This document shows positions 1 through 64,000 of a stretch of DNA of 64,000 bases, in pieces. Position 1 is the stretch's first letter, and each line of letters opens with the position of its first letter. The stretch covers positions 443,911 to 507,910 of IMG/VR virus record IMGVR_UViG_3300049793_000366; one strand, 5' to 3'. The position numbers were made by a program, and so were the translations under genes. The notes beneath the pieces are model-generated. The model was given only the letters and a program-made list of their open reading frames with translations. It was not told the origin of the DNA and searched no databases.

Positions 1-438
1 GTAACTCAAGCTAAGTCAACATCATCTAATGATGATTTAAAGGGTACACTTGAAAAAGAATTGAAAAAGAAATTCGCTCCTGAGTTCATTAACCGTCTTG
101 ATGATATCATTTACTTCAAAGATTTAACTAAAGAAGATATTGGTAGAATTGTTGACATCGAATTAAATAAATCACTTAATCGTTTGAAAACAATGGGTTA
201 CGAAGCTGTAATCGAAGAGTCTTTAAAAGAACAGTTAATTGAATCTGGTTATGATCCTAACTATGGCGCAAGACCATTGAAGAGAGCAATTCAGAGATTA
301 GTTGATGATGCTCTTACTGATACATTACTTGAAGAGCCAGCAGTTGGATCTACTATGAGTATGGGATTCGATAAAGAAAAGGATGAGACAGTTATTACTG
401 TTAAGAAGCCAAAAAAGAAACCAACAAAGAATGATTAA
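1..438 (+). CDS. clpC: ClpC/ClpB-family AAA+ ATPase, C-terminal part (5' truncated)
   Basis: Open from base 1; FAPEFINRLDDIIYF and GYDPNYGARPLKRAIQ are hallmark D2/D2-small motifs; ClpC vs ClpB/ClpA not resolvable from this fragment. Confidence 0.85.
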   Translation, partial: VTQAKSTSSNDDLKGTLEKELKKKFAPEFINRLDDIIYFKDLTKEDIGRIVDIELNKSLNRLKTMGYEAVIEESLKEQLIESGYDPNYGARPLKRAIQRLVDDALTDTLLEEPAVGSTMSMGFDKEKDETVITVKKPKKKPTKND

Positions 439-691
439 GGATTATAAAGACTACCCAATTCCTGGGCGTAAATATAAACACTACAAAGGTGGTGTGTATG
501 AGATAGTTTCAATGGCTACTCATACTGAAACTCAGGAAGCTATCGTTGTCTATAAGTCTTTACTATTCGGTTCTTTATATGTTAGACCATTAGATATCTG
601 GAATAAGGTAGCATTGGATGACGATGAAGAAGAGGTAACTCGATTCGAATTGATTGACATAGAAGATGAAGATGAATACTATTGCTTATAA
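431..691 (+). CDS. DUF1653-family protein
   Basis: GRKYKHYKGGVYEIV..ATHTET.E..VVYKSL...YVRPL..W signature; ATG 431 overlaps clpC end. Confidence 0.85.
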   Translation: MIKDYKDYPIPGRKYKHYKGGVYEIVSMATHTETQEAIVVYKSLLFGSLYVRPLDIWNKVALDDDEEEVTRFELIDIEDEDEYYCL

Positions 692-694
692 AAT

Positions 695-721
695 AAAATC
701 CAGCTTAAATGCTGGATTTTT
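695..721 (+). terminator. Rho-independent terminator (possibly bidirectional)
   Basis: AAAATCCAGC-TTAAAT-GCTGGATTTTT right after stop. Confidence 0.8.
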
Positions 722-742
722 CAATTGATTAATAAATTAAAT

Positions 743-1144
743 ATGGAAGAAGAAAAAATACCAACATCATTACAAGAAGCAATTGACTTTTTAATAGAAG
801 CTGATGCTAATTTAGGAATGGGAAGCGGAATGGGAATGAGAAACAGTTGGGGGTTATGGCACGGTTCAAAACTCGCGCAATGGTTTTATAGACATCAAAT
901 ATACCATGCTGATGATATGAGTGGCATCATTATGGATTCTTATAAAAGAACTAAAAATGGTGAACCAATTGAGTTAAAAGAACAAATAGCTAAGTATCAT
1001 AAACACTGGGAGATAAATCATGGACCAAACCATTTAAGCGAAATGAAAGCCATGATTGTTGAAAATCTTATTAAGATGCGGGCTGAAAATCTTGATGAAA
1101 TATTGAAAGATATTAACTCTGAGGATATTGAAGGTAAAAGCTAA
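743..1144 (+). CDS. DUF6794-like protein with C-tag variant
   Basis: GMRNSWGLW..S.L..WF....IYHADDMSGII motif (family name from recall); MRAENLDEIL near end. Confidence 0.6.
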   Translation: MEEEKIPTSLQEAIDFLIEADANLGMGSGMGMRNSWGLWHGSKLAQWFYRHQIYHADDMSGIIMDSYKRTKNGEPIELKEQIAKYHKHWEINHGPNHLSEMKAMIVENLIKMRAENLDEILKDINSEDIEGKS

Positions 1145-1451
1145 TATTTACAGCAGTATAGTCAAAGCCACTGACTCTGACATTTTGTAATTCAGCACCA
1201 CATTCTTTAGCAATATAGGGTAGAATTCCATTGTTGAGTTCTAATGCTTCATCGTTATTAACCGCATTTGGGAATCTCTCAGTAGCAGTTACGCTGAATA
1301 GGTTATTTCCCATATTTCTTACTTGGACCTTCATTAATTCGAAGTTTTCGTTGTCGGATAGGTATGATTCTACATCAGATTCAATATCGTCCATATCAAT
1401 TCTGCCTTTCATATTAAAAATAAATTTCTCATACTTTTGAAGGTGCTTCAT
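1113..1451 (-). CDS. N-tag hypothetical protein
   Basis: MKHLQKYE start; TAATATATA 4 nt upstream. Confidence 0.75.
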   Translation of the reverse strand: MKHLQKYEKFIFNMKGRIDMDDIESDVESYLSDNENFELMKVQVRNMGNNLFSVTATERFPNAVNNDEALELNNGILPYIAKECGAELQNVRVSGFDYTAVNISFYLQYPQS

Positions 1452-1455
1452 ATGT

Positions 1456-1464
1456 TATATATTA
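1456..1464 (-). promoter_or_regulatory. Putative late-type promoter TAATATATA
   Basis: 4 nt before ATG 1451. Confidence 0.6.
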
Positions 1465-1492
1465 TTTAAAACATATAAAAAATTACACTTTT

Positions 1493-1508
1493 AATTAAAC
1501 TGCCACAC
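1493..1508 (+). repeat. Isolated copy of the 16-bp GCCACAC repeat
   Basis: AATTAAACTGCCACAC just upstream of the serine recombinase. Confidence 0.7.
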
Positions 1509-1529
1509 CATTATTCGATATAATCAACT

Positions 1530-2105
1530 ATGAATTCTATACTATTTACAAGGGTATCTACACCACAACAAACACACGATGAACAGGTTGATACGCTGAC
1601 TAAAATATCACAGGATAAAGGCTGGTCAATAGATACAGTATATCGCGAGGTTGGTTCTGGGCTTATTTCAGGTAATTTGAGGGAAACACTGACAACTATG
1701 TTGAAATACATACCAACAACCACAGTGTCAGTAGTAGCAGTTTCAAACATATCTAAGCTATCTTGTAGACCCAATGACGTAGAGAAATTAATGACTTGGT
1801 TACATAGTAAGGGTATCTCAATATATGTTGCTAATCTTGATATTTTATCAATTGGTAATGAAGATATAATTAGAGAGCAAGCATTGTTAGCAGAGCAACA
1901 AATTAATCAAATGAAGAGTAATTATGTTGAGAGTAATAAACTACCAATTGGTAGAAAAGAGGGTTATAGAAAGCCTAAGATATCAATGATGCTTGACCAC
2001 AAAGATGTTGCTGATTTACTTAAGCAGGGATATTCTATACGAAAGGTTGGTGAAATGACTGGTAAAAGCACAACCACCGTACAAAAAGTTAAAAGATTAT
2101 TGTGA
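1530..2105 (+). CDS. Resolvase/invertase-type serine recombinase with C-terminal HTH (divergent)
   Basis: FTRVST..Q catalytic motif, EVGSG, NISKLSCR (cf. DRLGR), GRKEG linker, YSIRKVGEMTGKSTTTVQKV HTH. Confidence 0.85.
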   Translation: MNSILFTRVSTPQQTHDEQVDTLTKISQDKGWSIDTVYREVGSGLISGNLRETLTTMLKYIPTTTVSVVAVSNISKLSCRPNDVEKLMTWLHSKGISIYVANLDILSIGNEDIIREQALLAEQQINQMKSNYVESNKLPIGRKEGYRKPKISMMLDHKDVADLLKQGYSIRKVGEMTGKSTTTVQKVKRLL

Positions 2106-2374
2106 TTAACCCAACCGAAAATGAATTAGACAATTTCGTTTACTATAAGTTACAAGAAGATATAAAAAACAGTCCAAATAACGGACATAGCCCTCGTGTT
2201 AATGATGCACTTAGTGGTAAATATAAACTAATTTATTATAGATATGGTGTTGGTAGGGTCAAAGTAATGATGTACGTTGAGTCAGAAGAGAAAGAAGTAG
2301 GAGTCTGTATATTCGATGATACAGAATTTGACAATTGGTTAAGGGAAACCAAGCTCAGTCAGCTAATCAGCTAA
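2102..2374 (+). CDS. C-tag hypothetical protein
   Basis: GTGA overlap; ends LRETKLSQLIS. Confidence 0.7.
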   Translation: MINPTENELDNFVYYKLQEDIKNSPNNGHSPRVNDALSGKYKLIYYRYGVGRVKVMMYVESEEKEVGVCIFDDTEFDNWLRETKLSQLIS

Positions 2375-2376
2375 TA

Positions 2377-2408
2377 TTTGCAAATCCGCATTTTAATCCG
2401 TACATTTG
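2377..2408 (+). promoter_or_regulatory. Bacteroidota sigma-A-type early promoter
   Basis: TTTG-N20-TACATTTG, ATG at 2413. Confidence 0.8.
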
Positions 2409-2412
2409 TAGA

Positions 2413-3135
2413 ATGGAAAAGAGACTCACAACTGAGAACTTACAATATTATGTAGACTACGATTACGACACTAGTTATTCATGTGAAGATAGTGGTTGTG
2501 ATAACGAAGGTATATGTCGTTGTGGTAGCATAGAGAATGCTGTTGTGAATCCTATAAACATATCAGAATTCGCAAAGAAGATGTATGAGTTATACAATCC
2601 ACCAACAAAAGATAAAACAATACTTCGTGATAGAAAGATAAAATCTTTATTTGATTCATCAATTGAGGAAATAAATATCTATTGCATCGATAGAATTTGT
2701 AGAGTACTCAAAGTATGGGACTTGAATAAGTGGGAGGTTAATGTATGTGGTGGTTATTACGGTGATGAAGTAGACTCAGTTAAGTTTGAAGATGTTGTAA
2801 AATTAGCAGAGAAGATAGAAGCTGTTTTAGAATTAAGCTCAGTCAAAGAAAAGATAGAGTATGTGTTAACTGTTGAGTATGGTAGCATTCTACCAGAGCT
2901 TAAAGATAAAGAATATTCATTGATAGAGATATCAAAAGATGATGTTATATTTGGTAGCGAAGGACAATACAAAAAAGTATCAACCGAAGACCTTACTCAC
3001 TATTCAAATAAAGAGTATAGTGGCATAAGAGGTTTGCTTTTACCAAAGGGTGAGAAGTTCAGACTAATCGATGGCTACCACAGAATGTTTGCCACAAATA
3101 ACAAAAAGAAAATAAGAGTACTATTAGCACAATGA
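2413..3135 (+). CDS. Protein with C-terminal ParB/Srx-like motif and internal C-tag
   Basis: FRLIDGYHRMFA; Cys-rich N-terminus; internal LRDRKIKSLF. Confidence 0.6.
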   Translation: MEKRLTTENLQYYVDYDYDTSYSCEDSGCDNEGICRCGSIENAVVNPINISEFAKKMYELYNPPTKDKTILRDRKIKSLFDSSIEEINIYCIDRICRVLKVWDLNKWEVNVCGGYYGDEVDSVKFEDVVKLAEKIEAVLELSSVKEKIEYVLTVEYGSILPELKDKEYSLIEISKDDVIFGSEGQYKKVSTEDLTHYSNKEYSGIRGLLLPKGEKFRLIDGYHRMFATNNKKKIRVLLAQ

Positions 3136-3548
3136 GAATAAGAAAATTAAACAGGTCTGATTATAACTCATATATTTCTTTACTCGACCAGCTAACAGAA
3201 GTTGGTTCAGTAACTAACAGTCAATTCAATCTATACGTTGATAATCAATCTCAGCTACATCAAACATTGGTGTACGAAGAGGACAATCAACTATTGGGCT
3301 GTCTTACTTATTTCTGCGAACAGAAAGTACATCATTCATTTAGCTACGTTATTCATATCGAAGATGTTGTTACTGACGCTAAACACAGAGGTAAGGGTGT
3401 TGCTAAGACACTCATTGATAATGCTATTAAGATAGCAAAGGCATTCAAGTGTTACAAGGTAATTCTAAATTGTAGCGATAGGAATACGGACTACTATAAA
3501 AAACTTGGCTTTCAACTAGTTGGTAATCAAATGGTTATAAAGTTTTAG
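3132..3548 (+). CDS. GNAT acetyltransferase, glucosamine-6-phosphate N-acetyltransferase (GNA1)-like
   Basis: HIEDVVTD..HRGKGVAK, CYKVILNCSD.N..YYKKLGF. Confidence 0.8.
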   Translation: MRIRKLNRSDYNSYISLLDQLTEVGSVTNSQFNLYVDNQSQLHQTLVYEEDNQLLGCLTYFCEQKVHHSFSYVIHIEDVVTDAKHRGKGVAKTLIDNAIKIAKAFKCYKVILNCSDRNTDYYKKLGFQLVGNQMVIKF

Positions 3549-3553
3549 AAAAA

Positions 3554-3585
3554 TTTGCATATCCGGATTATTATCCGTACTTTTG
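3554..3585 (+). promoter_or_regulatory. Early promoter with CGGA-N6-TCCG dyad
   Basis: TTTGCATATCCGGATTATTATCCGTACTTTTG. Confidence 0.8.
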
Positions 3586-3604
3586 TTAAACAAAATCGGA
3601 CAAT

Positions 3605-4096
3605 ATGCAATTCAAAGACATTCGCTACGCTCAATTACTAATCGAAACAATCCTAAAAGATTCTGGTGCTAACACTGTTAGCTTCGAAACTATTGACAAT
3701 AGAAATGTTTGTGTTGTTAATAATTTCACTGTGTCTATGTTGGCGGTTGATGCCGCAAATCGTAACTTAGAGAAAATGAATATTCGCTTAGTACAACGTG
3801 TTAAAGAAGATAACGGTAGTCGTAAAGACTTCTATGAAATAATCGACTTATCTGTTGTACAAAAGATAAAAGATATCTGTATCACAAATGGTTGTTCTGA
3901 TAATTTCAGAATCGATACAAACACCGTATGGGGTGACAGAAACGTTAGTGTTAGCTTACGCTACGGTTACTGGAGAAAGTTAGACGTTGATACTCTTAAT
4001 CCACTATTAAAAGAACTTGGCGTTAAATTAGAATTAGATTCTTTTGACGATGATGATTGTGGTACACAATATACAAATCAAATTATTAACCTTTAA
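3605..4096 (+). CDS. Hypothetical protein
   Basis: First gene after promoter. Confidence 0.75.
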   Translation: MQFKDIRYAQLLIETILKDSGANTVSFETIDNRNVCVVNNFTVSMLAVDAANRNLEKMNIRLVQRVKEDNGSRKDFYEIIDLSVVQKIKDICITNGCSDNFRIDTNTVWGDRNVSVSLRYGYWRKLDVDTLNPLLKELGVKLELDSFDDDDCGTQYTNQIINL

Positions 4097-4108
4097 ACTA
4101 TATAAGAT

Positions 4109-4300
4109 ATGTTAGTCTCAAACTGTTGTTCAGCTACACCAACACCAATCGATAATCGCGGTGCTGATACGAGTGATATCGGAATCTGTTCCAAGTGCTT
4201 AGACCATTGTTCCTATGAGGACGATGAAGAACCAGTACGTCCTACTACGAATGCTGATTGGAATGAGTTGTCTAATAGTTTCTTTAACGCTGGTGTTTAA
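4109..4300 (+). CDS. Small Cys-rich (Zn-binding?) protein
   Basis: SNCCSA...ICSKCLDHC. Confidence 0.7.
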   Translation: MLVSNCCSATPTPIDNRGADTSDIGICSKCLDHCSYEDDEEPVRPTTNADWNELSNSFFNAGV

Positions 4301-4302
4301 TT

Positions 4303-4974
4303 ATGGCTAAAGAAAATATAGGATGTTTCGACTTCGAGAGAGAAGTAAGAAGAATAGAAAGTGGCATACTTAAGTCATTCGATGATATTCTACCTAAGGT
4401 AGAAGAAATGTATTCTCTTTTAGTGAAGAAGAATTTCACAGCTAAAATTGATACGAGTAATGATAACCTGAGAGGGCTATTTAACGATGATAGTTGCTAC
4501 ATTGGTGTTCTTGATACAAAGCTTAACTTCAAATCACGGGCGTTATACCTATACAACGGTAGATGTCAATGGGTAATGATATTCAATCCAAAGAAAAGAA
4601 CTGTTGATAATGAAACTATTCGCGCTGGATATTCAGTGTATAGAGTTTACAACGAAGTTGATTTGGATTGTATAGAGAATTCTTGGGGTTTAAAAACAAC
4701 TGAGCAATTTATTACGGGTGTTGATTTAATCGCTGAGTGCTTCACTGATGTTACTAAACATTCACAGAAAGTTGATAAGCAAGTTGTTTGTCATAGACCA
4801 ACTACTCAGAGATTAATACACGATTATAATACCAATGCGTTTCAGCATTATTATCCAACAATCACATCAATGGGTCACTTCGGAACTAACGGTAACTTAG
4901 GTGAAGTTGGTGCTGTATTCTCTACACTATTGGTTATGTGTTACCGCTTAAAAATAAAAGGAGTAGAACTATAA
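4303..4974 (+). CDS. Hypothetical protein
   Basis: 223 aa, in operon. Confidence 0.75.
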   Translation: MAKENIGCFDFEREVRRIESGILKSFDDILPKVEEMYSLLVKKNFTAKIDTSNDNLRGLFNDDSCYIGVLDTKLNFKSRALYLYNGRCQWVMIFNPKKRTVDNETIRAGYSVYRVYNEVDLDCIENSWGLKTTEQFITGVDLIAECFTDVTKHSQKVDKQVVCHRPTTQRLIHDYNTNAFQHYYPTITSMGHFGTNGNLGEVGAVFSTLLVMCYRLKIKGVEL

Positions 4975-5339
4975 TGAGTTATCGTTTACATAAAGAATTC
5001 GAGAGAAGCTTCAACAAGCGACAATATACTTCTGTGTTGTTACAGAGTATGTTGTTTTCTTTTATATTGGTAGCACTGATGATTATTGTTGGTATGTTTA
5101 TATCAATGTGTCGTAGTGGTGAATTCATAGATGGTATAAAGAAGATGTTTGACTTAATGTGGTATACCTACATAAGTATCTTCGTTATGGTTACTGGTAT
5201 ACTATTCATAGCTAATCGCAATAGAAGAGACCTATCCGGTTTGGATGAAACCAAAGAATTCAGTACATTTGAAACTGCATTCAAAGAACAAGAAAGAGAC
5301 GAAAAAATAAAAAATATATTAGATGGAAGTAAAGATTAA
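4974..5339 (+). CDS. Two-TM membrane protein with C-tag
   Basis: Two hydrophobic segments; ERDEKIKNILD; TAATG coupling. Confidence 0.75.
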   Translation: MSYRLHKEFERSFNKRQYTSVLLQSMLFSFILVALMIIVGMFISMCRSGEFIDGIKKMFDLMWYTYISIFVMVTGILFIANRNRRDLSGLDETKEFSTFETAFKEQERDEKIKNILDGSKD

Positions 5340-5850
5340 ATCACTTGAAGAACTAACAAAAGCAGGACAGTTATTGTTAATGAAGTCACCATTTGGTGGT
5401 GATGATATTGCTGTGTACTCCGGTAAACACAAGACATATAAATACCCAATCACTACCGATGGTAGAAAAGCACGTTCGCTTGGTTATGACCAGAAAAAGG
5501 GATTCAACTATGTATTCGCTGATGATTCTGGTGACAAGGGCGATGAAATGATTTGGCAATATGACTTCTTAACGAAGATGGGTGCCACTGTAACACTTGA
5601 TGAATGTGATGATATCAAGACCTGGAACTTTAGATTGATTGATAATACACACGCTGAGTACGATGAAGAATTTGCTAAATACGGAAACAACTTCGCAAGT
5701 ATGTTAAGCTTAGTAAGTAAATCATTCGGTGATGAAGGTCCCGAAGGTGGTATCGTTGGTGTGGATGAATCTGATGTATCGGACTTTATGAAAATGATTG
5801 GTGGTGGTTTGATGGGTATAGATCCAAGTAAGAAAAAGAAGAAAAAGTAA
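5323..5850 (+). CDS. Hypothetical protein
   Basis: 175 aa, poly-Lys tail. Confidence 0.75.
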   Translation: MEVKIKSLEELTKAGQLLLMKSPFGGDDIAVYSGKHKTYKYPITTDGRKARSLGYDQKKGFNYVFADDSGDKGDEMIWQYDFLTKMGATVTLDECDDIKTWNFRLIDNTHAEYDEEFAKYGNNFASMLSLVSKSFGDEGPEGGIVGVDESDVSDFMKMIGGGLMGIDPSKKKKKK

Positions 5851-6470
5851 TGGAGAGTGATGTTATAGATATAAGTGAGTTTAGACTACAAAGAGAACGT
5901 GAGCGTCTTATAGAGCATCATGGTATTAAACCATATGAAGATATAAGGGAACACTATATAATACGTCTGAAAGAACGCTATGGCATCACAATCACTGAAG
6001 CTGAGTATGATGATATACTTGATAGATTTAAACGAAATGATTTCATAAAAATGTACAGTCTTTCATACAATAGAAAGGTTGTATGGGTTAAAGTAAAGGG
6101 TAGATATATTTTCAGCATCTATAATAAGAAAATAAGCAATCTAAGAGAAGGTGCATTGCTTACTTGTTTAGAGTTTAATTCTACATTAAGAATGCCAGTA
6201 CCTAAGATATTTGGTATAAATGGATTTCGACCTGCTGATTTTGAGAAGAGTGTAAATGAAACAATAGAAGAAGCGTTTACACTATTGAATGATTATTATG
6301 AAATGGGTACTAAGGATTTCTTTATGAAGCACCCAGCAAATAAAAATCATAAATCAATCATACACTTCTGGGCTAAGTCTGGTGAGATTGAATTGGATAG
6401 AGTAATTGATTACATGGAAAATAAATTCAAAGAAGACGGTACTTTTAAGATAACTGAAATAAAATACTAA
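5850..6470 (+). CDS. Hypothetical protein
   Basis: TAATG coupled; H.IIRLKERYG motif. Confidence 0.75.
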   Translation: MESDVIDISEFRLQRERERLIEHHGIKPYEDIREHYIIRLKERYGITITEAEYDDILDRFKRNDFIKMYSLSYNRKVVWVKVKGRYIFSIYNKKISNLREGALLTCLEFNSTLRMPVPKIFGINGFRPADFEKSVNETIEEAFTLLNDYYEMGTKDFFMKHPANKNHKSIIHFWAKSGEIELDRVIDYMENKFKEDGTFKITEIKY

Positions 6471-6769
6471 TGAATATTTTCGACAAAGCAAATATAAACT
6501 CAATACTCGATGCTAAATTAAATACACACGAGATACTTGCTTGGCGTAGTGAGGGTAATAAATTACATCTAAAGATACTGACTGGAGCAACCGGACGTAA
6601 GAATAAGAAGAAGTATTTTTTTGACTTTGAATTCGATATTACTAACATTGGTACAAAAGATTTAGTGATGTTACTATCTAAGAAAATATCAGCAACATCA
6701 CCAGAGCAACTAAAAGAATTTTGGAAAAAAGAACTAAGAGAAGTTAAAATTAGAAATCTAACAAAATGA
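6470..6769 (+). CDS. C-tag hypothetical protein
   Basis: LREVKIRNL. Confidence 0.7.
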   Translation: MNIFDKANINSILDAKLNTHEILAWRSEGNKLHLKILTGATGRKNKKKYFFDFEFDITNIGTKDLVMLLSKKISATSPEQLKEFWKKELREVKIRNLTK

Positions 6770-7113
6770 AACCATCAGCATTAGAGAGAGATATGTCATT
6801 AGCAAAGCTATTGATGTCACCTGAGCAAGCAATGTATCAAGAAACACATTCTGCTTTTTATGGTATCTATGACGACCAGGGACTAGAAAGCTTTATCGCT
6901 ATCGGTGACCATTTTACTATGCCTGCTCTTGATAAAGTATCACAGAGAATTAATATGCTGGATATTCGTGCCAGATATTCAAGTCAGCGAAACGCAAAGG
7001 TATATGTTTGTTGGATTAAGAATTCTGATGTAGAAAGAATAAATTCACTATGTAACTCTAGTGAGTTTATAGAAGCTAAAGACTTATTAAAATCAATCGC
7101 AAATTTCGTATAA
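6766..7113 (+). CDS. Hypothetical protein
   Basis: ATGA coupled. Confidence 0.7.
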   Translation: MKPSALERDMSLAKLLMSPEQAMYQETHSAFYGIYDDQGLESFIAIGDHFTMPALDKVSQRINMLDIRARYSSQRNAKVYVCWIKNSDVERINSLCNSSEFIEAKDLLKSIANFV

Positions 7114-7313
7114 TGAATACAAATGACTTACCAATAGACTTCCTGAGTGAAGTACTTATACAAGGTAGAATACTATCGAAGAACCCGTGTGAAGAACCAG
7201 ATTGTGAAATAGGTTCTGTCGAACTTGTAGTTGACTACAAAGGGAAAACATATTCTGTAATAACAGATACACATGGTGATAATATTTATCAAAATTACTG
7301 TCAAGAAATATGA
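7113..7313 (+). CDS. Hypothetical protein
   Basis: Coupled ORF. Confidence 0.65.
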   Translation: MNTNDLPIDFLSEVLIQGRILSKNPCEEPDCEIGSVELVVDYKGKTYSVITDTHGDNIYQNYCQEI

Positions 7314-7663
7314 AGCTAAGAGATGCAGTTAAGAGAATAGTTGAGACTGGTGGTATTGTAGAGATAGCACATAAGTCTAAGATTAATGAATGGTACGGTA
7401 GCGTTAAGGTTTATAAATCTACTTATAGCGGTAAATATTTCGTTGAACATGGTCGTGGTGAGTTTAAGACGGTAGATGAAGCAGTTGATGTGTTTATGGA
7501 TCTTGCATATACTTCTAAAAATATTGGCTACATTCAAAAGAGATTAGACGAGAAGGGAATAAACTTCGAGGATGATTATGACCTTGAAAAACCATCAACA
7601 GAGCTAAGAAAAATGTTTAAGGATGAAGGTGTTATTGTTGATGAAGAATATAAATCATTATGA
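7310..7663 (+). CDS. Hypothetical protein
   Basis: Coupled ORF. Confidence 0.7.
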   Translation: MKLRDAVKRIVETGGIVEIAHKSKINEWYGSVKVYKSTYSGKYFVEHGRGEFKTVDEAVDVFMDLAYTSKNIGYIQKRLDEKGINFEDDYDLEKPSTELRKMFKDEGVIVDEEYKSL

Positions 7664-7980
7664 CACTAAACGAGAAGTTCAGAAGTGAATTTGGAACTGA
7701 TGTGTTCTTAGAAATGATGGATATCTTCATCACGGGTGATACTCCGTTTATGCAATGTCTGAGCATTGGTACTACCAGTCCAATTACTAAAGATGTCTAC
7801 CTTTTAGTTGGTGATACTTACATTCATGCTTCTTATACATTATGTATGACGAGTGATGATGGTGTTGGTAATGGTTGGGACTTGGAGATATTGGAATATG
7901 GTAAAGAGATAACGATGCCATTGGGACCAGCGTTTGACGACCACAGGCGCAATATGAGAATCAATAAAATAGTTGATTAA
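7660..7980 (+). CDS. C-tag hypothetical protein
   Basis: RRNMRINKIVD. Confidence 0.7.
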   Translation: MTLNEKFRSEFGTDVFLEMMDIFITGDTPFMQCLSIGTTSPITKDVYLLVGDTYIHASYTLCMTSDDGVGNGWDLEILEYGKEITMPLGPAFDDHRRNMRINKIVD

Positions 7981-8221
7981 GCTTTTCCTCCCTACGTATA
8001 TGAAGGTCTGAGAAGTGTTTAGAAAATTCAACACGCCTACTTTCATTAAAGAAGTACATACCATCAACATCATCTTTTATCTTGAATGTCGTAGTATCTA
8101 TTTGTCTCTTAAGATTACTTGTGGTTGATAGAAATAATTCATAGTCATATTGTCTTCCTTCTTCGAAAACAACATTACCTGTATAGTCATAATATGATTT
8201 AATACAAATACATTTCTTCAC
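7961..8221 (-). CDS. CIK-family small protein with C-tag
   Basis: KCICIK..F.EG..Y; RREEKLNQLF. Confidence 0.75.
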   Translation of the reverse strand: MKKCICIKSYYDYTGNVVFEEGRQYDYELFLSTTSNLKRQIDTTTFKIKDDVDGMYFFNESRRVEFSKHFSDLHIRREEKLNQLFY

Positions 8222-8406
8222 TAAGCGAATACAAGCTGAGATGGATATAGAATACGTCTCAGTTCTTCTTTTTCACCATCCAATACCCAAACAGAATTTC
8301 TTCTTGCTTTAGTAATATCTGGTTGTCTGGTCAATTTTGTGATATCAAGCTCAACTCTTTTTATTTCCTTAGAGTTAGAATCGGTGATAATTTCATATAC
8401 TTTCAT
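8221..8406 (-). CDS. Hypothetical protein
   Basis: Coupled ORF. Confidence 0.6.
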   Translation of the reverse strand: MKVYEIITDSNSKEIKRVELDITKLTRQPDITKARRNSVWVLDGEKEELRRILYPSQLVFA

Positions 8407-8411
8407 TGATA

Positions 8412-8957
8412 TTATTTTTCAAGGTTAAATACTTCGTCTAAATTTGCTTCTCTTATTACACCAGAGTCTTTCATTATACTCTGATAAATGTCATTAAAAT
8501 TATTTCGGTTCAACTCATCATTTATCTTTTTAATATCGGACAATAACTCATCATACATCTTTACGTCCATGTATTTAGTATAACCGAAATCATTATAAGT
8601 AATCGTGAAGCCTCTATCTTTATAGATGTATATCTCGATGTAGTTGCCGTGACTTACCAACATTTTATTGTTAGTATTTTTTGGCTTTTTAATGTTAGTT
8701 AGGTCGCTACATGATATGTATATCTCGCTCTCAGTAAGTGTTACCGATAGTCTATCACGGTACTGATATAGACTAACAACCAACTTCTTAGTTTTCTCTG
8801 AAACACTCGGATCATAATCATTGAAGTTGGTCCAATTGTAGTTAGTTGGCTCATCAACCTCATAAACCTCTTGCAATTCTTCTTCTGGTTCAGAATTATA
8901 TTTGTCAATTTCTTTAATCAAGAATTTGGCAATCTTTTTGAGTTTCCTTCGTTTCAT
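8412..8957 (-). CDS. C-tag hypothetical protein
   Basis: IREANLDEVF. Confidence 0.75.
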   Translation of the reverse strand: MKRRKLKKIAKFLIKEIDKYNSEPEEELQEVYEVDEPTNYNWTNFNDYDPSVSEKTKKLVVSLYQYRDRLSVTLTESEIYISCSDLTNIKKPKNTNNKMLVSHGNYIEIYIYKDRGFTITYNDFGYTKYMDVKMYDELLSDIKKINDELNRNNFNDIYQSIMKDSGVIREANLDEVFNLEK

Positions 8958-8975
8958 TTCATTTTTATAAAAATT

Positions 8976-9008
8976 CTTGATAAAAGTTTAAGAAAGTCCG
9001 TATATTTA
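8976..9008 (+). promoter_or_regulatory. Degenerate early promoter
   Basis: CTTG-N21-TATATTTA with TCCG just before the -7 box, ATG at 9013. Confidence 0.55.
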
Positions 9009-9012
9009 TAAA

Positions 9013-9279
9013 ATGAAATGTAGATGCATCTTAACACTTGATGCCGGTAAACGAATGGGTATATTCGAAGAAGGTAAATTATATGAATTCTTTGAATCAG
9101 ATTTGAGTGACCATATCGGTAAGTCAACAATGCGAAATGGTTGGGAATTAACTAATCATTACACGGTTGTTAGTGACACTGGATCAACACACACATTCTC
9201 AACCAGTGAATTCGATGAACGTTTTGTAGATATTAAAGAACACCGCGATAAGAAAATTAATAAAATATTAAATGGATAA
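9013..9279 (+). CDS. CIK-family small protein with C-tag
   Basis: MKCRCI; HRDKKINKIL. Confidence 0.75.
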   Translation: MKCRCILTLDAGKRMGIFEEGKLYEFFESDLSDHIGKSTMRNGWELTNHYTVVSDTGSTHTFSTSEFDERFVDIKEHRDKKINKILNG

Positions 9280-9649
9280 CATAGTTAAAGAAGGTGATGT
9301 ACTCGTGTGTAAAAAACGAGATACAATTGGTGCATATCCAGATACGCTACACTTATTAGAAATAGGTAAGCATTATCGTATAGAAAGACTTGATGCTATA
9401 AACTCAACGATAGGACTATTTCGCGCATATATACTTATTGATAGCAAACCAGTTCAATTCTACTATCCATTGGATATTAATCTAGTTCGCAACCAATTGA
9501 ACATGACCAAGCACCGTGATGAAATTGATTATGTAAACAAACTTATAGATGGTTGTTATGAGTGGGGCTTATTAACATATTTTGATACAGTAGAAAATTT
9601 TAGAGAATTACAATTAAATAAATTAGTAGATGGTTACTATCAAAAATAA
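9272..9649 (+). CDS. CIK-like protein with C-tag
   Basis: GDVLVCKK; FRELQLNKLV. Confidence 0.7.
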   Translation: MDNIVKEGDVLVCKKRDTIGAYPDTLHLLEIGKHYRIERLDAINSTIGLFRAYILIDSKPVQFYYPLDINLVRNQLNMTKHRDEIDYVNKLIDGCYEWGLLTYFDTVENFRELQLNKLVDGYYQK

Positions 9650-9890
9650 TGCTGATACCGTTGGTAGTGCTATATTGACTTATAAGCAGTGTGGTAAGTT
9701 AATAGCACGTATGGACTTTAAAACATCAGAGGGTTTGGATTTCAAGAAGGGTGAGATAATAGAATATACTCACTACGAAAACTATGGTGATAAGATATAC
9801 TATACAATAACCAGCACTCTTTATCTTAGTAGCGAGGTTGTTATGGAGTTGAATGAGTATAGAGAAGAGCAAATAAATAAATTGGATTAA
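9630..9890 (+). CDS. C-tag hypothetical protein
   Basis: YREEQINKL. Confidence 0.7.
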   Translation: MVTIKNNADTVGSAILTYKQCGKLIARMDFKTSEGLDFKKGEIIEYTHYENYGDKIYYTITSTLYLSSEVVMELNEYREEQINKLD

Positions 9891-10237
9891 TGGAAAAGTA
9901 TATTTTAGGTGTAGAACTAGAACCGAATGGTAGTATTAAAATTGTTCAAATGTGTGTTTCTAAATGTATCTGTATTAAATATAATGCTGATCCATACACA
10001 CAGCTAAGTACTTCAATACCAAAGACTGATTTCAATGAAGGTAATATCTATTACTATGGTATTGATGATACTCGACCTGTGACTAATCCATACTTTGTAG
10101 TAGAAGAGGGTAAAACACATAGGTATTTCACAGAAGACGAATTCAATGCACATTTCGTTGACTACATAAAAAATAGAGAAAATAAAATATCAAACATAGT
10201 TGATGAATCATTAAACAATTCATCAGATTGTGAATAA
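9890..10237 (+). CDS. CIK-family protein with C-tag
   Basis: KCICIK; NRENKISNIV. Confidence 0.75.
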   Translation: MEKYILGVELEPNGSIKIVQMCVSKCICIKYNADPYTQLSTSIPKTDFNEGNIYYYGIDDTRPVTNPYFVVEEGKTHRYFTEDEFNAHFVDYIKNRENKISNIVDESLNNSSDCE

Positions 10238-10245
10238 AAGAGTAC

Positions 10246-10560
10246 TTGATACTCGATTTAAAACAAATAACAACCGACGAATTTCACGAGAGTACTGACT
10301 ACACAAATCCGGAAGCCAATCCGTTAATCTTCTGTGGTGAGACAAACGTATTCCTTGTCAATGGTGAGGTGTATAATACATACGCACCTAATATTTTCTG
10401 GTACAAAGATAATGGTAGTTATGATAATCCAGTTGGTAGACTAATATATGTTATTCAAGAGACTGGCGTTTATATCAGAATATATTTTGATGTAGATGAT
10501 AAACCATTTAAAACAAAAGAGGATTTAAGAAATATCAAACTAAGCGAATTACTACTTTAA
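10246..10560 (+). CDS. C-tag hypothetical protein
   Basis: LRNIKLSELL. Confidence 0.7.
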   Translation: MILDLKQITTDEFHESTDYTNPEANPLIFCGETNVFLVNGEVYNTYAPNIFWYKDNGSYDNPVGRLIYVIQETGVYIRIYFDVDDKPFKTKEDLRNIKLSELLL

Positions 10561-10571
10561 AAATATATACT

Positions 10572-10919
10572 ATGAAGAAAGAAACACTTTATATACTAAA
10601 CCAGGTTAAAAACGGTGAACTAAGCGTAGAAGATGCGTATGATGAGATAATGAATATACATGGTCTTAGTAAGAGTAGTGTATTATGTGGTGGTGATAAG
10701 ATAGGTGAGTATGGTGAAAGACATCGAGAAGAAGCAGAACTAATCAAAGAGGTTTTGATTGAAAATGGATTCATCAATGCTGGATTAAACGATGCTATTT
10801 GGTTATGGGGTGAGTATTCAGATAGTTATTGTGCTGGGTGGCTTGGTCTACCAGATGAGAAAGAAGAGATATACGATTGTATAAAAAGATACATTGTCAA
10901 AACACACTACTGTGGTTAA
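10572..10919 (+). CDS. Hypothetical protein
   Basis: LW.EYSDSYCAGWL motif. Confidence 0.7.
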   Translation: MKKETLYILNQVKNGELSVEDAYDEIMNIHGLSKSSVLCGGDKIGEYGERHREEAELIKEVLIENGFINAGLNDAIWLWGEYSDSYCAGWLGLPDEKEEIYDCIKRYIVKTHYCG

Positions 10920-10932
10920 AATTAAAACAGTT

Positions 10933-11178
10933 ATGAATAAGTACTTCTGTTATTGTATAGAAGAAATAGAAACCACTGGGTATCACACTTCATTGTTCGA
11001 GGTCGGAGTTATGTATGAATATGCGTATAAGACAAATGAAGTATCAGCAGGATATATTAGAATCTATGTTAATCCAAAAAATAGTATTCAACTAACTCAT
11101 AAACAATTCAGAAGGTTTTTCAAACCAGTAACCGAGAGACGGGATATGTTAATCAATGATATTATAGGAACAGATTAA
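10933..11178 (+). CDS. CIK-family protein with C-tag
   Basis: CYCIE; RRDMLINDII. Confidence 0.7.
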   Translation: MNKYFCYCIEEIETTGYHTSLFEVGVMYEYAYKTNEVSAGYIRIYVNPKNSIQLTHKQFRRFFKPVTERRDMLINDIIGTD

Positions 11179-12331
11179 ACGTCAGCGTTGCTTTATCACC
11201 TCTAACACTACCAATAGCAGCTTCCTTTGTTATATCCTTTAAATCATCAAAAGCATTTTTCAATCCATTTTTGAACTCAATTAGTTGCATAAACTTTGGG
11301 ATAAACTTAGCATTATAAAACTCTTCAACCGAGAATGTGACTACGTATGAATTTGGTTTCTCAATTACGTTCATCAATCCTTTATACTTACTATTCAAAT
11401 GTGGTAATATATCATAGCTTGGTAAGCTAACACCATCCAACTCTTTTGCTAAATCAGAAATATGTGCTTCTAAATCACAATCATTATTAAATACCGACAT
11501 TATCATAGCTACATCAAATAATCTATTTAATAGTTCTTCTTTGTTAGCTGAGAAATTTTGCTTATGTCGAATTGAGCCATACTTAGTTTTATGATAACCA
11601 TAACCAATTTTAATAGAGAATTCAAAGTTACAACTACCATGTTCATTTTCATTATTGAATCTGAATCCACCTAAGTCAGTAGTTTTATTGTAGTGATATA
11701 GAAATAAATCCGTTATACCATCTTCGCTTATTGTTGGATTAATATCTTTAGCCGCCATCGTTATCGATTCTACTGTCCAACCTTTATCTTCAATTAAGAT
11801 GTTAGTGATATAATTTACTAACTCATTAGGGTCTAATTGACCACTATCACCAGCAGACTCTCTATCTCTCTTCTCGATAACTGAATAACTATTGGTATAA
11901 TCTTCATATATAGAATATAAATCTATAATCAATTTATATTCTTTCATTTTCTCGTCATCAAAAATATTTAAATTGAAATTAGTAATCTCAAAACTACCGT
12001 ACAAAGTAAATAAAGCCTCTAAAGATGGGATGATATTATCTATGAATCCGTTTCCCTGTATATTTGTTTTATTAAGTCGCTCATTATATAAGTCGAAATA
12101 TGACATATGATAACCAGAGTTCTTTAACCTCTTAGATACTTTCTTAATTGCTTCTAAAAATTCCTTATTCAATGTAACTGAATCTGCTGAATACACATAC
12201 TGAGAAGGAAATCCTGAAACAGGTAAAACAGATTTAACAAAATCTAAATCCAATAAGTCAATCATATTTGAATTGACATCTACTTCGCTACTCACGTTTA
12301 AATTCTCGTTATATGTTTTAAGATATCTCAT
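11162..12331 (-). CDS. N-tag hypothetical protein (389 aa)
   Basis: MRYLKTYNE; TAATATATA 4 nt upstream (12336-12344). Confidence 0.8.
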   Translation of the reverse strand: MRYLKTYNENLNVSSEVDVNSNMIDLLDLDFVKSVLPVSGFPSQYVYSADSVTLNKEFLEAIKKVSKRLKNSGYHMSYFDLYNERLNKTNIQGNGFIDNIIPSLEALFTLYGSFEITNFNLNIFDDEKMKEYKLIIDLYSIYEDYTNSYSVIEKRDRESAGDSGQLDPNELVNYITNILIEDKGWTVESITMAAKDINPTISEDGITDLFLYHYNKTTDLGGFRFNNENEHGSCNFEFSIKIGYGYHKTKYGSIRHKQNFSANKEELLNRLFDVAMIMSVFNNDCDLEAHISDLAKELDGVSLPSYDILPHLNSKYKGLMNVIEKPNSYVVTFSVEEFYNAKFIPKFMQLIEFKNGLKNAFDDLKDITKEAAIGSVRGDKATLTFNLFL

Positions 12332-12341
12332 TTTCTATATA

Positions 12342-12692
12342 TTAACTCCAGCTCACTGTTATTACAATTGTGTCAGTAAACCTAAATGATGCTCTATATC
12401 CATCAGCGTGTAGCTTTTTGATTATCCTCTCACACATACTGAATAAATTCTTGTATTTATCGAGGTTTTCATAAAATAAATGACAATCATGTACACTATA
12501 ATAACCATTTAAATTTGGTGCGCTGTGTACGTAAATATGTGCTTCTGTTGTCTTTTTCTCAGTAAAATAGCTAACATCAATATCTTCTGTGTCATCAAGC
12601 TCAGTCAGTAGTTCCTTCATTAAGCCGGTTGTAAGCTCCGCGTGTAATTTGTCAAGATTTTCTGAATTTTCAAATGACTTTAAGTATTTCAT
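12342..12692 (-). CDS. N-tag protein, KKL..G family
   Basis: MKYLKSFEN; IIKKLHADG. Confidence 0.75.
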   Translation of the reverse strand: MKYLKSFENSENLDKLHAELTTGLMKELLTELDDTEDIDVSYFTEKKTTEAHIYVHSAPNLNGYYSVHDCHLFYENLDKYKNLFSMCERIIKKLHADGYRASFRFTDTIVITVSWS

Positions 12693-12716
12693 AAACGTAT
12701 ATATTATATATAGCTT
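12693..12716. promoter_or_regulatory. Overlapping divergent late-type motifs
   Basis: TAATATATA on - (12698-12706) and TTATATATA on + (12704-12712) within a 24-bp intergenic gap. Confidence 0.6.
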
Positions 12717-13145
12717 ATGATTAAATCGTTCAAACTATTTGAAAATAATTCAGACTCAAATTCTGCTAAAATTTTGGCTCAACTTGGTGATATAAAATCA
12801 CAATGCTTTGCGTCAATACAATCAGAGCTTAAGAGAATTAAAGGTATTTATATGAGAGGATTTAATACCGAGGACTTAACTTATGATGATAGTGAGGACA
12901 GAGATTTTGATGGATTTTTAGAGCTAATTGAGCATTTTTCTAAGGATTTTTATGTAGAACACTATGATACTACTGAAAATCACATGGTGATAGCAATAGA
13001 TACGAATGGTGAAGAAATACTAGTAGAATGGGGTGACGATTACCAAACATTCCCGATTACTGAACTTGATGTAGTTGAATCAGTAAAACTTCTTGGAGTT
13101 TTAGAGAAAATGGTTAGCTATGAACAAATAGAAATGAGAGACTAA
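12717..13145 (+). CDS. N-tag hypothetical protein
   Basis: MIKSFKLFEN. Confidence 0.75.
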   Translation: MIKSFKLFENNSDSNSAKILAQLGDIKSQCFASIQSELKRIKGIYMRGFNTEDLTYDDSEDRDFDGFLELIEHFSKDFYVEHYDTTENHMVIAIDTNGEEILVEWGDDYQTFPITELDVVESVKLLGVLEKMVSYEQIEMRD

Positions 13146-13678
13146 TGAAGAAGAATATAAAACTATACGAAGGATTCATAGAGAATATCAAAAACGACTT
13201 CGCCAGAACTTTGTATCAAAGGAGACAAAGATTTGAAGATTGTTTACAAATATTAAAGGATGAATATGGCGTTGATTACTATGAACAATCATTATCTGAT
13301 GTATTCACACAAGCTAAAATAGAATATATGAATGTTGAGGATATTGATAAGTTTCCACTATCAGATACGCTCATAGATGACATTATAAAAACGGTAAAGA
13401 GACTGAGACAATACGAAGATATTGATATTGAAGGTCGTATTACAATGCGTTTAAAGGGCTCAAATTATAAAAAAAGTGTATTTTTTAGCACAAATGATTG
13501 GTATGATACACCAAATCCTACCGAGAGTCAAAGAAGATATATCAAGAATCCAAATGATATTAAAGCACTTTTTGATGAGAGAATGGTTCAATTAATGAAA
13601 GCCAAAAGAGAACTAAAAGATGGTGATGATAGCCACGATAATTATATTGTATCTCTAATAAATATATCTATATGCTAA
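13145..13678 (+). CDS. N-tag protein, DDY/KKL family
   Basis: MKKNIKLYEGF; CLQILKDEYG..VKRLRQ. Confidence 0.75.
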   Translation: MKKNIKLYEGFIENIKNDFARTLYQRRQRFEDCLQILKDEYGVDYYEQSLSDVFTQAKIEYMNVEDIDKFPLSDTLIDDIIKTVKRLRQYEDIDIEGRITMRLKGSNYKKSVFFSTNDWYDTPNPTESQRRYIKNPNDIKALFDERMVQLMKAKRELKDGDDSHDNYIVSLINISIC

Positions 13679-13896
13679 TGAAACACTTAATGGATTTTAA
13701 ATTATTCGAAGAAAAAAGCCTTGAATCAAGCTATTTATACTACAAAGAACTTGTAGATGATGGTAAGAAAAGAGCCAAGAACTCATCAGGTGGTGAGAAT
13801 GAAATGGATATGGAAAACCTTACGCATAATAGAAAGATGATGAACAGAGCTAAAGCCGCGCTCAAAAAAGCAGGTAAAGAAATACCAAAGAAGTAA
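13678..13896 (+). CDS. N-tag small protein
   Basis: MKHLMDFKLFEE. Confidence 0.7.
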   Translation: MKHLMDFKLFEEKSLESSYLYYKELVDDGKKRAKNSSGGENEMDMENLTHNRKMMNRAKAALKKAGKEIPKK

Positions 13897-14369
13897 TGAA
13901 ACACTTAAAGCTATTCGAAGGATTTATGGATGACATCAGACAATCAGTTGTTGATGTGTTCGACAATGCTCGAAAGCCTTATGATGCTTGTTTACACGAG
14001 TTAATCGATGATTATGGTTTACAATTCGATGGTGATAAAATCACTAATATGTTTTCAGATAGGTGTTTAGTGTACTATATAAACGAACCAACTGAACTGA
14101 GCTTAGAAGCTGTAAATAAGATAGTCAGAGCAGTCAAAAGATTGGGTGAGTTCGAAGAACTTCGTATCGCTGGTGCTATCACACTTTACTTTAATAACTC
14201 ACCGATATCAGCATCATTCGATAAGAAAGTTGATATACATAAATATGTTAGAAATATAATGAATACTAAGCTAACTCAATATTATGGTGATGAACACGAA
14301 AGAGTAATAGAACCAGAATATTCAGAGTTTACTTTCACAGTAAAATTCACATTATACCAAGCAACTTAA
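13896..14369 (+). CDS. N-tag protein, DDY/KKL family
   Basis: MKHLKLFEGF; CLHELIDDYGL..RAVKRL. Confidence 0.75.
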   Translation: MKHLKLFEGFMDDIRQSVVDVFDNARKPYDACLHELIDDYGLQFDGDKITNMFSDRCLVYYINEPTELSLEAVNKIVRAVKRLGEFEELRIAGAITLYFNNSPISASFDKKVDIHKYVRNIMNTKLTQYYGDEHERVIEPEYSEFTFTVKFTLYQAT

Positions 14370-14571
14370 GTTTAAGCTCCCTCAATTCATGTGCTGGTCT
14401 AAAGTGACCAAAGAAGAATACTGCTGGATATCTTATTGTACCATTGAATAGATTAGAAACTTCTACACCATTTATATCAAAACTAGTTTTATTTAGATAA
14501 ACAGTGTGTCCAACCTTTATAGTAACCTTATAATGCACATCCGTAAATTGCTTTGTGCAAACATATAACAT
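14347..14571 (-). CDS. CIK-like protein with C-tag
   Basis: MLYVCTK; LRELKLKLL. Confidence 0.65.
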   Translation of the reverse strand: MLYVCTKQFTDVHYKVTIKVGHTVYLNKTSFDINGVEVSNLFNGTIRYPAVFFFGHFRPAHELRELKLKLLGIM

Positions 14572-14603
14572 ACTTGTTATATTTAGAAAAATGAATAGGT
14601 TTT

Positions 14604-14612
14604 TAATATATA
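14604..14612 (+). promoter_or_regulatory. Late-type motif TAATATATA
   Basis: 4 nt before ATG 14617. Confidence 0.6.
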
Positions 14613-14616
14613 CGAT

Positions 14617-15006
14617 ATGAAACACATTAAGAAATTCAACGAAGATGCCGAGCATTTGGTTAGTAAGGAATACTTAGAGCCATTCTTCTTGGAGCTTAGT
14701 GATGTGTACGGTGAAGATGTTGAAATAACATTTTCTGGTGAAACTCAGGCTGATGTTGAACTTACATTCTCCAATATCATTTTAAATAGAATGAATAAAG
14801 GATATAAAGTAGATGGTAGTGAACATGATTACTCATATGATGTTCTAATCGATGCTTATTCAAAAGCCGCTAATATTACCACATCCTTGAAAAAGATAGC
14901 GAAAAAGATTGATGCTGATGGTCTTTACCAATGTAGAATGTTTGTAAATAAACCATCACATAAGATAAAATATAGCTTCATTGTGTTTAATAAACACTTT
15001 GATTAA
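14617..15006 (+). CDS. N-tag protein, KKL..G family
   Basis: MKHIKKFNE; YLEPFF; IAKKIDADG. Confidence 0.75.
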   Translation: MKHIKKFNEDAEHLVSKEYLEPFFLELSDVYGEDVEITFSGETQADVELTFSNIILNRMNKGYKVDGSEHDYSYDVLIDAYSKAANITTSLKKIAKKIDADGLYQCRMFVNKPSHKIKYSFIVFNKHFD

Positions 15007-15599
15007 TTCTCTTTAAATACTATATAATCCGCTGATAAATAACCCTTCTTAGTCTTATACCTTTGTTCAATCATTGTTAAGCTAAATAAGTCTCCCGCTT
15101 TTTTACCAATATACATATGTAGACCATAAGATGATAACTTCTTATTAACTCGTAATAATTCTTGTAATAACTTTCTATCAACCAATACCGTATTAGAAAA
15201 GTCAAACTGCAAAAAGTTTACAGACGTTTTTGGTGTAGAAACTAATTCGTATTCATCAATTAATCCTTGAAAGTTAGAAATAATTTCCTGTATTCTATTA
15301 TGAACATGGGCTTTAATTTCAACATCCATCTTACTTCTATAACTTCTTCCGATTGCCTCTGTCTCAGACCTTAAATCTGTTATGAATCCTTCAAATAGTT
15401 TAATTACGGATTCATTAAATGACTCTTTAAATATTCTAAACTTAAGTAACGGTTTACCATTGATAGTCACATCACCTTTAGCATTCTTACCAATCTTCTT
15501 CACAACAATCTTCTTGTTCTTGAATCTTCCGCCCAAGACCGTATCACCCACGCTAATAGGTATCTTAATCATTTCGTCTATATGCTTAAGGTATCTCAT
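15003..15599 (-). CDS. N-tag two-module protein (basic beta domain + DDY/KKL domain)
   Basis: MRYLKHIDE; VGDTVLGGRFKNKKIVVK; internal IKLFEGF. Confidence 0.75.
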   Translation of the reverse strand: MRYLKHIDEMIKIPISVGDTVLGGRFKNKKIVVKKIGKNAKGDVTINGKPLLKFRIFKESFNESVIKLFEGFITDLRSETEAIGRSYRSKMDVEIKAHVHNRIQEIISNFQGLIDEYELVSTPKTSVNFLQFDFSNTVLVDRKLLQELLRVNKKLSSYGLHMYIGKKAGDLFSLTMIEQRYKTKKGYLSADYIVFKEN

Positions 15600-16021
15600 A
15601 AGTCAACTACATTTATCATAAAACTACCACCATCTGTGGTGATTGTTACTTCTTTATATTTATTAATTAGTTTAATAAAATCATCAACAGTTCTTCCACT
15701 ATTAACTGCGTTCTTTAAACCAGTACCATATCCATTTAATTCAATTGCCATATAATGAAAGTCCTTCACTTGAATGAAAGAACCATTTTGTCTTAGTTTT
15801 CTATCAGCCATTGCTAACTCTTTCATAAACTCAGCAGTAACATCAAACTTTCTATCTATTATGAAGCAATATGACTCATCATAATACCTAAACTCAAGCT
15901 CATAGTCATCTATTAAAATTTGTAAAGAGTTCTCTATTAACTTCAAATACTTATCAATAGAAGCATCCTGCTCACGTTGTAAATCAGCTATAAATCCTTC
16001 ATATAGTTTAATCTGCTTCAT
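15596..16021 (-). CDS. N-tag protein, DDY/KKL family
   Basis: MKQIKLYEGF; LQILIDDYEL..ADRKL. Confidence 0.75.
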   Translation of the reverse strand: MKQIKLYEGFIADLQREQDASIDKYLKLIENSLQILIDDYELEFRYYDESYCFIIDRKFDVTAEFMKELAMADRKLRQNGSFIQVKDFHYMAIELNGYGTGLKNAVNSGRTVDDFIKLINKYKEVTITTDGGSFMINVVDL

Positions 16022-16397
16022 GTCCCACCATTTTTTCAAAGAATACCCTGAACCAGGTTAAATCAGCAATGTAAACCTCACAACTATAAATACCATCTAA
16101 GGTTATTTTATTCAATGCTTTTTTTAATAATAAGTTAAACTCAAGAAGTCTCCTTGATGCTTCTGTGTACCTATCAAATTCACTCAATCCCATCATTGAT
16201 GGTGTTAGACCTTGTGATGTTAATGTGTCAGTGAAATCAAGTCTCAATGATACCTCATCCATATTCCAATCAAATTCAACACCATCGATATCTTTAATTT
16301 CCTGAAAGAACGGCTCTACATAACTAAGAAGATCCTGTTGTTCATCAAGTCTTGATTCTGTAACTCTATATTCGTCGTATACCTTTAAGTGTTTCAT
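16008..16397 (-). CDS. N-tag protein
   Basis: MKHLKVYDE; YVEPFF; paralogue of 14617. Confidence 0.75.
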   Translation of the reverse strand: MKHLKVYDEYRVTESRLDEQQDLLSYVEPFFQEIKDIDGVEFDWNMDEVSLRLDFTDTLTSQGLTPSMMGLSEFDRYTEASRRLLEFNLLLKKALNKITLDGIYSCEVYIADLTWFRVFFEKMVGHEAD

Positions 16398-16398
16398 A

Positions 16399-16782
16399 TT
16401 ATACTATTACTTCTCTGCTTATATTTACAGCAATCGCACCAACACGGTTAACTCTTACTGATATCTCATAACCTAACTGAGCCAGTTCAACAAATGCCTT
16501 AAACTCTGCTTCATTCATTATGGTAGCTGAATTACCAACACTCATCCATACCTGTGATATGTCATTCACATCACCGTTTATGATGTAGTTACCATCAACA
16601 TCCACTAAATTAACAGAGAAAACAGACCAATAATCAATCCCACATTTATCCAATACAGAATGTAATTTATTGTTCTCTCTACGTCTTATCTCAAAGAACT
16701 CATCAGTTTCACCATTCAATCTGAATTTGGATCCAGTATCGGGTGCTTCATTTTGCGACTCAAATCTTTTAAGATATCTCAT
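16399..16782 (-). CDS. N-tag hypothetical protein
   Basis: MRYLKRFES; TAATATATA at 16789-16797. Confidence 0.75.
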   Translation of the reverse strand: MRYLKRFESQNEAPDTGSKFRLNGETDEFFEIRRRENNKLHSVLDKCGIDYWSVFSVNLVDVDGNYIINGDVNDISQVWMSVGNSATIMNEAEFKAFVELAQLGYEISVRVNRVGAIAVNISREVIV

Positions 16783-16879
16783 AGTAAGTATATATTAAAA
16801 ATATTGTTCAAACATCTTAAAACTTTCACTTACACCTGTATATACTTACTCAACACTTTCGCGAAGTGATTACATATAT

Positions 16880-16956
16880 GTTCACAAGTTTGTGTACCAG
16901 AAATGGGAACGGCTTCTAGAGCTTAGGTATTTGAATTCCCACAAACCTCTGTGAAC
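16880..16956. ncRNA. Candidate structured RNA / long hairpin
   Basis: GTTCACA-A-GTTTGTG pairs with CACAAAC-CTC-TGTGAAC; intergenic between divergent blocks. Confidence 0.35.
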
Positions 16957-17001
16957 CCCCTTTTTCTTAAAACTCAAGCACCCTCTTATACTATAAGTCT
17001 C

Positions 17002-17370
17002 ATGTCAATAATGAGTCCAGATACAGCCAGAGAATTGGTAAAATTAGCATTACATCCATCTAACGGCCATAAATATGATTACATAGTGGATATGCTCGAT
17101 TTTCGTCCTAAAGATTTTACTACTGGTTACGAGAATTATCCAGGTCTTCACGGTAAATATTGCTTCTATCACTTGGAAGGTTACTACATTTTATCCATCA
17201 ATATAATTAAACATACCGTAGATATAAATACACAACTCATCAATCAATTGTATCACAAAAGCAATGGATTTACTGGATTATATCCACCATCAGAAAAAAT
17301 CAATTATGATGATAAAATTTGTGTCCGAGATATCAAAATAAACCATATATTTGAATCTCATGTGGTATAA
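17002..17370 (+). CDS. C-tag hypothetical protein
   Basis: VRDIKINHIF. Confidence 0.7.
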   Translation: MSIMSPDTARELVKLALHPSNGHKYDYIVDMLDFRPKDFTTGYENYPGLHGKYCFYHLEGYYILSINIIKHTVDINTQLINQLYHKSNGFTGLYPPSEKINYDDKICVRDIKINHIFESHVV

Positions 17371-17656
17371 CGTTGGTGACATAATAACTATTAAAGAAAA
17401 TTGCCGTTTGGCAAGCGGATCTTATATCAAAGATTCTAAATTACTCTATCCGCTTATTGGTAAAGAAGCATACATCGTTCTAATCCAATCAGATTATAGT
17501 CAGGCTGCTAAAAATCATTACTGTCATTATAAACTTAAACTCGTAGACGAAGCCGACCATAGCTCGTTCGGCTACTTCAAAGTATTCCACGATGATGGCA
17601 TCTGTATCAAAACATACCGCAGAGAAGAACAACTAAATAAAATACTTAAACCCTAA
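17360..17656 (+). CDS. C-tag hypothetical protein (SH3-like start)
   Basis: YNVGDIITIK; RREEQLNKIL. Confidence 0.7.
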   Translation: MWYNVGDIITIKENCRLASGSYIKDSKLLYPLIGKEAYIVLIQSDYSQAAKNHYCHYKLKLVDEADHSSFGYFKVFHDDGICIKTYRREEQLNKILKP

Positions 17657-17659
17657 ACT

Positions 17660-18010
17660 ATGAAAAGACTAATCATCACCGCAGTATTATTACTGACAAC
17701 ATTCTTATTGACCTCACAAACCACACAACACTTCAACTTTAAAACAGTTAAGAAAGACACCATCAGCCGTAAAGTAAATACATACGTTACGCTCGATAAG
17801 ACCGCTAAACGCCTTTTTATACAAGATAGTACTCTTCATATGAAGACCACACTTTTCATCACAAGATATTCATTGGCTACCAAATACCAACTTATGGACT
17901 GCAAAGATTCAGCATCTAAAGAAAGTATCTATGTAGAAGTGTACAAAGGAACCAAAGAATCCTATATGAAATTACAATACGCTAACGACCAAACCTATAT
18001 CTACAAATGA
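17660..18010 (+). CDS. Secreted hypothetical protein
   Basis: Signal peptide MKRLIITAVLLLTTFLLTSQ. Confidence 0.75.
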   Translation: MKRLIITAVLLLTTFLLTSQTTQHFNFKTVKKDTISRKVNTYVTLDKTAKRLFIQDSTLHMKTTLFITRYSLATKYQLMDCKDSASKESIYVEVYKGTKESYMKLQYANDQTYIYK

Positions 18011-18315
18011 TAACACTTACCAAAATGGGTGATAGCTACGTTGTTGTAGAGTCCGATGGTGTACAGTTATGTATCTTAACCACCTCACTCACTGTCTACG
18101 ATAAGAACACACACGAAGCATATAAGAATATTATGCTACTGCTTAACGCAGACCAGCAACAACTTATATTAGGTAAGTTCAAGATAAAGGAAACAGAACA
18201 CGATAAACCGTTCGATGATGTGGAATTCATCCGGGATAACCTAATGAACATCGAACACCCAGAATTCTTATTAGTAAGAAGAGACCTAAAATTAAGTGAA
18301 CTAACGAGTGATTAA
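18007..18315 (+). CDS. C-tag hypothetical protein
   Basis: RRDLKLSEL. Confidence 0.7.
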   Translation: MITLTKMGDSYVVVESDGVQLCILTTSLTVYDKNTHEAYKNIMLLLNADQQQLILGKFKIKETEHDKPFDDVEFIRDNLMNIEHPEFLLVRRDLKLSELTSD

Positions 18316-18664
18316 GCAGAAATATAAATACAAACTTAAATATTCAGAAATAAAAGAAACAGACTCAGCTACCAATAGAAACATATTAGTATTATCCACC
18401 AAAGATGAAGTATTAATAGAATTCATATTAAGTAACTCAATAGAATCAGGTAATAGTAAATACCAATTGAAACGAGCGATATACTTCCTGAACCAAAGCA
18501 TTAACCACACAGGCGAGTACGAATACGTTACCATCTGTTGTAGTTATTTGGATGTTGGGATGGATGATATAGACTTCATTGAGTATTACTTCAACGAATT
18601 GATGGATGATGATAAACTTAAACACATTAGAAGACATTTAATAATTGATAAAGCTTTAGAATAA
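18308..18664 (+). CDS. C-tag hypothetical protein
   Basis: RRHLIIDKAL. Confidence 0.65.
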   Translation: MIKQKYKYKLKYSEIKETDSATNRNILVLSTKDEVLIEFILSNSIESGNSKYQLKRAIYFLNQSINHTGEYEYVTICCSYLDVGMDDIDFIEYYFNELMDDDKLKHIRRHLIIDKALE

Positions 18665-18834
18665 TGGAAAAAATTAAAAAAGAACAATTTGCTGTTTATG
18701 AGAAAAAACCAGCTCATCAAAAAGACGTTAATGGTATCATTTTAGCTCCATATAATACCAAAGAAGAGGCTGAAAAAGCTGGTACTAAATATGGTTACTC
18801 TGGGGATAACTATTATGTTGATAAATTAATATAG
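18664..18834 (+). CDS. Small hypothetical protein (56 aa, not in ORF track)
   Basis: MEKIKKEQFAVYEKK...YYVDKLI; TAATG coupled, fills gap. Confidence 0.6.
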   Translation: MEKIKKEQFAVYEKKPAHQKDVNGIILAPYNTKEEAEKAGTKYGYSGDNYYVDKLI

Positions 18835-18836
18835 AC

Positions 18837-19082
18837 ATGAGAGGATTTTGTAAATGTAGAGTAACATTCAAAAAAGATATACACACCTACGTTGGTAACC
18901 AAATATATGAATACCGTATATATGGTAGTATGTATACCGTTGAGACACCATCACTGCTTAACCCAGATTTAAGTGTCGGGTATCAATTCAGTCAAAAAGC
19001 ATTTGATGAGCAATTTGATGAGTTTACCCAGCAACAAATAAGAGAAATGAGATTAGATACCGTATTAAAAGACAATGAGTAA
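18837..19082 (+). CDS. CIK-family protein with C-tag
   Basis: CKCR; IREMRLDTVL. Confidence 0.7.
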   Translation: MRGFCKCRVTFKKDIHTYVGNQIYEYRIYGSMYTVETPSLLNPDLSVGYQFSQKAFDEQFDEFTQQQIREMRLDTVLKDNE

Positions 19083-19341
19083 AGAATCACAACTAATAGA
19101 AGGCTATGAGAATTTCAAAGGCTTTGAAGTAAACTCTATTGTCATATGCGTAGATGCCAAAGATTGCATATCCATCAAAGAAGGTGATGAGTATACCGTA
19201 TTGAACCAACCACACTATCATAACATGAGAGGCGTTGGTGTAGAGGTTAGTAGTCCAGGTACTTCTAATTTTTATCATCCAGGTCGATTCATCAGTAAAG
19301 AAGAACTAAGAAATAAGAAAATCCAAACCATATTAGAATGA
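19075..19341 (+). CDS. CIK-like protein with C-tag
   Basis: VICVD; LRNKKIQTIL. Confidence 0.7.
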   Translation: MSKESQLIEGYENFKGFEVNSIVICVDAKDCISIKEGDEYTVLNQPHYHNMRGVGVEVSSPGTSNFYHPGRFISKEELRNKKIQTILE

Positions 19342-19640
19342 CTGTACAATTTCATAGAACAGACACCGAGAAGTTTATACTACTCATCTTCACTGGTGGA
19401 TCTCCGCTCGATAACCGCAAAGCTCTGGATAACTACCTAAGCGATTTAAAAGTTGATGATAACGGAGAATATGTAGATTATAACCGCTATGACTTCTGTG
19501 ATATCAAATACTATATGGATGTCTTATGCCTCTTATATAAGAAACCACACAGCTTAAACGATGAAGATTTTGTTGATTATAATAAGAACTATCCAACAGC
19601 ACTGAAAAGAATTAAAGGACTAAATAAATTACTGGTATGA
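19338..19640 (+). CDS. C-tag hypothetical protein
   Basis: KRIKGLNKLL. Confidence 0.65.
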   Translation: MTVQFHRTDTEKFILLIFTGGSPLDNRKALDNYLSDLKVDDNGEYVDYNRYDFCDIKYYMDVLCLLYKKPHSLNDEDFVDYNKNYPTALKRIKGLNKLLV

Positions 19641-19831
19641 GCCAACGAATGGAAGAATTTAACTACGTAAGTGGTGGGCATCACAATAAATTAATTGTGG
19701 TTGATATATTATATATGCTAAAGAAACAAATGCGAACAGAAGCTTTTCATAGACCAATTGAAATAGTATCAGACTCAAAAGAACTTCTTATAATCGCGGA
19801 TTATGTCAAAAACAATAAGATAAAATTCTAA
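19637..19831 (+). CDS. Hypothetical protein
   Basis: Coupled ORF. Confidence 0.6.
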   Translation: MSQRMEEFNYVSGGHHNKLIVVDILYMLKKQMRTEAFHRPIEIVSDSKELLIIADYVKNNKIKF

Positions 19832-20092
19832 ATGAAATGTATCTGTCATAACGATTTGCTTGAAGGAACAAGGTCAGCTTTCATCAAAGGTAACATATAT
19901 GAATATAGTATCTACAACAACGGTAAAACCATATCACTTGGTGGAACTTTCATTGACTTCGAAGGATTCGAATATGTGGCAGACAAACAAGCACTATCAA
20001 TTGATATGTTCACCCATTACTTTAGAGATTTAGAAGAACACAGAGATTTAACCATCAATACACTATTAGAATGGCAATGTACCAAGAAGTAA
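19832..20092 (+). CDS. CIK-family protein with C-tag
   Basis: MKCICH; HRDLTINTLL. Confidence 0.75.
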   Translation: MKCICHNDLLEGTRSAFIKGNIYEYSIYNNGKTISLGGTFIDFEGFEYVADKQALSIDMFTHYFRDLEEHRDLTINTLLEWQCTKK

Positions 20093-20322
20093 GAGATATA
20101 GTTTGCACATCATCCAAACTATACCCACAATATATTAAAGGTAAACACTATCGTGGTAACTTTAGGTTATATTGCTGGGATGTCGTAGATGAATACAATA
20201 ACATGATGAACTATGGTATAGATAAATTCAATGAGTATTTCACCGAGTTAGAAGAATTAAGAGATAATAAGATTAAAACAATATTAGATAATGAAGTTCA
20301 AACCAATATTCAGCATAGGTGA
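20071..20322 (+). CDS. CIK-family protein with C-tag
   Basis: IVCT; LRDNKIKTIL. Confidence 0.7.
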   Translation: MAMYQEVRDIVCTSSKLYPQYIKGKHYRGNFRLYCWDVVDEYNNMMNYGIDKFNEYFTELEELRDNKIKTILDNEVQTNIQHR

Positions 20323-20521
20323 CTTAGTATATGTGGACACCAATACAATAGCAACCATTCTAAGAACCCGCGCCAATATAGAATTTCTCATCGAATACGA
20401 AATGTCAAAGAAATACATCAATATGTCAGCTAAACGAAAATACTGGGTCTATTATGAAGTCTTGGTCAAATATAACACAGGTATCATACGCGAACAAAAG
20501 CTCAATAATCTATTACAATGA
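20291..20521 (+). CDS. C-tag protein (SH3-like start)
   Basis: FSIGDLVYV; IREQKLNNLL. Confidence 0.7.
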   Translation: MKFKPIFSIGDLVYVDTNTIATILRTRANIEFLIEYEMSKKYINMSAKRKYWVYYEVLVKYNTGIIREQKLNNLLQ

Positions 20522-20751
20522 AAGCAAAATGTATTAAACCAATCATAGATGAATTCGGAGACCATCAAATGGAACTAATACTGAATGAGAACTATGAATA
20601 TAGAATAATACTGACCGATAAACCGGCTGATAGGTTCATTTATAAACTCATCGTAAAAAATAAAGAATATTCATTAACAACAGAGTATTTCGATAGATAT
20701 CTACTCGACATAACCATTCATAGAGATAACCAACTCGATACACTATTATGA
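20518..20751 (+). CDS. CIK-family protein with C-tag
   Basis: MKAKCIK; HRDNQLDTLL. Confidence 0.75.
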   Translation: MKAKCIKPIIDEFGDHQMELILNENYEYRIILTDKPADRFIYKLIVKNKEYSLTTEYFDRYLLDITIHRDNQLDTLL

Positions 20752-21017
20752 GCAAGAAAGAAGAAATATCACTCATCTGTATAGAAGATATTGTAGACCT
20801 GTTCACCAAAGTCGCACAGTTTAAGAAAGGCATAACCTACAAAGCATTCTTAGACCCACTACACATTGTCTACATCTATAATGAATCAGGCGCACTCTTC
20901 CAAAAGTATAACCTGATGAATACCTATGAACACGATGAATATACAAAACACTTCGAGATACCCTGGAGACACCGCGATAATAAAATAAACAATATATTGG
21001 AAGAACATGGGAACTGA
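20748..21017 (+). CDS. CIK-family protein with C-tag
   Basis: LICIED; HRDNKINNIL. Confidence 0.75.
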   Translation: MSKKEEISLICIEDIVDLFTKVAQFKKGITYKAFLDPLHIVYIYNESGALFQKYNLMNTYEHDEYTKHFEIPWRHRDNKINNILEEHGN

Positions 21018-21243
21018 ATTAAGAATATGTCGGTGCGTCAATGATGCCTATATCGGTTACCGATTAACTATTGAATATAAATTCAGCGTGGTGTATGTAA
21101 ACCAACACGTAGATATCTATCGGGTCTATTTGGAAGATAGGTCAACCTTTAACCATTTCACCAAACTACAATTCAATAAATGCTTCATCGATTTAACCGC
21201 CATAGAAGAAAGAGATACTAACATTCAAAAAGTATTAGAGTAA
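21007..21243 (+). CDS. CIK-family protein with C-tag
   Basis: CRCVN; ERDTNIQKVL. Confidence 0.7.
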   Translation: MGTELRICRCVNDAYIGYRLTIEYKFSVVYVNQHVDIYRVYLEDRSTFNHFTKLQFNKCFIDLTAIEERDTNIQKVLE

Positions 21244-21464
21244 TGGAAAAGGAAGAAGAATTAATCATCCGGTGCATAAAAGACACACCCAGCTTTTTTA
21301 AAGATAAATGCTATAAAGCAGTTATCAATCATATAGACCACGAGATTAACATATTCAGTGAATATTTAAAGGTAGAATTTGAATATCCATCCTATTACTT
21401 CAATGAACATTTCCAATTAGAATGGCAACGCCGTGACCAAATTATAGACTCAATACTCAAATGA
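21243..21464 (+). CDS. CIK-family protein with C-tag
   Basis: IRCIKD; RRDQIIDSIL. Confidence 0.75.
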   Translation: MEKEEELIIRCIKDTPSFFKDKCYKAVINHIDHEINIFSEYLKVEFEYPSYYFNEHFQLEWQRRDQIIDSILK

Positions 21465-21721
21465 AAGCAATCTGTATTAAACCCATCATTGAACACATAA
21501 ACTGGGAAACCATCACTCTATCCGAAGGAGTCATATATGAGTATGAACTGATGATTGATACCGCCCAAGCCACCTTCGGAAGAGTCTATCAAGTTATGAT
21601 AAATAATAACCCATATAGTATGAAACCAGAATTCTTTAACAAACATCTTAAAACCATTGACGAACACCGAGAGAAACAATTAGACAAACTATTAAATGAA
21701 GATAAAAGCCATCTGTATTAA
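21461..21721 (+). CDS. CIK-family protein with C-tag
   Basis: MKAICIK; HREKQLDKLL. Confidence 0.75.
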   Translation: MKAICIKPIIEHINWETITLSEGVIYEYELMIDTAQATFGRVYQVMINNNPYSMKPEFFNKHLKTIDEHREKQLDKLLNEDKSHLY

Positions 21722-21947
21722 AACATTCAAAGTCGGCTATGGAATCAAAGAATCCAACTTCATCGAAGGGGAAATCTATGACTATGAACGACTACTCATC
21801 GGTATTATGAATAATGATACCAGAGAATATAGAATACATTCGGGTGATAACCATTTCAAATTAAACCCGCAATTCTTTAAACAACACCTGATGGACTTAG
21901 AACTATACAGAGAGAAACAATTAAAAGACGTATTGAATGAGCGATAG
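21696..21947 (+). CDS. CIK-family protein with C-tag
   Basis: KAICIK; YREKQLKDVL. Confidence 0.75.
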   Translation: MKIKAICIKTFKVGYGIKESNFIEGEIYDYERLLIGIMNNDTREYRIHSGDNHFKLNPQFFKQHLMDLELYREKQLKDVLNER

Positions 21948-22311
21948 AATGATACCAGAACAATTAGATACACTTATCTGTATTGAAGACTATTATGAAA
22001 AACTCACCTATGGTAACTATAAACTGAACATCCTATTCAAAAAAGGCAAACAATACATCGCCTATGAACTCAGAGGTATAGTCTATGTACTAAATGAACA
22101 AAGCCTATTCGTACAGTTTAACCTTCTCACCAGTAAAGAACTATCCGATTACAATAGACACTTTACCGTACTAAGTACACACAGAGAAACATTGATTGAT
22201 TCTATTATTACTAATAACATTGAGAAAGATGAAACGGTTAAAGAAAGCGAGCCGCAGGCGAGCTGTAGAGCTTCCGAACCCTTAAATTCATTAAATCCTC
22301 CGCGAGATTAG
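21937..22311 (+). CDS. CIK-family protein with C-tag
   Basis: LICIED; HRETLIDSII; 3' extension runs through a GC-rich hairpin. Confidence 0.7.
   Translation: MSDRMIPEQLDTLICIEDYYEKLTYGNYKLNILFKKGKQYIAYELRGIVYVLNEQSLFVQFNLLTSKELSDYNRHFTVLSTHRETLIDSIITNNIEKDETVKESEPQASCRASEPLNSLNPPRD
22246..22264 (+). other. GNA-triloop DNA hairpin with tandem GA mismatches
   Basis: AGC-GA-GCC-GCA-GGC-GA-GCT. Confidence 0.55.
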
Positions 22312-22333
22312 TCGAAATTAACCATATTCCACC

Positions 22334-22570
22334 ATGATAACATTTACCAAACAATGCATCTGTATAAACGACAAGAACCCAGTATCACAGGAACAAACCC
22401 TGTTCAGAAAAGGAACCATCTATGGCTACGAATTTATGACAGAAGGTATCTATAAAGACGAATACGTTCTGAGCATTAATACAATGGGTCTTCCACCAGA
22501 TATGTTCAACCACTATATGATGGACTTACAAGAATACAGAGAGAAACTACTAAACAACCTAACCGATTAG
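22334..22570 (+). CDS. CIK-family protein with C-tag
   Basis: QCICIN; YREKLLNNL. Confidence 0.75.
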   Translation: MITFTKQCICINDKNPVSQEQTLFRKGTIYGYEFMTEGIYKDEYVLSINTMGLPPDMFNHYMMDLQEYREKLLNNLTD

Positions 22571-22573
22571 AAA

Positions 22574-22792
22574 ATGGGCTATATTACCACCGTCATATGT
22601 ACCGAAACTGTTAAGAATATTACCATAGAGTATAAGAAAGGTCAACACTATGAAGCATACTTCTACCTCGATAAAGTTAGTATCAACCATAACAATACCT
22701 CGATAGAATATGAATGTGATGAATTTTTTAAAGAACACTTCAAACCACTCTATAAACACCGAGATAATCAAATCAATAACATATTAGATTAA
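22574..22792 (+). CDS. CIK-family protein with C-tag
   Basis: VICTE; HRDNQINNIL. Confidence 0.75.
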   Translation: MGYITTVICTETVKNITIEYKKGQHYEAYFYLDKVSINHNNTSIEYECDEFFKEHFKPLYKHRDNQINNILD

Positions 22793-23112
22793 TGTACACC
22801 GAAGAAGAATTAGAATATACCTGGCAAAACTATCATAAGAATCAAAAACATTGGTTCAAATGTATATGTATAAAATCATTCGGTATATACGAAGCCGGTA
22901 ACATATATGAATATAACATAAACAAAACAAATGTCACCGATACCTCAAACGGCTATAAATCATATATCAAATGGGATTTCTATGTAAAGTTCGAGAAATA
23001 CCCAAAACTATACACAGATACCAATATAGTAAGATATAACCAATTCATAGAATGTATGATAGATGTATCAAAATATAGAGAGAATCAAATCAATAACATA
23101 TTAGAACAATGA
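22792..23112 (+). CDS. CIK-family protein with C-tag
   Basis: KCICIK; YRENQINNIL. Confidence 0.75.
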   Translation: MYTEEELEYTWQNYHKNQKHWFKCICIKSFGIYEAGNIYEYNINKTNVTDTSNGYKSYIKWDFYVKFEKYPKLYTDTNIVRYNQFIECMIDVSKYRENQINNILEQ

Positions 23113-23342
23113 TTCAGATAGATTCATGTACAACCTGTCCAAATTGTGGTAATGGCTCATTATCAGAAGTTAAAGTATATCTAAATAAGAATGTACTTGG
23201 ACTAACATATAAGAAATACTCACATACTAAACAAGTATGCCTGTTCAACTATAAAACAAGCATGGGTATATGTAACTATGACTCAGATAATACATTAGAC
23301 GTTATAAGAGATAATAAACTTCAAACACTATTAGACCAGTAA
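23109..23342 (+). CDS. Zn-ribbon-like protein with C-tag
   Basis: CPNCG...C...C; IRDNKLQTLL. Confidence 0.7.
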   Translation: MIQIDSCTTCPNCGNGSLSEVKVYLNKNVLGLTYKKYSHTKQVCLFNYKTSMGICNYDSDNTLDVIRDNKLQTLLDQ

Positions 23343-23581
23343 TGATAAACACACTAATCAAACAAGGATTCGTCTATGATATGGAAGATAACCTCTGGTA
23401 TGATGAAAACATCTACCGTATCAAATATAAACTCAGAGTCAGTATTCTAAAACGTATAGACGGTTCTTATAAAGCTACACTATATACAGGTGGGTATAAT
23501 AACTCAATGACCATTAATAACTCATATGAATTAGAAGCCGCTATAAGAGATTCACAATTAGAACGATTAATGAAAGTATGA
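23342..23581 (+). CDS. C-tag hypothetical protein
   Basis: IRDSQLERLM. Confidence 0.7.
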   Translation: MINTLIKQGFVYDMEDNLWYDENIYRIKYKLRVSILKRIDGSYKATLYTGGYNNSMTINNSYELEAAIRDSQLERLMKV

Positions 23582-23820
23582 AAGTTATATGTATTAAGAA
23601 CTATAAACATACCGGCTTCGATATGATGTTCTTTATGGATAATTTATATGATGCTGATATATCCAAAGATATGGCTTATGTATGTAGCAATCAATACCTG
23701 ATGGGTAAACAAGTATCCTTTGGTATGTCCTATGATGAATTCTATGAACACTTTAAAGTATTAGCAGATTATAGAGAAGAACAAATTAATAACCTTCTTA
23801 TAGAAAACAAACATGATTAA
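23578..23820 (+). CDS. CIK-family protein with C-tag
   Basis: MKVICIK; YREEQINNLL. Confidence 0.75.
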   Translation: MKVICIKNYKHTGFDMMFFMDNLYDADISKDMAYVCSNQYLMGKQVSFGMSYDEFYEHFKVLADYREEQINNLLIENKHD

Positions 23821-24103
23821 TAAAATTATATGTATCAAAAGCTATGTACAAAAAGGTTCAATATCCTCTTATAGCTTTACTTTCTTAGAAGGACATACAT
23901 ATGAGTATAATCCATTAGAAGAGGTTGGTGGTGTGATAGTAACACTATATACAGGAGAATATAGGAACACACATAGAGTAGGATTCAATATTACCCGTGG
24001 TGAATTCTATGAACACTTTAAGATACTAAAAGATTATAGAGAAGAACAAATAGACAGCTTGCTTGCGAACGAAGTGAGCAGTCTGAATAATTTAAACAGT
24101 TAG
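23813..24103 (+). CDS. CIK-family protein with C-tag
   Basis: KIICIK; EFYEHFK..DYREEQI shared with upstream paralogue. Confidence 0.75.
   Translation: MINKIICIKSYVQKGSISSYSFTFLEGHTYEYNPLEEVGGVIVTLYTGEYRNTHRVGFNITRGEFYEHFKILKDYREEQIDSLLANEVSSLNNLNS
24064..24080 (+). other. GNA-triloop DNA hairpin with tandem GA mismatches
   Basis: TGC-GA-AC-GAA-GT-GA-GCA. Confidence 0.55.
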
Positions 24104-24115
24104 AACAATTACACT

Positions 24116-24334
24116 ATGAAGACAGTTTTATTATGTATGAAGAGTAATCACTATTCAGATAGACATAAACAAGAGTTTGAAAAAGGTAGATTATATAACG
24201 CACAAGTAGTCGATAATAGAGTCAAGATTACAGATGATTTAGGTAATACAAACTCATTCTCATTCATATATGTTTATCAGTATTTTGTAGATGCTGCTGA
24301 ATATAGGAAGGAACAGATAGATAAAATACTGTGA
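24116..24334 (+). CDS. CIK-family protein with C-tag
   Basis: LLCMK; YRKEQIDKIL. Confidence 0.75.
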   Translation: MKTVLLCMKSNHYSDRHKQEFEKGRLYNAQVVDNRVKITDDLGNTNSFSFIYVYQYFVDAAEYRKEQIDKIL

Positions 24335-24587
24335 AATGAGTTAAAATGTATATGCTAAATTTGACTGTTTTCGCAGATTTACATGACGTTTATGTGAAGC
24401 CTGTTTGCGGGAACTATTATAATGCCACACTTGTACCACCTTAGTTGTCAGTCTATGTCTAACCTTGTCAGCCAGTCAGAACCCGTCAGATTGTTCATAA
24501 CTTCTATTTTATCCACAATTTATGGACATAAGGTTGTTGATAACTTTCTATCAGTCTGACGGTAATCTTTTATTAAATTTAAACAAT

Positions 24588-24803
24588 ATGGAAACACCAA
24601 TCACTGATAAACAAATAGTTGAGTATTTAAAATACTTGAAGACCGAATTCACTGAACTATGTAAAACTCCGGATAGGAGTATAAAAGAAATGTCTTACCG
24701 TAGTGTATTACTTGAGATGTTTCAGATTGAGACTAACAATGAGAAACACTTCGATGTACTTAGTAAAACACTAAATGACTATCGTATATCAAAGCGTAAT
24801 TAA
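24588..24803 (+). CDS. Hypothetical protein
   Basis: METPITDKQ; stop codon lies inside a 16-bp repeat. Confidence 0.6.
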   Translation: METPITDKQIVEYLKYLKTEFTELCKTPDRSIKEMSYRSVLLEMFQIETNNEKHFDVLSKTLNDYRISKRN

Positions 24804-24880
24804 AATGCCACACCTCAAAGCCTTATTCGGTGAGCATTCAAATTATAATGCCACAGTCTGACGGAGTTAAAGTGCCACAC

Positions 24881-24899
24881 TGCTCGTCTCCGACTCGCA
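24881..24899 (-). other. GNA-triloop DNA hairpin with tandem GA mismatches
   Basis: Minus strand TGC-GA-GTC-GGA-GAC-GA-GCA, between two 16-bp repeats. Confidence 0.55.
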
Positions 24900-24932
24900 T
24901 TAAACTACCACACCTTTCGGACATATAATGGT

Positions 24933-25160
24933 ATGTTTCAATCTATGAATGAGTTAGAGGTAAAGGCTGACGGTATGTTATGCTACAATGGTGTAAAGCT
25001 TCTTAGTGTTGAGGCTTTGAGTGACTTTGTATCTCTAACTGGGTTTGAACCTTTACAGGCTTTACAGACGTACTATATAACCACTCAAACACATCAGAGG
25101 AATCAAAAGCTTGAGATTCTATTTGATGGAGTTAAAGTGCCACACCTCAAACCGTTATAG
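24933..25160 (+). CDS. C-tag hypothetical protein
   Basis: QRNQKLEILF. Confidence 0.65.
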   Translation: MFQSMNELEVKADGMLCYNGVKLLSVEALSDFVSLTGFEPLQALQTYYITTQTHQRNQKLEILFDGVKVPHLKPL

Positions 25161-25191
25161 GGAGAATAAGTTAGAAGTCTTGTTGAATTAA
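25126..25191 (+). CDS. Tag-only mini-ORF or gene remnant (21 aa)
   Basis: MELKCHTSNRYRENKLEVLLN; 22 nt identical to 27102-27123. Confidence 0.35.
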   Translation: MELKCHTSNRYRENKLEVLLN

Positions 25192-25246
25192 AATGCCACA
25201 CCTCAACGCCTTATCTGGTAAGGATTAGAATTAAAATGCCACACTT

Positions 25247-25471
25247 ATGTTTAATATAGGAGATAGAGTTAAAGAATTGGGTAGGGATTGTTATAGGGAT
25301 GAGCCTATTGAGATAATATCTACGCTCAAGGAGAATAAGCGATATCATTTAAAGTATTTGAATGTATTTAATGTACAGGGTACTAATATGTTATTCTGGG
25401 TTCATGAAGATGATATTATCTTAGACAAGGAGTATTATAGGGATAAGAAGATTAATGAGGTGTTGAATTAA
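25247..25471 (+). CDS. C-tag protein (SH3-like start) flanked by 16-bp repeats
   Basis: MFNIGDRVK; YRDKKINEVLN. Confidence 0.75.
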   Translation: MFNIGDRVKELGRDCYRDEPIEIISTLKENKRYHLKYLNVFNVQGTNMLFWVHEDDIILDKEYYRDKKINEVLN

Positions 25472-25482
25472 AATGCCACACT

Positions 25483-25902
25483 TTATCTTTCTCTATCAAC
25501 TTCCATTTTCATAATAGCCAGACATTCTTGAACATCTGCTACGATTTCATCAGCAGTAGCTTTGGTTGACTGCATGGTTTTCATAGACATTTCAATCATT
25601 CTGATGGAGCTTTGTAGGCTTTTAATAAGTCTAATCTCTTCTTCTCTTGCTATATCGAGACCTTGTTGTATACCTAACTGTACTGCACACGCCATAACCG
25701 ATTCTACGTGGCTTCTGCCCTGTTCTTTTCTGCTGTACTCTAAGTTGCGTTTATTGAGTTGTACATCGATGTTTTGGCTTGTGGCGAGTAATTTACTGGA
25801 TGTGAGCATAACACCGTCATATGCTTCGAACTTTTTATTAACGATGATTGCGTTATAGGCTTTCATAATGCCTTTCATAATATCGGGAAATGTATTTTTC
25901 AT
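25483..25902 (-). CDS. Hypothetical protein
   Basis: MKNTFPD; helical; AVQLGIQQG. Confidence 0.7.
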   Translation of the reverse strand: MKNTFPDIMKGIMKAYNAIIVNKKFEAYDGVMLTSSKLLATSQNIDVQLNKRNLEYSRKEQGRSHVESVMACAVQLGIQQGLDIAREEEIRLIKSLQSSIRMIEMSMKTMQSTKATADEIVADVQECLAIMKMEVDRER

Positions 25903-25913
25903 GTCTTGTTGTA

Positions 25914-26120
25914 TTAGAATATTGATGGGAATATTAGGTCTAAAGCACCTGCGAGATATAATAGTATCATTATAAGAAGAGATATGCCAATTTTCCAATT
26001 TCGCTCTCTTTTAAACATTTCTTTTGCTTCATCTGAATACTGTTCCATGAAGTTCAAGGAACTAAATATAACATATACTGTGAATATAAATAAGATGAGT
26101 ATTTGTATAAATAATTTCAT
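25914..26120 (-). CDS. Small two-TM membrane protein
   Basis: Two hydrophobic helices; downstream of promoter. Confidence 0.7.
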   Translation of the reverse strand: MKLFIQILILFIFTVYVIFSSLNFMEQYSDEAKEMFKRERNWKIGISLLIMILLYLAGALDLIFPSIF

Positions 26121-26163
26121 ATTATGATTAATTTATTAGTTGATATCTTTAGTGTATGGTTTG

Positions 26164-26195
26164 TAAATATACGGATAATATTCCGGATCTCCAAA
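26164..26195 (-). promoter_or_regulatory. Early promoter with dyad
   Basis: TTTGGAGATCCGGAATATTATCCGTATATTTA on -. Confidence 0.8.
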
Positions 26196-26233
26196 TGAAA
26201 ACAACTTAGATAGGGTTGTATCGTATAATTAAA

Positions 26234-26491
26234 ATGCCACACCAACCATATCATATGTTATTACCGAAGGTTCGAAATGTATCACCGAGTACATTGGGTC
26301 AGAATATACAGATTATTAACACTGCGTATATGATACCAATGCGAAAGTGTTGTGATTGTGGTAATGTGATTAATATAATAGATGATGAGTTTGAGACAAA
26401 GCCTCGTATGTTTTTGTGGGTTAAGTTGGAGACTGATTATAGGTGTTGTGTATGTATGCGTGATAATAAGATTCGTAAGATATTTAAGTGA
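26234..26491 (+). CDS. Zn-finger protein with C-tag
   Basis: CCDCG...FLW...CCVC-MRDNKIRKIF; paralogue of 42464; ATG within repeat. Confidence 0.7.
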   Translation: MPHQPYHMLLPKVRNVSPSTLGQNIQIINTAYMIPMRKCCDCGNVINIIDDEFETKPRMFLWVKLETDYRCCVCMRDNKIRKIFK

Positions 26492-26715
26492 TGTCTGGAC
26501 TTACTTGTATATGTAAAGCTGACCATGCTTATCGGTTTATCAAGGGTAGGACTTATACTTATATGATAATTAATGGGCGGTTTAGTGTTTTAAATAGGGA
26601 TGCTAAGACTTGGTATAACTTTCACGATGATAACTTCCATGATGATTCGGTTAATTTTCACTTATTTTTTGAGTCTATACGTGATTATAATCTAAATGAA
26701 TTACTGAGCGAATAG
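26488..26715 (+). CDS. CIK-family protein with C-tag
   Basis: TCICK; IRDYNLNELL. Confidence 0.7.
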   Translation: MMSGLTCICKADHAYRFIKGRTYTYMIINGRFSVLNRDAKTWYNFHDDNFHDDSVNFHLFFESIRDYNLNELLSE

Positions 26716-26716
26716 A

Positions 26717-26748
26717 TTTGGTAATACCGGACTTTATCAATATATTTG
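26717..26748 (+). promoter_or_regulatory. Early promoter
   Basis: TTTG-N20-TATATTTG, ATG at 26753. Confidence 0.75.
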
Positions 26749-26752
26749 AAAT

Positions 26753-26878
26753 ATGAAAGCATTCTTAAGAATAATCACTTTTTATAGAGTAAATGATGTA
26801 GACTACGTACCTAATGGGTGCTTAGGATTAATATTCTGGCTTATAGTGATAGGTATAGTATTAGCAATCGCGAATTAA
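26753..26878 (+). CDS. Small membrane peptide (41 aa, not in ORF track)
   Basis: MKAFLRIITF...GCLGLIFWLIVIGIVLAIAN; own promoter. Confidence 0.6.
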   Translation: MKAFLRIITFYRVNDVDYVPNGCLGLIFWLIVIGIVLAIAN

Positions 26879-26879
26879 A

Positions 26880-27137
26880 ATGCCACACCACTTCAAATGT
26901 ATATGTAAGAATGAGTATCTACAATCCGGTAGGGAAGATACTTTAGTTATCTTCATACTCAATGAGATATATCTGGTGGAGAATACCGCGAGTGGGAACT
27001 ACTTATTAACTGGTAATATCCGTAGTGGTGATAATATTTTGCGTGAAATAGTATCTTTAGATGATGTAGGCTTTAAACGCTATATGATGCACATAGACGA
27101 GTATAGGGAGAATAAGTTAGAAGCATTGCTTAATTAG
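26880..27137 (+). CDS. CIK-family protein with C-tag
   Basis: KCICK; YRENKLEALLN; ATG supplied by repeat. Confidence 0.75.
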   Translation: MPHHFKCICKNEYLQSGREDTLVIFILNEIYLVENTASGNYLLTGNIRSGDNILREIVSLDDVGFKRYMMHIDEYRENKLEALLN

Positions 27138-27657
27138 CTAATGCTTCGTCTAATTTCATATCCCTAATCTGAGATTTTACTTCTGATACTTTAGCTTTAA
27201 AGGTGAAACCCAGTTCATCATTTCGTAATTGAATGCTTTTCTCAACATCTTTAGACCATTTATCTCTCATTGTAGCATTGTACACGTTTACCAATAACCC
27301 GGTTTTAATTGAGTTGGTAACTACCTGGTCTTTACACGTAACAACTACTACGAATTTTTCGTTTACTGTATTGCTGAGTGCATTGAGTAGTTTATTAAAC
27401 CTGGTTACTGTTAAACCACTATGCGAACCAACTTCAAGATACTCATAATTATCACCAGACATAGCATCTTCTAATAGTTCTTTAATCTCTCTGATGTTGT
27501 ATTCAGAACCTTTGACAACATTTATCTTACCCTTTTTGAATTTGAAGAAGTTACTCTCAAGTGTATCGTTATGTAACTCAAGTGCTAATTTGGAAACGAG
27601 TACCCAATCAGGTGACTGTTTTACTATTTCTGCTTTTATTTTATCTGTGTTATTCAT
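27130..27657 (-). CDS. C-tag hypothetical protein
   Basis: IRDMKLDEAL. Confidence 0.75.
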   Translation of the reverse strand: MNNTDKIKAEIVKQSPDWVLVSKLALELHNDTLESNFFKFKKGKINVVKGSEYNIREIKELLEDAMSGDNYEYLEVGSHSGLTVTRFNKLLNALSNTVNEKFVVVVTCKDQVVTNSIKTGLLVNVYNATMRDKWSKDVEKSIQLRNDELGFTFKAKVSEVKSQIRDMKLDEALAN

Positions 27658-28067
27658 CTACTATCTAACTGTTTTAATGCGGCATCGCGTTTAATCTGCT
27701 TAATGAAGTCTTCGTCCATTTCTTTGGGTTGAATTGGATAGCCATTCTCTGCGTAGAAGTCACTGTGCCATTCGTGTGCGATACCGTATGTGCTTACAAG
27801 CTTTCTATATTCTCTTGGCTTTAGGTTGAGTGTAACTAATCGAACCAATTCATCAATGGTTAGTGGTACGCTTATATCTTGTGACATATAGGTTACTGCT
27901 GGATTACCAGAGAGAATGCTTTTTGTATCGGTTGGCTTTAGGTAGAATAGTTCACCTTGAAATGTAGCCATGAGTAATGAATTAGGGTCGAACTGGTGTT
28001 GACCATCAGCATCTATGATAAGTATCTTAAGGAAACCTAATGGTGTTGTAAGTCTATTCTTTTTCAT
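27654..28067 (-). CDS. C-tag hypothetical protein
   Basis: KRDAALKQL. Confidence 0.7.
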   Translation of the reverse strand: MKKNRLTTPLGFLKILIIDADGQHQFDPNSLLMATFQGELFYLKPTDTKSILSGNPAVTYMSQDISVPLTIDELVRLVTLNLKPREYRKLVSTYGIAHEWHSDFYAENGYPIQPKEMDEDFIKQIKRDAALKQLDSR

Positions 28068-28083
28068 TAGCTGTATTTTGCCC

Positions 28084-28115
28084 TAAATATACGGATAATA
28101 ATCCGGATTACCTAA
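28084..28115 (-). promoter_or_regulatory. Early promoter with dyad
   Basis: TTAGGTAATCCGGATTATTATCCGTATATTTA on -. Confidence 0.75.
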
Positions 28116-28439
28116 TTATACTAAAAATCCACTAAAATATTGACTGAACTCTACGGTTCTAAAGAAGTGTTTACGTTGATATTCGGCACAACCAACAGAT
28201 CCGGTAGAGAAGCTATCATCACTTGACCATATAATGATTCCTGTCTCTCTGGTTGACATTTGAGGTACCCAGTCGATATACAAGACATCTTCACCCAAGA
28301 ACTTCTGTATATGCTTATATTCCTGTTCATTTCTAACGACAACGGATAGTCCATTGTAGCTTAGAACTTCTTCGATGGTGTTATCTCGCTTATCTGAATT
28401 TGGTTCAGTATTAACTATTCCTTTTCTTGTGGTTGCCAT
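28116..28439 (-). CDS. Hypothetical protein
   Basis: 107 aa. Confidence 0.65.
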   Translation of the reverse strand: MATTRKGIVNTEPNSDKRDNTIEEVLSYNGLSVVVRNEQEYKHIQKFLGEDVLYIDWVPQMSTRETGIIIWSSDDSFSTGSVGCAEYQRKHFFRTVEFSQYFSGFLV

Positions 28440-28484
28440 AATTCTCTGATATTAAATATAAGCAATAAGTTTAATATATACTAC

Positions 28485-28949
28485 ATGAAACATATTAAAC
28501 TATTCGAGGCTTTTTCTGATGATTTAAGTAATATACATCTTGACCTTAGACGTGCCGAGCAAAAGCTTAAGACTGAATACCGCGATAAAGAGAAACAATT
28601 GGGTGATAAGTATAAGAGTGCTGTTGAAGCTTGTATTCAAGACTTATTAGAAGATTATGATGCTAAGTTCATTTATGATATGTTTCCACACACTGGTCAG
28701 AAGATTGGCTTCGAAGTTAGTGTATTCTTTGATAAACCTACTGGGAGTCAATTAGAAACTCTATTACCAATCATAGCAAGGACTGATAAGAAGCTTACAG
28801 CAGAAGGTTTTATAGTTTCTTATGTATGTGAACATAATCTTGGTAACTTCTCCAATGATGATTATTCTAAAGATTTAGCTGAATTATCAAAGAATTTCAT
28901 ACATTACTCTGGTTGTGTTTCATTAAAGGTTAGTATGAGAATCAACTAA
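28485..28949 (+). CDS. N-tag protein, DDY/KKL family
   Basis: MKHIKLFEAF; TAATATATA at 28472-28480. Confidence 0.8.
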   Translation: MKHIKLFEAFSDDLSNIHLDLRRAEQKLKTEYRDKEKQLGDKYKSAVEACIQDLLEDYDAKFIYDMFPHTGQKIGFEVSVFFDKPTGSQLETLLPIIARTDKKLTAEGFIVSYVCEHNLGNFSNDDYSKDLAELSKNFIHYSGCVSLKVSMRIN

Positions 28950-28954
28950 TCCTA

Positions 28955-28986
28955 TTTGGTTATATCGAATATAATCCGTATATTCG
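28955..28986 (+). promoter_or_regulatory. Early promoter
   Basis: TTTG-N20-TATATTCG, ATG at 28991. Confidence 0.7.
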
Positions 28987-28990
28987 GACT

Positions 28991-29182
28991 ATGGAAACCT
29001 CAATTGTTAGAATCAATTTAATGACTGATAAAGATTACAGACCATATTGTGGTGCTGATTCTTGTGTATATACTATGCCACGTTCAAAGTGGAATGGTAG
29101 TCAATTCGAATGTAAATGTGGGTGGGTATCTGAATTCCCTGCTGATTTCATTACTCGTTATAAAGAAAAACACAATCTTTAA
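28991..29182 (+). CDS. Small Cys-rich (Zn-binding?) protein
   Basis: PYCG..C...FECKCGW. Confidence 0.7.
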   Translation: METSIVRINLMTDKDYRPYCGADSCVYTMPRSKWNGSQFECKCGWVSEFPADFITRYKEKHNL

Positions 29183-29517
29183 TGGGTAGAAAAGTTAAAA
29201 TAAAGAAAGAAGATATTATACTTGAAGCATTAATTGAATGGTTCGATGATGATTTCAAGACCAGTAGAGCAGAAGCCAAGAAGAATCCTACTGAGGTTAC
29301 CAACCCACATTTTTGGGAGAAACCACAATTCGTATCACTTAATTACATTGACCAGTATAATAATATCTGTATCACAGAGACTCAAGCTGGTGTAGACCCA
29401 TCAGAACCAAATTATACAATAGGAGTAGCTGTTCCATATGTTTGGTATAAGCCCTATCACGATAAGTATATGAAGATGCGTAACCGCATTGAGAGTATAG
29501 ATTCTTTAGTCAAATAG
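29182..29517 (+). CDS. C-tag hypothetical protein
   Basis: NRIESIDSLV. Confidence 0.7.
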   Translation: MGRKVKIKKEDIILEALIEWFDDDFKTSRAEAKKNPTEVTNPHFWEKPQFVSLNYIDQYNNICITETQAGVDPSEPNYTIGVAVPYVWYKPYHDKYMKMRNRIESIDSLVK

Positions 29518-29518
29518 A

Positions 29519-29911
29519 CTATTTATTAGACTTTTCAGCATTACAAACCGTACACATTGGTTGATAGTTATCGATGTGGTCGGGACCGCCTTTATCTCTT
29601 GCTATGATATGGTCTTTAGTCATAAGCACCTCTTCACCCTTTGAATTCACTGCGTATAGGTTGAGGTGATAAGCCAATGAAGCTTTATTATACTTATCGC
29701 GTTCTTTAGCGAAGTATTTACCCTTAGCACCACAGATAACACAATCAATTCCTTTTACTTTGAAGGTTTTATACCTATCAGAACCCAGCTTGATATCATC
29801 ACCATCTAAGACTATGATATCTCTTTTGGTATGATGCAGTTCAACAGATGATAGAATGAGTTGAATTGGATATGTTTCTTTACGATAGTATCTCTTTACT
29901 TCAGTTTCCAT
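29519..29911 (-). CDS. HNH endonuclease
   Basis: CVICG...TKDHIIARDKGGPDHIDNYQPMCTVCNAEK. Confidence 0.85.
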   Translation of the reverse strand: METEVKRYYRKETYPIQLILSSVELHHTKRDIIVLDGDDIKLGSDRYKTFKVKGIDCVICGAKGKYFAKERDKYNKASLAYHLNLYAVNSKGEEVLMTKDHIIARDKGGPDHIDNYQPMCTVCNAEKSNK

Positions 29912-29961
29912 TAATACAAATATAGCGAATTATTATGACATTTAATATATACTCTAAACAA

Positions 29962-30690
29962 ATGAGTAAGATGGACACACGATATAAGTTAAAAGAGGTG
30001 GGGAGATTTATTAAAGCACTCAGCAATGACTATAAGAATACGGTTGATACTGATATAAAAGCTAAGAAGAAGAAAGCTATATGGAAAACAGTATGCTTGA
30101 CATTCGACCAGATTTGGAGTGGGATATCAGCATTGTTTGTTTATCCTATTTGGTATGCTTTCAGAAAGCAAATAACTAATACCTTATATGAAGGTACTAC
30201 CTGGGAAGCCGTTCATCAATTGGTGGTTGATAATAAGATTGATGAGGTGAAGTATATTGTCAAACGAAAGGGTGCTTTATTGTATTGGTTATGGACTTTT
30301 GGTGACTTGAGAGATCCATTAGGTAGAGGTGAGTTACCGGAAGATGGGTATAAAGGTAGGTATAAGAATAACTTCGTAGGGAGATATTATGAGAATGCTT
30401 TGCGTAATCCAAGGTTTACTATTAACTATATGAATTATCGAACTGGTACCATAGTAGAATCGCATACGGTGATTGATACCAGAGATTATAATATATCGTA
30501 TTCATCAGAGGGTATTGGTAAGAATCCTGCGGGTGTATTATTCAAATGGGTGGTTGATGATAAGAATAAGTGGTATTATGTCTATGATGATAATAACAAG
30601 GAGAACTTATTTTACTTTGGGTATTCTGGTTTGGGTAAAACTGATATTGGTAAGAATGGTAGGTTTGAGATTAGTTACAGAAAAAATTGA
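29962..30690 (+). CDS. Hypothetical (possibly membrane-anchored) protein
   Basis: Hydrophobic segment IWSGISALFVYPIWY; TAATATATA upstream. Confidence 0.75.
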   Translation: MSKMDTRYKLKEVGRFIKALSNDYKNTVDTDIKAKKKKAIWKTVCLTFDQIWSGISALFVYPIWYAFRKQITNTLYEGTTWEAVHQLVVDNKIDEVKYIVKRKGALLYWLWTFGDLRDPLGRGELPEDGYKGRYKNNFVGRYYENALRNPRFTINYMNYRTGTIVESHTVIDTRDYNISYSSEGIGKNPAGVLFKWVVDDKNKWYYVYDDNNKENLFYFGYSGLGKTDIGKNGRFEISYRKN

Positions 30691-30700
30691 TATATAACAC

Positions 30701-31114
30701 ATGAAACATCTTAGACACTTTAATGAGCATTTGAATAATGAGCTTCAAGAAATAGCTGAGTTCTTTTACTATGCATTTGAAGACCATAACTATTATGAGT
30801 TCAAACCACTCAACAAAGGATATACTGATACTGTTTATTATAATGGTGTTGTTGAGGTGAGAGATATGTCTTCTGGTCAGTATGAGGTTTATATGAATCT
30901 TGGTATACCTGAGCCATATAGTGGTCCTTCTTTATTCGGTGGATCATCTACTATGAAATACAGTAATGATGCTGAGTTAAATAAGTTAAATGTTGAGGTT
31001 AAGAAGATAGCGAGAAAGCTTGGTTTCAGTGAGAAGTCTCATGTGGATTACATATGTAGTTACTTAGATGAGACTGATAATATGATAAAAGCGTCAATTG
31101 TTATTTATAAATAA
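30701..31114 (+). CDS. N-tag hypothetical protein
   Basis: MKHLRHFNE; GATATATA 4 nt upstream. Confidence 0.75.
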   Translation: MKHLRHFNEHLNNELQEIAEFFYYAFEDHNYYEFKPLNKGYTDTVYYNGVVEVRDMSSGQYEVYMNLGIPEPYSGPSLFGGSSTMKYSNDAELNKLNVEVKKIARKLGFSEKSHVDYICSYLDETDNMIKASIVIYK

Positions 31115-31125
31115 ATATATAGAGC

Positions 31126-31524
31126 ATGAAATATTTACAAACATTCAATGAAAGAAAATTCTACACTATCAAATATGATAATCAGGAATTAAGTATCGAT
31201 GATATTAACAATGGTGAATGGTCTTTAACTGACCATTTAAACCCTAAGATTGATAAGCTTATCATGGCATTAGGTGATATGAAAGCGCGAGTTAATACAC
31301 ACGGTAGCAAAGTCTATAAAGACGAAGCAAAGAAGATAGATTTGATGAGTCAGATATTAGATTCTGATGTTGCTGAGTCTGCTCCAATTGAAGCAACTGA
31401 GACTACAGTTGATATTAATATCGCTTTAGTTGATGAGGTTGAACCGATTGAAGATGTGTCAGTAGAAGTTGATAATACACCAATGAATATAGGTGGTGCT
31501 ATTGATAGGCTTATGTCAACCTAA
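31126..31524 (+). CDS. N-tag hypothetical protein
   Basis: MKYLQTFNE; AAATATATA 4 nt upstream; acidic tail. Confidence 0.75.
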   Translation: MKYLQTFNERKFYTIKYDNQELSIDDINNGEWSLTDHLNPKIDKLIMALGDMKARVNTHGSKVYKDEAKKIDLMSQILDSDVAESAPIEATETTVDINIALVDEVEPIEDVSVEVDNTPMNIGGAIDRLMST

Positions 31525-31796
31525 TCGGTTATCTTATCTATTTGTTTAGCCCTGTATTTGATTTTCTGTTCATCATACCACTTATCGGATGGGTTGTTAT
31601 ACCATACTTTATATAATTCAATTGGGTTTATCCAAGATTCTATTCTATTGACAACGCCATTGAATTCTAATTTTGCTGAGGTGTTATTCTCTCTACAATA
31701 AACCACCACTACCTCAACGCACTCACATAGTTCGCTACCTGGTATGACTGAGGCATAATATCCTTCTTGAATCTTAAATAAGTTATTTAGTTCCAT
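31521..31796 (-). CDS. C-tag hypothetical protein
   Basis: YRAKQIDKI. Confidence 0.7.
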   Translation of the reverse strand: MELNNLFKIQEGYYASVIPGSELCECVEVVVVYCRENNTSAKLEFNGVVNRIESWINPIELYKVWYNNPSDKWYDEQKIKYRAKQIDKITD

Positions 31797-31798
31797 TG

Positions 31799-32239
31799 TT
31801 AGTATCTTGTATTATATAATCCGATATCAATTGTTATTTCTAAGCATTCTATTTGATTATCCAACATATAGAATGGTTTATCTTTTTTATAAAGGAATGA
31901 GAAGAATCCTTTCTTTTGTACTGGTTTATGATTCACCTCAGCCATAAAAGAATACAAATCCGAACGCATACTACCACGGGTAATACCTGGGCTGGTTATA
32001 ATCAATATAGATACATCCTTCTTTACATCCCAACCATCAGCCATTAACTTCCTATTGAATCTATTCAGACTCTTTACTAAGTCTTTATCCAGTAGTTGGT
32101 CTTTGTATTCAGCTTTCAATCGGATATCTCTCTTACTATTGATTAGACACATAGAGTAACTTTCCATTAGCTCGAAGCCAGCGGATTCTACTTCTTTGAG
32201 TAGGTTCAGTATGAGTTGTTTCTTATAGCTCTTTAACAT
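31799..32239 (-). CDS. Untagged KKL..G-family protein
   Basis: LNRFNRKLMADG. Confidence 0.7.
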   Translation of the reverse strand: MLKSYKKQLILNLLKEVESAGFELMESYSMCLINSKRDIRLKAEYKDQLLDKDLVKSLNRFNRKLMADGWDVKKDVSILIITSPGITRGSMRSDLYSFMAEVNHKPVQKKGFFSFLYKKDKPFYMLDNQIECLEITIDIGLYNTRY

Positions 32240-32673
32240 TAGTGTATTCTTATATGACCGTGATAATCACCAGCACCATCCCAGAGTGATAATTCAAACC
32301 ACACCTTGTGTCCTTCGCTTTCAATCTTCTTTAGTAATGATTTGGTATGTAGTAACATTTCTTGTTTAGCTCTGAGTACTACCAGTTTAGCTTCCATCTT
32401 TGATTCCCATTCGAATAGAGAAGGACCGCCGGTATCTGGTGTTGGCTTTCTTACGATGAAGTATATGTTCGCTAAATGGATTAGATTCTTGATTCGTTCT
32501 TCTTTGGTGATTGAGAATGGTGACTTACCTTTACAATACCAATGGTCAACGATTGGGTTATATCCTATACTAAGGTCTTTGAATCCTTCATGTAGGCTCA
32601 TAGCATCTTCGAATGATTCTACGATGAGGTTAATGGTTGATTCGAAATCCTTCTGTATTTGTGTGTAGTCCAT
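32239..32673 (-). CDS. Untagged KKL..G-family protein
   Basis: MDYTQIQ; LLKKIESEG; promoter upstream. Confidence 0.7.
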   Translation of the reverse strand: MDYTQIQKDFESTINLIVESFEDAMSLHEGFKDLSIGYNPIVDHWYCKGKSPFSITKEERIKNLIHLANIYFIVRKPTPDTGGPSLFEWESKMEAKLVVLRAKQEMLLHTKSLLKKIESEGHKVWFELSLWDGAGDYHGHIRIH

Positions 32674-32679
32674 TGGGCA

Positions 32680-32710
32680 TAAATATACGGATAATATTCC
32701 GATAACCAAA
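32680..32710 (-). promoter_or_regulatory. Early promoter with dyad
   Basis: TTTGGTTATCGGAATATTATCCGTATATTTA on -. Confidence 0.75.
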
Positions 32711-32713
32711 CAG

Positions 32714-33193
32714 TTAAAGTGAACATAGTTCATCCAACTCACTGAACTGATGATAACGAATGTCTTCTTTTTTAAATATAACAGCCATGAGTTCTATATC
32801 CGTTTCTATACCATCAGTAATATAACGGTGAAGATAACCAGCATCTACCACATCTTTTATATAGTAGAAGTTCTTAATACCACATGGTAATGTCTCACAA
32901 TCCTGTAAGCTTGGACAAACAACCGCTTCTTGATAGAACCTGGCGAATAGCTTATAACCCATCTTCTCAAGCTTCTTATTAGCTCTCAGTATCTTATTGA
33001 CCATAGATGTTGTTATAGTGATGTATCTACGGTCTCCGCTTGGACTTGTGTCCTTTACGTGGTACCAATAGTAATTACTATATTCATCACAGTATTCGGT
33101 GGTATATAACTCATATTCATAATCATCACATAATTCGAACATGATATCATTAACCTTTGGTACGTCAATAGTATAGATTGACTCTTTTATCAT
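32714..33193 (-). CDS. Untagged DDY/KKL-family protein
   Basis: FELCDDYEY...ILRANKKLEKMG. Confidence 0.7.
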   Translation of the reverse strand: MIKESIYTIDVPKVNDIMFELCDDYEYELYTTEYCDEYSNYYWYHVKDTSPSGDRRYITITTSMVNKILRANKKLEKMGYKLFARFYQEAVVCPSLQDCETLPCGIKNFYYIKDVVDAGYLHRYITDGIETDIELMAVIFKKEDIRYHQFSELDELCSL

Positions 33194-33868
33194 TTAAACG
33201 GTTTCTAATTCGAACTGACAGACCTTTACTTTAAGGTCATTGTATTGATAGATTTTATTCTTCTTCTCAAGGCTTTTGATGTATTCGATATACTCAGGTC
33301 TTGCTGGTTCATTCTTGTTGAGGTACATATGTTCAATATGTTCTAACTCAGAAAACGATGTTATCTCTGTATCACCGTAACCTATACCACCGCTACCTCT
33401 GGGTCCGAAGATAGTACTTGGGATAACAGTTGATTCAATCTCATAGGAAGAGTTTAATGTCTCCTTATTGAAATGATAGTCTTGATAGTCTGAATGATTT
33501 ATATTGCGACCAATGTGCCATCTGAATCTTCCGATAGCTTTCTTCTTCTCGATGGGTTCTTTATGACCAGCCCAGTTATCAATATAGGTAATATGGTCAA
33601 CACCTTCTAACCTTGCGATAGCGATTTCACGCTGTACTTGCTTATCATCGAATCCCCAGCCGCTTACCTTTAGTTTATTGGTAAAGTTTTCGAATTCAAC
33701 CTTTAACTTCATACCATAGACGAATTCAATCAATAGCTCTGCTTCATTACAGTTGATTGGTCTCTGGACATTAAGACTACGTGTATAGCCTTTAGTTAAC
33801 AAAGACATATAGAAGTCTTTATGGATGCCCAGCTTGGTCTTAGCTCCTTTATAACAATTATTTTTCAT
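33194..33868 (-). CDS. Hypothetical protein
   Basis: 224 aa. Confidence 0.75.
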   Translation of the reverse strand: MKNNCYKGAKTKLGIHKDFYMSLLTKGYTRSLNVQRPINCNEAELLIEFVYGMKLKVEFENFTNKLKVSGWGFDDKQVQREIAIARLEGVDHITYIDNWAGHKEPIEKKKAIGRFRWHIGRNINHSDYQDYHFNKETLNSSYEIESTVIPSTIFGPRGSGGIGYGDTEITSFSELEHIEHMYLNKNEPARPEYIEYIKSLEKKNKIYQYNDLKVKVCQFELETV

Positions 33869-34121
33869 CAGCTTCGGTAATTAATAGTGATAGGTTTATA
33901 ATCGTTTTATCCTTATTCTTAAAGAACTTCTCTTTGTTATACTCTTTGAACTTCAATGTACTATTCTTCGATGTGTATAACTTATCGTCTAACTTCTTCG
34001 ATATCCTATCAATCTCTCTTAATAGTTTATCAGTGAGTACAGTATGCTTAATAGCACACCCATAAGTTCCAACTGGAACGAACCCAAAGTCTTCAATCAG
34101 TGTTAAGAATATATCATTCAT
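33858..34121 (-). CDS. Untagged DDY/KKL-family protein
   Basis: FLTLIEDFGF...IDRISKKL. Confidence 0.7.
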   Translation of the reverse strand: MNDIFLTLIEDFGFVPVGTYGCAIKHTVLTDKLLREIDRISKKLDDKLYTSKNSTLKFKEYNKEKFFKNKDKTIINLSLLITEADEK

Positions 34122-34130
34122 ATTGTCCAG

Positions 34131-34162
34131 TAAATATACGGATAATAATCGATACTACCAAA
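34131..34162 (-). promoter_or_regulatory. Early promoter
   Basis: TTTG-N20-TATATTTA with TATCCG. Confidence 0.75.
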
Positions 34163-34336
34163 TTTATGACCATTAATCATGGATATTAATGGATTCTTAT
34201 ATAAAATATAAGATAAGTTGGAGTCTACTCGGTCTCAGACGCTTGGTTCTGTTACAGTCAATCTTATTCTTATTTTTTTAACTTACTGAGTTACAGGTCT
34301 TTAGCAGGTTGGGGATTCAGTTCCTCCCTGATGACA
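34163..34336 (-). ncRNA. Candidate promoter-driven structured ncRNA
   Basis: Downstream of promoter 34340-34371, no credible ORF, several stems. Confidence 0.4.
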
Positions 34337-34339
34337 ATA

Positions 34340-34371
34340 CAAATATAAGGAATAAATTCTAAACCACCAAA
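34340..34371 (-). promoter_or_regulatory. Early promoter
   Basis: TTTG-N20-TATATTTG on -. Confidence 0.7.
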
Positions 34372-34427
34372 TATATCCGCATATTTTGGACAATAAACTT
34401 CGATTACCCTCTGGTATATAAGTATTT

Positions 34428-34724
34428 ATGAACATAAGAGAGAAATTCGCATTATATAAACAACTATACAGTGAGATACTGGATGAGTTTGGAATGGATG
34501 GCTGGGAACAAATAGATAACAAGCTTGAGGCTAAGTGGAGACATAACGAGAAACACAATGATATGTTATTCTACGAAGGTGATTGTGAGTATGGTATTGA
34601 TGATGCCAGACTAATCAAAGAAGTCGATGGGTTAGTACTATTCTATTGTAGAGACAATGGTGATAAGTTCTACTCTCTATTTGATACCGCTAATAAACTG
34701 GGTGAAGAGGATGAAGATGAGTAA
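34428..34724 (+). CDS. Hypothetical protein
   Basis: 98 aa, acidic. Confidence 0.7.
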   Translation: MNIREKFALYKQLYSEILDEFGMDGWEQIDNKLEAKWRHNEKHNDMLFYEGDCEYGIDDARLIKEVDGLVLFYCRDNGDKFYSLFDTANKLGEEDEDE

Positions 34725-34947
34725 TACTTATATCTGTGTAAAAGAGTGGAGTCTTGCTTCTATACCATATAGAAAGGGTGATAGGGTACATACTGCTGAT
34801 ATATCATCAAAGATATCACCAAGTAAATTCATTAGCTTAACTAATGGTGCTATATTCCGCACACGTACATTTTTAGAACACTTTAAACATATCGATGATT
34901 ACATTCGTGATATTGATAAGAATATAGACCTTGTGTTAAATGATTAA
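34717..34947 (+). CDS. CIK-family protein, degenerate C-tag
   Basis: YICVKE; FLEHFK; DKNIDLVL. Confidence 0.65.
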   Translation: MSNTYICVKEWSLASIPYRKGDRVHTADISSKISPSKFISLTNGAIFRTRTFLEHFKHIDDYIRDIDKNIDLVLND

Positions 34948-35206
34948 CGGTCTACCAATAAAAACCTGCGTATGTATTAAGAACTACGCTAAACGAAACG
35001 ATACCTATCGCTATACCATCGGTGAGGTCTATAAGTATCAAGTAGTCAGTCATTATATAAGCCCTGATGTATGGCGTGTCTATACCACTGATGCAGACTA
35101 TGACTTCTATGAAGTATCAAAGGATCCATGCGAACCAAAGATAATTGAGTACTTTCAAGATATACAAACGAATAGGGATTCTAAACTTAAGAAGCTATTG
35201 AAATGA
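34940..35206 (+). CDS. CIK-family protein with C-tag
   Basis: CVCIK; NRDSKLKKLL. Confidence 0.75.
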   Translation: MINGLPIKTCVCIKNYAKRNDTYRYTIGEVYKYQVVSHYISPDVWRVYTTDADYDFYEVSKDPCEPKIIEYFQDIQTNRDSKLKKLLK

Positions 35207-35589
35207 CAGCACCCGAACTAATAGAGTATTTAGAGCGATTGGGATTCATTATGGATTCTTATACCAGTATGATGGAGTTCATCACCCTACATCTACGCGA
35301 TAAAGATATTGGTGCTAATGTGAATAACCTAAGTGGTGTATCAATAAGTATCTGTAAGAGTAAAGGAGTCTATCATCAACAGTATAGTGATAAGCCAAAC
35401 ATATTCAGTATTAAGTATGAGCTAACGGATCATATAGACTTCAATACGAAGATGCCCGTTAGAAGCCATCAGATGAATCACTATACAATAGATGGTGTGT
35501 TGGAGTTCCTCGTAGAGAATCGAATTGGTAAACCGGATGTATTAAGAGAAGCTATCATTGAATTAAACTGCCACAGGCTCTTGAATTAA
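35203..35589 (+). CDS. Hypothetical protein
   Basis: 3' end formed by 16-bp repeats. Confidence 0.7.
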   Translation: MTAPELIEYLERLGFIMDSYTSMMEFITLHLRDKDIGANVNNLSGVSISICKSKGVYHQQYSDKPNIFSIKYELTDHIDFNTKMPVRSHQMNHYTIDGVLEFLVENRIGKPDVLREAIIELNCHRLLN

Positions 35590-35663
35590 AATGCCACACC
35601 AACTAATTAAACTACCACATCCGAAACCCTTACTGGATAAGACTTAGAATTATAATGCCACAC
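35561..35663 (+). repeat. Cluster 2 of 16-bp GCCACAC direct repeats (4 copies)
   Basis: 35561, 35584, 35605, 35648; last pair 43 bp apart with CTTA-N5-TAAG spacer. Confidence 0.85.
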
Positions 35664-35807
35664 TTAGAAATGTGGATAAGGTATGCCGCCCTTCTGATTA
35701 TCGTAATGCTCCTTGATACGTTTCTCCCTTTCTGCCTCTAACTTTTCTTTCTCAAGCTTCTCAACTTTCTCAGTTAGTTCTTTTATCTTTAATTCTTCTG
35801 GTGTCAT
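35664..35807 (-). CDS. Small coiled-coil protein (47 aa, not in ORF track)
   Basis: MTPEELKIKELTEKVEKLEKEK...GGIPYPHF; coupled to upstream gene. Confidence 0.6.
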   Translation of the reverse strand: MTPEELKIKELTEKVEKLEKEKLEAEREKRIKEHYDNQKGGIPYPHF

Positions 35808-36274
35808 TAGTATATACTGTATGATGGGTTATATGATTTGACGAATGGCTTACCATTGAATGTATGCGTACAACACTTACAGTTCGGATGTAAGTCTTCA
35901 TTCTTGAACTCTGGGTTAACCAATTGAAGTATGTTATTACTATCAACGAATAGACCACTGTAATAGCTACTCTCACCACAACATACATAATCACGCTTCT
36001 TGCTATCATCTTCTGCTACCAGATGGTAGATTGGTTCAGACTTATCTAAACGACTGATGGCTTCGCTATACACTTCATCCCAGTCTTTACCTACCTTTGA
36101 TAGTAAGAAGCGATACAACGGTGTATAATCAAGCCCACGCTCAACGCCTTTCTTAAGTGAATGACTCATACCCTTCTTAGTGGATCTGTCGTTCTTAGCA
36201 TCACCACCGAAGTTATGATGTACACCACGGGCTTTAGTGTTCTGCTTTCTATATAGAGGTTCTTTCTGTTTCAT
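35807..36274 (-). CDS. Conserved hypothetical protein
   Basis: RGLDYTPLYRFLLSKVGKDWDEVYSEA..RL; C.CCTHTFNG. Confidence 0.75.
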   Translation of the reverse strand: MKQKEPLYRKQNTKARGVHHNFGGDAKNDRSTKKGMSHSLKKGVERGLDYTPLYRFLLSKVGKDWDEVYSEAISRLDKSEPIYHLVAEDDSKKRDYVCCGESSYYSGLFVDSNNILQLVNPEFKNEDLHPNCKCCTHTFNGKPFVKSYNPSYSIY

Positions 36275-36452
36275 TCAATTCTGTTTTTAGCTTAGACCAA
36301 AATTTATAGTGTTCTGATTGGAAATATTCATCACCCTTTCTGATAGCATTCTCTTTAACTTCGATGTCACACCAATTCATAGCAAGACCAATATCATTAC
36401 TGAAGTCTTCGATTATCTCTTTGAGTGATGGTTTATATTCTTGTATTAGCAT
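36249..36452 (-). CDS. Hypothetical protein
   Basis: 67 aa, in operon. Confidence 0.6.
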   Translation of the reverse strand: MLIQEYKPSLKEIIEDFSNDIGLAMNWCDIEVKENAIRKGDEYFQSEHYKFWSKLKTELNETERTSI

Positions 36453-36496
36453 ATTGGTTCATCATGTGGGTTATCCGCATACGGATCATCTTTTGT

Positions 36497-36703
36497 TTAG
36501 TAATCATCGTCAGAGTCTTCGTCTTCTTCTCTATCATCATCACCCAGTAACGAATCAACTACGTCACCAACGATACCACCCGCACCCCTTGATACTTCTG
36601 TCTCAAATGCGTCTTCGATGAATGAATCATCATGGTCTTTATCAATCGCATCATGTACTTTAGATGCTGTGAATAATCCTGCTAATGCTCCAAATAATCC
36701 CAT
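36497..36703 (-). CDS. Small Gly-rich/acidic protein
   Basis: MGLFGALAGLF...GAGGIVGDVVDSLLG; acidic tail. Confidence 0.7.
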   Translation of the reverse strand: MGLFGALAGLFTASKVHDAIDKDHDDSFIEDAFETEVSRGAGGIVGDVVDSLLGDDDREEDEDSDDDY

Positions 36704-36719
36704 TGTGTTTAATTTTATT

Positions 36720-36751
36720 TAAATATACGTATAATAATCCGGATCACCAAA
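36720..36751 (-). promoter_or_regulatory. Early promoter
   Basis: TTTGGTGATCCGGATTATTATACGTATATTTA on -. Confidence 0.75.
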
Positions 36752-36754
36752 CCA

Positions 36755-37432
36755 CTATTTCTTCTTGCTAATTGCTTTCTCGTGCTTGATGGTTTGTTCT
36801 ATCTCTCTTTTAATACCAGACATAAGAGAAGTTGAGTACTCAACGCATTCATATAAGTGAAACGTATTGTCACCCATTTCTTCAATCTTCTTGAAGTCAG
36901 CTAACATATCTAAGTCTTGTTGACTTACCTTACCGTTGAGGTGTTCAAGCATTCTACGTGTAAACGCACTGGAATACTCGTAGGTAAAGATAAACCCTTC
37001 ACTGGTAAAGCTATCAGCTTCTACCTTATAATCTCTTTGCTTGTATTTGGTTAACTCTTTCGATGGGTTATGAAGCTTACGGATATGGAACTTACCATTT
37101 GCTTTATCATCTATAACAATGATGTGTTGTAGGTTGGGACCGTAGATGGTTTCATCATCGATAACCAACACGTCTAATTCGTCAGTAAGCTTTAACACCT
37201 TACACTTCAATGAATGCTTATCATCGTAGTTCTTGATGCTATTATCGCGGGAGTGCTTGAAGATATAATCAGCAAAGCTTTTAATCTTATCGGCTTGTTG
37301 CTTAACCATTTCATTGATAACACCTACGAGGAAGTGATTATCTATACCAAAAGCTTTTCTATCATCATACTGTAATGAAATGATTTCTTTAGCTATGCGC
37401 TGTTCAGCTTTTTGACGTTGGTCGAAATTCAT
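36755..37432 (-). CDS. Hypothetical protein
   Basis: MNFDQRQ; follows promoter. Confidence 0.75.
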   Translation of the reverse strand: MNFDQRQKAEQRIAKEIISLQYDDRKAFGIDNHFLVGVINEMVKQQADKIKSFADYIFKHSRDNSIKNYDDKHSLKCKVLKLTDELDVLVIDDETIYGPNLQHIIVIDDKANGKFHIRKLHNPSKELTKYKQRDYKVEADSFTSEGFIFTYEYSSAFTRRMLEHLNGKVSQQDLDMLADFKKIEEMGDNTFHLYECVEYSTSLMSGIKREIEQTIKHEKAISKKK

Positions 37433-37453
37433 ACGATAAGGGTTTAATGTCCT

Positions 37454-37485
37454 CAAATATACGGATAATATTCCGTATTACCAAA
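37454..37485 (-). promoter_or_regulatory. Early promoter with dyad
   Basis: TTTGGTAATACGGAATATTATCCGTATATTTG on -. Confidence 0.8.
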
Positions 37486-37870
37486 TACGTTTGTTTACCT
37501 CAATACTACCAGAGGTATAGAACCTTAATCTATATGGATTCTCCTTATCATTCCATTGATAAATGATACCTACGTTATCCATGTCACACTTACGGGCAAG
37601 CTTTGTAAGCCTACCGAAGATAGCATCCTCTATCCTATAACGAATCTCTCTACCATCAAGAGCATACTTCAATTCTTTGTGTCGCCATAGGTCTCGTCTG
37701 ATACGGGTATCTTCATTGAAGTCTATCTCAGTAATGACGGTGATGTTATGTGGGTAGTTGGGTGGATATAGTTCACAGCGGGCTAATGTCAAGTCTGGTT
37801 GATTCTCCAGCTCGAAGCTGAATATATCTAAGATACTTAGCTCAGTCTTATTAGGATCACGCATCAACAT
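37478..37870 (-). CDS. Hypothetical protein
   Basis: 130 aa. Confidence 0.7.
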   Translation of the reverse strand: MLMRDPNKTELSILDIFSFELENQPDLTLARCELYPPNYPHNITVITEIDFNEDTRIRRDLWRHKELKYALDGREIRYRIEDAIFGRLTKLARKCDMDNVGIIYQWNDKENPYRLRFYTSGSIEVNKRIW

Positions 37871-37871
37871 A

Positions 37872-38192
37872 CTAATCTTCTTTCTTTACCGATACAGTTC
37901 CTTCATTGTGTGAATGTACGGAGTATGTCTTATAACCTGAGTTTTTACCATAAAAGATTGTTATCCAACCAAACCAGCGATTGATGAACTTAACTACCTT
38001 ACCAATACGGACATGGTTCATATAGTCTTTAGGTGTACAAAGAACCTCACCACAGTTAGGGCATGGCTTATTGACATAGTGTAACAGTTCTTCATCTGGG
38101 TTAGCTCCTTTGGTATGTGTGACAATATAGCCACAACCTGGCTTATCGCAGGTCACATCGGTTTGGGTACCAGCATCAATTAATTGTCTCAT
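37872..38192 (-). CDS. Zn-ribbon protein
   Basis: CDKPGCG...PCPNCGEVL. Confidence 0.7.
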   Translation of the reverse strand: MRQLIDAGTQTDVTCDKPGCGYIVTHTKGANPDEELLHYVNKPCPNCGEVLCTPKDYMNHVRIGKVVKFINRWFGWITIFYGKNSGYKTYSVHSHNEGTVSVKKED

Positions 38193-38197
38193 GTGTA

Positions 38198-38317
38198 TTA
38201 GATTAATCCTAAGGTTTTCATTGATAGTAATATAGCTATTGCGGCTGTAACGCCTGTAACAATACAACCTAATAGGAACCCTCTTAGGAATGCTTCTCGT
38301 TTAAGTTTTTGAATCAT
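38198..38317 (-). CDS. Small membrane peptide (39 aa)
   Basis: MIQKLKREAFLRGFLLGCIVTGVTAAIAILL; 5 nt after promoter. Confidence 0.6.
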   Translation of the reverse strand: MIQKLKREAFLRGFLLGCIVTGVTAAIAILLSMKTLGLI

Positions 38318-38322
38318 AGAAA

Positions 38323-38354
38323 CAAATATACGGATAATAATCCGGAATATCAAA
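38323..38354 (-). promoter_or_regulatory. Early promoter with dyad
   Basis: TTTGATATTCCGGATTATTATCCGTATATTTG on -. Confidence 0.8.
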
Positions 38355-38371
38355 TTATAATATATACAACT

Positions 38372-38788
38372 ATGAAACATCTTAGAAGATTTAACGAATC
38401 AGTAGAATTAGATTATGCTCCAATCTTTACGGAGTTACTTGAAGAAGATTTAGGTGCTGTGGCTATCTTTGATTTAGTAGAGGATTGGGAAAATGGTGGT
38501 GCTGAGTTTTGGTATTTTACAAATGATGAGATGGATGGTGTAAAGGTATCTGATGTAAATGATAAGATAAGTATGACCAAGGATCTATTGACTGCTAGTA
38601 TTCTTGACGCATTAAAGGATGGTACAATAATGGATAACCCATCTAAGGTAATATGTATTGTTTATAACCCTGAGCCAGTAGTACAAGAGCTAATCGATAA
38701 AATAAAACGTAAGTGTGGTAAGGTAAGTACTACAGTAAGAACTGGTACATGGGGTATTTATAGTGAAGAAACAATCCTAATATTCTAA
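38372..38788 (+). CDS. N-tag hypothetical protein
   Basis: MKHLRRFNE; TAATATATA at 38358-38366. Confidence 0.75.
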   Translation: MKHLRRFNESVELDYAPIFTELLEEDLGAVAIFDLVEDWENGGAEFWYFTNDEMDGVKVSDVNDKISMTKDLLTASILDALKDGTIMDNPSKVICIVYNPEPVVQELIDKIKRKCGKVSTTVRTGTWGIYSEETILIF

Positions 38789-39003
38789 TCTGTCTTAAGA
38801 CTTCTCACGTATTCATTGTGAACCTTTACTATATGTTCAGCATAGACTTTAGGTATACATCCGGAAGATGCTATATACATTTCGTGACCACCATCGCTTC
38901 TTATCTCAACCACTGGTTCTATAATAGCACACCAGCATCCCTCATCATTACATGAGGTTGTTTTCCATTCAGTTGTAAGTATCTTATTATCTAATTCGTC
39001 CAT
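38785..39003 (-). CDS. Hypothetical protein
   Basis: W...C..EGCWC; AEHIVKVHN. Confidence 0.65.
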   Translation of the reverse strand: MDELDNKILTTEWKTTSCNDEGCWCAIIEPVVEIRSDGGHEMYIASSGCIPKVYAEHIVKVHNEYVRSLKTD

Positions 39004-39060
39004 ATTTAATTGTATAGTAAAATGTAATATTGTTCTAAAATATTCTTATATTTACACTGA

Positions 39061-39447
39061 ATGAATATTGATATAGACAAAGAGAAATTTAAAGAGTACG
39101 TCAATACCAAACGTGTAGATGATATTCGTATATGTCATATACATTCTATTGCTTTAAACCAAATGAGATATCATAAAGGTCAGCTACCCAAAGATTCTAT
39201 GTATGCTGATATACTCGATACGGTTGGATATGTCGATTTAATTATGGTTAAGCCTATATGGGATGGGTGGAAGTTTATAGATGGTAGAATGGGTGGTACA
39301 ATCACTCAGTTTACCAATACATGGGCATATCGCGTGAACAGAAGCAATAATAGGTTCAACCTTGACAATTATAAGAAATGGTTGATTGAAGAGCGCGATT
39401 CGAAGATACAGACACTACTCAGTGTTAAGGAATGTAAGATTAAGTAG
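39061..39447 (+). CDS. C-tag hypothetical protein
   Basis: ERDSKIQTLL. Confidence 0.7.
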   Translation: MNIDIDKEKFKEYVNTKRVDDIRICHIHSIALNQMRYHKGQLPKDSMYADILDTVGYVDLIMVKPIWDGWKFIDGRMGGTITQFTNTWAYRVNRSNNRFNLDNYKKWLIEERDSKIQTLLSVKECKIK

Positions 39448-39606
39448 CCTATCCTTTTGAGGGTCTGGTAATAGTTGTCTCAGGTTAAATGTCCTGAGAC
39501 ACTTCTTAGTCTTTTGATGTCTATCTAATTTCATAATCATATTATTACCACTGAGGTACTTACCGCACTTTATACAAATGGTTGATTCTTTCATCGTCAT
39601 GGACAT
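39415..39606 (-). CDS. Small Zn-finger-like protein
   Basis: CIKCGK...RHQKTKKC; LRTFNLRQLL. Confidence 0.5.
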   Translation of the reverse strand: MSMTMKESTICIKCGKYLSGNNMIMKLDRHQKTKKCLRTFNLRQLLPDPQKDRLLNLTFLNTE

Positions 39607-39663
39607 GATGTAAAGATATGGACATTTATTTAAACTACCAATAATATTATTTCTATAATTCAT

Positions 39664-40185
39664 ATGAGTAATTTGATATTCAAACAGAGCAGGGATATAA
39701 AAGATTTCAGACCATTGATAGATTCGTTGATACCTGACTTCGATTATGTATTCCTTCATACGATATTACAGTGGTGTAATCTTGCGAGTGACCCTTATGA
39801 TAAGTCTCAACACTGGGAAGTATACCTCTTCTACACTAAAGAGAATCCTGATGAGGTGATTGGGATATGTGGTTTATATTCCTTAGCACCACACAGCACG
39901 AAGGAACTTTGGTTGGGATGGTTTGGTATTATACCAGAGCTACGTAATAAAGGATATGGTAGGGAAGTGATGGAGTTATTATACAGCGAGGCTAAGAAGG
40001 TTGGGTGTGAGCAGTTGATGTCATACGTTGATAAGGAAGGTAAGCCCTTAACATTTTATAAGCGAGAAGGGTTTGAGGTGATTGGTACAGTCGAAGAGTT
40101 TTTAAGGGATAGTAATATGCGTCAGATAGACGGTGATGCTTTCGAGAGTCCGGAAGACTTCGTTATAAGAAAGTATTTAAGATGA
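39664..40185 (+). CDS. GNAT N-acetyltransferase
   Basis: WLGWFGIIPELRNKGYGREV; FYKREGF. Confidence 0.85.
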   Translation: MSNLIFKQSRDIKDFRPLIDSLIPDFDYVFLHTILQWCNLASDPYDKSQHWEVYLFYTKENPDEVIGICGLYSLAPHSTKELWLGWFGIIPELRNKGYGREVMELLYSEAKKVGCEQLMSYVDKEGKPLTFYKREGFEVIGTVEEFLRDSNMRQIDGDAFESPEDFVIRKYLR

Positions 40186-40367
40186 GGTTTAAACGTAAAT
40201 ATTGGTGTCGTATGTTTCATATGGCTTATTCTTTAGATAAAGAAAGTCAACGTGAATATCAATTGGATGCTATACTAAATGATAAAGAATCATACATCGA
40301 TGGTAAGTATTGTCCTACGTGTGGACACTGTTGGGAATACTTACCAGCACAATTATACCCCAAATAA
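40182..40367 (+). CDS. Small protein with internal C-tag and CxxC
   Basis: QREYQLDAIL; YCPTCG. Confidence 0.6.
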   Translation: MRFKRKYWCRMFHMAYSLDKESQREYQLDAILNDKESYIDGKYCPTCGHCWEYLPAQLYPK

Positions 40368-40369
40368 CT

Positions 40370-40792
40370 ATGGAATCATATATTAAAACAAAGATTGAGG
40401 ATTTTATCACTATACTATTGGAATCAAAGCTAGACATGGTGATGTTTGATATCTATATGACTGAGCGGTACAAGACCAAGAAGCATTGGTATACGTTTAA
40501 GATTGATACGAAAGTACCAGTGAAGCCTAATTCAATATATGGTTTAAGCTTTTCATTCAGTACACAGATGGTTACATTTTCGGTATGCGTGGATGATGGT
40601 AGTATCATATTGGAGAAGGATGACTATTTAACGTTTAAAGATACTGATATCGAATTTGCTAAGAAGTGTGCAATTCTAATTGAAGAGAAGCATAAGATAA
40701 AGCAAGTGACAATATTGGATAGTATAGTAGATACAACGAACACTGAGCTTAAGTTGAACCGTGAGAGTAATATAAGTAAATTAAAGATATAG
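40370..40792 (+). CDS. C-tag hypothetical protein
   Basis: NRESNISKL. Confidence 0.7.
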   Translation: MESYIKTKIEDFITILLESKLDMVMFDIYMTERYKTKKHWYTFKIDTKVPVKPNSIYGLSFSFSTQMVTFSVCVDDGSIILEKDDYLTFKDTDIEFAKKCAILIEEKHKIKQVTILDSIVDTTNTELKLNRESNISKLKI

Positions 40793-41085
40793 TGGTTATT
40801 ACGACTAAAGTATATTGTATAAGGGATTGGTATTATAATAATGCTGAGAAGCCTGTGTTTATTAATAGCCACACATATGGTGCTATTAAGGGTAGCAATA
40901 CCTATATAGTAGTATCTGATGATATTGGTTCGATGGCATCTAATGTACCAATTACTTTTCATGTAAATGATGATATTGATTGGAATGATAATAGAACATT
41001 CGGTAAATATTTTATAACCGAGGTAGAATATAAAGAGAGTAATAGAGATACTAAAATTAATGAAATAATTGACGATGTATTTTAA
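40792..41085 (+). CDS. CIK-family protein with C-tag
   Basis: VYCIRD; NRDTKINEII. Confidence 0.7.
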   Translation: MVITTKVYCIRDWYYNNAEKPVFINSHTYGAIKGSNTYIVVSDDIGSMASNVPITFHVNDDIDWNDNRTFGKYFITEVEYKESNRDTKINEIIDDVF

Positions 41086-41359
41086 TCCTGCATTGAAAGT
41101 AATAGCGGTTCAACCATCTAAGTTCAGTGGTCCCGATGGTGATTACCTTGCTCCTGATATAACAGTTGGTAATGCATATGAAGTTGTCTCTACGGATAAG
41201 TTTGTATTTGAAGACAATCGGTTTAGTGAATTAGTAGGTTCTGTACCAGAAGAATATCTATTAGTGGATGATTCGGGTAGAACATCATGGCACAATGCTA
41301 AATACTTTAAGACAATCTCTGAGTACAGAGACGATATAATAAATAAAATACTGATATGA
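41075..41359 (+). CDS. SH3-like small protein with C-tag
   Basis: ITVGNAYEV..YLLVDDSG; YRDDIINKIL. Confidence 0.7.
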   Translation: MYFNPALKVIAVQPSKFSGPDGDYLAPDITVGNAYEVVSTDKFVFEDNRFSELVGSVPEEYLLVDDSGRTSWHNAKYFKTISEYRDDIINKILI

Positions 41360-41772
41360 GTAAAGAAGAAAACAAACAAGCATTTTTAGATTTCTGTGAT
41401 AAGCATGAGATATTCGATGCTATTGGTACTCTATGTATCGTTGGCTGTGGTAACCCAGAGATAGTTAAGCTGGTAGGGATTGCACAGGATCACTGTGATT
41501 ACTATTATGTTCTATTGTATCAAGAGAGAGGATTGATATATGATACGTGTGTTGATAGGTGTCAATCACTTAAGGGTAAGATAAAGGATTATGATTATCA
41601 TCTTATGAGATATGATACGGTTACTGAGATGTATTGTAAGAACAGTGATAATACTGTATGTTATGACTTATCCGAATTTAAAGAGCGAGGGATGAGAGGG
41701 AGTATGGGTGTCTATTTAAGTAGAGATGAGATGGTAAATGAGTATAGAGAAATTGATTATAAACTAAGATAA
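41356..41772 (+). CDS. Hypothetical protein
   Basis: Coupled ORF. Confidence 0.7.
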   Translation: MSKEENKQAFLDFCDKHEIFDAIGTLCIVGCGNPEIVKLVGIAQDHCDYYYVLLYQERGLIYDTCVDRCQSLKGKIKDYDYHLMRYDTVTEMYCKNSDNTVCYDLSEFKERGMRGSMGVYLSRDEMVNEYREIDYKLR

Positions 41773-41778
41773 TATAAT

Positions 41779-42132
41779 ATGATACCAAACGGAGTACCAG
41801 TCAGATGTGCTGATTGTTTTGAATACAAGATAGATTGTATGTGTGATGAAAAAATGATAACAAATTTTATAGAGTTAAACGAAATAAGCAAGAATATGTT
41901 AACAGCAAGAGAAGCCAGAGAAATGTCTGACAAAGCAAACAAATCACTTATAGATACTCAGTATGCTGAGGTGAAACGTATAGTAGAAGCTACCTCTAAG
42001 AGAGGTGAGTATCATACTTACATAGAATTATCACTAAGGGCTGATGTGAAGAAGTTATTAATAGAAGAAGGATTTACTATTGGTGAAAGGGAATCTCACC
42101 GTAATGAATCTCATGTGAAGATATCTTGGTAA
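41779..42132 (+). CDS. Hypothetical protein
   Basis: LTAREAR..; ends ISW. Confidence 0.65.
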   Translation: MIPNGVPVRCADCFEYKIDCMCDEKMITNFIELNEISKNMLTAREAREMSDKANKSLIDTQYAEVKRIVEATSKRGEYHTYIELSLRADVKKLLIEEGFTIGERESHRNESHVKISW

Positions 42133-42474
42133 ATGCCAGTCTATTATGAACCACAAACAATAGAGACACTAAAGGATTTGGAATCCGTGTTTAAGTGTGA
42201 GATAGAGAATAACCATGAGTATAACTATACTGGTATACTCGAACTATCATATAACTTCGAACCTGACCAAACGTTAGTTGTATTCCAAGTGGAGTGTGAG
42301 ATGTTAGATATTCCACCATTGAATAAGATACTCAATCGTTTCATAAAGAAGTACAGCATAGCAAAGTGTGAGACAAATACTGATTATCTATTTAGTGATA
42401 ATTGGGAGAATAGTAATATAAAGGTGTCTTGTTTATTTACATTAGATAATAATTGGAAGTCAAATGGCAATTGA
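42133..42474 (+). CDS. Hypothetical protein
   Basis: 113 aa. Confidence 0.65.
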   Translation: MPVYYEPQTIETLKDLESVFKCEIENNHEYNYTGILELSYNFEPDQTLVVFQVECEMLDIPPLNKILNRFIKKYSIAKCETNTDYLFSDNWENSNIKVSCLFTLDNNWKSNGN

Positions 42475-42664
42475 ACCATTAAATTTAGATAATATGAGTA
42501 GATTAACCGAGAGGAATTGTGCTGATTGTAATTGTATTATAGATATAATTGTCGATGAATACTATCACAAGAAGCGTAAATTCTTATGGTTTGACTTACC
42601 TACTAAATTCTTATGTGAGGTATGTTACCGTAATTCTAAGATTGAGTCAGTACTCGAATCATAA
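42464..42664 (+). CDS. Zn-finger protein with C-tag
   Basis: CADC...FLW...CEVC-YRNSKIESVL. Confidence 0.7.
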   Translation: MAIEPLNLDNMSRLTERNCADCNCIIDIIVDEYYHKKRKFLWFDLPTKFLCEVCYRNSKIESVLES

Positions 42665-43009
42665 GTCCAGCTTGGATATCTTCATATCCCTTATAGTCTT
42701 GGTATGCTCCATCATAATATCATTAGCATAGCTGACAAACATCATATCTATATTACTGATATATGGTGTGTTCGTGAACTCATCTAGTATTACTTTACAG
42801 ATACATAGTTGATTATCTGTTAATATGAAGCCTTCTTTAGATACCGTGTCTTTGAAGTGATTATCTTTTACATCAATCTTATCCAATAAGTCTTTACTAA
42901 TTGACTCAAGTACAATCAGTACCTTATCAGGAAGGGGATTGCTATCATTAGCAAGTTGTCTTAGGTAGACACAACCAATGATTGAATCATATATTTCACT
43001 ATTATCCAT
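42659..43009 (-). CDS. C-tag hypothetical protein
   Basis: IRDMKISKL. Confidence 0.7.
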   Translation of the reverse strand: MDNSEIYDSIIGCVYLRQLANDSNPLPDKVLIVLESISKDLLDKIDVKDNHFKDTVSKEGFILTDNQLCICKVILDEFTNTPYISNIDMMFVSYANDIMMEHTKTIRDMKISKLDL

Positions 43010-43068
43010 GTTAATTGTATATAAAATAGCGTCATTGTTTTCAAAAATTATCCGTATATTTACACTAT

Positions 43069-43311
43069 ATGATAATTGGTAAGCTTGACGTATATAATAA
43101 GCCCGTAACTATTGGTAGTATAATCGATATACATCAAACGGTTAACGGTTGTACGCTATTCATTGTATTTGCTGAGGATGATATCAGATATCACTATGAT
43201 AAGAACAGACACTATGAATATGATATAGAAGATTTGTTTGATACCCAATTCGAAATAGTTGGTGACTATCGAGACATCTTGGATAATAAGATAAACAGTA
43301 TAATCGAGTAG
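43069..43311 (+). CDS. Hypothetical protein, C-tag variant
   Basis: TATCCGTATATTTA upstream; LDNKINSII. Confidence 0.7.
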   Translation: MIIGKLDVYNKPVTIGSIIDIHQTVNGCTLFIVFAEDDIRYHYDKNRHYEYDIEDLFDTQFEIVGDYRDILDNKINSIIE

Positions 43312-43312
43312 T

Positions 43313-43651
43313 ATGGAATACGATATGTTTAAAAGGATATTATTATCTTATGGTGCTATTTACTTCCCATATACTCTCATTGATTTAAGGAAGAGTAACC
43401 GGGTTGAGCGCATTGACCGTGTGTTGGGTATTGATAGCAAACCGAGTCTATATGAGATATATCTCGTATTGTTAGAAGAGCATTTCAAAAAATACTGTGA
43501 AGAATTTAAGGTTGATATTAGTGTTAAAGATCCGGTATATGAAACTCCAATTAAGATTGAGAGTTATTCCCATGCGATGAAAACTGAGTTATTGTTATCA
43601 TATGCTGGTTGGTTACAGAAAGCAAAGGCACATGAACGCTCAATGTTTTGA
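43313..43651 (+). CDS. Hypothetical protein with internal C-tag-like motif
   Basis: NRVERIDRVL. Confidence 0.65.
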   Translation: MEYDMFKRILLSYGAIYFPYTLIDLRKSNRVERIDRVLGIDSKPSLYEIYLVLLEEHFKKYCEEFKVDISVKDPVYETPIKIESYSHAMKTELLLSYAGWLQKAKAHERSMF

Positions 43652-44092
43652 TTATATGTCCATATTAGTAAAGTCAATCTCATAGATAACAATCTCACAT
43701 GAAGTAATCTTGTAGAATCTACTTCTTTCATTATCATATAGTCTTTTAAGTTCAGTAAGCTTTATTCTATCCTTGCTGATTGGTTTATGTCTATCATTTA
43801 TATTAAGGTAACTGAATTGAAATCCCAACCCCATTGCTGATAACTTTTTTGATAGTATATCAAGGCTCTTGAAGAAGTCACCGTTCAACGGTATGTCACT
43901 TAAAGCCTCATAACCAAATCTGGATATCGGATGTGTCTCATCATCAAGCACAGTTCTACTATGTTGAAAGTCATAGACATCCATCAATGCCTGCATAACA
44001 TTATCAACCTCTGAGCGAGATTTATCTATCTCAACACTAAGGTGTTTGTTTATAATAGTGATATATCCTTCGAATGTCTTAAGGTGTTTCAT
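43652..44092 (-). CDS. N-tag protein, DDY/KKL family
   Basis: MKHLKTFEGY; LSKKLSAMG. Confidence 0.75.
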   Translation of the reverse strand: MKHLKTFEGYITIINKHLSVEIDKSRSEVDNVMQALMDVYDFQHSRTVLDDETHPISRFGYEALSDIPLNGDFFKSLDILSKKLSAMGLGFQFSYLNINDRHKPISKDRIKLTELKRLYDNERSRFYKITSCEIVIYEIDFTNMDI

Positions 44093-44474
44093 GTTCCCAG
44101 ATTGTCATTTTGATTTGAGTATTACCCTGTTCAATTTTCAAATAGGAAGACTTATATCCTTCGGCTTCCAGTTTAAGTATTATCCTCTGACACTTCTTAA
44201 TGATGTTATAATAATCATCAAGCCTTTCATTTAGCTCACTGAATAATCCTTTATCTGATGATACACCTACCGCGTTCGGTGACCTATAAGTACCAACGTG
44301 TGTTTTTAATTGTAGATACACTTCCAATAGTTCAGCACCAGATACATCATCATCGTAGTAGATAATCTCTACGTCATGGTTGTCAGTTATATCAGTCATA
44401 AGATATTTAACCTTATCTGCTAACTTTTTCATACCAGGTGACATTGCTTCGTTGAATCTATATAGGTGTTTCAT
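44079..44474 (-). CDS. N-tag protein, KKL..G family
   Basis: MKHLYRFNE; IILKLEAEG. Confidence 0.75.
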   Translation of the reverse strand: MKHLYRFNEAMSPGMKKLADKVKYLMTDITDNHDVEIIYYDDDVSGAELLEVYLQLKTHVGTYRSPNAVGVSSDKGLFSELNERLDDYYNIIKKCQRIILKLEAEGYKSSYLKIEQGNTQIKMTIWEHETP

Positions 44475-44883
44475 TGTTCTCATATTGTTTTAGTAGGTCA
44501 ATTATCTTATCAGCTAATTCTCTACCCATATCATCCGCATTAACTTCAGTCCACATAATAGCATATTTTATATCTACATTAGCTCCGTTTTCCAATAGGA
44601 ATTTCGTTATATCATAATGCCCTAGTTCAGCCGCATATCTTAGTGTCATACCACTATCAGCATTTATATCTGCTACATTCTTATTAACTATCTTCTTAAC
44701 CAACTCAAAATCACCAAATTTAGCAGCTAATCTCAATGCTCTTGACGCGATATCACGGTATGAAGCATCTCTATTTCTCTTGATGAATAAGCTAAGACGT
44801 TCAATGACATCAGCATTGTTAATACCCAAATCAGATATAAAGGTAAATGTGTCATTCTCCTTAAGATATTTAAGATATTTCAT
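44458..44883 (-). CDS. Ankyrin-repeat protein with N-tag
   Basis: ALRLAAKFGDFELVKKIV..ADIN; TLRYAAELGHYDITKFLLENGANV. Confidence 0.85.
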   Translation of the reverse strand: MKYLKYLKENDTFTFISDLGINNADVIERLSLFIKRNRDASYRDIASRALRLAAKFGDFELVKKIVNKNVADINADSGMTLRYAAELGHYDITKFLLENGANVDIKYAIMWTEVNADDMGRELADKIIDLLKQYENNETPI

Positions 44884-44884
44884 A

Positions 44885-45301
44885 TTAACTATTGTATGGT
44901 TCATCAATTGATATCCTAACTTGTCTGATAACAAGTGGTACAGCATTACCTAAATTTCTATATTTCTCAGGGTGTTCGGTGATATCCTTATGTTTCTTAA
45001 CTAAATAGTCAAGTGAATTGATATATAATGCTCCGGTAGCCACGAATGATATATACAACCCGTATGCTTTAACCTTCTTTTCAGCGCGAAGTAACATCTC
45101 TACGAACTCATCGGTAACTGTTATATCCATGTTAGATTCATAAAGGAATTGACCATCGTGTAGCTTATCAAATACTAGTCCATAATCATCAATCAATTCG
45201 TTCAAACAAGCATCGATGTCAACACGGTATTTATCCTGTATGGCTCTTATTTCCCTGAACATATCAATCATGTAACCTTCGTATAATTTAAGATGCTTCA
45301 T
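44885..45301 (-). CDS. N-tag protein, DDY/KKL family
   Basis: MKHLKLYEGY; CLNELIDDYGL; AAATATATA at 45306-45314. Confidence 0.8.
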   Translation of the reverse strand: MKHLKLYEGYMIDMFREIRAIQDKYRVDIDACLNELIDDYGLVFDKLHDGQFLYESNMDITVTDEFVEMLLRAEKKVKAYGLYISFVATGALYINSLDYLVKKHKDITEHPEKYRNLGNAVPLVIRQVRISIDEPYNS

Positions 45302-45316
45302 AGGGTATATATTTAA

Positions 45317-45348
45317 TTTGCTAATGCGAATTATTGTCCGTACATTTG
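45317..45348 (+). promoter_or_regulatory. Early promoter
   Basis: TTTG-N20-TACATTTG, ATG at 45354. Confidence 0.75.
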
Positions 45349-45353
45349 GTATA

Positions 45354-45656
45354 ATGAAAAATACTATAACAATCAATAATGATGAGATTAGTACTCACTT
45401 ATCATATACTCTTATAGAGAAAGATACCGCCTTTATTGGACACATCACTGCGCTAAATATACCATTCACATCACCTACTAAAGATAAAGCTTCTGATATT
45501 GCTAAAGGTCTTGTAAAAGCTTTATTTCATAAATGGGGAAATACTGGTGGTTTAGAATTAATAAGAGAGAAGATAAAGTCGTTTAATTTCACACAGGTAT
45601 ATGATACGCACTACGAATATAGTTTACCAGTACCAAAATCTTCATATCAAATGTAA
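45354..45656 (+). CDS. Hypothetical protein
   Basis: MKNTITINN; follows promoter. Confidence 0.7.
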   Translation: MKNTITINNDEISTHLSYTLIEKDTAFIGHITALNIPFTSPTKDKASDIAKGLVKALFHKWGNTGGLELIREKIKSFNFTQVYDTHYEYSLPVPKSSYQM

Positions 45657-45970
45657 TGAAAGGCGTTAGAATAAATGAATCAGTCTGGACATCAGACAAT
45701 GGTAATACTGGTAAAGTAGCCATTTTCACCTATGCGGGTGATTTAGATCCAAGTGCTGTATTAGAACAAGCAGTCAGAAACTATGTAGGTGATAGTAAGA
45801 AATATGTAGAACTAATGGATGCTCATATGAACTGCCCCTGGATGCGTGGCATCGTATCTGGTATAAATGATATGAGTCAGGTTGAATGGTCGGGGCAAAC
45901 ACTTAAACAATTTTTACGCGAGAACACAATAAATGAAATATTAAACAATCAAGATGATATTAACACCTGA
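45656..45970 (+). CDS. Hypothetical protein with C-tag
   Basis: LRENTINEIL. Confidence 0.75.
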   Translation: MKGVRINESVWTSDNGNTGKVAIFTYAGDLDPSAVLEQAVRNYVGDSKKYVELMDAHMNCPWMRGIVSGINDMSQVEWSGQTLKQFLRENTINEILNNQDDINT

Positions 45971-46229
45971 ACAATTAAAGAAGTTCGAGCTTACTAAAGC
46001 TATGCACGAACCCGTACATATATGTGCGTTAAGAGTAACACCGAAGTCTTCTCAGAAGAAATACAAGCTTTATGTGCTTAAAAACGGTGAAATCAAGGAT
46101 TTTAAGCTAAAATTCGATGATATTGTGTCATTGGATGTCGTTGGTGGGTATGGTTCTGGTACTATCAGCGTTGAGGATTATGTAGAACGTTCTAATGATA
46201 TATGTAACTATACAAAGAATCATCAGTAA
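45954..46229 (+). CDS. Hypothetical protein
   Basis: Coupled ORF. Confidence 0.65.
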   Translation: MILTPEQLKKFELTKAMHEPVHICALRVTPKSSQKKYKLYVLKNGEIKDFKLKFDDIVSLDVVGGYGSGTISVEDYVERSNDICNYTKNHQ

Positions 46230-46777
46230 TGTTCAGATTCAGAAAGAGTAACAATTACATCACATTAAAGGATGTTGGGTATAAAGCCTTCTTTCACTTA
46301 CAAGATCCTGCTACCAATGAAGAACTTAGTAGGACTATGGGTATTGCTATGTGTAACGAGTATTATATCAATGCTCCGAACCATGTGGAAATATTTGAAA
46401 AGACTATGCTTAGTGGAAGAATCGTCAAAAAATACACAAGCAACGATTCATATTGTAGAGTGAGAACCAGATGGAGATACGGCACCACAAATAGAAAGGG
46501 AGAGTATGACGGTGATTCTTGGACAGAGAAAGTTGAAGAGTTTATGATGCAACCCACTCACAGAAGATGTCCTATATGTGAAGCAATATATAAACAGGTT
46601 CCTTTCACAACGATTATAAACAACAGAAATATGGAATTACAAGAAGTATATACAAAGCTGAATAACTTATTGGATTTACAGGAACACAGGGACTTAACCA
46701 CTAAGGAAGAAGCTGAACTGAAAAATCTTAAGAAACTACGTAATGAATTGGACCCTGAGTGGGCTAAACGATTATAA
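46229..46777 (+). CDS. Hypothetical protein (CxxC, coiled-coil end)
   Basis: 182 aa. Confidence 0.7.
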   Translation: MFRFRKSNNYITLKDVGYKAFFHLQDPATNEELSRTMGIAMCNEYYINAPNHVEIFEKTMLSGRIVKKYTSNDSYCRVRTRWRYGTTNRKGEYDGDSWTEKVEEFMMQPTHRRCPICEAIYKQVPFTTIINNRNMELQEVYTKLNNLLDLQEHRDLTTKEEAELKNLKKLRNELDPEWAKRL

Positions 46778-46794
46778 TAGTTAATATATACTCT

Positions 46795-47250
46795 ATGAGG
46801 TATATAAAAACGTTCGAGGGTTTAAGGGCTGACTTAATTGCTATTGATGCTAAATTCGCTGATAGGAAGAAGGAGTTAGAATTAGAACTTCATAATATAG
46901 ATAAAGAAACCCACGCGCTTAAAGCCAAAGCCATTCTCTCTAATAAGGAGAAGGTATCTGAGTTCGCGTTTGAAATACTTGACGAATACGATACTACTGT
47001 TGTCTATAAGAATAAATTAGATATTCAAAGCAGACACTTCAATATAAACATTGAGATAACTCCGGATATAGACTTCGACAAACTTAAATCAATCGTATCA
47101 AGATTTGAAAAGAAATGCTTATCTGAACAATTCGCAATGAGATTCAATATCAGATACGAAGATGGTAGAAGCACACACGCTGATACCTTTAGCGATGCAC
47201 TACCTAAGCTGGTGGATAAAACAGCGAGACTATCTATATTAGCCAGATAA
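46795..47250 (+). CDS. N-tag protein, DDY/KKL family
   Basis: MRYIKTFEG; TAATATATA at 46782-46790. Confidence 0.8.
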   Translation: MRYIKTFEGLRADLIAIDAKFADRKKELELELHNIDKETHALKAKAILSNKEKVSEFAFEILDEYDTTVVYKNKLDIQSRHFNINIEITPDIDFDKLKSIVSRFEKKCLSEQFAMRFNIRYEDGRSTHADTFSDALPKLVDKTARLSILAR

Positions 47251-47771
47251 TGAAGAATCTAAAACTATTCGAAGATTTTAACGAGTCACATAGATATAAC
47301 ACGAGGGATTTTACATTCAGTGGAGTTCCAACGGATAGCGAATTGATAGATACGTTCATGTCTATGATAGACGATGATATTATTGTCAGACTCAAGCGTG
47401 ATTTGGATTTTGCTGTGGCTCTTAAAGGACCATCACGCACAATCAGACCAGTTAAAGAGAGTTGGGAATATACAATCAATACTGATGGTGTTTTGAATAT
47501 TACTTCTCATAATCATACCGATATTGATGAGGAATCAAAGTTGGTTGGGTTCGTTGATAAGTTTCAGATATACTGTGAATCACCTCAAGAGATAGATATT
47601 TTACTAGGAAAAGAAGTAGATGATATAGCACTCGATGATTCAATCGTAAATAATGCTATGCGTAAGTTGAAGTCTTTAGAATGTGTTACTAGTGTTACGC
47701 ATAAGAAGGTAACTGAATACTACTCAGTATTAATTGTACAATATAACAATCCAACGTTTATAATAATTTAA
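47250..47771 (+). CDS. N-tag hypothetical protein
   Basis: MKNLKLFEDFNE. Confidence 0.75.
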   Translation: MKNLKLFEDFNESHRYNTRDFTFSGVPTDSELIDTFMSMIDDDIIVRLKRDLDFAVALKGPSRTIRPVKESWEYTINTDGVLNITSHNHTDIDEESKLVGFVDKFQIYCESPQEIDILLGKEVDDIALDDSIVNNAMRKLKSLECVTSVTHKKVTEYYSVLIVQYNNPTFIII

Positions 47772-47802
47772 TATTTTCAGTGTATATATGTACAGGCCGT
47801 TT

Positions 47803-48078
47803 TCATCTAAATAGTCTGTTTATTTTGACTTCTCGGATTTTTTGCAACTCAAAATTTTTTGCAGCGAACGTCTGAATCATTTGTCTACACTGATGAATGA
47901 ACTTACGCTTGAGAGCATTACCCTTCTTACTACTAATCAGAAAACAATTATCAGACCATACATACTTCTCACCGTATGTGATGTAGTAACCAGCTTCATG
48001 TCTGCTGATTCTAATATACCGGATATGTAAATCACGAAGACCGCACCTACGTCCTATCTTAATGAGTTCTTGTTTCAT
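47803..48078 (-). CDS. C-tag hypothetical protein
   Basis: IREVKINRLF. Confidence 0.7.
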   Translation of the reverse strand: MKQELIKIGRRCGLRDLHIRYIRISRHEAGYYITYGEKYVWSDNCFLISSKKGNALKRKFIHQCRQMIQTFAAKNFELQKIREVKINRLFR

Positions 48079-48473
48079 GGTATATGAATCATCATGTTTA
48101 ATACTACGTGTTTATTAACGAAATAATGTAGATTAATATCGGTTATTGGTATAGGCTTTGGATATATCACTCTACCTTTTGTAACTATACTAAAGTCTGC
48201 TATACCAACTTCTACTTTTAAGTCAAGCTCAGAAAGTTTTTTGAATATCCTTATTACTTCTGACCTAAGCTGAGTTGTAAATATAATCATATCTTCTTCT
48301 AATATATTATCATTACTGATATTATTAAACAGTATAGGATCTATCAGTCTTATATAGCGGGAACCATAGCTTCTACCATTTTGATTATACTTATCAATAT
48401 TACTAGTGATGAAGAAGTCATATTCTTCTATAATAGTACTGAGCGTGTTAAATATAACAATACTATTGTTCAT
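48075..48473 (-). CDS. Untagged DDY/KKL-family protein
   Basis: Tandem paralogue of 48473 (IRL.DP..EEDMIIFT.QL.SEV). Confidence 0.75.
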   Translation of the reverse strand: MNNSIVIFNTLSTIIEEYDFFITSNIDKYNQNGRSYGSRYIRLIDPILFNNISNDNILEEDMIIFTTQLRSEVIRIFKKLSELDLKVEVGIADFSIVTKGRVIYPKPIPITDINLHYFVNKHVVLNMMIHIP

Positions 48474-48856
48474 TATAATCCAATAACCAATTTAAGTATT
48501 ACTCGCTTATTTAAAAATTCATTAAGGTCTACCTCTTCAAATTGTTTTGGTTCTTTAAGCCATGCCATATACATACGAATCATATAGTCGTCTAAGATTC
48601 TAATTTTAACTGGTACTTCAAATTCTAAAAGCTTCTTATAAATCTTTACTACCTCTGACTTCAGTTGTGGTGTAAAGATAATCATATCCTCTTCTCTTAT
48701 AGTATCTTCGAATATTACAGTGGAAGCCGGATCTACCAGGCGTATTTCTTTGATTATTTCACCAGCATTCATAATCTGGTGACCACTCACACTGAAATCA
48801 TACTCTTCTATGAGAGTGCTTATCGCATCTGTTATGGTTTTACCTTTCTCAGTCAT
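48473..48856 (-). CDS. Untagged DDY/KKL-family protein
   Basis: ISTLIEEYDF...KIYKKL; 4 nt after promoter. Confidence 0.75.
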   Translation of the reverse strand: MTEKGKTITDAISTLIEEYDFSVSGHQIMNAGEIIKEIRLVDPASTVIFEDTIREEDMIIFTPQLKSEVVKIYKKLLEFEVPVKIRILDDYMIRMYMAWLKEPKQFEEVDLNEFLNKRVILKLVIGL

Positions 48857-48860
48857 GTTA

Positions 48861-48892
48861 TAAATATACGGATAATATTCCGGATTACCAAA
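48861..48892 (-). promoter_or_regulatory. Early promoter with dyad
   Basis: TTTGGTAATCCGGAATATTATCCGTATATTTA on -. Confidence 0.8.
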
Positions 48893-49186
48893 TCAGAGTA
48901 ATTGGGTTAATTTCCTATCACGAGTGAATTGCTCAAAGCTCAATGGTTCTACTTGGTCGTCATATACAACCATTTTAAGTATGCGCTCGTGTATTTGGTG
49001 TATTTTGATATTATTGTATTCATCATCTAATTTACCTTTGATATCAGATAATACAAATTCTGGTGGTACATCCGAATGTAGTTCAGCGATGTGAGTAGCG
49101 ATGTATAGCATATTCTCTGAGTTATACCCAGTGAATCCATATAAATAATACTTATATCTTTCTAGTGATTCTAATGTGAGACTCAT
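48893..49186 (-). CDS. Helical family protein with C-tag
   Basis: LESL..Y..YL; FEQFTRDRKLTQLL. Confidence 0.75.
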   Translation of the reverse strand: MSLTLESLERYKYYLYGFTGYNSENMLYIATHIAELHSDVPPEFVLSDIKGKLDDEYNNIKIHQIHERILKMVVYDDQVEPLSFEQFTRDRKLTQLL

Positions 49187-49446
49187 AGCAATTTGTTTAG
49201 CTTATGGTCGCGGATAAATTGTTCATATGGTAATAGTTCCTTCTCAGTAATGATTGACTCCATTTCATTCTCAAGACTAATGAAAATATCATGCAGTAAA
49301 AAGCTTTCTATGGTTCTGTGTTTGGCTGTTTCAATATACTTATCTATACGTATTCTCATATAATCCAATGTCTCAGGCTTATTGAACTTATATAAGTATT
49401 CCTGATAGGCTTGTAACGATTCTAAATATGTTATCTGTGATGTCAT
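49183..49446 (-). CDS. Helical family protein with C-tag
   Basis: YLESLQAYQEYL; IRDHKLNKLL. Confidence 0.75.
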   Translation of the reverse strand: MTSQITYLESLQAYQEYLYKFNKPETLDYMRIRIDKYIETAKHRTIESFLLHDIFISLENEMESIITEKELLPYEQFIRDHKLNKLL

Positions 49447-49709
49447 AGTATCTGGTCTAATTTATTATCACGCATGAACTCTATATAGGATAATACTTTA
49501 CCCTTTGATATGTGTATGGTATCTACTTCATATTTTAGCTTAGATATAACATCCAACATAACTATATTTGATATAGGTTGTGTCTTGATGATGTTCATTA
49601 AGTTATTTATCTGAACACCAAGTATCATCATAGAATCAGAGTTGCTTATATCAAATAAATATTCTTGATAGGCTTTTAATGATTTCAAATATGTTAACTG
49701 GTCTTCCAC
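49443..49709 (-). CDS. Helical family protein with C-tag
   Basis: YLKSLKAYQEYL; MRDNKLDQIL. Confidence 0.75.
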   Translation of the reverse strand: MEDQLTYLKSLKAYQEYLFDISNSDSMMILGVQINNLMNIIKTQPISNIVMLDVISKLKYEVDTIHISKGKVLSYIEFMRDNKLDQIL

Positions 49710-50131
49710 TACTTGTATTCAGGTTCTATTGTAGAAATTTCATCAAGTTCTTTTTTGTTTTCAACCAACCAAATATTATAAGCTTCCATAAAGTCTTTAT
49801 CCTTTAAAGCTTCTTCGAGTGGAAAATCATCACCATTATCATCTACTAATGTTTCGATGTTTAAGAATGCGCGGATGAAGTTAAGGTTGTCAATACCTTC
49901 ATCACTTTCCTCTAAGCAATATCCTTTGGTTAAACAAATCCACTCTTCATTATGAATGAACATATTATCACCATCGATAACTTTAAGTTTACCTTCTGAA
50001 ATCAATTCATCGAGTAAGGCACCTAAACCATGTGGTCTAAGTATGTGGCCCGGTAAGCCTTGTCCTGTTTCTTTATACACATCTACTGCCGCTTTATAAA
50101 GCTCTTGTTTTGTCATTTCTACTTGTTCCAT
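49709..50131 (-). CDS. Hypothetical protein
   Basis: 140 aa. Confidence 0.7.
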   Translation of the reverse strand: MEQVEMTKQELYKAAVDVYKETGQGLPGHILRPHGLGALLDELISEGKLKVIDGDNMFIHNEEWICLTKGYCLEESDEGIDNLNFIRAFLNIETLVDDNGDDFPLEEALKDKDFMEAYNIWLVENKKELDEISTIEPEYK

Positions 50132-50839
50132 TTACCAAATTTTAGGATTAATTTCTTTTTGTTGTTTAAATATATCTTGACCAACAGCTACCCATTGGTT
50201 CCAATTCATTCTAAGTTCTTCTGGGTGATAACCAGTCGCGCTACCGTTATGTCGTGACACATACGACATGATACACTCAGCATGAATAGAGTGATGATTA
50301 TATTCGTTCTCACCGCAACCACAGGCAGTGCCTCTACCGTTATTATATTCCCATACGAGTGGAATTAAACCACAGATTTTACATGGCGCCCATGCGCTTG
50401 GATTTGTCACTCGTTTGTATGCTGAGATAGCTTTATAATTCCTACGATGTTCAAGCCATACTTTCATAGACTTAAGCATACCAGCTTTCATTTTAACATT
50501 ACGCTTGGTGATGAAGTTATCAATCTCATACTTATCTGGTATAAGATTGATGAATGTATCGGCATCCATTTCTTGTATCGCCATCACATTAGAAGCAGTG
50601 ATTGTAACAGAATCACCAGCAGCTTTTCTATCCTTGAAGAACCGCGCATATTTCAAATCAGTAATACTGTATAGTGTGTCTTTTTTATCAGGGCTACCAC
50701 TATCACAGCCCATGAAGAATCGTTTTTCATCTTCATCAAATAAAGCAGATAATTTATTATCGCGCTGACGTTGTTTATCAGTAATCTCTATGTAATAGAA
50801 TATGTCTCTCTTGGTAGAGTAGTATAATTTATTATCCAT
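50132..50839 (-). CDS. Hypothetical protein with N-proximal C-tag motif and Cys/His-rich C-domain
   Basis: QRDNKLSALF; PCKICG..TACGCG..HHSIHAE. Confidence 0.75.
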   Translation of the reverse strand: MDNKLYYSTKRDIFYYIEITDKQRQRDNKLSALFDEDEKRFFMGCDSGSPDKKDTLYSITDLKYARFFKDRKAAGDSVTITASNVMAIQEMDADTFINLIPDKYEIDNFITKRNVKMKAGMLKSMKVWLEHRRNYKAISAYKRVTNPSAWAPCKICGLIPLVWEYNNGRGTACGCGENEYNHHSIHAECIMSYVSRHNGSATGYHPEELRMNWNQWVAVGQDIFKQQKEINPKIW

Positions 50840-51137
50840 TTATTAATTGTTTGAGCTTTCTATCTCTATTCTCTGGTATATTTATCTTGAAGTTATCTAA
50901 GTTAAAATATGGTTCGCGTTGACCATATACCTCCGTGTGTATTGGTTCATTATGAATCTCATTTAGTACTATACCATACACAACTGTATTGTCAACTTTT
51001 TCTGATATAATATCTCGTATGGTATAAGTTTGTTCATTAACTGGGTACATAACACCTTTCATATCACCAGCCCCTTCAAAGTTTTTATTTGTAGGTCTTA
51101 AATAAGTGACGCTATCTCCTATTTTTATATTAGCCAT
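50832..51137 (-). CDS. C-tag protein (SH3-like start)
   Basis: IKIGDSV; NRDRKLKQLI. Confidence 0.7.
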   Translation of the reverse strand: MANIKIGDSVTYLRPTNKNFEGAGDMKGVMYPVNEQTYTIRDIISEKVDNTVVYGIVLNEIHNEPIHTEVYGQREPYFNLDNFKINIPENRDRKLKQLING

Positions 51138-51510
51138 TGATTATATTTTCTGCGACTGTTCTGAATAAATCTTCTGCGATTAAATCGTCAATAACAATCT
51201 CTCTACACTCCTGTTTGAATACTTCTCTGAATCTTTCATTAAGATGATTTCTTCTCCACTCATTATCTGGTGCGAGTTGGAATACACAATCTACATTCTC
51301 ACCAGTTACATTATGATGTGTGTATAAACGATAATCGGCAGTGTCGTAATTGATTTCACTATTGGTATCACCATGACTAAATACAACAAGTGTGTAGTGT
51401 TTATCAACGAAGTAATCTGGGTAGTATTTATACTCTATTGCCCAGCCAGCACCAGGGTGTGTGATACCAATTTGCACGAATCCTATATTAGTAAACTTCT
51501 CTATGAACAT
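51130..51510 (-). CDS. Hypothetical protein, C-tag variant
   Basis: CREIVIDDLI. Confidence 0.7.
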   Translation of the reverse strand: MFIEKFTNIGFVQIGITHPGAGWAIEYKYYPDYFVDKHYTLVVFSHGDTNSEINYDTADYRLYTHHNVTGENVDCVFQLAPDNEWRRNHLNERFREVFKQECREIVIDDLIAEDLFRTVAENIING

Positions 51511-51737
51511 AATTTACTCAACTTATAATCTCTGATGAATTCTAATGATAGGTGTATCGTAACTTCAGCGTGTGATGTTAAACCATATCTATCACCTGGT
51601 CTCAATCTATATTCAACGTGTTGTTTATCGTGTTCTGCTTTTAATTCATCTGGGTTGTAACATTCATATCTACAACCTACGTTACTGATGCAGTCGATGA
51701 ACCACTTATCGTCCTTTTTATCTAATCTACCTATCAT
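51501..51737 (-). CDS. C-tag hypothetical protein
   Basis: IRDYKLSKL. Confidence 0.7.
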   Translation of the reverse strand: MIGRLDKKDDKWFIDCISNVGCRYECYNPDELKAEHDKQHVEYRLRPGDRYGLTSHAEVTIHLSLEFIRDYKLSKLCS

Positions 51738-51741
51738 GTCC

Positions 51742-51773
51742 TAAATGTACGGATAATATCCCGTATTACCAAA
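51742..51773 (-). promoter_or_regulatory. Early promoter with dyad
   Basis: TTTGGTAATACGGGATATTATCCGTACATTTA on -. Confidence 0.8.
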
Positions 51774-51779
51774 TTTATG

Positions 51780-52052
51780 CTAAAATTGCCAATAAACTAT
51801 CTCTTTTACGTCTTTAAACCTCTCTTTTAGCGCAATAACATACTTATTATCCAATATACAGATGTCTTTCTTATAATCGAAGTGCTTTTCACATAATGTA
51901 ATATTTTCAAAGGAATTTGTATAATCGAAGCCATCCATATGATTTGAATATACTTCAACCAGACCGTCCTTATTTACCAAAGCAATAGAGTGACAATGGT
52001 CAGTATCTTTTATAATACCTGGTATATTATTTATAACATCTGCTACGGTCAT
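51780..52052 (-). CDS. Hypothetical protein
   Basis: MTVADVI. Confidence 0.65.
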   Translation of the reverse strand: MTVADVINNIPGIIKDTDHCHSIALVNKDGLVEVYSNHMDGFDYTNSFENITLCEKHFDYKKDICILDNKYVIALKERFKDVKEIVYWQF

Positions 52053-52056
52053 GTTT

Positions 52057-52425
52057 CTATACGGGATTAACTTCTTTATAACCAAACATATTTCTCTCAA
52101 TCATTTTGCGCTCTGTGTAGAAGAACAATCGGAATGGTCGTGGTGGTTCTAAGTAACGCTCTACACCATCTATCATTGTTTTTATTTGATACTCACATAG
52201 ACGGTGCTTATTACCATCAGTGTCAGTATGTGTCTTATCTTTTCGTTCAACTGTAAATTCGGTACCAAGTGGTATCAACACCGTTTTATTAGTGTTAGTT
52301 GTCCGGAATCTACTAAAGCATACTTCATTATTCAACTGTCTCAGCTTACTATCACGAACGAAGCTTTTATCTGTAAACTCACTATAATCATATATAGTAT
52401 GGTTTATGGATTTAAATATAGTCAT
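52057..52425 (-). CDS. Hypothetical protein with internal C-tag
   Basis: VRDSKLRQL. Confidence 0.7.
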   Translation of the reverse strand: MTIFKSINHTIYDYSEFTDKSFVRDSKLRQLNNEVCFSRFRTTNTNKTVLIPLGTEFTVERKDKTHTDTDGNKHRLCEYQIKTMIDGVERYLEPPRPFRLFFYTERKMIERNMFGYKEVNPV

Positions 52426-52712
52426 TACTCAAATAGTTTATTTATTTTTGAATCGAGTATTATTTGTTTTATTATATCAGGTAGAAATCCAATACTCGTG
52501 TTACCTATGAATGGATTAGCTGTGCGATATATTTCAACACCCTTGTGTAATTCTTCCGCTTCTTCAATAGTCTCAACATCAGTTATGCTATTTTCAGTGA
52601 TAGTGTAGGTTTTATTATGCCCTTTGAAATTAACCGTTCGTATATTTATAGCATAGCTGGTATAATCAACAACATCACCACTTTGTATATTCACACTTGT
52701 TACAATTATCAT
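52425..52712 (-). CDS. Hypothetical protein, C-tag variant
   Basis: LDSKINKLF. Confidence 0.7.
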   Translation of the reverse strand: MIIVTSVNIQSGDVVDYTSYAINIRTVNFKGHNKTYTITENSITDVETIEEAEELHKGVEIYRTANPFIGNTSIGFLPDIIKQIILDSKINKLFE

Positions 52713-52855
52713 TTATTCATTAACTTCTTATACAATCTGTTTAAATCTGTTTTGGTTCCGACTAACTTAGCTAACTTAAGTTTCTTCTTTTGCTTCTTAC
52801 CGAGTCCAATGCCCATATCAATGAATTTGATATGTCTTTCTATTTGTTTATTCAT
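52709..52855 (-). CDS. Small basic protein (48 aa, not in ORF track)
   Basis: MNKQIERHIKFIDMGIGLGKKQKKK...; ATGA overlaps on both sides. Confidence 0.55.
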   Translation of the reverse strand: MNKQIERHIKFIDMGIGLGKKQKKKLKLAKLVGTKTDLNRLYKKLMNK

Positions 52856-53145
52856 TTTGTTAGTTCATCAAGCTTAAGTGTTCGTATTTCTTCTTTTAAT
52901 ACTGTTTGTAGAAATCTGATATGTTGATTGTCTCTCTTTATAATGTAGGCTTCGAGTGCGTCATATAAACTCTGTGCTTCTTCGGATGATTCAACTGGTG
53001 TCCACAACTTATTATCATTTGCCTTTGCATTTGTATAGCGTATGACATAAGTTCTGTTGTCAGTTTTTATATTCCAAAATAGTGTATTACCACTTGGATC
53101 TTTGGGGTTCCCGCCAGTTTTAGCCATGACGCTCCCTACTACCAT
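52852..53145 (-). CDS. C-tag hypothetical protein
   Basis: IRTLKLDEL. Confidence 0.7.
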   Translation of the reverse strand: MVVGSVMAKTGGNPKDPSGNTLFWNIKTDNRTYVIRYTNAKANDNKLWTPVESSEEAQSLYDALEAYIIKRDNQHIRFLQTVLKEEIRTLKLDELTK

Positions 53146-53459
53146 TAGTAATTGATAGTGAATGGTTCGTATGACATGATTTGATTACCGTTGTTCCAGT
53201 TAGATGTGTCTAACTGAGATTCATCATCAGTCTTTGAATTGAAGACTTGTACACAACCATTGATAATCTTTTTACCCTCTGTTATCTTGTAGGGTAGTCG
53301 GTCTTTTTTTGGTGAGCATAAGTACTCAGTTTTACTTGTTGTGTTCTTAACAAGCACTTCTGTGTCTTTTGGTGTCTTATAGATACTGAATACTTCTTTA
53401 GATGCAATCAGTTCTTGTACTTGTTGTACGCTGAGATATCCGATGTTTGTTACTATCAT
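53145..53459 (-). CDS. Hypothetical protein
   Basis: Coupled ORF. Confidence 0.65.
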   Translation of the reverse strand: MIVTNIGYLSVQQVQELIASKEVFSIYKTPKDTEVLVKNTTSKTEYLCSPKKDRLPYKITEGKKIINGCVQVFNSKTDDESQLDTSNWNNGNQIMSYEPFTINY

Positions 53460-53824
53460 ACTAATTCGTTTAAAAATTTATTACGCTTTGCTTGTTTTAA
53501 TATCTTCTCACACAAGATTATATTCTGTTCGTATTTTCTATTCGTACTATCTGGGTCAAGATGGTTCTTAATCATCTGTGAATAACCGATAAGATAATTT
53601 TTAAATACGACTGTAAAAAAGGATTTTGGTTTCCTTTCTACACCACCGAGATTAGGGTCGAATTTATCTTCTTTCTTCTTTGTGAATTCAATACCATTAT
53701 TCAATAATATTTCTCCTATCTCTTCATGTAAATCAGTGAACTTCTTAAGTTTATTCATATAGACATAACAGTTGCTTCGGTATAAGCTAATCAAATGTTT
53801 TTCAATATTTTCGGTAAAATACAT
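53456..53824 (-). CDS. Hypothetical protein, C-tag variant
   Basis: KRNKFLNELV. Confidence 0.65.
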   Translation of the reverse strand: MYFTENIEKHLISLYRSNCYVYMNKLKKFTDLHEEIGEILLNNGIEFTKKKEDKFDPNLGGVERKPKSFFTVVFKNYLIGYSQMIKNHLDPDSTNRKYEQNIILCEKILKQAKRNKFLNELV

Positions 53825-53844
53825 CGAATAATTGTCCGTGTAAC

Positions 53845-54078
53845 CTAATCCCTTATTAGGTCAGGGTCTACGCGATATTCCGGATCTATTTGTTCTGGCT
53901 TAAACCATTCATTTAGCTTTTCTTTGGCTTCATCTTCTGTATCAAAAGAGTGAGCTTCATTAGAGCTATCTTTAACAAAGTTATTCGCGTAATAGTCACC
54001 TTCATCAAACCATTGTAAACACACAATAGTAATTAGACCATTCTCTCTTTTGTATAATTTATAATATATTGCGCTCAT
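53845..54078 (-). CDS. Hypothetical protein
   Basis: FDTEDEAK. Confidence 0.65.
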   Translation of the reverse strand: MSAIYYKLYKRENGLITIVCLQWFDEGDYYANNFVKDSSNEAHSFDTEDEAKEKLNEWFKPEQIDPEYRVDPDLIRD

Positions 54079-55106
54079 TAGTAAAATCTTCTATTTTTGT
54101 TTTTTAATTGTCTTTCATTGAATACGTGTTCTTCACACTTCTCTATGATGCTACTTGATCCTTCGTGACACTCTTCACTATCATATTTCATTAGCATTTG
54201 TTGAGCTTCGTGTAGTGCGTATTCCAATTCTACGAAGTGTGTACCAATTGTATATGGTATGCGTGATGTCTTAGTCGAGCCGCTTGAATGATGAATGATA
54301 TCCAATGCTTTCTCAGCATATTCACACAACCTGCGTTTAAATTCTTTCTCTGTTTCTTTGAAGAGGTAACCATACATCTTGAATTGCTTCCCACTTTTTA
54401 TATCAGCAACAGTTACTTTAAAGCAATCACTCTTAAGGTAGTAAAGGTCGTATTCTTTAGTAGGCATATCAGTCTCCCAACCAATTAGCTTAACCCGCGA
54501 TTTATTATATACCTCACCTATTTGGCCAGATGATATTTTAACCACCTCAGTGGTATTCTTTAGTGATTCGATTAGTTCTTCTAACTCAGTTTCATCTATA
54601 CCACCAAATATATCCAAGATATAATGTTCATCACAATCTTTTGGTATAGCAGTTCTTGGCTTAGGATAATCGTTATAAACACTTTCGAATTTGAATTTAC
54701 GTAATGTTACATCAGGCTTTACTTTAATTGGTTTAGCAACCTCAGCCTCTTTACAAGCGACATTTATTATCACATAGTCTTCGTTGAAATTAATTTCGGT
54801 ATTATAACCCTCTTCTTCTATTTTTCTACACGCACGTCTGAATTGTTTGAATAGTGTACTAAGAGAGTCAAGCTTATCTATGACATCACCGATTAATATA
54901 CTTTTATATACATCGTCTAAATTAAGTGTTGAGTCTACCAAATGTATGGTTGTAGAGAATACTACACCATTATTCATTATGTATTCTTTATCAATACCTT
55001 CGATGAAGCCATGTTCATCATCCATAATCTCTACCAGAACGGATTCAACTAAACGTTCAAGAGTAGGGTCAGCCTTAGATAATGTAAGTTTCTTTTTCTT
55101 AGCCAT
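54078..55106 (-). CDS. Hypothetical protein (N-terminal KKL..G-like domain)
   Basis: 342 aa; ACRKIEEEG; follows promoter. Confidence 0.8.
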   Translation of the reverse strand: MAKKKKLTLSKADPTLERLVESVLVEIMDDEHGFIEGIDKEYIMNNGVVFSTTIHLVDSTLNLDDVYKSILIGDVIDKLDSLSTLFKQFRRACRKIEEEGYNTEINFNEDYVIINVACKEAEVAKPIKVKPDVTLRKFKFESVYNDYPKPRTAIPKDCDEHYILDIFGGIDETELEELIESLKNTTEVVKISSGQIGEVYNKSRVKLIGWETDMPTKEYDLYYLKSDCFKVTVADIKSGKQFKMYGYLFKETEKEFKRRLCEYAEKALDIIHHSSGSTKTSRIPYTIGTHFVELEYALHEAQQMLMKYDSEECHEGSSSIIEKCEEHVFNERQLKNKNRRFY

Positions 55107-55113
55107 GTGCTTC

Positions 55114-55145
55114 CAAATATACGGATAATATTCCGGATCACCAAA
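55114..55145 (-). promoter_or_regulatory. Early promoter with dyad
   Basis: TTTGGTGATCCGGAATATTATCCGTATATTTG on -. Confidence 0.85.
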
Positions 55146-55147
55146 TT

Positions 55148-55480
55148 TTAATTAACATTTAATACTTTTAGTGAGTATTCTCGCTGGGCTTGAACATCAT
55201 TTGATTGATAACCCTCATATAGACCAATACCAAGATAATATGAAACAGAATCTCTAAGTTCGCTTGTCTGAACACCACATTCAATAAAGGCTAATTCTCG
55301 CCAATCCATTTTGGACATATTCTCATATTGAGTGTGAGAAAGGTGTACATCGAAATAATCAACGTTATTCAGATATATGATGTAGCTTCTCAACATATTA
55401 TACCTCAATGAAGAATCAGACTTATTCCAATATTCTTTAGCTAACTCTCGCGCTAACTCTATCTTTTTCTTAAGCTTCAT
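55148..55480 (-). CDS. C-tag hypothetical protein
   Basis: QREYSLKVL. Confidence 0.7.
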   Translation of the reverse strand: MKLKKKIELARELAKEYWNKSDSSLRYNMLRSYIIYLNNVDYFDVHLSHTQYENMSKMDWRELAFIECGVQTSELRDSVSYYLGIGLYEGYQSNDVQAQREYSLKVLNVN

Positions 55481-55716
55481 ATGCTTAGTTTATTTATCTC
55501 CTTCATTTCAGTATCAGTGAATGTCACGGAGTAACTATTCACATTACCTGTGTGTTCAAGATATTGACCGCTTATAACACACCAACCTTCCAATCCAAAC
55601 TCAGTACGTGCTTTGACATTATCACTTACTCGATACTCAACACCAGGTATCAAAGCCTTCGCAAGCCGATTGGTTTCGTTGAGAATATATTGCTCTTTTA
55701 TAATTAGTGTTTTCAT
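55477..55716 (-). CDS. Hypothetical protein
   Basis: MKTLIIKE; 5 nt after promoter. Confidence 0.7.
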   Translation of the reverse strand: MKTLIIKEQYILNETNRLAKALIPGVEYRVSDNVKARTEFGLEGWCVISGQYLEHTGNVNSYSVTFTDTEMKEINKLSI

Positions 55717-55721
55717 TAGAC

Positions 55722-55753
55722 CAAATTTAAGGATTATATTCCGGATATACAAA
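55722..55753 (-). promoter_or_regulatory. Early promoter
   Basis: TTTGTATATCCGGAATATAATCCTTAAATTTG on -. Confidence 0.75.
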
Positions 55754-55788
55754 TTTGTAAAAATGAATGTAGAAATGCTGAAAGATTT

Positions 55789-56283
55789 TTAATTATGCTC
55801 CAAATAGACGAAACATCTTGTCTGAGGTATACTACCTTCACCGTCATAATATTCCATCCAGTCAACAGAATCAAGTTGAACTTCGTTGCCAGTAACTAAA
55901 TTATATGACTTAGCTAATAAATCTTCAACTATGTCAAATTTGAAATCATATTTCTTATTGAACTTGGTAAATATTTCAATTAGCATATTTTGTAAAATTC
56001 GAGTTAAAGTACCAGTATAATCATTCACACCATCATCATCAATTCTATCATTCTCTGTGAATATTTTACCGTGTTTTTTTGACTCTTCTTCTGATAAGGT
56101 TAGTAGAAATCTTATAATATATTTAGGCTTCTCAATGGTGTTATACTGATTTATAATCTTAACACTTATATCACTTATTCTTATGTCTGATAAATCTTCA
56201 ACGAATATCTCAAGCCATTCTTTTACAACCTTTGTATCGATTGTGTTATTAGCATAGTTTTCAAATAAGACTAAATGTTTCAT
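55789..56283 (-). CDS. N-tag hypothetical protein
   Basis: MKHLVLFEN; TAATATATA at 56288-56296. Confidence 0.75.
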   Translation of the reverse strand: MKHLVLFENYANNTIDTKVVKEWLEIFVEDLSDIRISDISVKIINQYNTIEKPKYIIRFLLTLSEEESKKHGKIFTENDRIDDDGVNDYTGTLTRILQNMLIEIFTKFNKKYDFKFDIVEDLLAKSYNLVTGNEVQLDSVDWMEYYDGEGSIPQTRCFVYLEHN

Positions 56284-56364
56284 ATTGTATATATTAAAAG
56301 TTATTAACAATACGTGGATAACTTTATCTTGACTTGTATATTAAAATCTCACTACTTTTGGACT

Positions 56365-56436
56365 ATGACAAAACAACAACACATCACAGCGATTTGCTTT
56401 ATTATCGGATTAATTGTGGGCTTCTGCTTAATCTAA
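56365..56436 (+). CDS. Micro membrane peptide (23 aa)
   Basis: MTKQQHITAICFIIGLIVGFCLI; TACTTTTG 4 nt upstream. Confidence 0.45.
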   Translation: MTKQQHITAICFIIGLIVGFCLI

Positions 56437-56682
56437 TATTGAATCTAAGACATTCATGCGTTTAAGTTGTAATTTAGCTTCATAGCTAAAAAGTGGTGCT
56501 ATACAGCGTTTGGGACCACCGAAATCATCTATAAACTCAATTGCAAGGTATATAAAGCCTTTACCATTAACGCCTGGGTAGTCTAACCAAACTTTATTGA
56601 TGGTGCTTACGAGGGTGAATGGTTCCTTATCATCGATGAGTTCCATCAATATATCCTTGTTATATCCGTCTATATATGACAT
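56428..56682 (-). CDS. C-tag hypothetical protein
   Basis: KRMNVLDSIL. Confidence 0.7.
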   Translation of the reverse strand: MSYIDGYNKDILMELIDDKEPFTLVSTINKVWLDYPGVNGKGFIYLAIEFIDDFGGPKRCIAPLFSYEAKLQLKRMNVLDSILD

Positions 56683-56686
56683 AATA

Positions 56687-56983
56687 CTAGTATAATAGTC
56701 TATTTATCTTCATTTCTCTGCGACAAGCATCATATTCAGAGCTTTCTGGTAGGTCTATGTTTCTACCAAACTCTTTAATAATGGTGAATTTAACACCAGT
56801 GTCACTATACCCAGTTTCGTAGCTTATGTAGATGCTATCAAACATTAATAGTATTGAATATGATCCTATTTTACTTACAATATTAGTGAATGTTCTTTCG
56901 GAAACAAACCCATCAATTGTTTCATATATCTGACTACCATACGTTGCTATGAAGTCTTTAGTTCTGTACTGTCTCTGGTTCAT
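56687..56983 (-). CDS. C-tag hypothetical protein
   Basis: RREMKINRLL. Confidence 0.7.
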   Translation of the reverse strand: MNQRQYRTKDFIATYGSQIYETIDGFVSERTFTNIVSKIGSYSILLMFDSIYISYETGYSDTGVKFTIIKEFGRNIDLPESSEYDACRREMKINRLLY

Positions 56984-57223
56984 GTGTAATTATAACGCTT
57001 TGATGCGACATTCTAAATGTTGTTCGGTGATGTCGGATAATACTTTCATCCGGTTGTTTCTTCTTGGGTTCGGTATAGTTTAAAATGGTAAATATAAGAT
57101 ACAAGATACAATTAGTCATTCTTCTTATATAATTTAAAGTATCATAGGTTGGTTTTTTAACATTTGAAATATAAACTTAGTATAATCGCTATACTATAAT
57201 ATCTCAACTAATATCATATTGAG

Positions 57224-57490
57224 ATGAACTTCACACACGAACAAATGTTAATTGTTAATGAGTCACTTGAAAAAATTATTGACTCTAAAAATGATATTAT
57301 AGTATCAGATGAGATTGAGAAGCTATTCGAGGATATCCCACTAGCTAATAAGCGTTCATTATTTTCTCACATGGGTTCCTTATTCTTAAATGTAATGCTG
57401 AATAGAACTTACTTAGGTTCCACAGCCGTAGAACGTTCAACAGAAGGTAGAATGGTTATTAAACGATTAGCTGACCAATTGAACGATTGA
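57224..57490 (+). CDS. Hypothetical protein
   Basis: 88 aa. Confidence 0.65.
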   Translation: MNFTHEQMLIVNESLEKIIDSKNDIIVSDEIEKLFEDIPLANKRSLFSHMGSLFLNVMLNRTYLGSTAVERSTEGRMVIKRLADQLND

Positions 57491-57491
57491 T

Positions 57492-57695
57492 ATGAGAGGA
57501 TTTAAGATAAGAGGTATGTGGGTAACTTCTGAGTGGTTACTAAACAAGGATAATATATCATGGCACTTCAATTTATTACCAGCACTCAATTTCGGTAACA
57601 ACCCCGGTAAGAAGGGTTGTATTATAAACTTTGCTTGGCTCCTTTGGTGCTGGCATATAAGATTTAGATATAATGCCTCTACCAAGAATACCTAA
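57492..57695 (+). CDS. Small hydrophobic protein
   Basis: FNLLPAL..INFAWLLWCW. Confidence 0.6.
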   Translation: MRGFKIRGMWVTSEWLLNKDNISWHFNLLPALNFGNNPGKKGCIINFAWLLWCWHIRFRYNASTKNT

Positions 57696-57969
57696 ACAAG
57701 ATTTTAAATATAACGGCTACTGTATATGTGTCCGTTCATTTGATAGAACCTATGTAGATAAATCTTCATATGATTGGAAAACTATTGATGTTATTTTCAC
57801 CGAAGGTGAGCTGTTTGAATACACATCAACATCTGGTTGGTTTTATGAACTAACCGCCGGATCTTATAAGATGACATTTGAAGATACAGACTTTCATGAT
57901 TGCTTTGGTCGTTTGAGTAAAGAAGATTACAGAGAATATAAACTTAATAAAATAATAGACAATGTGTAG
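57673..57969 (+). CDS. CIK-family protein with C-tag
   Basis: YCICVR; YREYKLNKII. Confidence 0.75.
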   Translation: MPLPRIPKQDFKYNGYCICVRSFDRTYVDKSSYDWKTIDVIFTEGELFEYTSTSGWFYELTAGSYKMTFEDTDFHDCFGRLSKEDYREYKLNKIIDNV

Positions 57970-58141
57970 AACTCCTTGGTGTTTCGGTGATTGCGATGAG
58001 TGCATAGCCGATGAGAAATATGAAAAAGAAATGGAAGAGGCTAATGCTGAATGCCCACATAGAAGAGAATGTAAATGGGTAGCAACTGATGTAAAGAATG
58101 ACAGGTGTACAACCTGTGGTAAAACATATACATATTCATAG
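57962..58141 (+). CDS. Small Cys-rich protein (59 aa, not in ORF track)
   Basis: MCRTPWCFGDCDEC...CPH...CTTCGK. Confidence 0.6.
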   Translation: MCRTPWCFGDCDECIADEKYEKEMEEANAECPHRRECKWVATDVKNDRCTTCGKTYTYS

Positions 58142-58143
58142 AA

Positions 58144-58545
58144 ATGGTGAAAATTAAGCACATAAAAGGAAAAGATAAATCGGAAGAGAACTGGCGTTTA
58201 TCTGTTACGTTCGAACCACAGAATCATGTTATAATAATAAAGACTGAGAACTTCACTCATGGATTCAGAGATGGTGAGGATTGGGACCACATAGCTAAAT
58301 TTCCATCACATTATACATCTGGTGTGTATGATAACTACGTAACTTACATCACAAAACGCCCAGAGAAGATGGATAAAGTATTGGGTGATATGATTACTAT
58401 GTTGCATGAAATAATAACGTGTAATATAAAAGCATCTGAGAAAGAGATAGCACAACGACAAAACTCTATAAATTTACTGAAGGATGGCTTAAATAGTGCG
58501 TTATTCAGAGATAAAAAGATTGATGTAATACTAAATGACGTATAG
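58144..58545 (+). CDS. C-tag hypothetical protein
   Basis: FRDKKIDVIL. Confidence 0.75.
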   Translation: MVKIKHIKGKDKSEENWRLSVTFEPQNHVIIIKTENFTHGFRDGEDWDHIAKFPSHYTSGVYDNYVTYITKRPEKMDKVLGDMITMLHEIITCNIKASEKEIAQRQNSINLLKDGLNSALFRDKKIDVILNDV

Positions 58546-58750
58546 GTGTATAATAGAACATAGTAAGTATTCATTAGTACAGAAGAAGAATATAGACATT
58601 AAGCTTAATGATAAGTTTGATTTCGTATTAACGAGTGGGTTATACCACTCATATGACAATTATAATATTATATACGAACCAAGAGAATTTAAGCGGTATT
58701 TCGCTACTCTTGAGAATTACCGGGATAGTCAATTGGATAAGTTAATATAA
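58535..58750 (+). CDS. CIK-family protein with C-tag
   Basis: YRCII; YRDSQLDKLI. Confidence 0.7.
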   Translation: MTYRCIIEHSKYSLVQKKNIDIKLNDKFDFVLTSGLYHSYDNYNIIYEPREFKRYFATLENYRDSQLDKLI

Positions 58751-58800
58751 GGCACAAACTTCCTTTAGATATATAATATAATAAAAAACAAACTGTAACA

Positions 58801-59070
58801 ATGAAGAAGAAATTAGTTTTATTCGGCGCTATCTTCTGTTTAGTGGTGTTAACATCATTTAAATTAAACGATAGCTATCCTTGTCACCCTGCTGGGGATT
58901 TGGGTCCTTGTGAACATATCGTTCATTCAATGGGTGATTTAGGTCCATGTGGTCATACATTCTATGATGCTTGGGGTAACTTAAAAACTGTTCATGCTCA
59001 AGATTTATACCCATGTACTCATCGAGTTCATGTTGGTGATATCTACCCATGTACACACATCTGTTGGTAA
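58801..59070 (+). CDS. Secreted His/Cys-repeat protein
   Basis: Signal peptide, then repeats of H-x-x-GD-[LI]-x-PC-x-H. Confidence 0.75.
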   Translation: MKKKLVLFGAIFCLVVLTSFKLNDSYPCHPAGDLGPCEHIVHSMGDLGPCGHTFYDAWGNLKTVHAQDLYPCTHRVHVGDIYPCTHICW

Positions 59071-59074
59071 AGAG

Positions 59075-59104
59075 AAAGCCTTTCAATTTTGAAAGGCTTT
59101 TTTT
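59075..59104. terminator. Rho-independent terminator between convergent genes
   Basis: AAAGCCTTTCAA-TT-TTGAAAGGCTTT followed by a T run. Confidence 0.85.
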
Positions 59105-59580
59105 TATTCTAATATTATCATCGCTCTGAGTAATAAAGTCCAGTAAGATTTTGATAGCTTCTTGGTACCAGTGAATTCATATCTCAATACATATGATACT
59201 TTATCTGATACACTACCAAAAACCTTTTCATTAACAAACTTCATAGTTCTGATGTTGTTTAACATCTTAAGTAACAATGCTGGGATTATGTGCTTAGGAT
59301 TTGTTATCTCTCTATATTTGTTCTTAGCTTCTAACGCTGTTGAACTCTTAGTCAACATTTCTCTGATTGGTTTAATAAACTCAAGGTGACCAAGTGTTAA
59401 ACCTTGTTGTTCATATAAGCAACACTCATATATTCTGGTGTAGACTGGTTCAGATTCGGGATATAATGTAATCTCATTTTTACATATATCAAACACATCC
59501 TGTAAGTCTGGACAGTTGACTAATGTTTTAAGTCTGAATGATATTTCGCCGAATTGCTCGAATGTTTTTAATAATTTCAC
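59104..59580 (-). CDS. N-tag hypothetical protein (GTG start)
   Basis: (M)KLLKTFEQF; TAATATATA 4 nt upstream (59585-59593). Confidence 0.7.
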   Translation of the reverse strand: MKLLKTFEQFGEISFRLKTLVNCPDLQDVFDICKNEITLYPESEPVYTRIYECCLYEQQGLTLGHLEFIKPIREMLTKSSTALEAKNKYREITNPKHIIPALLLKMLNNIRTMKFVNEKVFGSVSDKVSYVLRYEFTGTKKLSKSYWTLLLRAMIILE

Positions 59581-59590
59581 TTTGTATATA

Positions 59591-59821
59591 TTAAGATTCG
59601 GTTCCAAGTAACTTATCGAGCTGTTCTTCCCGGTGATGTGATTCTATGATTTTCACATTGAATGGTCTATCGATAATGTCATATTTAGTAGGTAGATAGA
59701 AGCTATTATTGATATCAAATAATGCTTCGATTTCATTACGCACTTCCCTTGTATCATAGGTACATATTTTACCATTGATACTTGGTTGTCCACCTTTATC
59801 TTCTACTTTAATGCTTCTCAC
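59591..59821 (-). CDS. C-tag hypothetical protein
   Basis: HREEQLDKLL. Confidence 0.7.
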   Translation of the reverse strand: MRSIKVEDKGGQPSINGKICTYDTREVRNEIEALFDINNSFYLPTKYDIIDRPFNVKIIESHHREEQLDKLLGTES

Positions 59822-60188
59822 TTAATAAACTACTTAATGCTATTTCTCTAAGGAATTCTTTTGTTTTAAACCTATCAATTTTTCTTAAAATACCATTCAT
59901 TATTCTACGCTCATAAGCGGTGCTTGTACTACGAAGTGTTGAAAATATTCTATTATGGAATGTAAATTTCAACTGCTCGTGTATGTACAATACTTCTTCT
60001 TCGGTTAGATTGTATATGGTGAGATATCCTTGCTTCTTTGCTATACCCACAAGTATCTGAGACTCTTCATCTAAAGTACTAACATCACCGCAAAAATTGT
60101 ATAAATTACAATTCTTGTCTGGTCTATAATACAGATAATCTCTGTATAATTTATTTTGAACCTCGGTTAGTTTTAAATTATATCTCAT
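59808..60188 (-). CDS. C-tag hypothetical protein
   Basis: LREIALSSLL. Confidence 0.7.
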   Translation of the reverse strand: MRYNLKLTEVQNKLYRDYLYYRPDKNCNLYNFCGDVSTLDEESQILVGIAKKQGYLTIYNLTEEEVLYIHEQLKFTFHNRIFSTLRSTSTAYERRIMNGILRKIDRFKTKEFLREIALSSLLSEKH

Positions 60189-60379
60189 TTCAATAAATCA
60201 TCTATCTTGGTGTCGCGTATGTCTTCTTTTGTTGGTGGAACATTATGCCAGCTAACTCTGTCTTTAAACATAGCAAACTGCTTTAAATGGCAGTCTTTAC
60301 AAGTGCGGGTATCTCTACCATTATTACTACTGTCGTTATATTCATACACCCATGTATGCATAAAGATACATCTATTCAT
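60185..60379 (-). CDS. Small Zn-binding-like protein with C-tag
   Basis: C..MH.W...RTCKDC; IRDTKIDDLL. Confidence 0.7.
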   Translation of the reverse strand: MNRCIFMHTWVYEYNDSSNNGRDTRTCKDCHLKQFAMFKDRVSWHNVPPTKEDIRDTKIDDLLK

Positions 60380-60581
60380 CTAATAGTTTCTTTAGTTTTT
60401 TATCTCTGAAGTAAGACAGTGGTTTAAATAAATTACCCTCTACCATATGTCTATAACCTCTATCATTATGAATCCACCAATTAAATAGATGTTCGTATTT
60501 TTCATCACTAATTGGTTCAGCATCATACACCCCACCAAGTGTTAAGTGATACGAACTATTATCTATACACACTAATTTCAA
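60372..60581 (-). CDS. CIK-family protein with C-tag
   Basis: MKLVCIDN..LTLGGVY; FRDKKLKKLL. Confidence 0.75.
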   Translation of the reverse strand: MKLVCIDNSSYHLTLGGVYDAEPISDEKYEHLFNWWIHNDRGYRHMVEGNLFKPLSYFRDKKLKKLLDE

Positions 60582-60907
60582 TTCAACAAATCATTTATTT
60601 TATTAAGACGTATCTCTTCTACTTCATACTTGGATGGCTTCTCTACACCATATAAAGTTTTTCTTGTTTCATCATCTAATAAAGCAGTTGATAATCCAGC
60701 TTTATGTCTCTCCTCCATAATGAAATCATATGCTTCTTGTTTCTTACCTTGCCTAAGAAGCTCACTCATTTTACCTAGATTTCTATCAGCAAACTCAACC
60801 ATGAATCGTTCGCGTTTTCTTTCTCCATATGATTTGCTGAAAAAATTATACAATCCTATGAATGTACTAATTACTAGCAACGAAATAAATATGTAGCTTA
60901 TTATCAT
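60578..60907 (-). CDS. Membrane-anchored protein with C-tag
   Basis: N-terminal TM; IRLNKINDLL. Confidence 0.7.
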   Translation of the reverse strand: MIISYIFISLLVISTFIGLYNFFSKSYGERKRERFMVEFADRNLGKMSELLRQGKKQEAYDFIMEERHKAGLSTALLDDETRKTLYGVEKPSKYEVEEIRLNKINDLLN

Positions 60908-60910
60908 GTT

Positions 60911-61279
60911 TTATCTAATTGAATTGTAAGCAGCGTCAACAGCAAGTCCTTGTTCTATCCAACCAAAGACATCTACGTGTAGAGCAGTAAGATAGTTAAT
61001 TATATCAGCATCTAATTTAATACTATCAAGTGTTGTGCGATTGATGTGTTCTTTTGGCCAAAGTTTATTAAGCCCTTCAACTTCGTGTCTTGAAAGTGTT
61101 TCAAACCTTCTAAGAACTGGCTTAATTATAGTGGGTAGATAGTTCACTCGTTCGCTGATTACCATATTAGTAACAGAGTCGATACCTTCGATTATATCAA
61201 GAACTGGTCTATCAGTATCCATTATGTAACATGGGCATCCGATGAAAAATCTAAAATCAATTGCGTTTAATGTTTTCAT
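60911..61279 (-). CDS. Phage hypothetical protein
   Basis: IKPVLR...HVDVFGWIEQGLAVD motif. Confidence 0.75.
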   Translation of the reverse strand: MKTLNAIDFRFFIGCPCYIMDTDRPVLDIIEGIDSVTNMVISERVNYLPTIIKPVLRRFETLSRHEVEGLNKLWPKEHINRTTLDSIKLDADIINYLTALHVDVFGWIEQGLAVDAAYNSIR

Positions 61280-61431
61280 TATTTTTTAGGATAAGTTATA
61301 GTGTAAGTTACTCCCTCTTCATTTTGAGGATCAGTCTCACTACTAACGTGTAGTTTTATTTCAATTGTATCGGGAGAATTTATTTCTTCCTCTGTTAGAA
61401 TTAATCTAACTTCTTTAATAATTTTACTCAT
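61279..61431 (-). CDS. Small hypothetical protein (50 aa, not in ORF track)
   Basis: MSKIIKEVRLIL...YPKK; coupled on both sides. Confidence 0.55.
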   Translation of the reverse strand: MSKIIKEVRLILTEEEINSPDTIEIKLHVSSETDPQNEEGVTYTITYPKK

Positions 61432-61894
61432 AGTCTTCTTCGTTAAGTTGTGGTAAATGTTCTTTGGTAAATGCTTCTGCTTGTTCGCGTCTCCAGTTAG
61501 TCTTACTATTATTCAGACATGAACTATATGGCGAACGCTTCACTACTTTAAATGGTAGGTTACAGTTTTTCTGAATCCATTCAGATAATTCCGGCATATG
61601 TATAGGAATGAACCAGTAGTAATATTCTTCGCTATCTGGTATAAGAATATCATACTTATCGAATAATTCTTCTACGGCACATTCTCTTGATGATAGAAAG
61701 TATTTCAGTGAGTAATACTTACTCTTCCTACCAGTTACTTGTTCAACCATTTGCCAGAAGAATTTGTTATAATCTTCGGCACGTTGGTGGTGTTGTACGC
61801 GATTACTGTCGTTACCGAATATACCCTTTCGTACATTGATACCATCAGCGTAATATCTTATTTGAAATATAGTGAAGTCTTTTGATTTAATCAT
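61424..61894 (-). CDS. Hypothetical protein
   Basis: 156 aa. Confidence 0.7.
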   Translation of the reverse strand: MIKSKDFTIFQIRYYADGINVRKGIFGNDSNRVQHHQRAEDYNKFFWQMVEQVTGRKSKYYSLKYFLSSRECAVEELFDKYDILIPDSEEYYYWFIPIHMPELSEWIQKNCNLPFKVVKRSPYSSCLNNSKTNWRREQAEAFTKEHLPQLNEEDYE

Positions 61895-62208
61895 AATAAT
61901 TTTTGTAATGCTTTTGTTCTTATCTTTCTTGTATTAATATTGTTGAATAGTTCATCTGTTACTAAAGTATCAATCGTGGACTTTTGACCATAGCTAAAAT
62001 ATATTATGATAGACTTTCTATTGTTATCTTTAGTCGCTTCGTAGTCTACAACACTATCACCAATGTGTAGTGTCAATCCGTCCATCATGTGTATGGCTAA
62101 TTTAATACCGGAATTAAACTCAACATCATATATACTTCTTGTTGTGCGAAATATATTAATGATGATATCATCCAGGTCAGGTATTTCATTTACAGTATAT
62201 TGTCTCAT
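61891..62208 (-). CDS. C-tag hypothetical protein
   Basis: IRTKALQKLL. Confidence 0.7.
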   Translation of the reverse strand: MRQYTVNEIPDLDDIIINIFRTTRSIYDVEFNSGIKLAIHMMDGLTLHIGDSVVDYEATKDNNRKSIIIYFSYGQKSTIDTLVTDELFNNINTRKIRTKALQKLL

Positions 62209-62528
62209 TTCACGATGAATTCTATCTGTTTATCTCGTTTAAACTGCGAATATGGGGCAATGTCAACGTATTTTTGAGATAATACCATTAAACGGTGTTC
62301 TTTTTCTAACTGAGATTCGATATCAGTGAATGTTTCATTCATTTGTCTCCAAACCGATGCTTCTCTAACTGGGTCCAATTTGACCTCTTGTAATGCTAAT
62401 ACTGTGGGTAATATCGACATGATATGCTTCTCTATTGAAGCCATTCCGACTGTAATAGTACCTCGTGCTTTATCAAATGATACTAAGTAATCCCAAAATC
62501 CTTTTATGATATCTAATCGTTCTTTCAT
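62205..62528 (-). CDS. Helical family protein with C-tag
   Basis: DYLVSFD; YSQFKRDKQIEFIV. Confidence 0.7.
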   Translation of the reverse strand: MKERLDIIKGFWDYLVSFDKARGTITVGMASIEKHIMSILPTVLALQEVKLDPVREASVWRQMNETFTDIESQLEKEHRLMVLSQKYVDIAPYSQFKRDKQIEFIVK

Positions 62529-62797
62529 CCCATTAAATCATTAAGTTTTTCTTCACGAACATCAGCAAGTGATTTAATTCCAGCGGCTACGAGAACAGAA
62601 TCGGTTGCCAATACTGCTCTGTGTTCTAAAATTGTATCTTCGTAATCTGTATCGCACAAATATGGTTCTACTTCACACTTAATCCATTTAGCAGCGTAGA
62701 TGTTATCAGTTATATGCTCAGATATATAAGCAAGTACTTTAGCACCCTTAGCAACGGAGCCTTTATCGATAACTATTATATCACCAATGTTTAACAT
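62525..62797 (-). CDS. C-tag protein (SH3-like start)
   Basis: LNIGDIIV; VREEKLNDLM. Confidence 0.7.
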   Translation of the reverse strand: MLNIGDIIVIDKGSVAKGAKVLAYISEHITDNIYAAKWIKCEVEPYLCDTDYEDTILEHRAVLATDSVLVAAGIKSLADVREEKLNDLMG

Positions 62798-62991
62798 TCT
62801 AATAATGATTCTATTTCATTCATAACTAAGCCCGGATCTTCATCATAAAGACCTTCAGACCAACCATCAACTAACTGTTTGAATTGTGTGTTATTCTCAG
62901 ATGTTATTTTGGATGATTTAGCTTTATCAAGTAATTCTTTACTTAAACTAAACCATGTTCCTAATTCTGTTAGTAAATCGTAAATTTTCAT
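62791..62991 (-). CDS. Hypothetical protein
   Basis: W..G.YDEDP; 4 nt after promoter. Confidence 0.7.
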   Translation of the reverse strand: MKIYDLLTELGTWFSLSKELLDKAKSSKITSENNTQFKQLVDGWSEGLYDEDPGLVMNEIESLLEC

Positions 62992-62995
62992 GTCG

Positions 62996-63027
62996 TAAAT
63001 ATACGGAATAAATATGAGATTACCAAA
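62996..63027 (-). promoter_or_regulatory. Early promoter
   Basis: TTTG-N20-TATATTTA with TCCG on -. Confidence 0.7.
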
Positions 63028-63047
63028 TCCGGAAATTATGGACTGTG

Positions 63048-63521
63048 TTAGTGTATGCGGTTATTGATTTCGTACTTCAAATATGATAATAATTCCTGCA
63101 TCTCTTTTTCGGTTAACATGGTACCAAACTCGTGCATTCTTCCGCATCGGCTGTCCCATTGTTTTAATAACTCAAGTGTGTAAGGGTCTTTATTTGCTTC
63201 GAGTGTATTTATACTACATATGATGTCATACATTTTTCGGTATGTAATTCTGTCCGAAATTTTCGGAGCAATTAAATCTCTTGTGAAGGAGTGACATGGA
63301 CCACAGTTACCTCGATATATTTTTCTACCATTATCGATGAAATCAATATCGTCAGATACTATAATAGTTTCTGGTTCTTTTCTAAATGTATCAAGTGGAT
63401 TAATTTGAACCTCTACAATTATTGGTGGTTGTGGTTTACTGTTATCCGTAGCTATAAGAAAACCAACTCCGAATAATACTAACAACACTATTACTAACGT
63501 TACTATTTGTTCCTTTTTCAT
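63048..63521 (-). CDS. Membrane-anchored monoheme cytochrome c
   Basis: N-terminal TM; GRKIYRGNCGPCH (CxxCH), IAPKI, distal Met in GRMHEF, C-terminal LTEKEMQELLSYL helix. Confidence 0.8.
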   Translation of the reverse strand: MKKEQIVTLVIVLLVLFGVGFLIATDNSKPQPPIIVEVQINPLDTFRKEPETIIVSDDIDFIDNGRKIYRGNCGPCHSFTRDLIAPKISDRITYRKMYDIICSINTLEANKDPYTLELLKQWDSRCGRMHEFGTMLTEKEMQELLSYLKYEINNRIH

Positions 63522-63581
63522 TATATTTATATAACACTCTGTTGATAAGTTTATACACATAATTATAGGATTTAATCCGGA

Positions 63582-63613
63582 TTTGGTTATATGAAATATA
63601 ATCCGTATATTTG
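63582..63613 (+). promoter_or_regulatory. Early promoter
   Basis: TTTG-N20-TATATTTG, ATG at 63619. Confidence 0.8.
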
Positions 63614-63618
63614 AATCG

Positions 63619-63891
63619 ATGGATAATAACACCAGACTTAAATATTTAGTGGACTATTATGAGTACCTGGTAACGTTCGACCAGTCACAGTCATTGTTAT
63701 CTATTGGTGTACACATACATCATAATGTTCTTGGTGAAGACATCATCACCGATGGTGACCTATCAAACATTGAGTATGATTTGGAAACAGAACGAGACAT
63801 CATCAGCATTGAGAATAATATAACCTTATTAACCTTCAAACAATACCTAAGAGATAAAACCCTAACTACATTATTAGACAATGGCAATTAA
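63619..63891 (+). CDS. Helical family protein with C-tag
   Basis: YYEYLVTFD; LRDKTLTTLL. Confidence 0.75.
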   Translation: MDNNTRLKYLVDYYEYLVTFDQSQSLLSIGVHIHHNVLGEDIITDGDLSNIEYDLETERDIISIENNITLLTFKQYLRDKTLTTLLDNGN

Positions 63892-64000
63892 ATCACTATC
63901 AATAAACAAACCCAAGACACAAGTGGAAAAACGAATTTCTAAGCGCGAGGAAACACGCAATAAGAGAGCTGATAAAATAGCTCGTGAAGTGCGTTATCAA
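63881..64000 (+). CDS. Hypothetical protein (3' truncated)
   Basis: MAIKSLSINKPK..., open to window end. Confidence 0.5.
   Translation, partial: MAIKSLSINKPKTQVEKRISKREETRNKRADKIAREVRYQ

What the first reader, a model, noticed from the sequence alone, without database searches (positions are those of the whole stretch)
24415..35663. 16-bp AATTAAAATGCCACAC repeats: helically phased, with a recurring 43-bp doublet, sitting on gene boundaries
Seen: 16 copies, all on + (one at 1493, 11 at 24415-26888, 4 at 35561-35663). Close neighbours are 21, 23, 24, 33, 43, 43, 43 and 56 bp apart, roughly multiples of a helical turn. Three doublets (24798/24841, 25186/25229, 35605/35648) have the same 43-bp period and a CTTA-N5-T(A/G)AG inverted repeat in the spacer. 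The repeat contains TAA-A-ATG: it supplies the stop codon of ORFs ending at 24803, 25191, 25471, 26878, 35589 and the start of ORFs at 26234 and 26880. Inference: binding sites for an initiator or partition protein, or recombination sites that bound single-gene cassettes.
Basis: partly seen in the sequence, partly recalled or inferred. Interest (0 to 1): 0.72.

Follow-up and report, generated by a model that had tools for sequence, protein, structure and literature searches.

The report
Recombinase-linked repeat box bounding phage gene cassettes
A 16-17 bp DNA box that sits in front of a small serine-recombinase gene in a group of huge soil and sediment phages has multiplied here into same-strand, helically phased arrays. 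These arrays punctuate a stretch of tiny unknown genes and mark where such genes are gained, lost or swapped between related phages.

Summary
There are 16 copies of (G/T)AATTAAAATGCCACAC, all on the + strand. They occur only at window 1493, 24415-26888 and 35561-35663 of a 508-kb huge-phage record (chance expectation 0.06).

New findings:
1. The copy at 1493 is the one invariant element upstream of the small serine-recombinase gene (1530-2105). It is present in every orthologue fetched (59-82% identity, different neighbours) and is always followed 8-10 nt later by TATAA(T/A/C).
2. Dense same-strand arrays of the box exist in many other metagenomic phage contigs. One contig carries recombinase, box and array within 3 kb.
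3. Related arrays differ by whole cassettes whose ends fall at boxes.
4. Close spacings cluster at about 23, 33, 43-44 and 52 bp, a period of 10.8-11 bp.
5. The box differs from the phage's Bacteroidota-type promoters.
6. The CTTA-N5-TAAG hairpin is not conserved, and the "ParB-like" gene has no ParB domain.

Best reading (about 0.4): the box is a DNA-binding site of the recombinase-family HTH protein. It would be autoregulatory at its own gene and form phased operator or accessory arrays at cassette junctions, which also act as recombination breakpoints.

Rivals: true crossover sites (integron-like, about 0.2), a phage-specific promoter core (about 0.2), an RNA-level junction signal, iterons. 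No binding, transcript or recombination data were available.

The parts
1493..1508 (+). Box copy (C variant, AATTAAACTGCCACAC), 21 nt upstream of the recombinase ATG
   Evidence: Conserved in all recombinase orthologues while the flanks diverge.
1519..1524 (+). TATAAT box 10 nt after the box copy and 5 nt before the ATG
   Evidence: TATAA(T/A/C) lies 8-10 nt after CCACAC in all seven orthologous loci, while its distance to the ATG varies from 4 nt to 21 nt or more.
1530..2105 (+). Small serine-recombinase-family gene (191 aa, catalytic domain plus C-terminal HTH)
   Evidence: PF00239 at 1e-14 plus HTH_23/HTH_7; PHROG 'DNA invertase'. The AlphaFold model matches full-length gamma-delta, Tn3 and Sin resolvases. 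It is the only PF00239 gene in the record.
24415..24430 (+). Box copy (2 mismatches), first of the main array
   Evidence: An orthologous copy is present in relA.
24588..24803 (+). Cassette gene (71 aa, ORFan); its stop is the TAA of the box at 24798
   Evidence: The gene is absent from the orthologous array relA, and homology resumes at the box.
24798..24813 (+). Box copy, perfect
24841..24856 (+). Box copy (2 mismatches), 43 bp after the previous one
24865..24880 (+). Box copy (2 mismatches)
24898..24913 (+). Box copy (3 mismatches, CATTAAACTACCACAC), followed 10 nt later by TATAAT (24924-24929)
   Evidence: The same box-N10-TATAA(T/A) layout as at the recombinase; kept in relA, although the downstream gene differs.
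24933..25160 (+). Cassette gene (75 aa) that reads through the box at 25130
   Evidence: In relA it is replaced by four unrelated cassettes.
25130..25145 (+). Box copy (2 mismatches), inside the 3' end of the preceding ORF
25156..25191 (+). Remnant of a cassette 3' end (codes Y-R-E-N-K-L-E-V-L-L-N-stop)
   Evidence: Read. The tail family is described.
25186..25201 (+). Box copy, perfect
25229..25244 (+). Box copy, perfect, 43 bp after the previous one; the ATG of the next gene follows after 2 nt
25247..25471 (+). Cassette gene (74 aa); its stop is the TAA of the box at 25466
   Evidence: Its orthologue in relA shares 82% nt identity.
25466..25481 (+). Box copy, perfect, at a convergent junction with no + gene downstream
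25483..26120 (-). Two minus-strand genes lying inside the array, driven by a host-type promoter at about 26160-26196 (-)
26227..26242 (+). Box copy, perfect, at the head of a four-gene + operon; its ATG (26234) opens the first ORF
   Evidence: No host-type + promoter lies in this 113-bp divergent spacer.
26234..26878 (+). Three small + genes between two boxes (26234-26491, 26488-26715, 26753-26878)
   Evidence: A paralogue of the first lies at 42464-42664.
26873..26888 (+). Box copy, perfect; its TAA stops ORF 26753-26878 and its ATG starts ORF 26880-27137
   Evidence: The homologue in the 709-kb relative has no box.
26880..27137 (+). Cassette gene (85 aa) that starts at the box ATG
35203..35589 (+). 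Gene (128 aa) that reads through the box at 35561 (E-L-N-C-H) and stops at the TAA of the box at 35584
   Evidence: The same read-through pattern is seen in 23-bp doublets of other arrays.
35561..35576 (+). Box copy (2 mismatches)
35584..35599 (+). Box copy, perfect
35605..35620 (+). Box copy (3 mismatches)
35648..35663 (+). Box copy (1 mismatch), last of a 4-copy gene-free cluster facing convergent minus-strand genes

Best explanation
The 16-17 bp box (G/T)AATTAAA(A/C)TGCCACAC is a cis-acting protein-recognition site in double-stranded DNA. It belongs to the small serine-recombinase-family gene at 1530-2105.

Inferred mechanism:
1. The protein binds the box through its C-terminal helix-turn-helix.
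2. At its own gene, a single box lies 8-10 nt upstream of a TATAAT element. Binding there overlaps the upstream part of the promoter and autoregulates the gene, as resolvases such as TnpR do at res.
3. In this phage lineage and several others the box has been multiplied into same-strand arrays. Copies sit 2, 3, 4 or 5 helical turns apart, so bound proteins lie on one face of the DNA and can bind cooperatively, head to tail. Sin dimers bind the direct-repeat regulatory site II in this way.
4. The arrays sit at the junctions of very small accessory genes. The box's TAA often ends one gene, and its ATG, or an ATG 0-3 nt later, begins the next.
5. Because the boxes are repeated, they are also the places where whole cassettes are gained, lost, duplicated or replaced between related phages. 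This could happen by recombination between boxes, catalysed by the recombinase or by general recombination.

Shown here: the anatomy, the confinement to three loci, the conservation upstream of the recombinase gene, the existence of arrays elsewhere, the cassette differences bounded by boxes, and the phasing.

Inferred, not shown: who binds the box, and what binding does.
For: 1. Linkage to the recombinase gene. Box plus TATAA(T/A/C) at a fixed 8-10 nt is the only conserved island upstream of the recombinase gene in seven lineages (window, L155, L156, L162, L164, L166, L182). These share 59-82% aa identity and have different neighbours. The distance from TATAAT to the ATG varies from 4 nt to 21 nt or more.

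2. One copy per locus in relatives. The orthologous loci carry exactly one copy each, including 50 kb of the 709-kb relative. The recombinase is therefore the only gene consistently associated with the box.

3. Co-occurrence with arrays. L182 carries recombinase, box and an array on one strand within 3 kb. In the window they lie 23 kb apart.

4. Conserved DNA-binding helix. The recognition helix region (TGKSTTTVQKVK) is nearly invariant among the orthologues, while the rest of the protein varies.

5. Fold and precedent. The fold is that of a full-length small serine recombinase with a C-terminal HTH. A serine recombinase binding direct-repeat half-sites in a catalytically inactive regulatory complex is known for Sin site II (PDB 2r0q; PMC2428073).

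6. Spacing. Close spacings peak at 17-24, 32-34, 41-45 and 49-52 bp, with none at 25-28, 35-40 or 46-48 bp. The best period is 10.8-11.0 bp.

7. Clusters independent of gene junctions. Gene-free clusters of 4-9 copies occur. Examples: one antisense to both flanking genes (L175), one flanking a host-type promoter (L183), and last copies 19-44 nt upstream of a host-type -7 box (L172, L174/L188, L175).

8. Not a general promoter class. The box is unlike the phage's own Bacteroidota-type promoters and is absent from the other 444 kb of the record.

9. Cassette turnover at boxes. This is seen in window versus relA, and in variants V1/V2/V3 of the Ga03152xx contigs.
Against: - No binding data exist. 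The protein-DNA complex prediction was not run by the tool.
- The box is not palindromic, whereas small serine recombinases normally bind inverted half-sites as dimers.
- A more distant relative (P0009) has the same recognition helix but keeps only the 5' half of the box upstream of its gene. P0010 has no box.
- Many copies overlap stop and start codons, and some are translated (E-L-K/N-C-H, or M-P-H-L...). Part of the conservation could therefore be coding or RNA-level.
- The fixed box-TATAAT spacing is equally what a sigma-type promoter would show.
- One 1.35-kb indel starts at a box but ends at none.
- The single source run, available as contigs only, shows no rearranged joints at boxes.
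Confidence: 0.4

Rival explanations
1. The boxes are true crossover sites of the serine recombinase. The protein excises, inserts and reshuffles box-bounded mini-gene cassettes. This would be an integron-like cassette system run by a small serine recombinase, with the box beside the recombinase gene playing the part of the primary site.
For: - A box sits next to the recombinase gene in all orthologues. Recombinase and array share one contig.
- All boxes are in direct orientation.
- Related arrays differ by insertion of 'X + box' units at one and the same junction. The F5|F6 junction holds nothing, the F11 gene plus a doublet, or a 27-bp spacer plus a box.
- Unrelated cargo genes share box-encoded ends: a stop in the TAA and a start at or just after the ATG. 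This is what a site overlapping cassette ends would give.
- Arg8 and Ser10 are conserved.
- Arrays sit on short, fragmented contigs with co-occurring variants.
Against: - There is no inverted-repeat dimer site or identifiable central dinucleotide. Copies only 17-24 bp apart are too close to be separate crossover sites.
- The catalytic DRLxR motif is replaced by SKLSC(R/K) in the whole subfamily, and Ser10 is Thr in the next relative.
- Small serine recombinases acting on direct sites delete; insertion is not their known reaction.
- Some breakpoints lie outside boxes: the left end of the 24588 cassette, and the 1.35-kb indel in L192.
- Variants differ by 2.5-8% in shared parts, so the events are old.
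- No alternative joints were seen in the source run.
Confidence: 0.2
2. The box is the core of a phage-specific promoter class, recognised by a phage sigma factor, an activator or a modified RNA polymerase. It would drive the recombinase operon and the mini-genes. Doublets would be tandem promoters, and repetition would cause shuffling, as with the PeSL cassettes of T4-type phages. The recombinase would have no part in it.
For: - The box-N(8-10)-TATAAT spacing is fixed while the distance to the ATG varies. About 10 array copies also have TATA(T)AAT at 8-11 nt.
- Boxes head + operons that lack a host-type promoter (1493; 26227).
- The box contains a TAnnnT hexamer (TAAAAT, TATAAT, TAAACT, TAAAGT). 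It lies 7-10 nt before the ATG of many cassettes, the same geometry as the phage's near-leaderless host-type promoters.
- All copies are co-oriented with the adjacent + genes in the window.
- The phage encodes a sigma-70-family protein.
Against: - The box is confined to 3 loci in 508 kb and to one copy in 50 kb of a relative.
- Most copies lack a -10 element at the fixed distance.
- In 11 of 81 copies the box's own ATG is the first ATG of the ORF. At 26880 it is the only possible start, so the transcript must begin upstream of it.
- Clusters face convergent genes (25466, 35561-35663) or lie antisense to both neighbours (L175).
- Helical phasing is not needed for tandem promoters.
- No terminator hairpins were found.
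Confidence: 0.2
3. The box is an RNA-level intercistronic signal (UAA-A-AUG-CCACAC). It would be a termination-reinitiation or translational-operator site, or a processing site, in polycistronic mRNAs of the mini-gene arrays.
For: - The stop codon lies in the box in 15 of 81 copies, and the start lies at the box ATG in 11.
- In several cassettes a four-codon M-P-H-L mini-ORF ends in an ATGA overlap with the next gene.
- The phage uses no Shine-Dalgarno sequences and has very short leaders.
Against: - The conserved recombinase-upstream copies have CTG, not ATG, and lie 20-37 nt from the start codon.
- Gene-free clusters occur, and the L175 cluster is antisense to local genes.
- Spacing in helical turns points to DNA, not RNA.
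- There is no Rfam match and no conserved structure.
Confidence: 0.08
4. The boxes are iterons or a centromere: binding sites of a replication initiator or partition protein of the huge phage.
For: - The repeats are direct, 16-17 bp long, in clusters of 4-9, with 22-23-bp and 43-44-bp spacing. This resembles plasmid iterons.
- One copy lies in the promoter of a DNA-binding protein gene.
- The arrays lie near the broad maximum of cumulative GC skew of the record.
Against:
- Arrays are interleaved with, and overlap, coding ends.
- Array content is hypervariable between close relatives, which is unexpected for an origin or centromere.
- The 709-kb relative has none in the syntenic 50 kb.
Confidence: 0.07
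5. The boxes have no function of their own. They are the best-preserved piece of the junction of tandemly duplicated paralogous mini-genes.
For: - In the Ga03152xx arrays the cassettes are paralogues (MKQYI.../MKEYV..., about 115 aa). They share a C-terminal tail whose last codons (L-N-stop) are part of the box.
- The tail is common in the genome.
Against: - The box is conserved upstream of the recombinase gene, where no such paralogue precedes it.
- Most of the 23 tail-bearing ORFs found across the genome are not followed by the box.
- Gene-free clusters and perfect 16-mers next to unrelated cargo need selection or active spread.
Confidence: 0.05

Closest known systems
PeSL mobile regulatory cassettes of T4-type phages (Arbiol et al. 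2010, PMC2839356; Comeau et al. 2014, PMC4122927)
   Same: Both are short conserved non-coding repeats that flank ORFan genes in hyperplastic regions of large myoviruses. Both are co-oriented with the genes. In both, insertions, deletions and replacements between close relatives end at the repeats.
   Different: PeSLs are a strong host sigma-70-type early promoter plus a terminator stem-loop. Here the box is 16-17 bp, is unlike the phage's host-type promoter, has no conserved hairpin and no terminators, forms phased gene-free clusters, and is tied to a serine-recombinase gene.
Resolvase res sites and their regulatory subsites (Tn3/gamma-delta res with TnpR autoregulation; Sin resH site II, PMC2428073, PDB 2r0q)
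   Same: The site lies directly upstream of a small serine-recombinase gene. The clusters span about 100-120 bp and hold several binding motifs. Half-sites are in direct repeat, as in Sin site II, where the bound dimer is catalytically inactive and regulatory. The role of resolvase as repressor of its own gene is established knowledge for Tn3.
   Different: Only one box lies at the recombinase gene, not a multi-subsite res. No palindromic crossover site was found. There are dozens of boxes in arrays kilobases away, interleaved with genes. The catalytic DRLxR motif is altered. Binding is untested.
Integron cassette arrays (attI/attC with IntI)
   Same: A recombinase gene has a proximal site, and there is an array of co-oriented, mostly single-gene cassettes. 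Each cassette is bounded by the same short site, which overlaps the cassette ends. Cassette content varies between relatives.
   Different: Integrons use a tyrosine recombinase and folded single-stranded attC hairpins. Here the candidate enzyme is a serine recombinase, the sites are 16-17 bp and non-palindromic, the array is not adjacent to the recombinase gene, and no excision or insertion was shown.
Plasmid and phage iterons (for example P1 incC/incA, RK2 oriV 17-mers; from general knowledge)
   Same: Both are 16-19-bp direct repeats in clusters, spaced by whole helical turns (22-23 bp commonest), with a copy in the promoter of a DNA-binding protein gene.
   Different: No initiator-family gene is present. 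The repeats overlap coding ends, and the arrays are hypervariable between relatives.

Membership tests
PeSL-type mobile regulatory cassette | Contains a strong host sigma-type early promoter | tested here: not met
   The phage's host-type promoters are TTTG-N19-TAnnTTTG, and the box does not match this. Only about 10 of 88 copies have a TATAAT-like element at a fixed distance.
PeSL-type mobile regulatory cassette | Contains a stem-loop terminator | tested here: not met
   No terminator-like sites were found in 24000-27800. The spacer inverted repeat is not conserved in relA or in other arrays.
PeSL-type mobile regulatory cassette | Flanks ORFans in hyperplastic regions; indels between relatives end at the repeats | tested here: met
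   Window versus relA, and variants V1/V2/V3 of the Ga03152xx contigs. The cassette proteins have no Pfam or PHROG family.
PeSL-type mobile regulatory cassette | Recombination between repeats yields mini-circles | not testable with these tools
   Only assembled contigs of one DNA run were available.
Small serine recombinase (resolvase/invertase), for the gene at 1530-2105 | N-terminal catalytic domain fold, E-helix and C-terminal HTH | tested here: met
   PF00239 at 1e-14 plus HTH families. The AlphaFold model (pLDDT 74) matches full-length gamma-delta, Tn3 and Sin resolvases at E 1e-6 to 1e-7.
Small serine recombinase (resolvase/invertase), for the gene at 1530-2105 | Catalytic residues: Arg8, Ser10 and the D67-R68-x-x-R71 motif | tested here: inconclusive
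   R8 and S10 are invariant in 8 orthologues. The DRLxR position reads S-(K/R)-L-S-C-(R/K). The next relative, P0009, has Thr at the Ser10 position.
Resolvase res / invertase crossover site | Site adjacent to the recombinase gene | tested here: met
   The box lies 20-37 nt upstream of the ATG in all orthologues of >=59% identity.
Resolvase res / invertase crossover site | Imperfect inverted repeat of about 26-30 bp that binds a dimer around a central dinucleotide | tested here: not met
   The box is non-palindromic, and no inverted partner exists in the window or the record. A single 28-bp palindromic version was seen, in L172 only.
Resolvase res / invertase crossover site | Bound and recombined by the cognate recombinase | not testable with these tools
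   The complex prediction was not folded. No reads show joints at boxes.
Integron | Tyrosine recombinase IntI with attI, and attC sites that fold as hairpins | tested here: not met
   The only recombinase found is of the serine family. The boxes have no hairpin potential of their own.
Iteron origin / ParB-parS centromere | Neighbouring Rep initiator or ParB-family gene | tested here: not met
   ORF 2335-3135, the cassette ORFs and the flanking ORFs have no Pfam or PHROG hit to Rep or ParB.
Iteron origin / ParB-parS centromere | Direct repeats of 16-22 bp spaced by whole helical turns | tested here: met
   The period is 10.8-11.0 bp over 48 distinct pairs.
Phage temporal-class promoter | Many copies upstream of co-oriented genes across the genome, with transcription start at a fixed distance | tested here: inconclusive
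   All copies are co-oriented, but they are confined to three loci. Some face convergent genes or lie antisense. No transcript data were available.

The most novel reading that the evidence does not exclude
A cassette system of huge Bacteroidota phages in which a small serine recombinase uses a 16-17 bp non-palindromic box as its site. The box would double as the stop/start junction of mini-genes, and the recombinase would excise, capture and reshuffle single-gene cassettes. This would be an integron analogue built on serine-recombinase chemistry.
Probability: 0.17. Interest if true: 0.9.

Novelty: new variant of a known kind. Interest (0 to 1): 0.62.

Why it matters
- A testable protein-site pair. 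The work defines a concrete cis element and a candidate trans factor shared by a group of very large (0.5-0.7 Mb) uncultured phages of Bacteroidota from soils and sediments. Almost nothing is known about gene regulation or genome plasticity in such phages.
- A guide to accessory genes. The arrays flag where these phages turn over small accessory genes, which are likely host-takeover or counter-defence candidates. They also explain why such regions assemble into short, variant contigs.
- Possible new roles for a serine recombinase. If the recombinase-family protein binds the boxes, this would be a serine recombinase, or a derivative with an altered active site, used as a regulator of a gene array. 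If it recombines them, it would be a new kind of cassette system and a possible tool.
- A cheap decisive test. The fixed box-TATAAT module upstream of the recombinase gene is easy to test experimentally.

Tried and rejected
- **Exact 16-mer in IMG/VR.** It gave 21 single chance hits and no arrays.
- **First doublet pattern in IMG/VR.** It was too loose and returned more than 118 chance hits.
- **Composite box-TATAA pattern in IMG/VR and in GTDB genomes.** Only chance hits without a recombinase were found.
- **A protein from inside the array (25483-25905) in IMG/VR.** No relatives were found.
- **Phage GenBank search of 24000-27500.** One irrelevant 105-bp hit.
- **Relatives search.** I walked 50 kb of it by gene look-ups instead.
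- **Read laying.** Only one DNA run was available, as contigs. The listed 'joints' are matches of another repeat (the host-type promoter) or have 20-nt sides, so they are not rearrangements at boxes.
- **Complex prediction of recombinase x2 with box DNA.** It was not folded, so it counts neither for nor against binding.
- **Sigma-54 reading of the reverse strand (TGGCAT-N5-TT).** Rejected: the -12 GC is absent and variable, and the direction opposes the genes.
- **Reading the box as a Bacteroidota -7 element.** Rejected, because the consensus is different.
- **CRISPR-like array.** Rejected on repeat length, composition and spacer sizes of 0-700 bp.
- **Known RNA family.** None found.
- **Tandem-repeat finder.** It sees nothing at the arrays.
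- **Spacer hairpin.** Not conserved.
- **Paralogy among window cassettes.** Only 26234 with 42464, and 24116 with 9013.

Full report
**What the window is.** The window is the last 64 kb of a 507,910-bp IMG/VR virus record (G000:C1:443911-507910). The record was labelled 'provirus', with a CheckV completeness of 97%. The recombinase protein encoded in the window is on record on a 711,805-bp contig, so the held record is probably a trimmed piece of an even larger phage genome. The only sequencing run that holds the DNA is a soil metagenome.

The record has 33% G+C, a myovirus-type tail sheath, many tRNA-like T-arm repeats and hundreds of very small ORFs. Its commonest regulatory repeat is a textbook Bacteroidota promoter: TTTG, 19 nt, then TAnnTTTG, in the extended form ATTTGG..ATCCGGAATATTATCCGTATATTTG. 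The ATG usually follows 5-9 nt later, so leaders are very short. About 20 strong copies lie in the window on both strands. The host is therefore very likely a member of Bacteroidota. This is an inference from promoter type and the lack of Shine-Dalgarno sequences.

**Check of the observation.** The 16-mer has 14 matches at <=2 mismatches, all on +, against 0.06 expected. Two more copies with 3 mismatches lie at 24898 and 35605. No further copy exists in the other 444 kb of the record.

An alignment of the 16 copies, and later of 88 non-redundant copies from all contigs, shows information only in (G/T)AATTAAA(A/C/G)TGCCACAC(C/T)T.

The motif's TAA ends the ORFs at 24803, 25471, 26878 and 35589. 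Its ATG opens the ORFs at 26234 and 26880. The '25191 ORF' is only a short remnant of a gene's 3' end. The spacer inverted repeat exists in the three window doublets, but it is not kept in the orthologous array or elsewhere.

**The copy at 1493 is tied to the recombinase gene.** ORF 1530-2105 is a 191-aa small serine recombinase with a C-terminal HTH (PF00239 at 1e-14; PHROG 'DNA invertase'). Its AlphaFold model matches full-length gamma-delta, Tn3 and Sin resolvases. It is the only such gene in the record.

I fetched the genomic context of its orthologues (59-82% identity). In all seven lineages the upstream region keeps (G/T)A(A/T)TTAAACTGCCAC(A/G)C, followed 8-10 nt later by TATAA(T/A/C). 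These lineages are the window, a 709-kb relative, and five smaller contigs with different neighbouring genes. The surrounding sequence is not alignable, and the distance from TATAAT to the ATG varies from 4 nt to 21 nt or more.

Each of these loci has exactly one copy. This includes 50 kb of the 709-kb relative that I walked by gene look-ups. That relative is collinear with window 0-11 kb but has no counterpart of window 24-36 kb.

Two more distant relatives weaken the picture slightly. P0009 has Thr in place of Ser10 and the same recognition helix, but keeps only the 5' half of the box before a TATAAA. P0010 has no box.

**Arrays exist in other phages.** One scan of the metagenome collection for a close pair of boxes returned 28 contigs. 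About 15 of them carry dense arrays, and the copies are co-oriented within each contig. Examples are 14 copies in 2.9 kb (L174), 11 in 1.7 kb (L190), and 9, 9, 8, 8 and 6 copies in others.

One contig, L182, carries a recombinase orthologue (60% identity) with its upstream box. Eight small genes follow on the same strand, and then the start of an array 2 kb downstream. Recombinase plus array therefore co-occur in two separate lineages.

**Boxes are where cassettes differ.** L179 and L170 overlap by 390 identical bases. Joined (relA), they form an 82-91% identical orthologue of window 24.4-25.5 kb. The join is mine and links contigs from two different assemblies.
- The window gene 24588-24803 is absent from relA, and homology resumes at the box.
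- Between the copies equivalent to 24898 and 25229 the window has one cassette, while relA has four unrelated ones.
- The box plus about 20 nt, including TATAA(T/A), is kept at 24898 although the downstream gene differs.

In a set of sediment contigs (Ga03152xx) three array variants share their flanks at 92-100% identity. They differ at one junction, F5|F6, which holds nothing (L174), a whole extra gene plus a doublet (L184, L182, L196), or a 27-bp spacer plus a box (L192). L174 also has an extra cassette elsewhere.

Not every breakpoint is at a box. The left end of the 24588 cassette lies at a different short repeat (CAGTCTGACGG). A 1.35-kb indel in L192/L180 starts right after the last box but ends at none.

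The variants differ by 2.5-8% in their shared parts, so these are evolutionary events rather than observed high-frequency switching. The contigs of the source run show no alternative joints at boxes.

**Relation to coding.** In the sediment arrays the cassettes are paralogues of about 115 aa. They begin 0-3 nt after CCACAC (MKQYI..., MKEYV...) or at the box's own ATG (MPHLK...), and they end in the box's TAA. In 23-bp doublets the first copy is read through as E-L-K/N-C-H and the stop is in the second copy. Window gene 35203-35589 does the same.

Over 81 non-redundant copies, the box TAA is the stop of an ORF of >=45 aa in 15. The box ATG is the first ATG of an ORF in 11. At 26880 the box ATG must be the real start, because the homologue in the relative aligns upstream of any other start.

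Many cassette proteins share a C-terminal tail, (Y/F)Rxx(K/R)(L/I)xx(L/I)(L/I). This tail occurs in 23 ORFs across the genome on both strands, and most of them are not followed by the box. The 5' part of the box (TTG AAT TAA) therefore overlaps conserved codons in some cassettes. Coding cannot explain three things: the recombinase-upstream copies (CTG instead of ATG, 20-37 nt from the start), the gene-free clusters, or the boxes beside unrelated cargo. None of the cassette proteins has a Pfam or PHROG family.

**Evidence for a DNA-level protein site.** Close neighbours over all contigs fall at 17-24 bp (23 commonest), 32-34, 41-45 (43/44 commonest), 49-52 and 56 bp. None falls at 25-28, 35-40 or 46-48 bp. 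For 48 distinct pairs the best period is 10.8-11.0 bp with phase near zero. Some of these pairs are homologous to each other. The value 23 = 3n-1 also suits the read-through arrangement, so the statistic is suggestive rather than a clean probability.

Gene-free clusters of 4-9 copies in 100-230 bp occur in several places:
- window 24798-24913, 25130-25244 and 35561-35663;
- L190;
- L183, where six copies flank a host-type -7 box;
- L175, where nine copies lie between two minus-strand genes and so are antisense to local transcription.

In three contigs the last copy of an array lies 19-44 nt upstream of a host-type -7 box. One contig (L172) has a partial inverted copy that makes a 28-bp palindrome.

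**What it most likely is.** The recombinase-family protein is the only gene consistently associated with the box. Its HTH recognition helix is nearly invariant among the orthologues. Serine recombinases are known to bind regulatory sites next to their own genes, and to bind head-to-tail direct repeats in a catalytically inactive complex (Sin site II: PDB 2r0q; PMC2428073).

I therefore favour, at about 0.4, the reading that the box is this protein's binding site. It would be autoregulatory at its own promoter (box at the -35/spacer position relative to TATAAT). In the arrays it would form phased multi-site platforms at cassette junctions, where it may regulate the mini-genes. Repetition of the box makes it the breakpoint of cassette turnover.

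The subfamily has SKLSC(R/K) where canonical enzymes have DRLxR. It is therefore open whether the protein still catalyses recombination.

**Rivals.** The main rivals are true crossover sites (an integron-like system, about 0.2) and a phage-specific promoter core that does not involve the recombinase (about 0.2). The fixed box-TATAAT spacing and the position at the heads of operons at 1493 and 26227 speak for the promoter reading. Against it are the confinement to three loci, the copies whose ATG is a start codon, the convergent or antisense clusters and the phasing. An RNA-level junction signal, iterons or a centromere, and a functionless duplication scar are less likely; the reasons are given in their entries.

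**Comparison with known systems.** In behaviour the arrays are closest to the PeSL regulatory cassettes of T4-type phages, which are repeats flanking ORFans in hyperplastic regions and which mediate modular shuffling (PMC2839356). They fail PeSL's defining features of a host-type promoter and a terminator hairpin.

In their link to a serine recombinase they resemble res or accessory sites, but they lack a palindromic crossover site. They resemble integron arrays in layout, but not in enzyme or site type. They resemble iterons in size and phasing, but have no initiator gene beside them.

I rate the finding a new variant of a known kind. I found no description of this box or of a recombinase-linked array of this sort, but my literature searches were limited to the comparison systems.

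**Limits.** There are no binding, transcript or recombination data. The complex prediction was not run by the tool. The full 711-kb and 709-kb contigs could not be scanned. Many array contigs are short, and their phage affiliation rests on the box and on overlaps. relA is an in-silico join.

Noticed in passing
window 26160-26196(-), 28084(-), 37454(-), 38323(-), 55114(-), 63603(+) and about 15 more; about 40 copies genome-wide: A highly conserved extended Bacteroidota-type promoter, ATTTGG..ATCCGGAATATTATCCGTATATTTG (TTTG-N19-TAnnTTTG). The ATG follows only 5-9 nt after the box, which implies near-leaderless mRNAs. These copies are the 32-36-nt repeats that read laying reported as 'joints'.
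   Followed up: partly
G000 genome-wide; in the window e.g. 9013-9279, 17002-17370, 20748-21017, 25247-25471, 26880-27137, 42464-42664, 57673-57969, 58144-58545: At least 23 small ORFs on both strands end in a shared C-terminal tail, (Y/F/V)R(D/E/N)x(K/R)(I/L)xx(I/L)(I/L). This is a large family, or a shared C-terminal module, of mini-proteins with no Pfam or PHROG match.
   Followed up: partly
whole record G000 and L155/L159-L161: The held 508-kb 'provirus' record appears to be a trim of a 711,805-bp contig. A collinear relative is a 709,085-bp contig filed inside a bacterial MAG assembly (GCA_040384045.1). Another relative is filed as 'Flavobacteriales bacterium'. These are huge phages mis-binned as bacteria.
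   Followed up: partly
The gene is conserved next to the recombinase only in the closest relatives (51% identity in the 709-kb phage), and the ParB label is unsupported.
   Followed up: yes
L172:938-1000 (metagenome contig OCZT010070376.1): Between two direct boxes a partial inverted copy creates a 28-bp near-palindrome (GTGTGGC-TTTTGAATTAAAA-TGCCACAC). This is the only dimer-site-like arrangement seen anywhere.
   Followed up: no
G000 about 450-507 kb (window about 6-64 kb): Cumulative GC skew rises steadily across 440 kb, then plateaus with its maximum at 480-490 kb, close to the arrays. Because the contig is truncated, the meaning (a switch in replication or in transcription polarity) is unclear.
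   Followed up: no
window 1-438 and upstream (L155:6864-8999): A ClpB-like double AAA+ protein of about 710 aa, a DUF1653 gene and a DUF6794 gene precede the recombinase in the closest relatives. In L162 the ClpB-like gene is split into two ORFs by a 506-aa ORF that lies between them.
   Followed up: no
G000:C1:112839-113045: A sigma-70-family gene (region 2 hit at 8e-18; 209-aa frame). Its promoter class was not identified, and the box does not occur near it.
   Followed up: no
window 24553-24563 and 24853-24864: An 11-nt repeat, CAGTCTGACGG, marks the left breakpoint of the 24588-24803 cassette and also follows the box at 24841. This suggests short-homology recombination in addition to box-to-box events.
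   Followed up: partly

What the first reader, a model, noticed from the sequence alone, without database searches (positions are those of the whole stretch)
25126..25191. Free-standing C-tag coding segment between two 16-bp repeats
Seen: TATAGGGAGAATAAGTTAGAAGTCTTGTTGAATTAA (25156-25191) encodes YRENKLEVLLN-stop, out of frame with the overlapping 24933 ORF. Its first 22 nt are identical to the tag of ORF 26880 (27102-27123). With ATG 25126 it forms a 21-aa peptide that is little more than the tag. Inference: either a trace of how tags are copied onto new genes, a deletion remnant, or a tag-only competitor peptide.
Basis: partly seen in the sequence, partly recalled or inferred. Interest (0 to 1): 0.6.

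Follow-up and report, generated by a model that had tools for sequence, protein, structure and literature searches.

The report
Gene stub between conserved junction motifs
The lone "tag" is the leftover tail of a deleted small gene in a fast-shuffling gene array of a giant soil phage; the stub itself is ordinary, but the conserved 17-base motif on either side of it marks gene junctions in a whole lineage of such phages.

Summary
Window 25156-25191 encodes YRENKLEVLLN-stop. Its first 22 nt equal 27102-27123, and this 22-mer occurs only twice in 508 kb. A second assembly is identical.

The "tag" is the C-terminal helix of a very large family of small phage proteins (beta-barrel plus helix). About 80 members lie in this genome and about 1000 clusters in public data, with no Pfam or PHROG entry.

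The "16-bp repeats" are copies of a junction motif, (G)AATTAAAATGCCACAC. There are 16 copies here, all on one strand and all in this window. The same motif, in arrays, occurs in a 709-kb relative and in 14 other metagenomic contigs, although the genes there have diverged and been reshuffled.

Relatives carry intact tag-bearing genes where this genome has only the stub. The stub is a four-part mosaic of sequences found elsewhere in the array. It is the only tag in a short frame in this genome, and its 21-aa ORF is absent from both relatives that could be compared.

Best reading: a non-functional recombination/deletion scar in a cassette array that resembles the PeSL-mediated shuffling of T4-like phages. 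A tag-only competitor peptide is not supported. The motif's function, probably promoter-like, is inferred and not shown.

The parts
25156..25191 (+). Free-standing tag-coding stub, YRENKLEVLLN-stop. It is the 3' remnant of a tag-family gene. The first 22 nt are identical to 27102-27123; the last 14 nt plus the following motif are most like 25458-25481.
25126..25191 (+). 21-aa ORF (MELKCHTSNRYRENKLEVLLN). Its N-terminal part is simply the junction motif read in the 'ELKCH' frame. I do not take it for a gene.
   Evidence: The same 'ELKCHT' read-through of the motif is seen in relatives' genes. There is no ortholog in R or L054.
25131..25145 (+). Junction motif copy, variant GTTAAAGTGCCACAC. Its left flank (25121-25130) matches the flank of the 24866 copy. 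Its right flank (25146-25158, CTCAAACCGTTAT) matches the start of the 28-nt long-unit spacers, so it is a recombinant copy.
25187..25244 (+). 43-nt 'long unit': motif (25187-25201), 28-nt spacer, motif (25230-25244). The TAA at 25189-25191 is the stub's stop codon. The second copy ends 2 nt before the ATG of ORF 25247.
24933..25160 (+). ORF (75 aa) with a degenerate tag (QRNQKLEILFD). It reads through motif 25131 (GVKVPH...) and stops inside the stub. Its ortholog in the relative R ends cleanly with the tag YIRDEKIKIILE.
24799..24929 (+). Array of four motif copies (24799, 24842, 24866, 24899), then N10-TATAAT (24924-24929) 3 nt before ATG 24933. The array is conserved in relative L064, where a different gene follows.
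25247..25471 (+). Intact tag-bearing gene (74 aa, ...YYRDKKINEVLN). Its stop codon lies in motif 25467-25481.
26880..27137 (+). Intact family member (85 aa). Its start codon is the ATG of motif 26874-26888. Its tag (27102-27134) is the stub's closest relative. It was modelled as a small beta-barrel plus C-terminal helix.
26228..26242 (+). Motif copy in a divergent intergenic region, upstream of the + gene at 26234/26255.
35562..35663 (+). Second array of four motif copies at the end of a + gene block. ORF 35203-35589 reads through the first copy and stops in the second.
1494..1529 (+). Isolated motif copy (ATTAAACTGCCACAC), then N10-TATAAT and 5 nt before ATG 1530, in a divergent intergenic region.

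Best explanation
The 66-bp segment is a non-functional scar. It is the last 11 codons of a member of a huge paralogous family of small phage proteins, left when the gene body was lost by recombination or deletion among short dispersed repeats. The repeats involved are the roughly 33-nt tag-coding tails and a conserved 17-nt intergenic junction motif.

The setting is a hyperplastic array of small gene cassettes near one end of a 0.7-Mb contig of an uncultured soil megaphage. I infer a Bacteroidota host.

Shown:
- The stub is a mosaic of four pieces, each with a closer copy elsewhere in the array.
- Relatives carry intact genes at the corresponding place.
- The flanking motif is conserved base for base across diverged, reshuffled relatives.
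- The motif sits at gene junctions, supplying the upstream gene's stop codon (TAA) and often the downstream gene's start (its own ATG, or an ATG 1-2 nt after it).

Inferred:
- The motif is a cis-regulatory element, most likely a promoter or promoter-upstream element for short-leader or leaderless transcripts, possibly read with the phage's own sigma factor.
- Because many identical copies lie close together, the motif also serves as a substrate for homologous or illegitimate exchange. This adds, swaps and deletes cassettes, as PeSLs do in T4-like phages.
- The stub persists because it lies in the upstream signal region of ORF 25247, where further deletion would be costly.
For: - Tag family. 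An iterative HMM finds 49 paralogs in the genome. A PSSM finds 80 tag-bearing frames at 12 bits or more, while shuffled controls give at most 1 at that level. The profile search finds 1009 representative clusters elsewhere. The AF2 model has pLDDT 89, with the tag as helix 72-84.
- Uniqueness. The stub is the only confident tag in a frame of 50 aa or less.
- Mosaic. 25121-25145 matches 24856-24880 at 22/25. 25146-25158 matches 24814-24826 at 11/13. 25156-25177 matches 27102-27123 at 22/22. 25178-25201 matches 25458-25481 at 21/24.
- Motif distribution. All 16 copies are on the + strand and inside the window, with none elsewhere in 508 kb.
- Motif in relatives. The 709-kb relative has 17 copies on one strand, although orthologs are only 41-87% identical at protein level and gene order is scrambled. 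Fourteen further low-GC contigs carry 2-14 copies each, always on one strand.
- Junction role. L056 shows gene(tag)-motif-8 nt-motif-ATG-gene repeated.
- Intact genes in relatives at the stub's place.
- The array 24799-24913 is conserved in L064 but is followed by a different gene, with homology ending at the TATAA element.
- A second, unrelated stub lies between two intact family genes in L069.
- The sequence is identical in a second assembly.
Against: - No expression data exist. The only run holding this DNA is a DNA run kept as contigs. Neither silence of the 21-aa ORF nor promoter activity of the motif is shown.
- The stub keeps an intact tag reading frame and its own stop codon. This could mean it is very young, as I assume, or that it is maintained.
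- The 28-nt spacers of the 43-nt 'long units' align to the stub better than shuffles do, and long units of 43-44 nt recur in relatives. Stub-like spacers may therefore have a cis function of their own.
- The exact deletion event cannot be reconstructed, because no relative is collinear here.
- The motif matches neither the E. coli nor the Bacteroidota promoter consensus.
Confidence: 0.8

Rival explanations
1. The segment is functional as non-coding DNA or RNA. It would be a spacer within a tandem regulatory unit (motif - about 41 nt - motif - 28 nt - motif) upstream of ORF 25247, and its tag-like coding potential would be a historical accident.
For: - The stub's first 13 nt after the motif match the start of the long-unit spacers at 11/13.
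- Whole spacers align to the stub better than shuffles; 0-0.2% of shuffles reach the score.
- Doublets at 43-44 nt spacing recur in W, R and other contigs.
- TAT falls exactly 10 nt after the motif, as in the copies with TATAAT.
Against: - The 56-nt spacing of this pair is not one of the two preferred spacings, 23 and 43-44 nt.
- No consensus structure is found, and spacers show only a weak folding excess.
- The relative L054 manages with a single motif before the ortholog of ORF 25247.
Confidence: 0.12
2. The 21-aa ORF (or the 26-aa version from TTG 25111) is translated into a tag-only micro-protein. It would compete with full-length family members for whatever binds the C-terminal helix.
For: - The frame is open, with an ATG, an intact 11-residue tag scoring 13.8 bits and a proper stop.
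- The tag is a helix at the C-terminal end of the barrel in the model, so it could be a docking element.
Against: - No counterpart exists in R or L054.
- It is the only such frame in 508 kb.
- The ATG lies inside the 3' end of ORF 24933. In the sister motif copy (24856-24865, and in L064) the corresponding triplet is ACG.
- The N-terminal residues are only the motif read in another frame.
Confidence: 0.04
3. A +1 shift at the end of ORF 24933 (…CCG TTA TAG G…) joins the ORF to the stub, giving that protein a proper tag in place of its degenerate one.
For: - The stub lies in the +1 frame relative to ORF 24933 and overlaps its stop codon.
- ORF 24933's own tag is degenerate, whereas its ortholog in R has a canonical one.
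Against: - There is no slippery sequence that allows re-pairing (UUA to UAU).
- The product would carry two tags separated by motif-encoded residues.
- Nothing similar is seen in relatives.
Confidence: 0.02
4. Assembly artefact: a collapse or chimera at the short repeats.
For: Short repeats 56 nt apart are a classic place for mis-joins, and only one sample holds the sequence.
Against: - A second assembler gives the identical 6,258 bp.
- One 59-kb contig spans the stretch with no differences and even depth.
- The repeats (15-17 nt) are far shorter than reads or assembly k-mers.
Confidence: 0.02

Closest known systems
PeSLs (promoter-early stem-loops) of T4-like phages: mobile regulatory cassettes that mediate modular shuffling (PMC2839356, PMC4122927; read)
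   Same: - It is a short, highly conserved intergenic motif repeated many times.
- It is concentrated in hyperplastic regions full of small ORFans.
- The upstream gene's stop codon lies at its 5' edge and the downstream gene's start at its 3' edge.
- Related phages differ by insertions, deletions and replacements whose boundaries lie at the motif.
- Gene fragments are an expected by-product.
   Different: - The motif here is a 17-nt element without a recognisable sigma-70 or Bacteroidota -35/-10 pair.
- No stem-loop or terminator part could be shown.
- The motif often contains the start codon itself.
- It forms tandem arrays of up to 9 copies at 23-25 nt spacing.
- It is confined to one roughly 35-kb part of a 0.5-0.7 Mb genome.
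- Promoter activity and mini-circles are untested.
T4 MotA-dependent middle promoters: an activator box at about -30 plus a -10 element at fixed spacing (own knowledge)
   Same: Four copies in three phages have the arrangement [ATTAAACT(A/G)CCACAC]-N10-TATAA(T/A)-N3-5-ATG. That is a conserved upstream box at a fixed distance from a -10-like hexamer. The phage encodes a sigma-70-family protein.
   Different: Most copies lack the TATAAT. No MotA/AsiA-like genes were sought. The host and its promoter rules differ. Nothing is shown experimentally.
Multigene families near the ends of large DNA viruses, such as ASFV MGFs and poxvirus 'accordions' (own knowledge)
   Same: There are dozens of fast-diverging paralogs of small proteins in tandem arrays near one end of the assembled contig of a very large viral genome. 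Copy-number change occurs by recombination and leaves truncated members behind.
   Different: These are bacterial viruses, and the protein family is unrelated. Here a dedicated conserved junction motif separates many of the cassettes.

Membership tests
Gene remnant (3' stub) of the beta-barrel + C-terminal-helix family | Specific sequence homology to the 3' end of intact paralogs | tested here: met
   The first 22 nt match ORF 26880's tag at 22/22, and the 22-mer occurs only twice in 508 kb. The PSSM score is 13.8 bits, while shuffles give none at 14 bits and one at 12.
Gene remnant (3' stub) of the beta-barrel + C-terminal-helix family | Lacks the rest of the gene (no N-terminal domain, frame too short) | tested here: met
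   The stop-to-stop frame is 36 aa and gives 21 aa from the ATG. Family members are 62-202 aa.
Gene remnant (3' stub) of the beta-barrel + C-terminal-helix family | Intact gene(s) at the corresponding position in relatives, and the stub ORF not conserved | tested here: met
   R has three intact tag genes after the ortholog of ORF 24933. L054 has an ORF with a tag directly before the ortholog of ORF 25247. Neither has the 21-aa ORF. Caveat: the region is not collinear, so position is defined by flanking orthologs only.
PeSL-type mobile regulatory cassette | Conserved repeated intergenic motif concentrated in a hyperplastic region next to small ORFans | tested here: met
PeSL-type mobile regulatory cassette | Contains a host-type promoter (-35/-10) | tested here: inconclusive
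   The motif carries no host consensus. Four copies have N10-TATAA(T/A) just before a start codon. The host-type (TTTG...TAnnTTTG) promoters in the window are a different repeat.
PeSL-type mobile regulatory cassette | Stem-loop that acts as terminator or attenuator | tested here: not met
   RNAalifold predicts no pairs. Spacer folding energies average -3.1 against -2.0 kcal/mol for shuffles, and few are individually unusual. No terminator-like sites were found.
PeSL-type mobile regulatory cassette | Indel and replacement boundaries between related phages lie at the motif | tested here: met
   In W versus L064, the array is conserved and different genes follow the last copy. The W, L054 and R comparisons agree. 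These are a few cases, not a genome-wide statistic.
PeSL-type mobile regulatory cassette | Promoter activity and excised mini-circles | not testable with these tools
   The phage is uncultured, and only contigs of one DNA run are available.
Functional micro-protein (tag-only peptide) | The ORF is conserved in relatives or recurs within the genome | tested here: not met
Functional micro-protein (tag-only peptide) | Evidence of translation | not testable with these tools
   No RNA or ribosome data are available.
Iteron or centromere-like protein-binding array | Tandem direct repeats in one orientation at regular spacing | tested here: inconclusive
   All copies lie on one strand, with spacing peaks at 23 nt and 43-44 nt. 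The spacers are partly homologous to one another, so the regular spacing may reflect descent rather than helical phasing.
Iteron or centromere-like protein-binding array | Adjacent initiator or partition gene, AT-rich unwinding region | not tested
   Neighbouring ORFs have no family assignment.

The most novel reading that the evidence does not exclude
The 17-nt element (G)AATTAAAATGCCACAC is a portable gene-junction cassette of a lineage of roughly 0.7-Mb megaphages. A single conserved site would supply the stop for the gene before it and the start or promoter for the gene after it. A dedicated phage factor (its sigma factor, an activator or an RNA-binding regulator) would read it. Its many copies would drive continual swapping, duplication and deletion of members of a family of 80 or more proteins per genome. 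The free tag and the 28-nt 'long-unit' spacers would be successive decay stages of collapsed cassettes.
Probability: 0.35. Interest if true: 0.6.

Novelty: new variant of a known kind. Interest (0 to 1): 0.35.

Why it matters
The stub itself matters little. It is a pseudogene fragment of the kind expected wherever paralogs recombine. Its value is as a visible footprint of the process.

It led to three things that appear undescribed in the libraries searched:
- A protein family with about 1000 clusters and about 80 copies in one phage genome, absent from Pfam and PHROGs.
- A junction motif conserved base for base across diverged megaphages.
- Evidence that gene content in this region turns over at these junctions.

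If the motif is a promoter or regulator site, it gives a handle on gene regulation in uncultured megaphages. It would also extend the PeSL idea, regulatory cassettes as engines of modular evolution, beyond T4-like phages.

Tried and rejected
- Megablast of 22-28 kb against GenBank phages found no match.
- The 16-mer scan of IMG/VR gave only single, chance-level hits.
- Pfam and PHROGs on ten window proteins and on ten foreign family members gave nothing significant.
- Pfam found nothing on six large proteins of the genome. PHROGs found a tail sheath and only weak matches on one other of the six.
With ORF 22792 it found no relative in viral contigs.
- The word search with ORF 24933 returned only the protein itself.
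- A T7-like RNA polymerase was considered because the stub contains TATAGGGAGA. PF00940 was not found, but the control was silent too, so this is uninformative. The RNAP beta subunit was not found.
- Sequencing runs: one DNA run, kept as contigs, with no variants or joints at the locus. The two listed joints are repeat cross-matches.
- A stem-loop in the long units was rejected as unproven. Rfam gave no match. No intrinsic terminators were found. The sigma-70 pattern scan was uninformative.
- Foldseek against PDB gave only weak SH3-like matches, with E at least 0.06 and TM about 0.45. The ESM Atlas gave only unnamed viral clusters.
- Intragenic deletion between the 5' and 3' ends of a 26880-like gene was considered. 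The left flank fits the long-unit spacers better (11/13), so the idea stays unproven.
- The literature search for the motif string returned only unrelated primer coincidences.
- The metagenome scan also returned about 14 contigs, with higher GC, from gut and other assemblies. They carry an unrelated tandem repeat that shares only the 13-mer and were set aside. None of these contigs was taken for human DNA. Two are labelled as human-gut metagenome assemblies; these were only screened for GC and motif positions.
- No complex prediction was run, because no binding claim is made.
- All reading was by table 11; nothing suggested another genetic code.

Full report
**Where the window lies**

The window is the last 64 kb of a 507,910-bp IMG/VR record. 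That record is part of a 711,805-bp JGI soil-metagenome contig. G+C is 33%. The genome encodes a contractile-tail sheath. A related contig of 709,085 bp exists in NCBI. I therefore take this to be a roughly 0.7-Mb megaphage rather than a prophage, but the first 204 kb of the contig were not examined. A repeated 32-nt element of the form TTTG-N20-TATATTT(G/A) lies just upstream of many genes. From my own knowledge this matches the Bacteroidota promoter consensus, and my host inference rests on that alone.

**The observation**

- 25156-25191 reads YRENKLEVLLN-stop, in a frame other than that of ORF 24933-25160.
- ATG 25126 gives a 21-aa ORF.
- The first 22 nt equal 27102-27123. This 22-mer occurs only twice in 508 kb, and the next best match is 17/22.
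- The pair ranks in the top two of 14,535 tag pairs.
- A Logan assembly of a public run is identical over 6,258 bp. One contig spans the stretch without differences. The run may be the source sample.

**What the 'tag' is**

The motif (F..hF....[YH]R[DE]xx[IL]xx[IL]L) is the C-terminal helix of a paralogous family of 60-200-aa proteins.
- An iterative HMM finds 49 members in the genome.
- A position matrix for the 11-residue core finds 80 frames at 12 bits or more. Shuffled controls give at most one at that level. Of the 80, 39 lie in the last 58 kb of the record.
- N-terminal parts are too diverged for BLASTP. They share K-x-ICIK...G..Y.Y.
- A profile search of 1.84 billion representatives finds 1009 clusters at E of 1e-3 or better, nearly all 65-115 aa.
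- Neither Pfam nor PHROGs holds the family.
- AlphaFold2 with a 130-sequence alignment gives a confident model (pLDDT 89). It shows a small beta-barrel, a short helix, and the tag as helix 72-84. PDB matches are only weakly SH3-like.

'Tag' is thus mostly the conserved tail of one expanded family. Whether it docks on a common partner is unknown.

**What the '16-bp repeats' are**

They are copies of (G)AATTAAAATGCCACAC.
- In the 508-kb record there are 16 copies, all on the + strand and all in the window: 1494, eleven between 24416 and 26874, and four at 35562-35649. None occurs elsewhere, and a reversed-sequence control gives none at up to two mismatches.
- The 709-kb relative (R; loci L045, L050) has 17 copies on one strand within 5.8 kb. 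These include nine in tandem at 23-25 nt spacing. Yet orthologous proteins in this region are only 41-87% identical and gene order is scrambled.
- A metagenome scan for motif doublets found 14 further low-GC contigs with 2-14 copies each, never on both strands.
- Over about 104 non-redundant copies, positions -1 to +14 are nearly invariant (measured on the 33 copies in W and R). Spacing peaks at 23 and 43-44 nt.
- The last copy of a group is typically followed by a long ORF. That ORF starts at the motif's own ATG in 13 cases or 1-2 nt after the motif in 8 cases.
- Upstream genes often end in the motif's TAA.
- Contig L056 shows the pattern cleanly: gene(tag)-motif-8 nt-motif-ATG-gene, repeated.
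- Where an ORF reads through a copy, the motif stays intact. Examples are ELKCHT in L056 and L070, VKVPH in ORF 24933 and ELNCH in ORF 35203. The constraint therefore acts on the nucleotides.
- Four copies in three phages have [ATTAAACT(A/G)CCACAC]-N10-TATAA(T/A)-N3-5-ATG. They are at W 1494, W 24899, R L050:14890 and L064.
- Two copies sit in divergent intergenic regions, where a + strand promoter is needed.
- The phage encodes a sigma-70-family protein.

These points make a promoter-type element my first guess (about 45%). An RNA-level signal for translation start, processing or regulator binding (about 30%), or another protein-binding or recombination site (about 25%), are not excluded. Two arrays face convergent genes, at 25467 and 35649, which fits a promoter less well. 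No stem-loop, Rfam family or terminator was found. The motif string does not appear in the searchable literature in any relevant context.

**Relatives at the stub's position**

- In R, the ortholog of ORF 24933 (L045:457-651) ends with an intact tag, YIRDEKIKIILE-stop.
- It is followed by three intact tag genes (648-899, 911-1186, 1183-1497).
- The tail and motif of the last of these match both the stub (84%) and the tail of ORF 25247 (89%).
- In the closer relative L054 (82% nt identity in ORF 25247), the ortholog of ORF 25247 is preceded by one motif copy and by an ORF ending ...LKLRDMKLDSILN-stop.
- In L064, which is 84-91% identical, the four-copy array 24799-24913 is conserved. Motifs are better conserved than spacers. 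A different gene follows the last copy, and homology stops at the TATAA element.

So gene content turns over at these junctions.

**Anatomy of the stub**

The segment 25121-25201 is a mosaic.
- The left flank and the unusual GTTAAAGTG motif variant match 24856-24880 at 22/25.
- The 13 nt after the motif match the start of the 28-nt long-unit spacers at 11/13.
- The next 22 nt match ORF 26880's tag at 22/22.
- The last 24 nt match the tail-plus-motif of ORF 25247 at 21/24.

ORF 24933 lost its own stop in the process. It now runs through the motif and ends inside the stub. The three 28-nt spacers of the 43-nt 'long units' in this genome align to the stub better than shuffles do; 0-0.2% of shuffles reach the score. 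They may therefore be older, more eroded stubs. This is an inference.

Genome-wide, the stub is the only confident tag in a frame of 50 aa or less. One other stub was found in a relative, at L069:502-550 (EFRQSKLDIIL, 15.5 bits). It lies between two intact family genes and overlaps the next gene's start.

**Explanation**

The most likely reading (0.8) is a non-functional scar. Recombination among the dispersed tag-coding tails and junction motifs removed a gene body and left its last 11 codons next to the junction that serves ORF 25247. The 22-nt identity with ORF 26880's tag points to a recent exchange with that gene or a close copy of it.

Rivals:
- A cis-acting spacer role for the segment (0.12).
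- A translated tag-only peptide (0.04).
- A +1 shift that extends ORF 24933 (0.02).
- An assembly artefact (0.02).

**Comparison with known systems**

The closest described system is the PeSL of T4-like phages (PMC2839356, PMC4122927). PeSLs are conserved promoter/terminator cassettes in hyperplastic regions. They carry the upstream stop and the downstream start at their edges, and recombination between them swaps and deletes ORFans.

The present element shares location, junction role and association with indels. It fails or leaves open two defining features, a host-type promoter and a stem-loop. It also differs in containing the start codon, in forming long tandem arrays and in being confined to one region. 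I therefore say that it works like a PeSL, not that it is one.

**Verdict**

The finding is real but ordinary as an object: a gene fragment. The interest lies in its surroundings, namely an undescribed, very large small-protein family and a base-for-base conserved junction motif in megaphages. Function is inferred throughout, because no expression data exist for this uncultured phage.

Noticed in passing
window 26163-26196 (- strand promoter sense); also 28083, 34130, 36719, 37453, 38322, 48860, 51741, 55113, 55721, 3586; + sense at 26717-26748: There is a second repeat family of about 32 nt, at least 11 copies. On the gene strand it reads TTTGGTRATCCGGAATATTATCCGTATATTT(G/A). That is a Bacteroidota-type -33/-7 promoter with a palindromic core (CGGAATATTATCCG), ending 3-40 nt before start codons. 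It is also present in the 709-kb relative. These are probably host-polymerase promoters with an operator.
   Followed up: partly
whole record G000; JGI contig Ga0497410_0000003 (711,805 bp); NCBI JAWVHH010000009.1 (709,085 bp): IMG/VR classes the 507,910-bp record as a provirus. The parent contig is 711.8 kb and a related contig is 709.1 kb. Together with a tail sheath gene and very few Pfam hits on the largest ORFs, this suggests a roughly 0.7-Mb megaphage lineage, near the largest phage genomes known.
   Followed up: partly
proteins P0008-P0152; window 18837-27137 and elsewhere: The small beta-barrel plus C-terminal-helix family has 1009 representative clusters at E of 1e-3 or better, but no Pfam or PHROG model. 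One hit (P0100, 1890 aa) matches the profile in 7 stretches, so the domain also occurs as tandem repeats in a giant protein.
   Followed up: partly
L069:502-550: There is a second free-standing tag (GCEFRQSKLDIILCNS-stop, 16-aa frame, 15.5 bits) in a related contig. It lies between two intact family genes, is not flanked by the junction motif, and overlaps the ATG of the next gene.
   Followed up: partly
L054:528-764: This ORF starts at a motif ATG. It carries the family's N-terminal 'ICIR' only about 30 residues before its tag (...VKNGIICIRY...LKLRDMKLDSILN). It may be an internally deleted member, a decay stage intermediate between a whole gene and a stub.
   Followed up: no
window 35203-35589 and 24933-25160: Two ORFs read through a junction motif copy in the frame without a stop, and end only at the next copy or just after. 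Doublets spaced 23 nt apart (2 mod 3) would provide stops in all three frames.
   Followed up: partly
G000:C1:112839-113045 (outside the window): A phage-encoded sigma-70 region-2 protein lies in a 209-aa open frame (63 bits). No RNA polymerase beta subunit was found in the record. It is a candidate reader of the junction motif.
   Followed up: no
window 29519-29911 (-): An HNH endonuclease ORF (Pfam hit on record) lies 4 kb from the motif-rich region. It may be a homing endonuclease.
   Followed up: no
window 22574-22792 and 22792-23112: The tags of these adjacent paralogs share a 23-nt identical run, the longest among all tag pairs. This points to recent tandem duplication or gene conversion. 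A related 531-bp NCBI contig (L042) has the second gene at about 85% nt identity with a different upstream neighbour.
   Followed up: partly
L051-L053, L058-L063, L066, L067, L073, L075, L078, L079, L081: About 14 contigs with higher GC, from gut and other metagenomes, matched the doublet pattern only through an unrelated tandem repeat (…GGATTAAAATGCCACAAAAATACCGAA…). This is a coincidence of a 13-mer and has nothing to do with the phage motif.
   Followed up: partly
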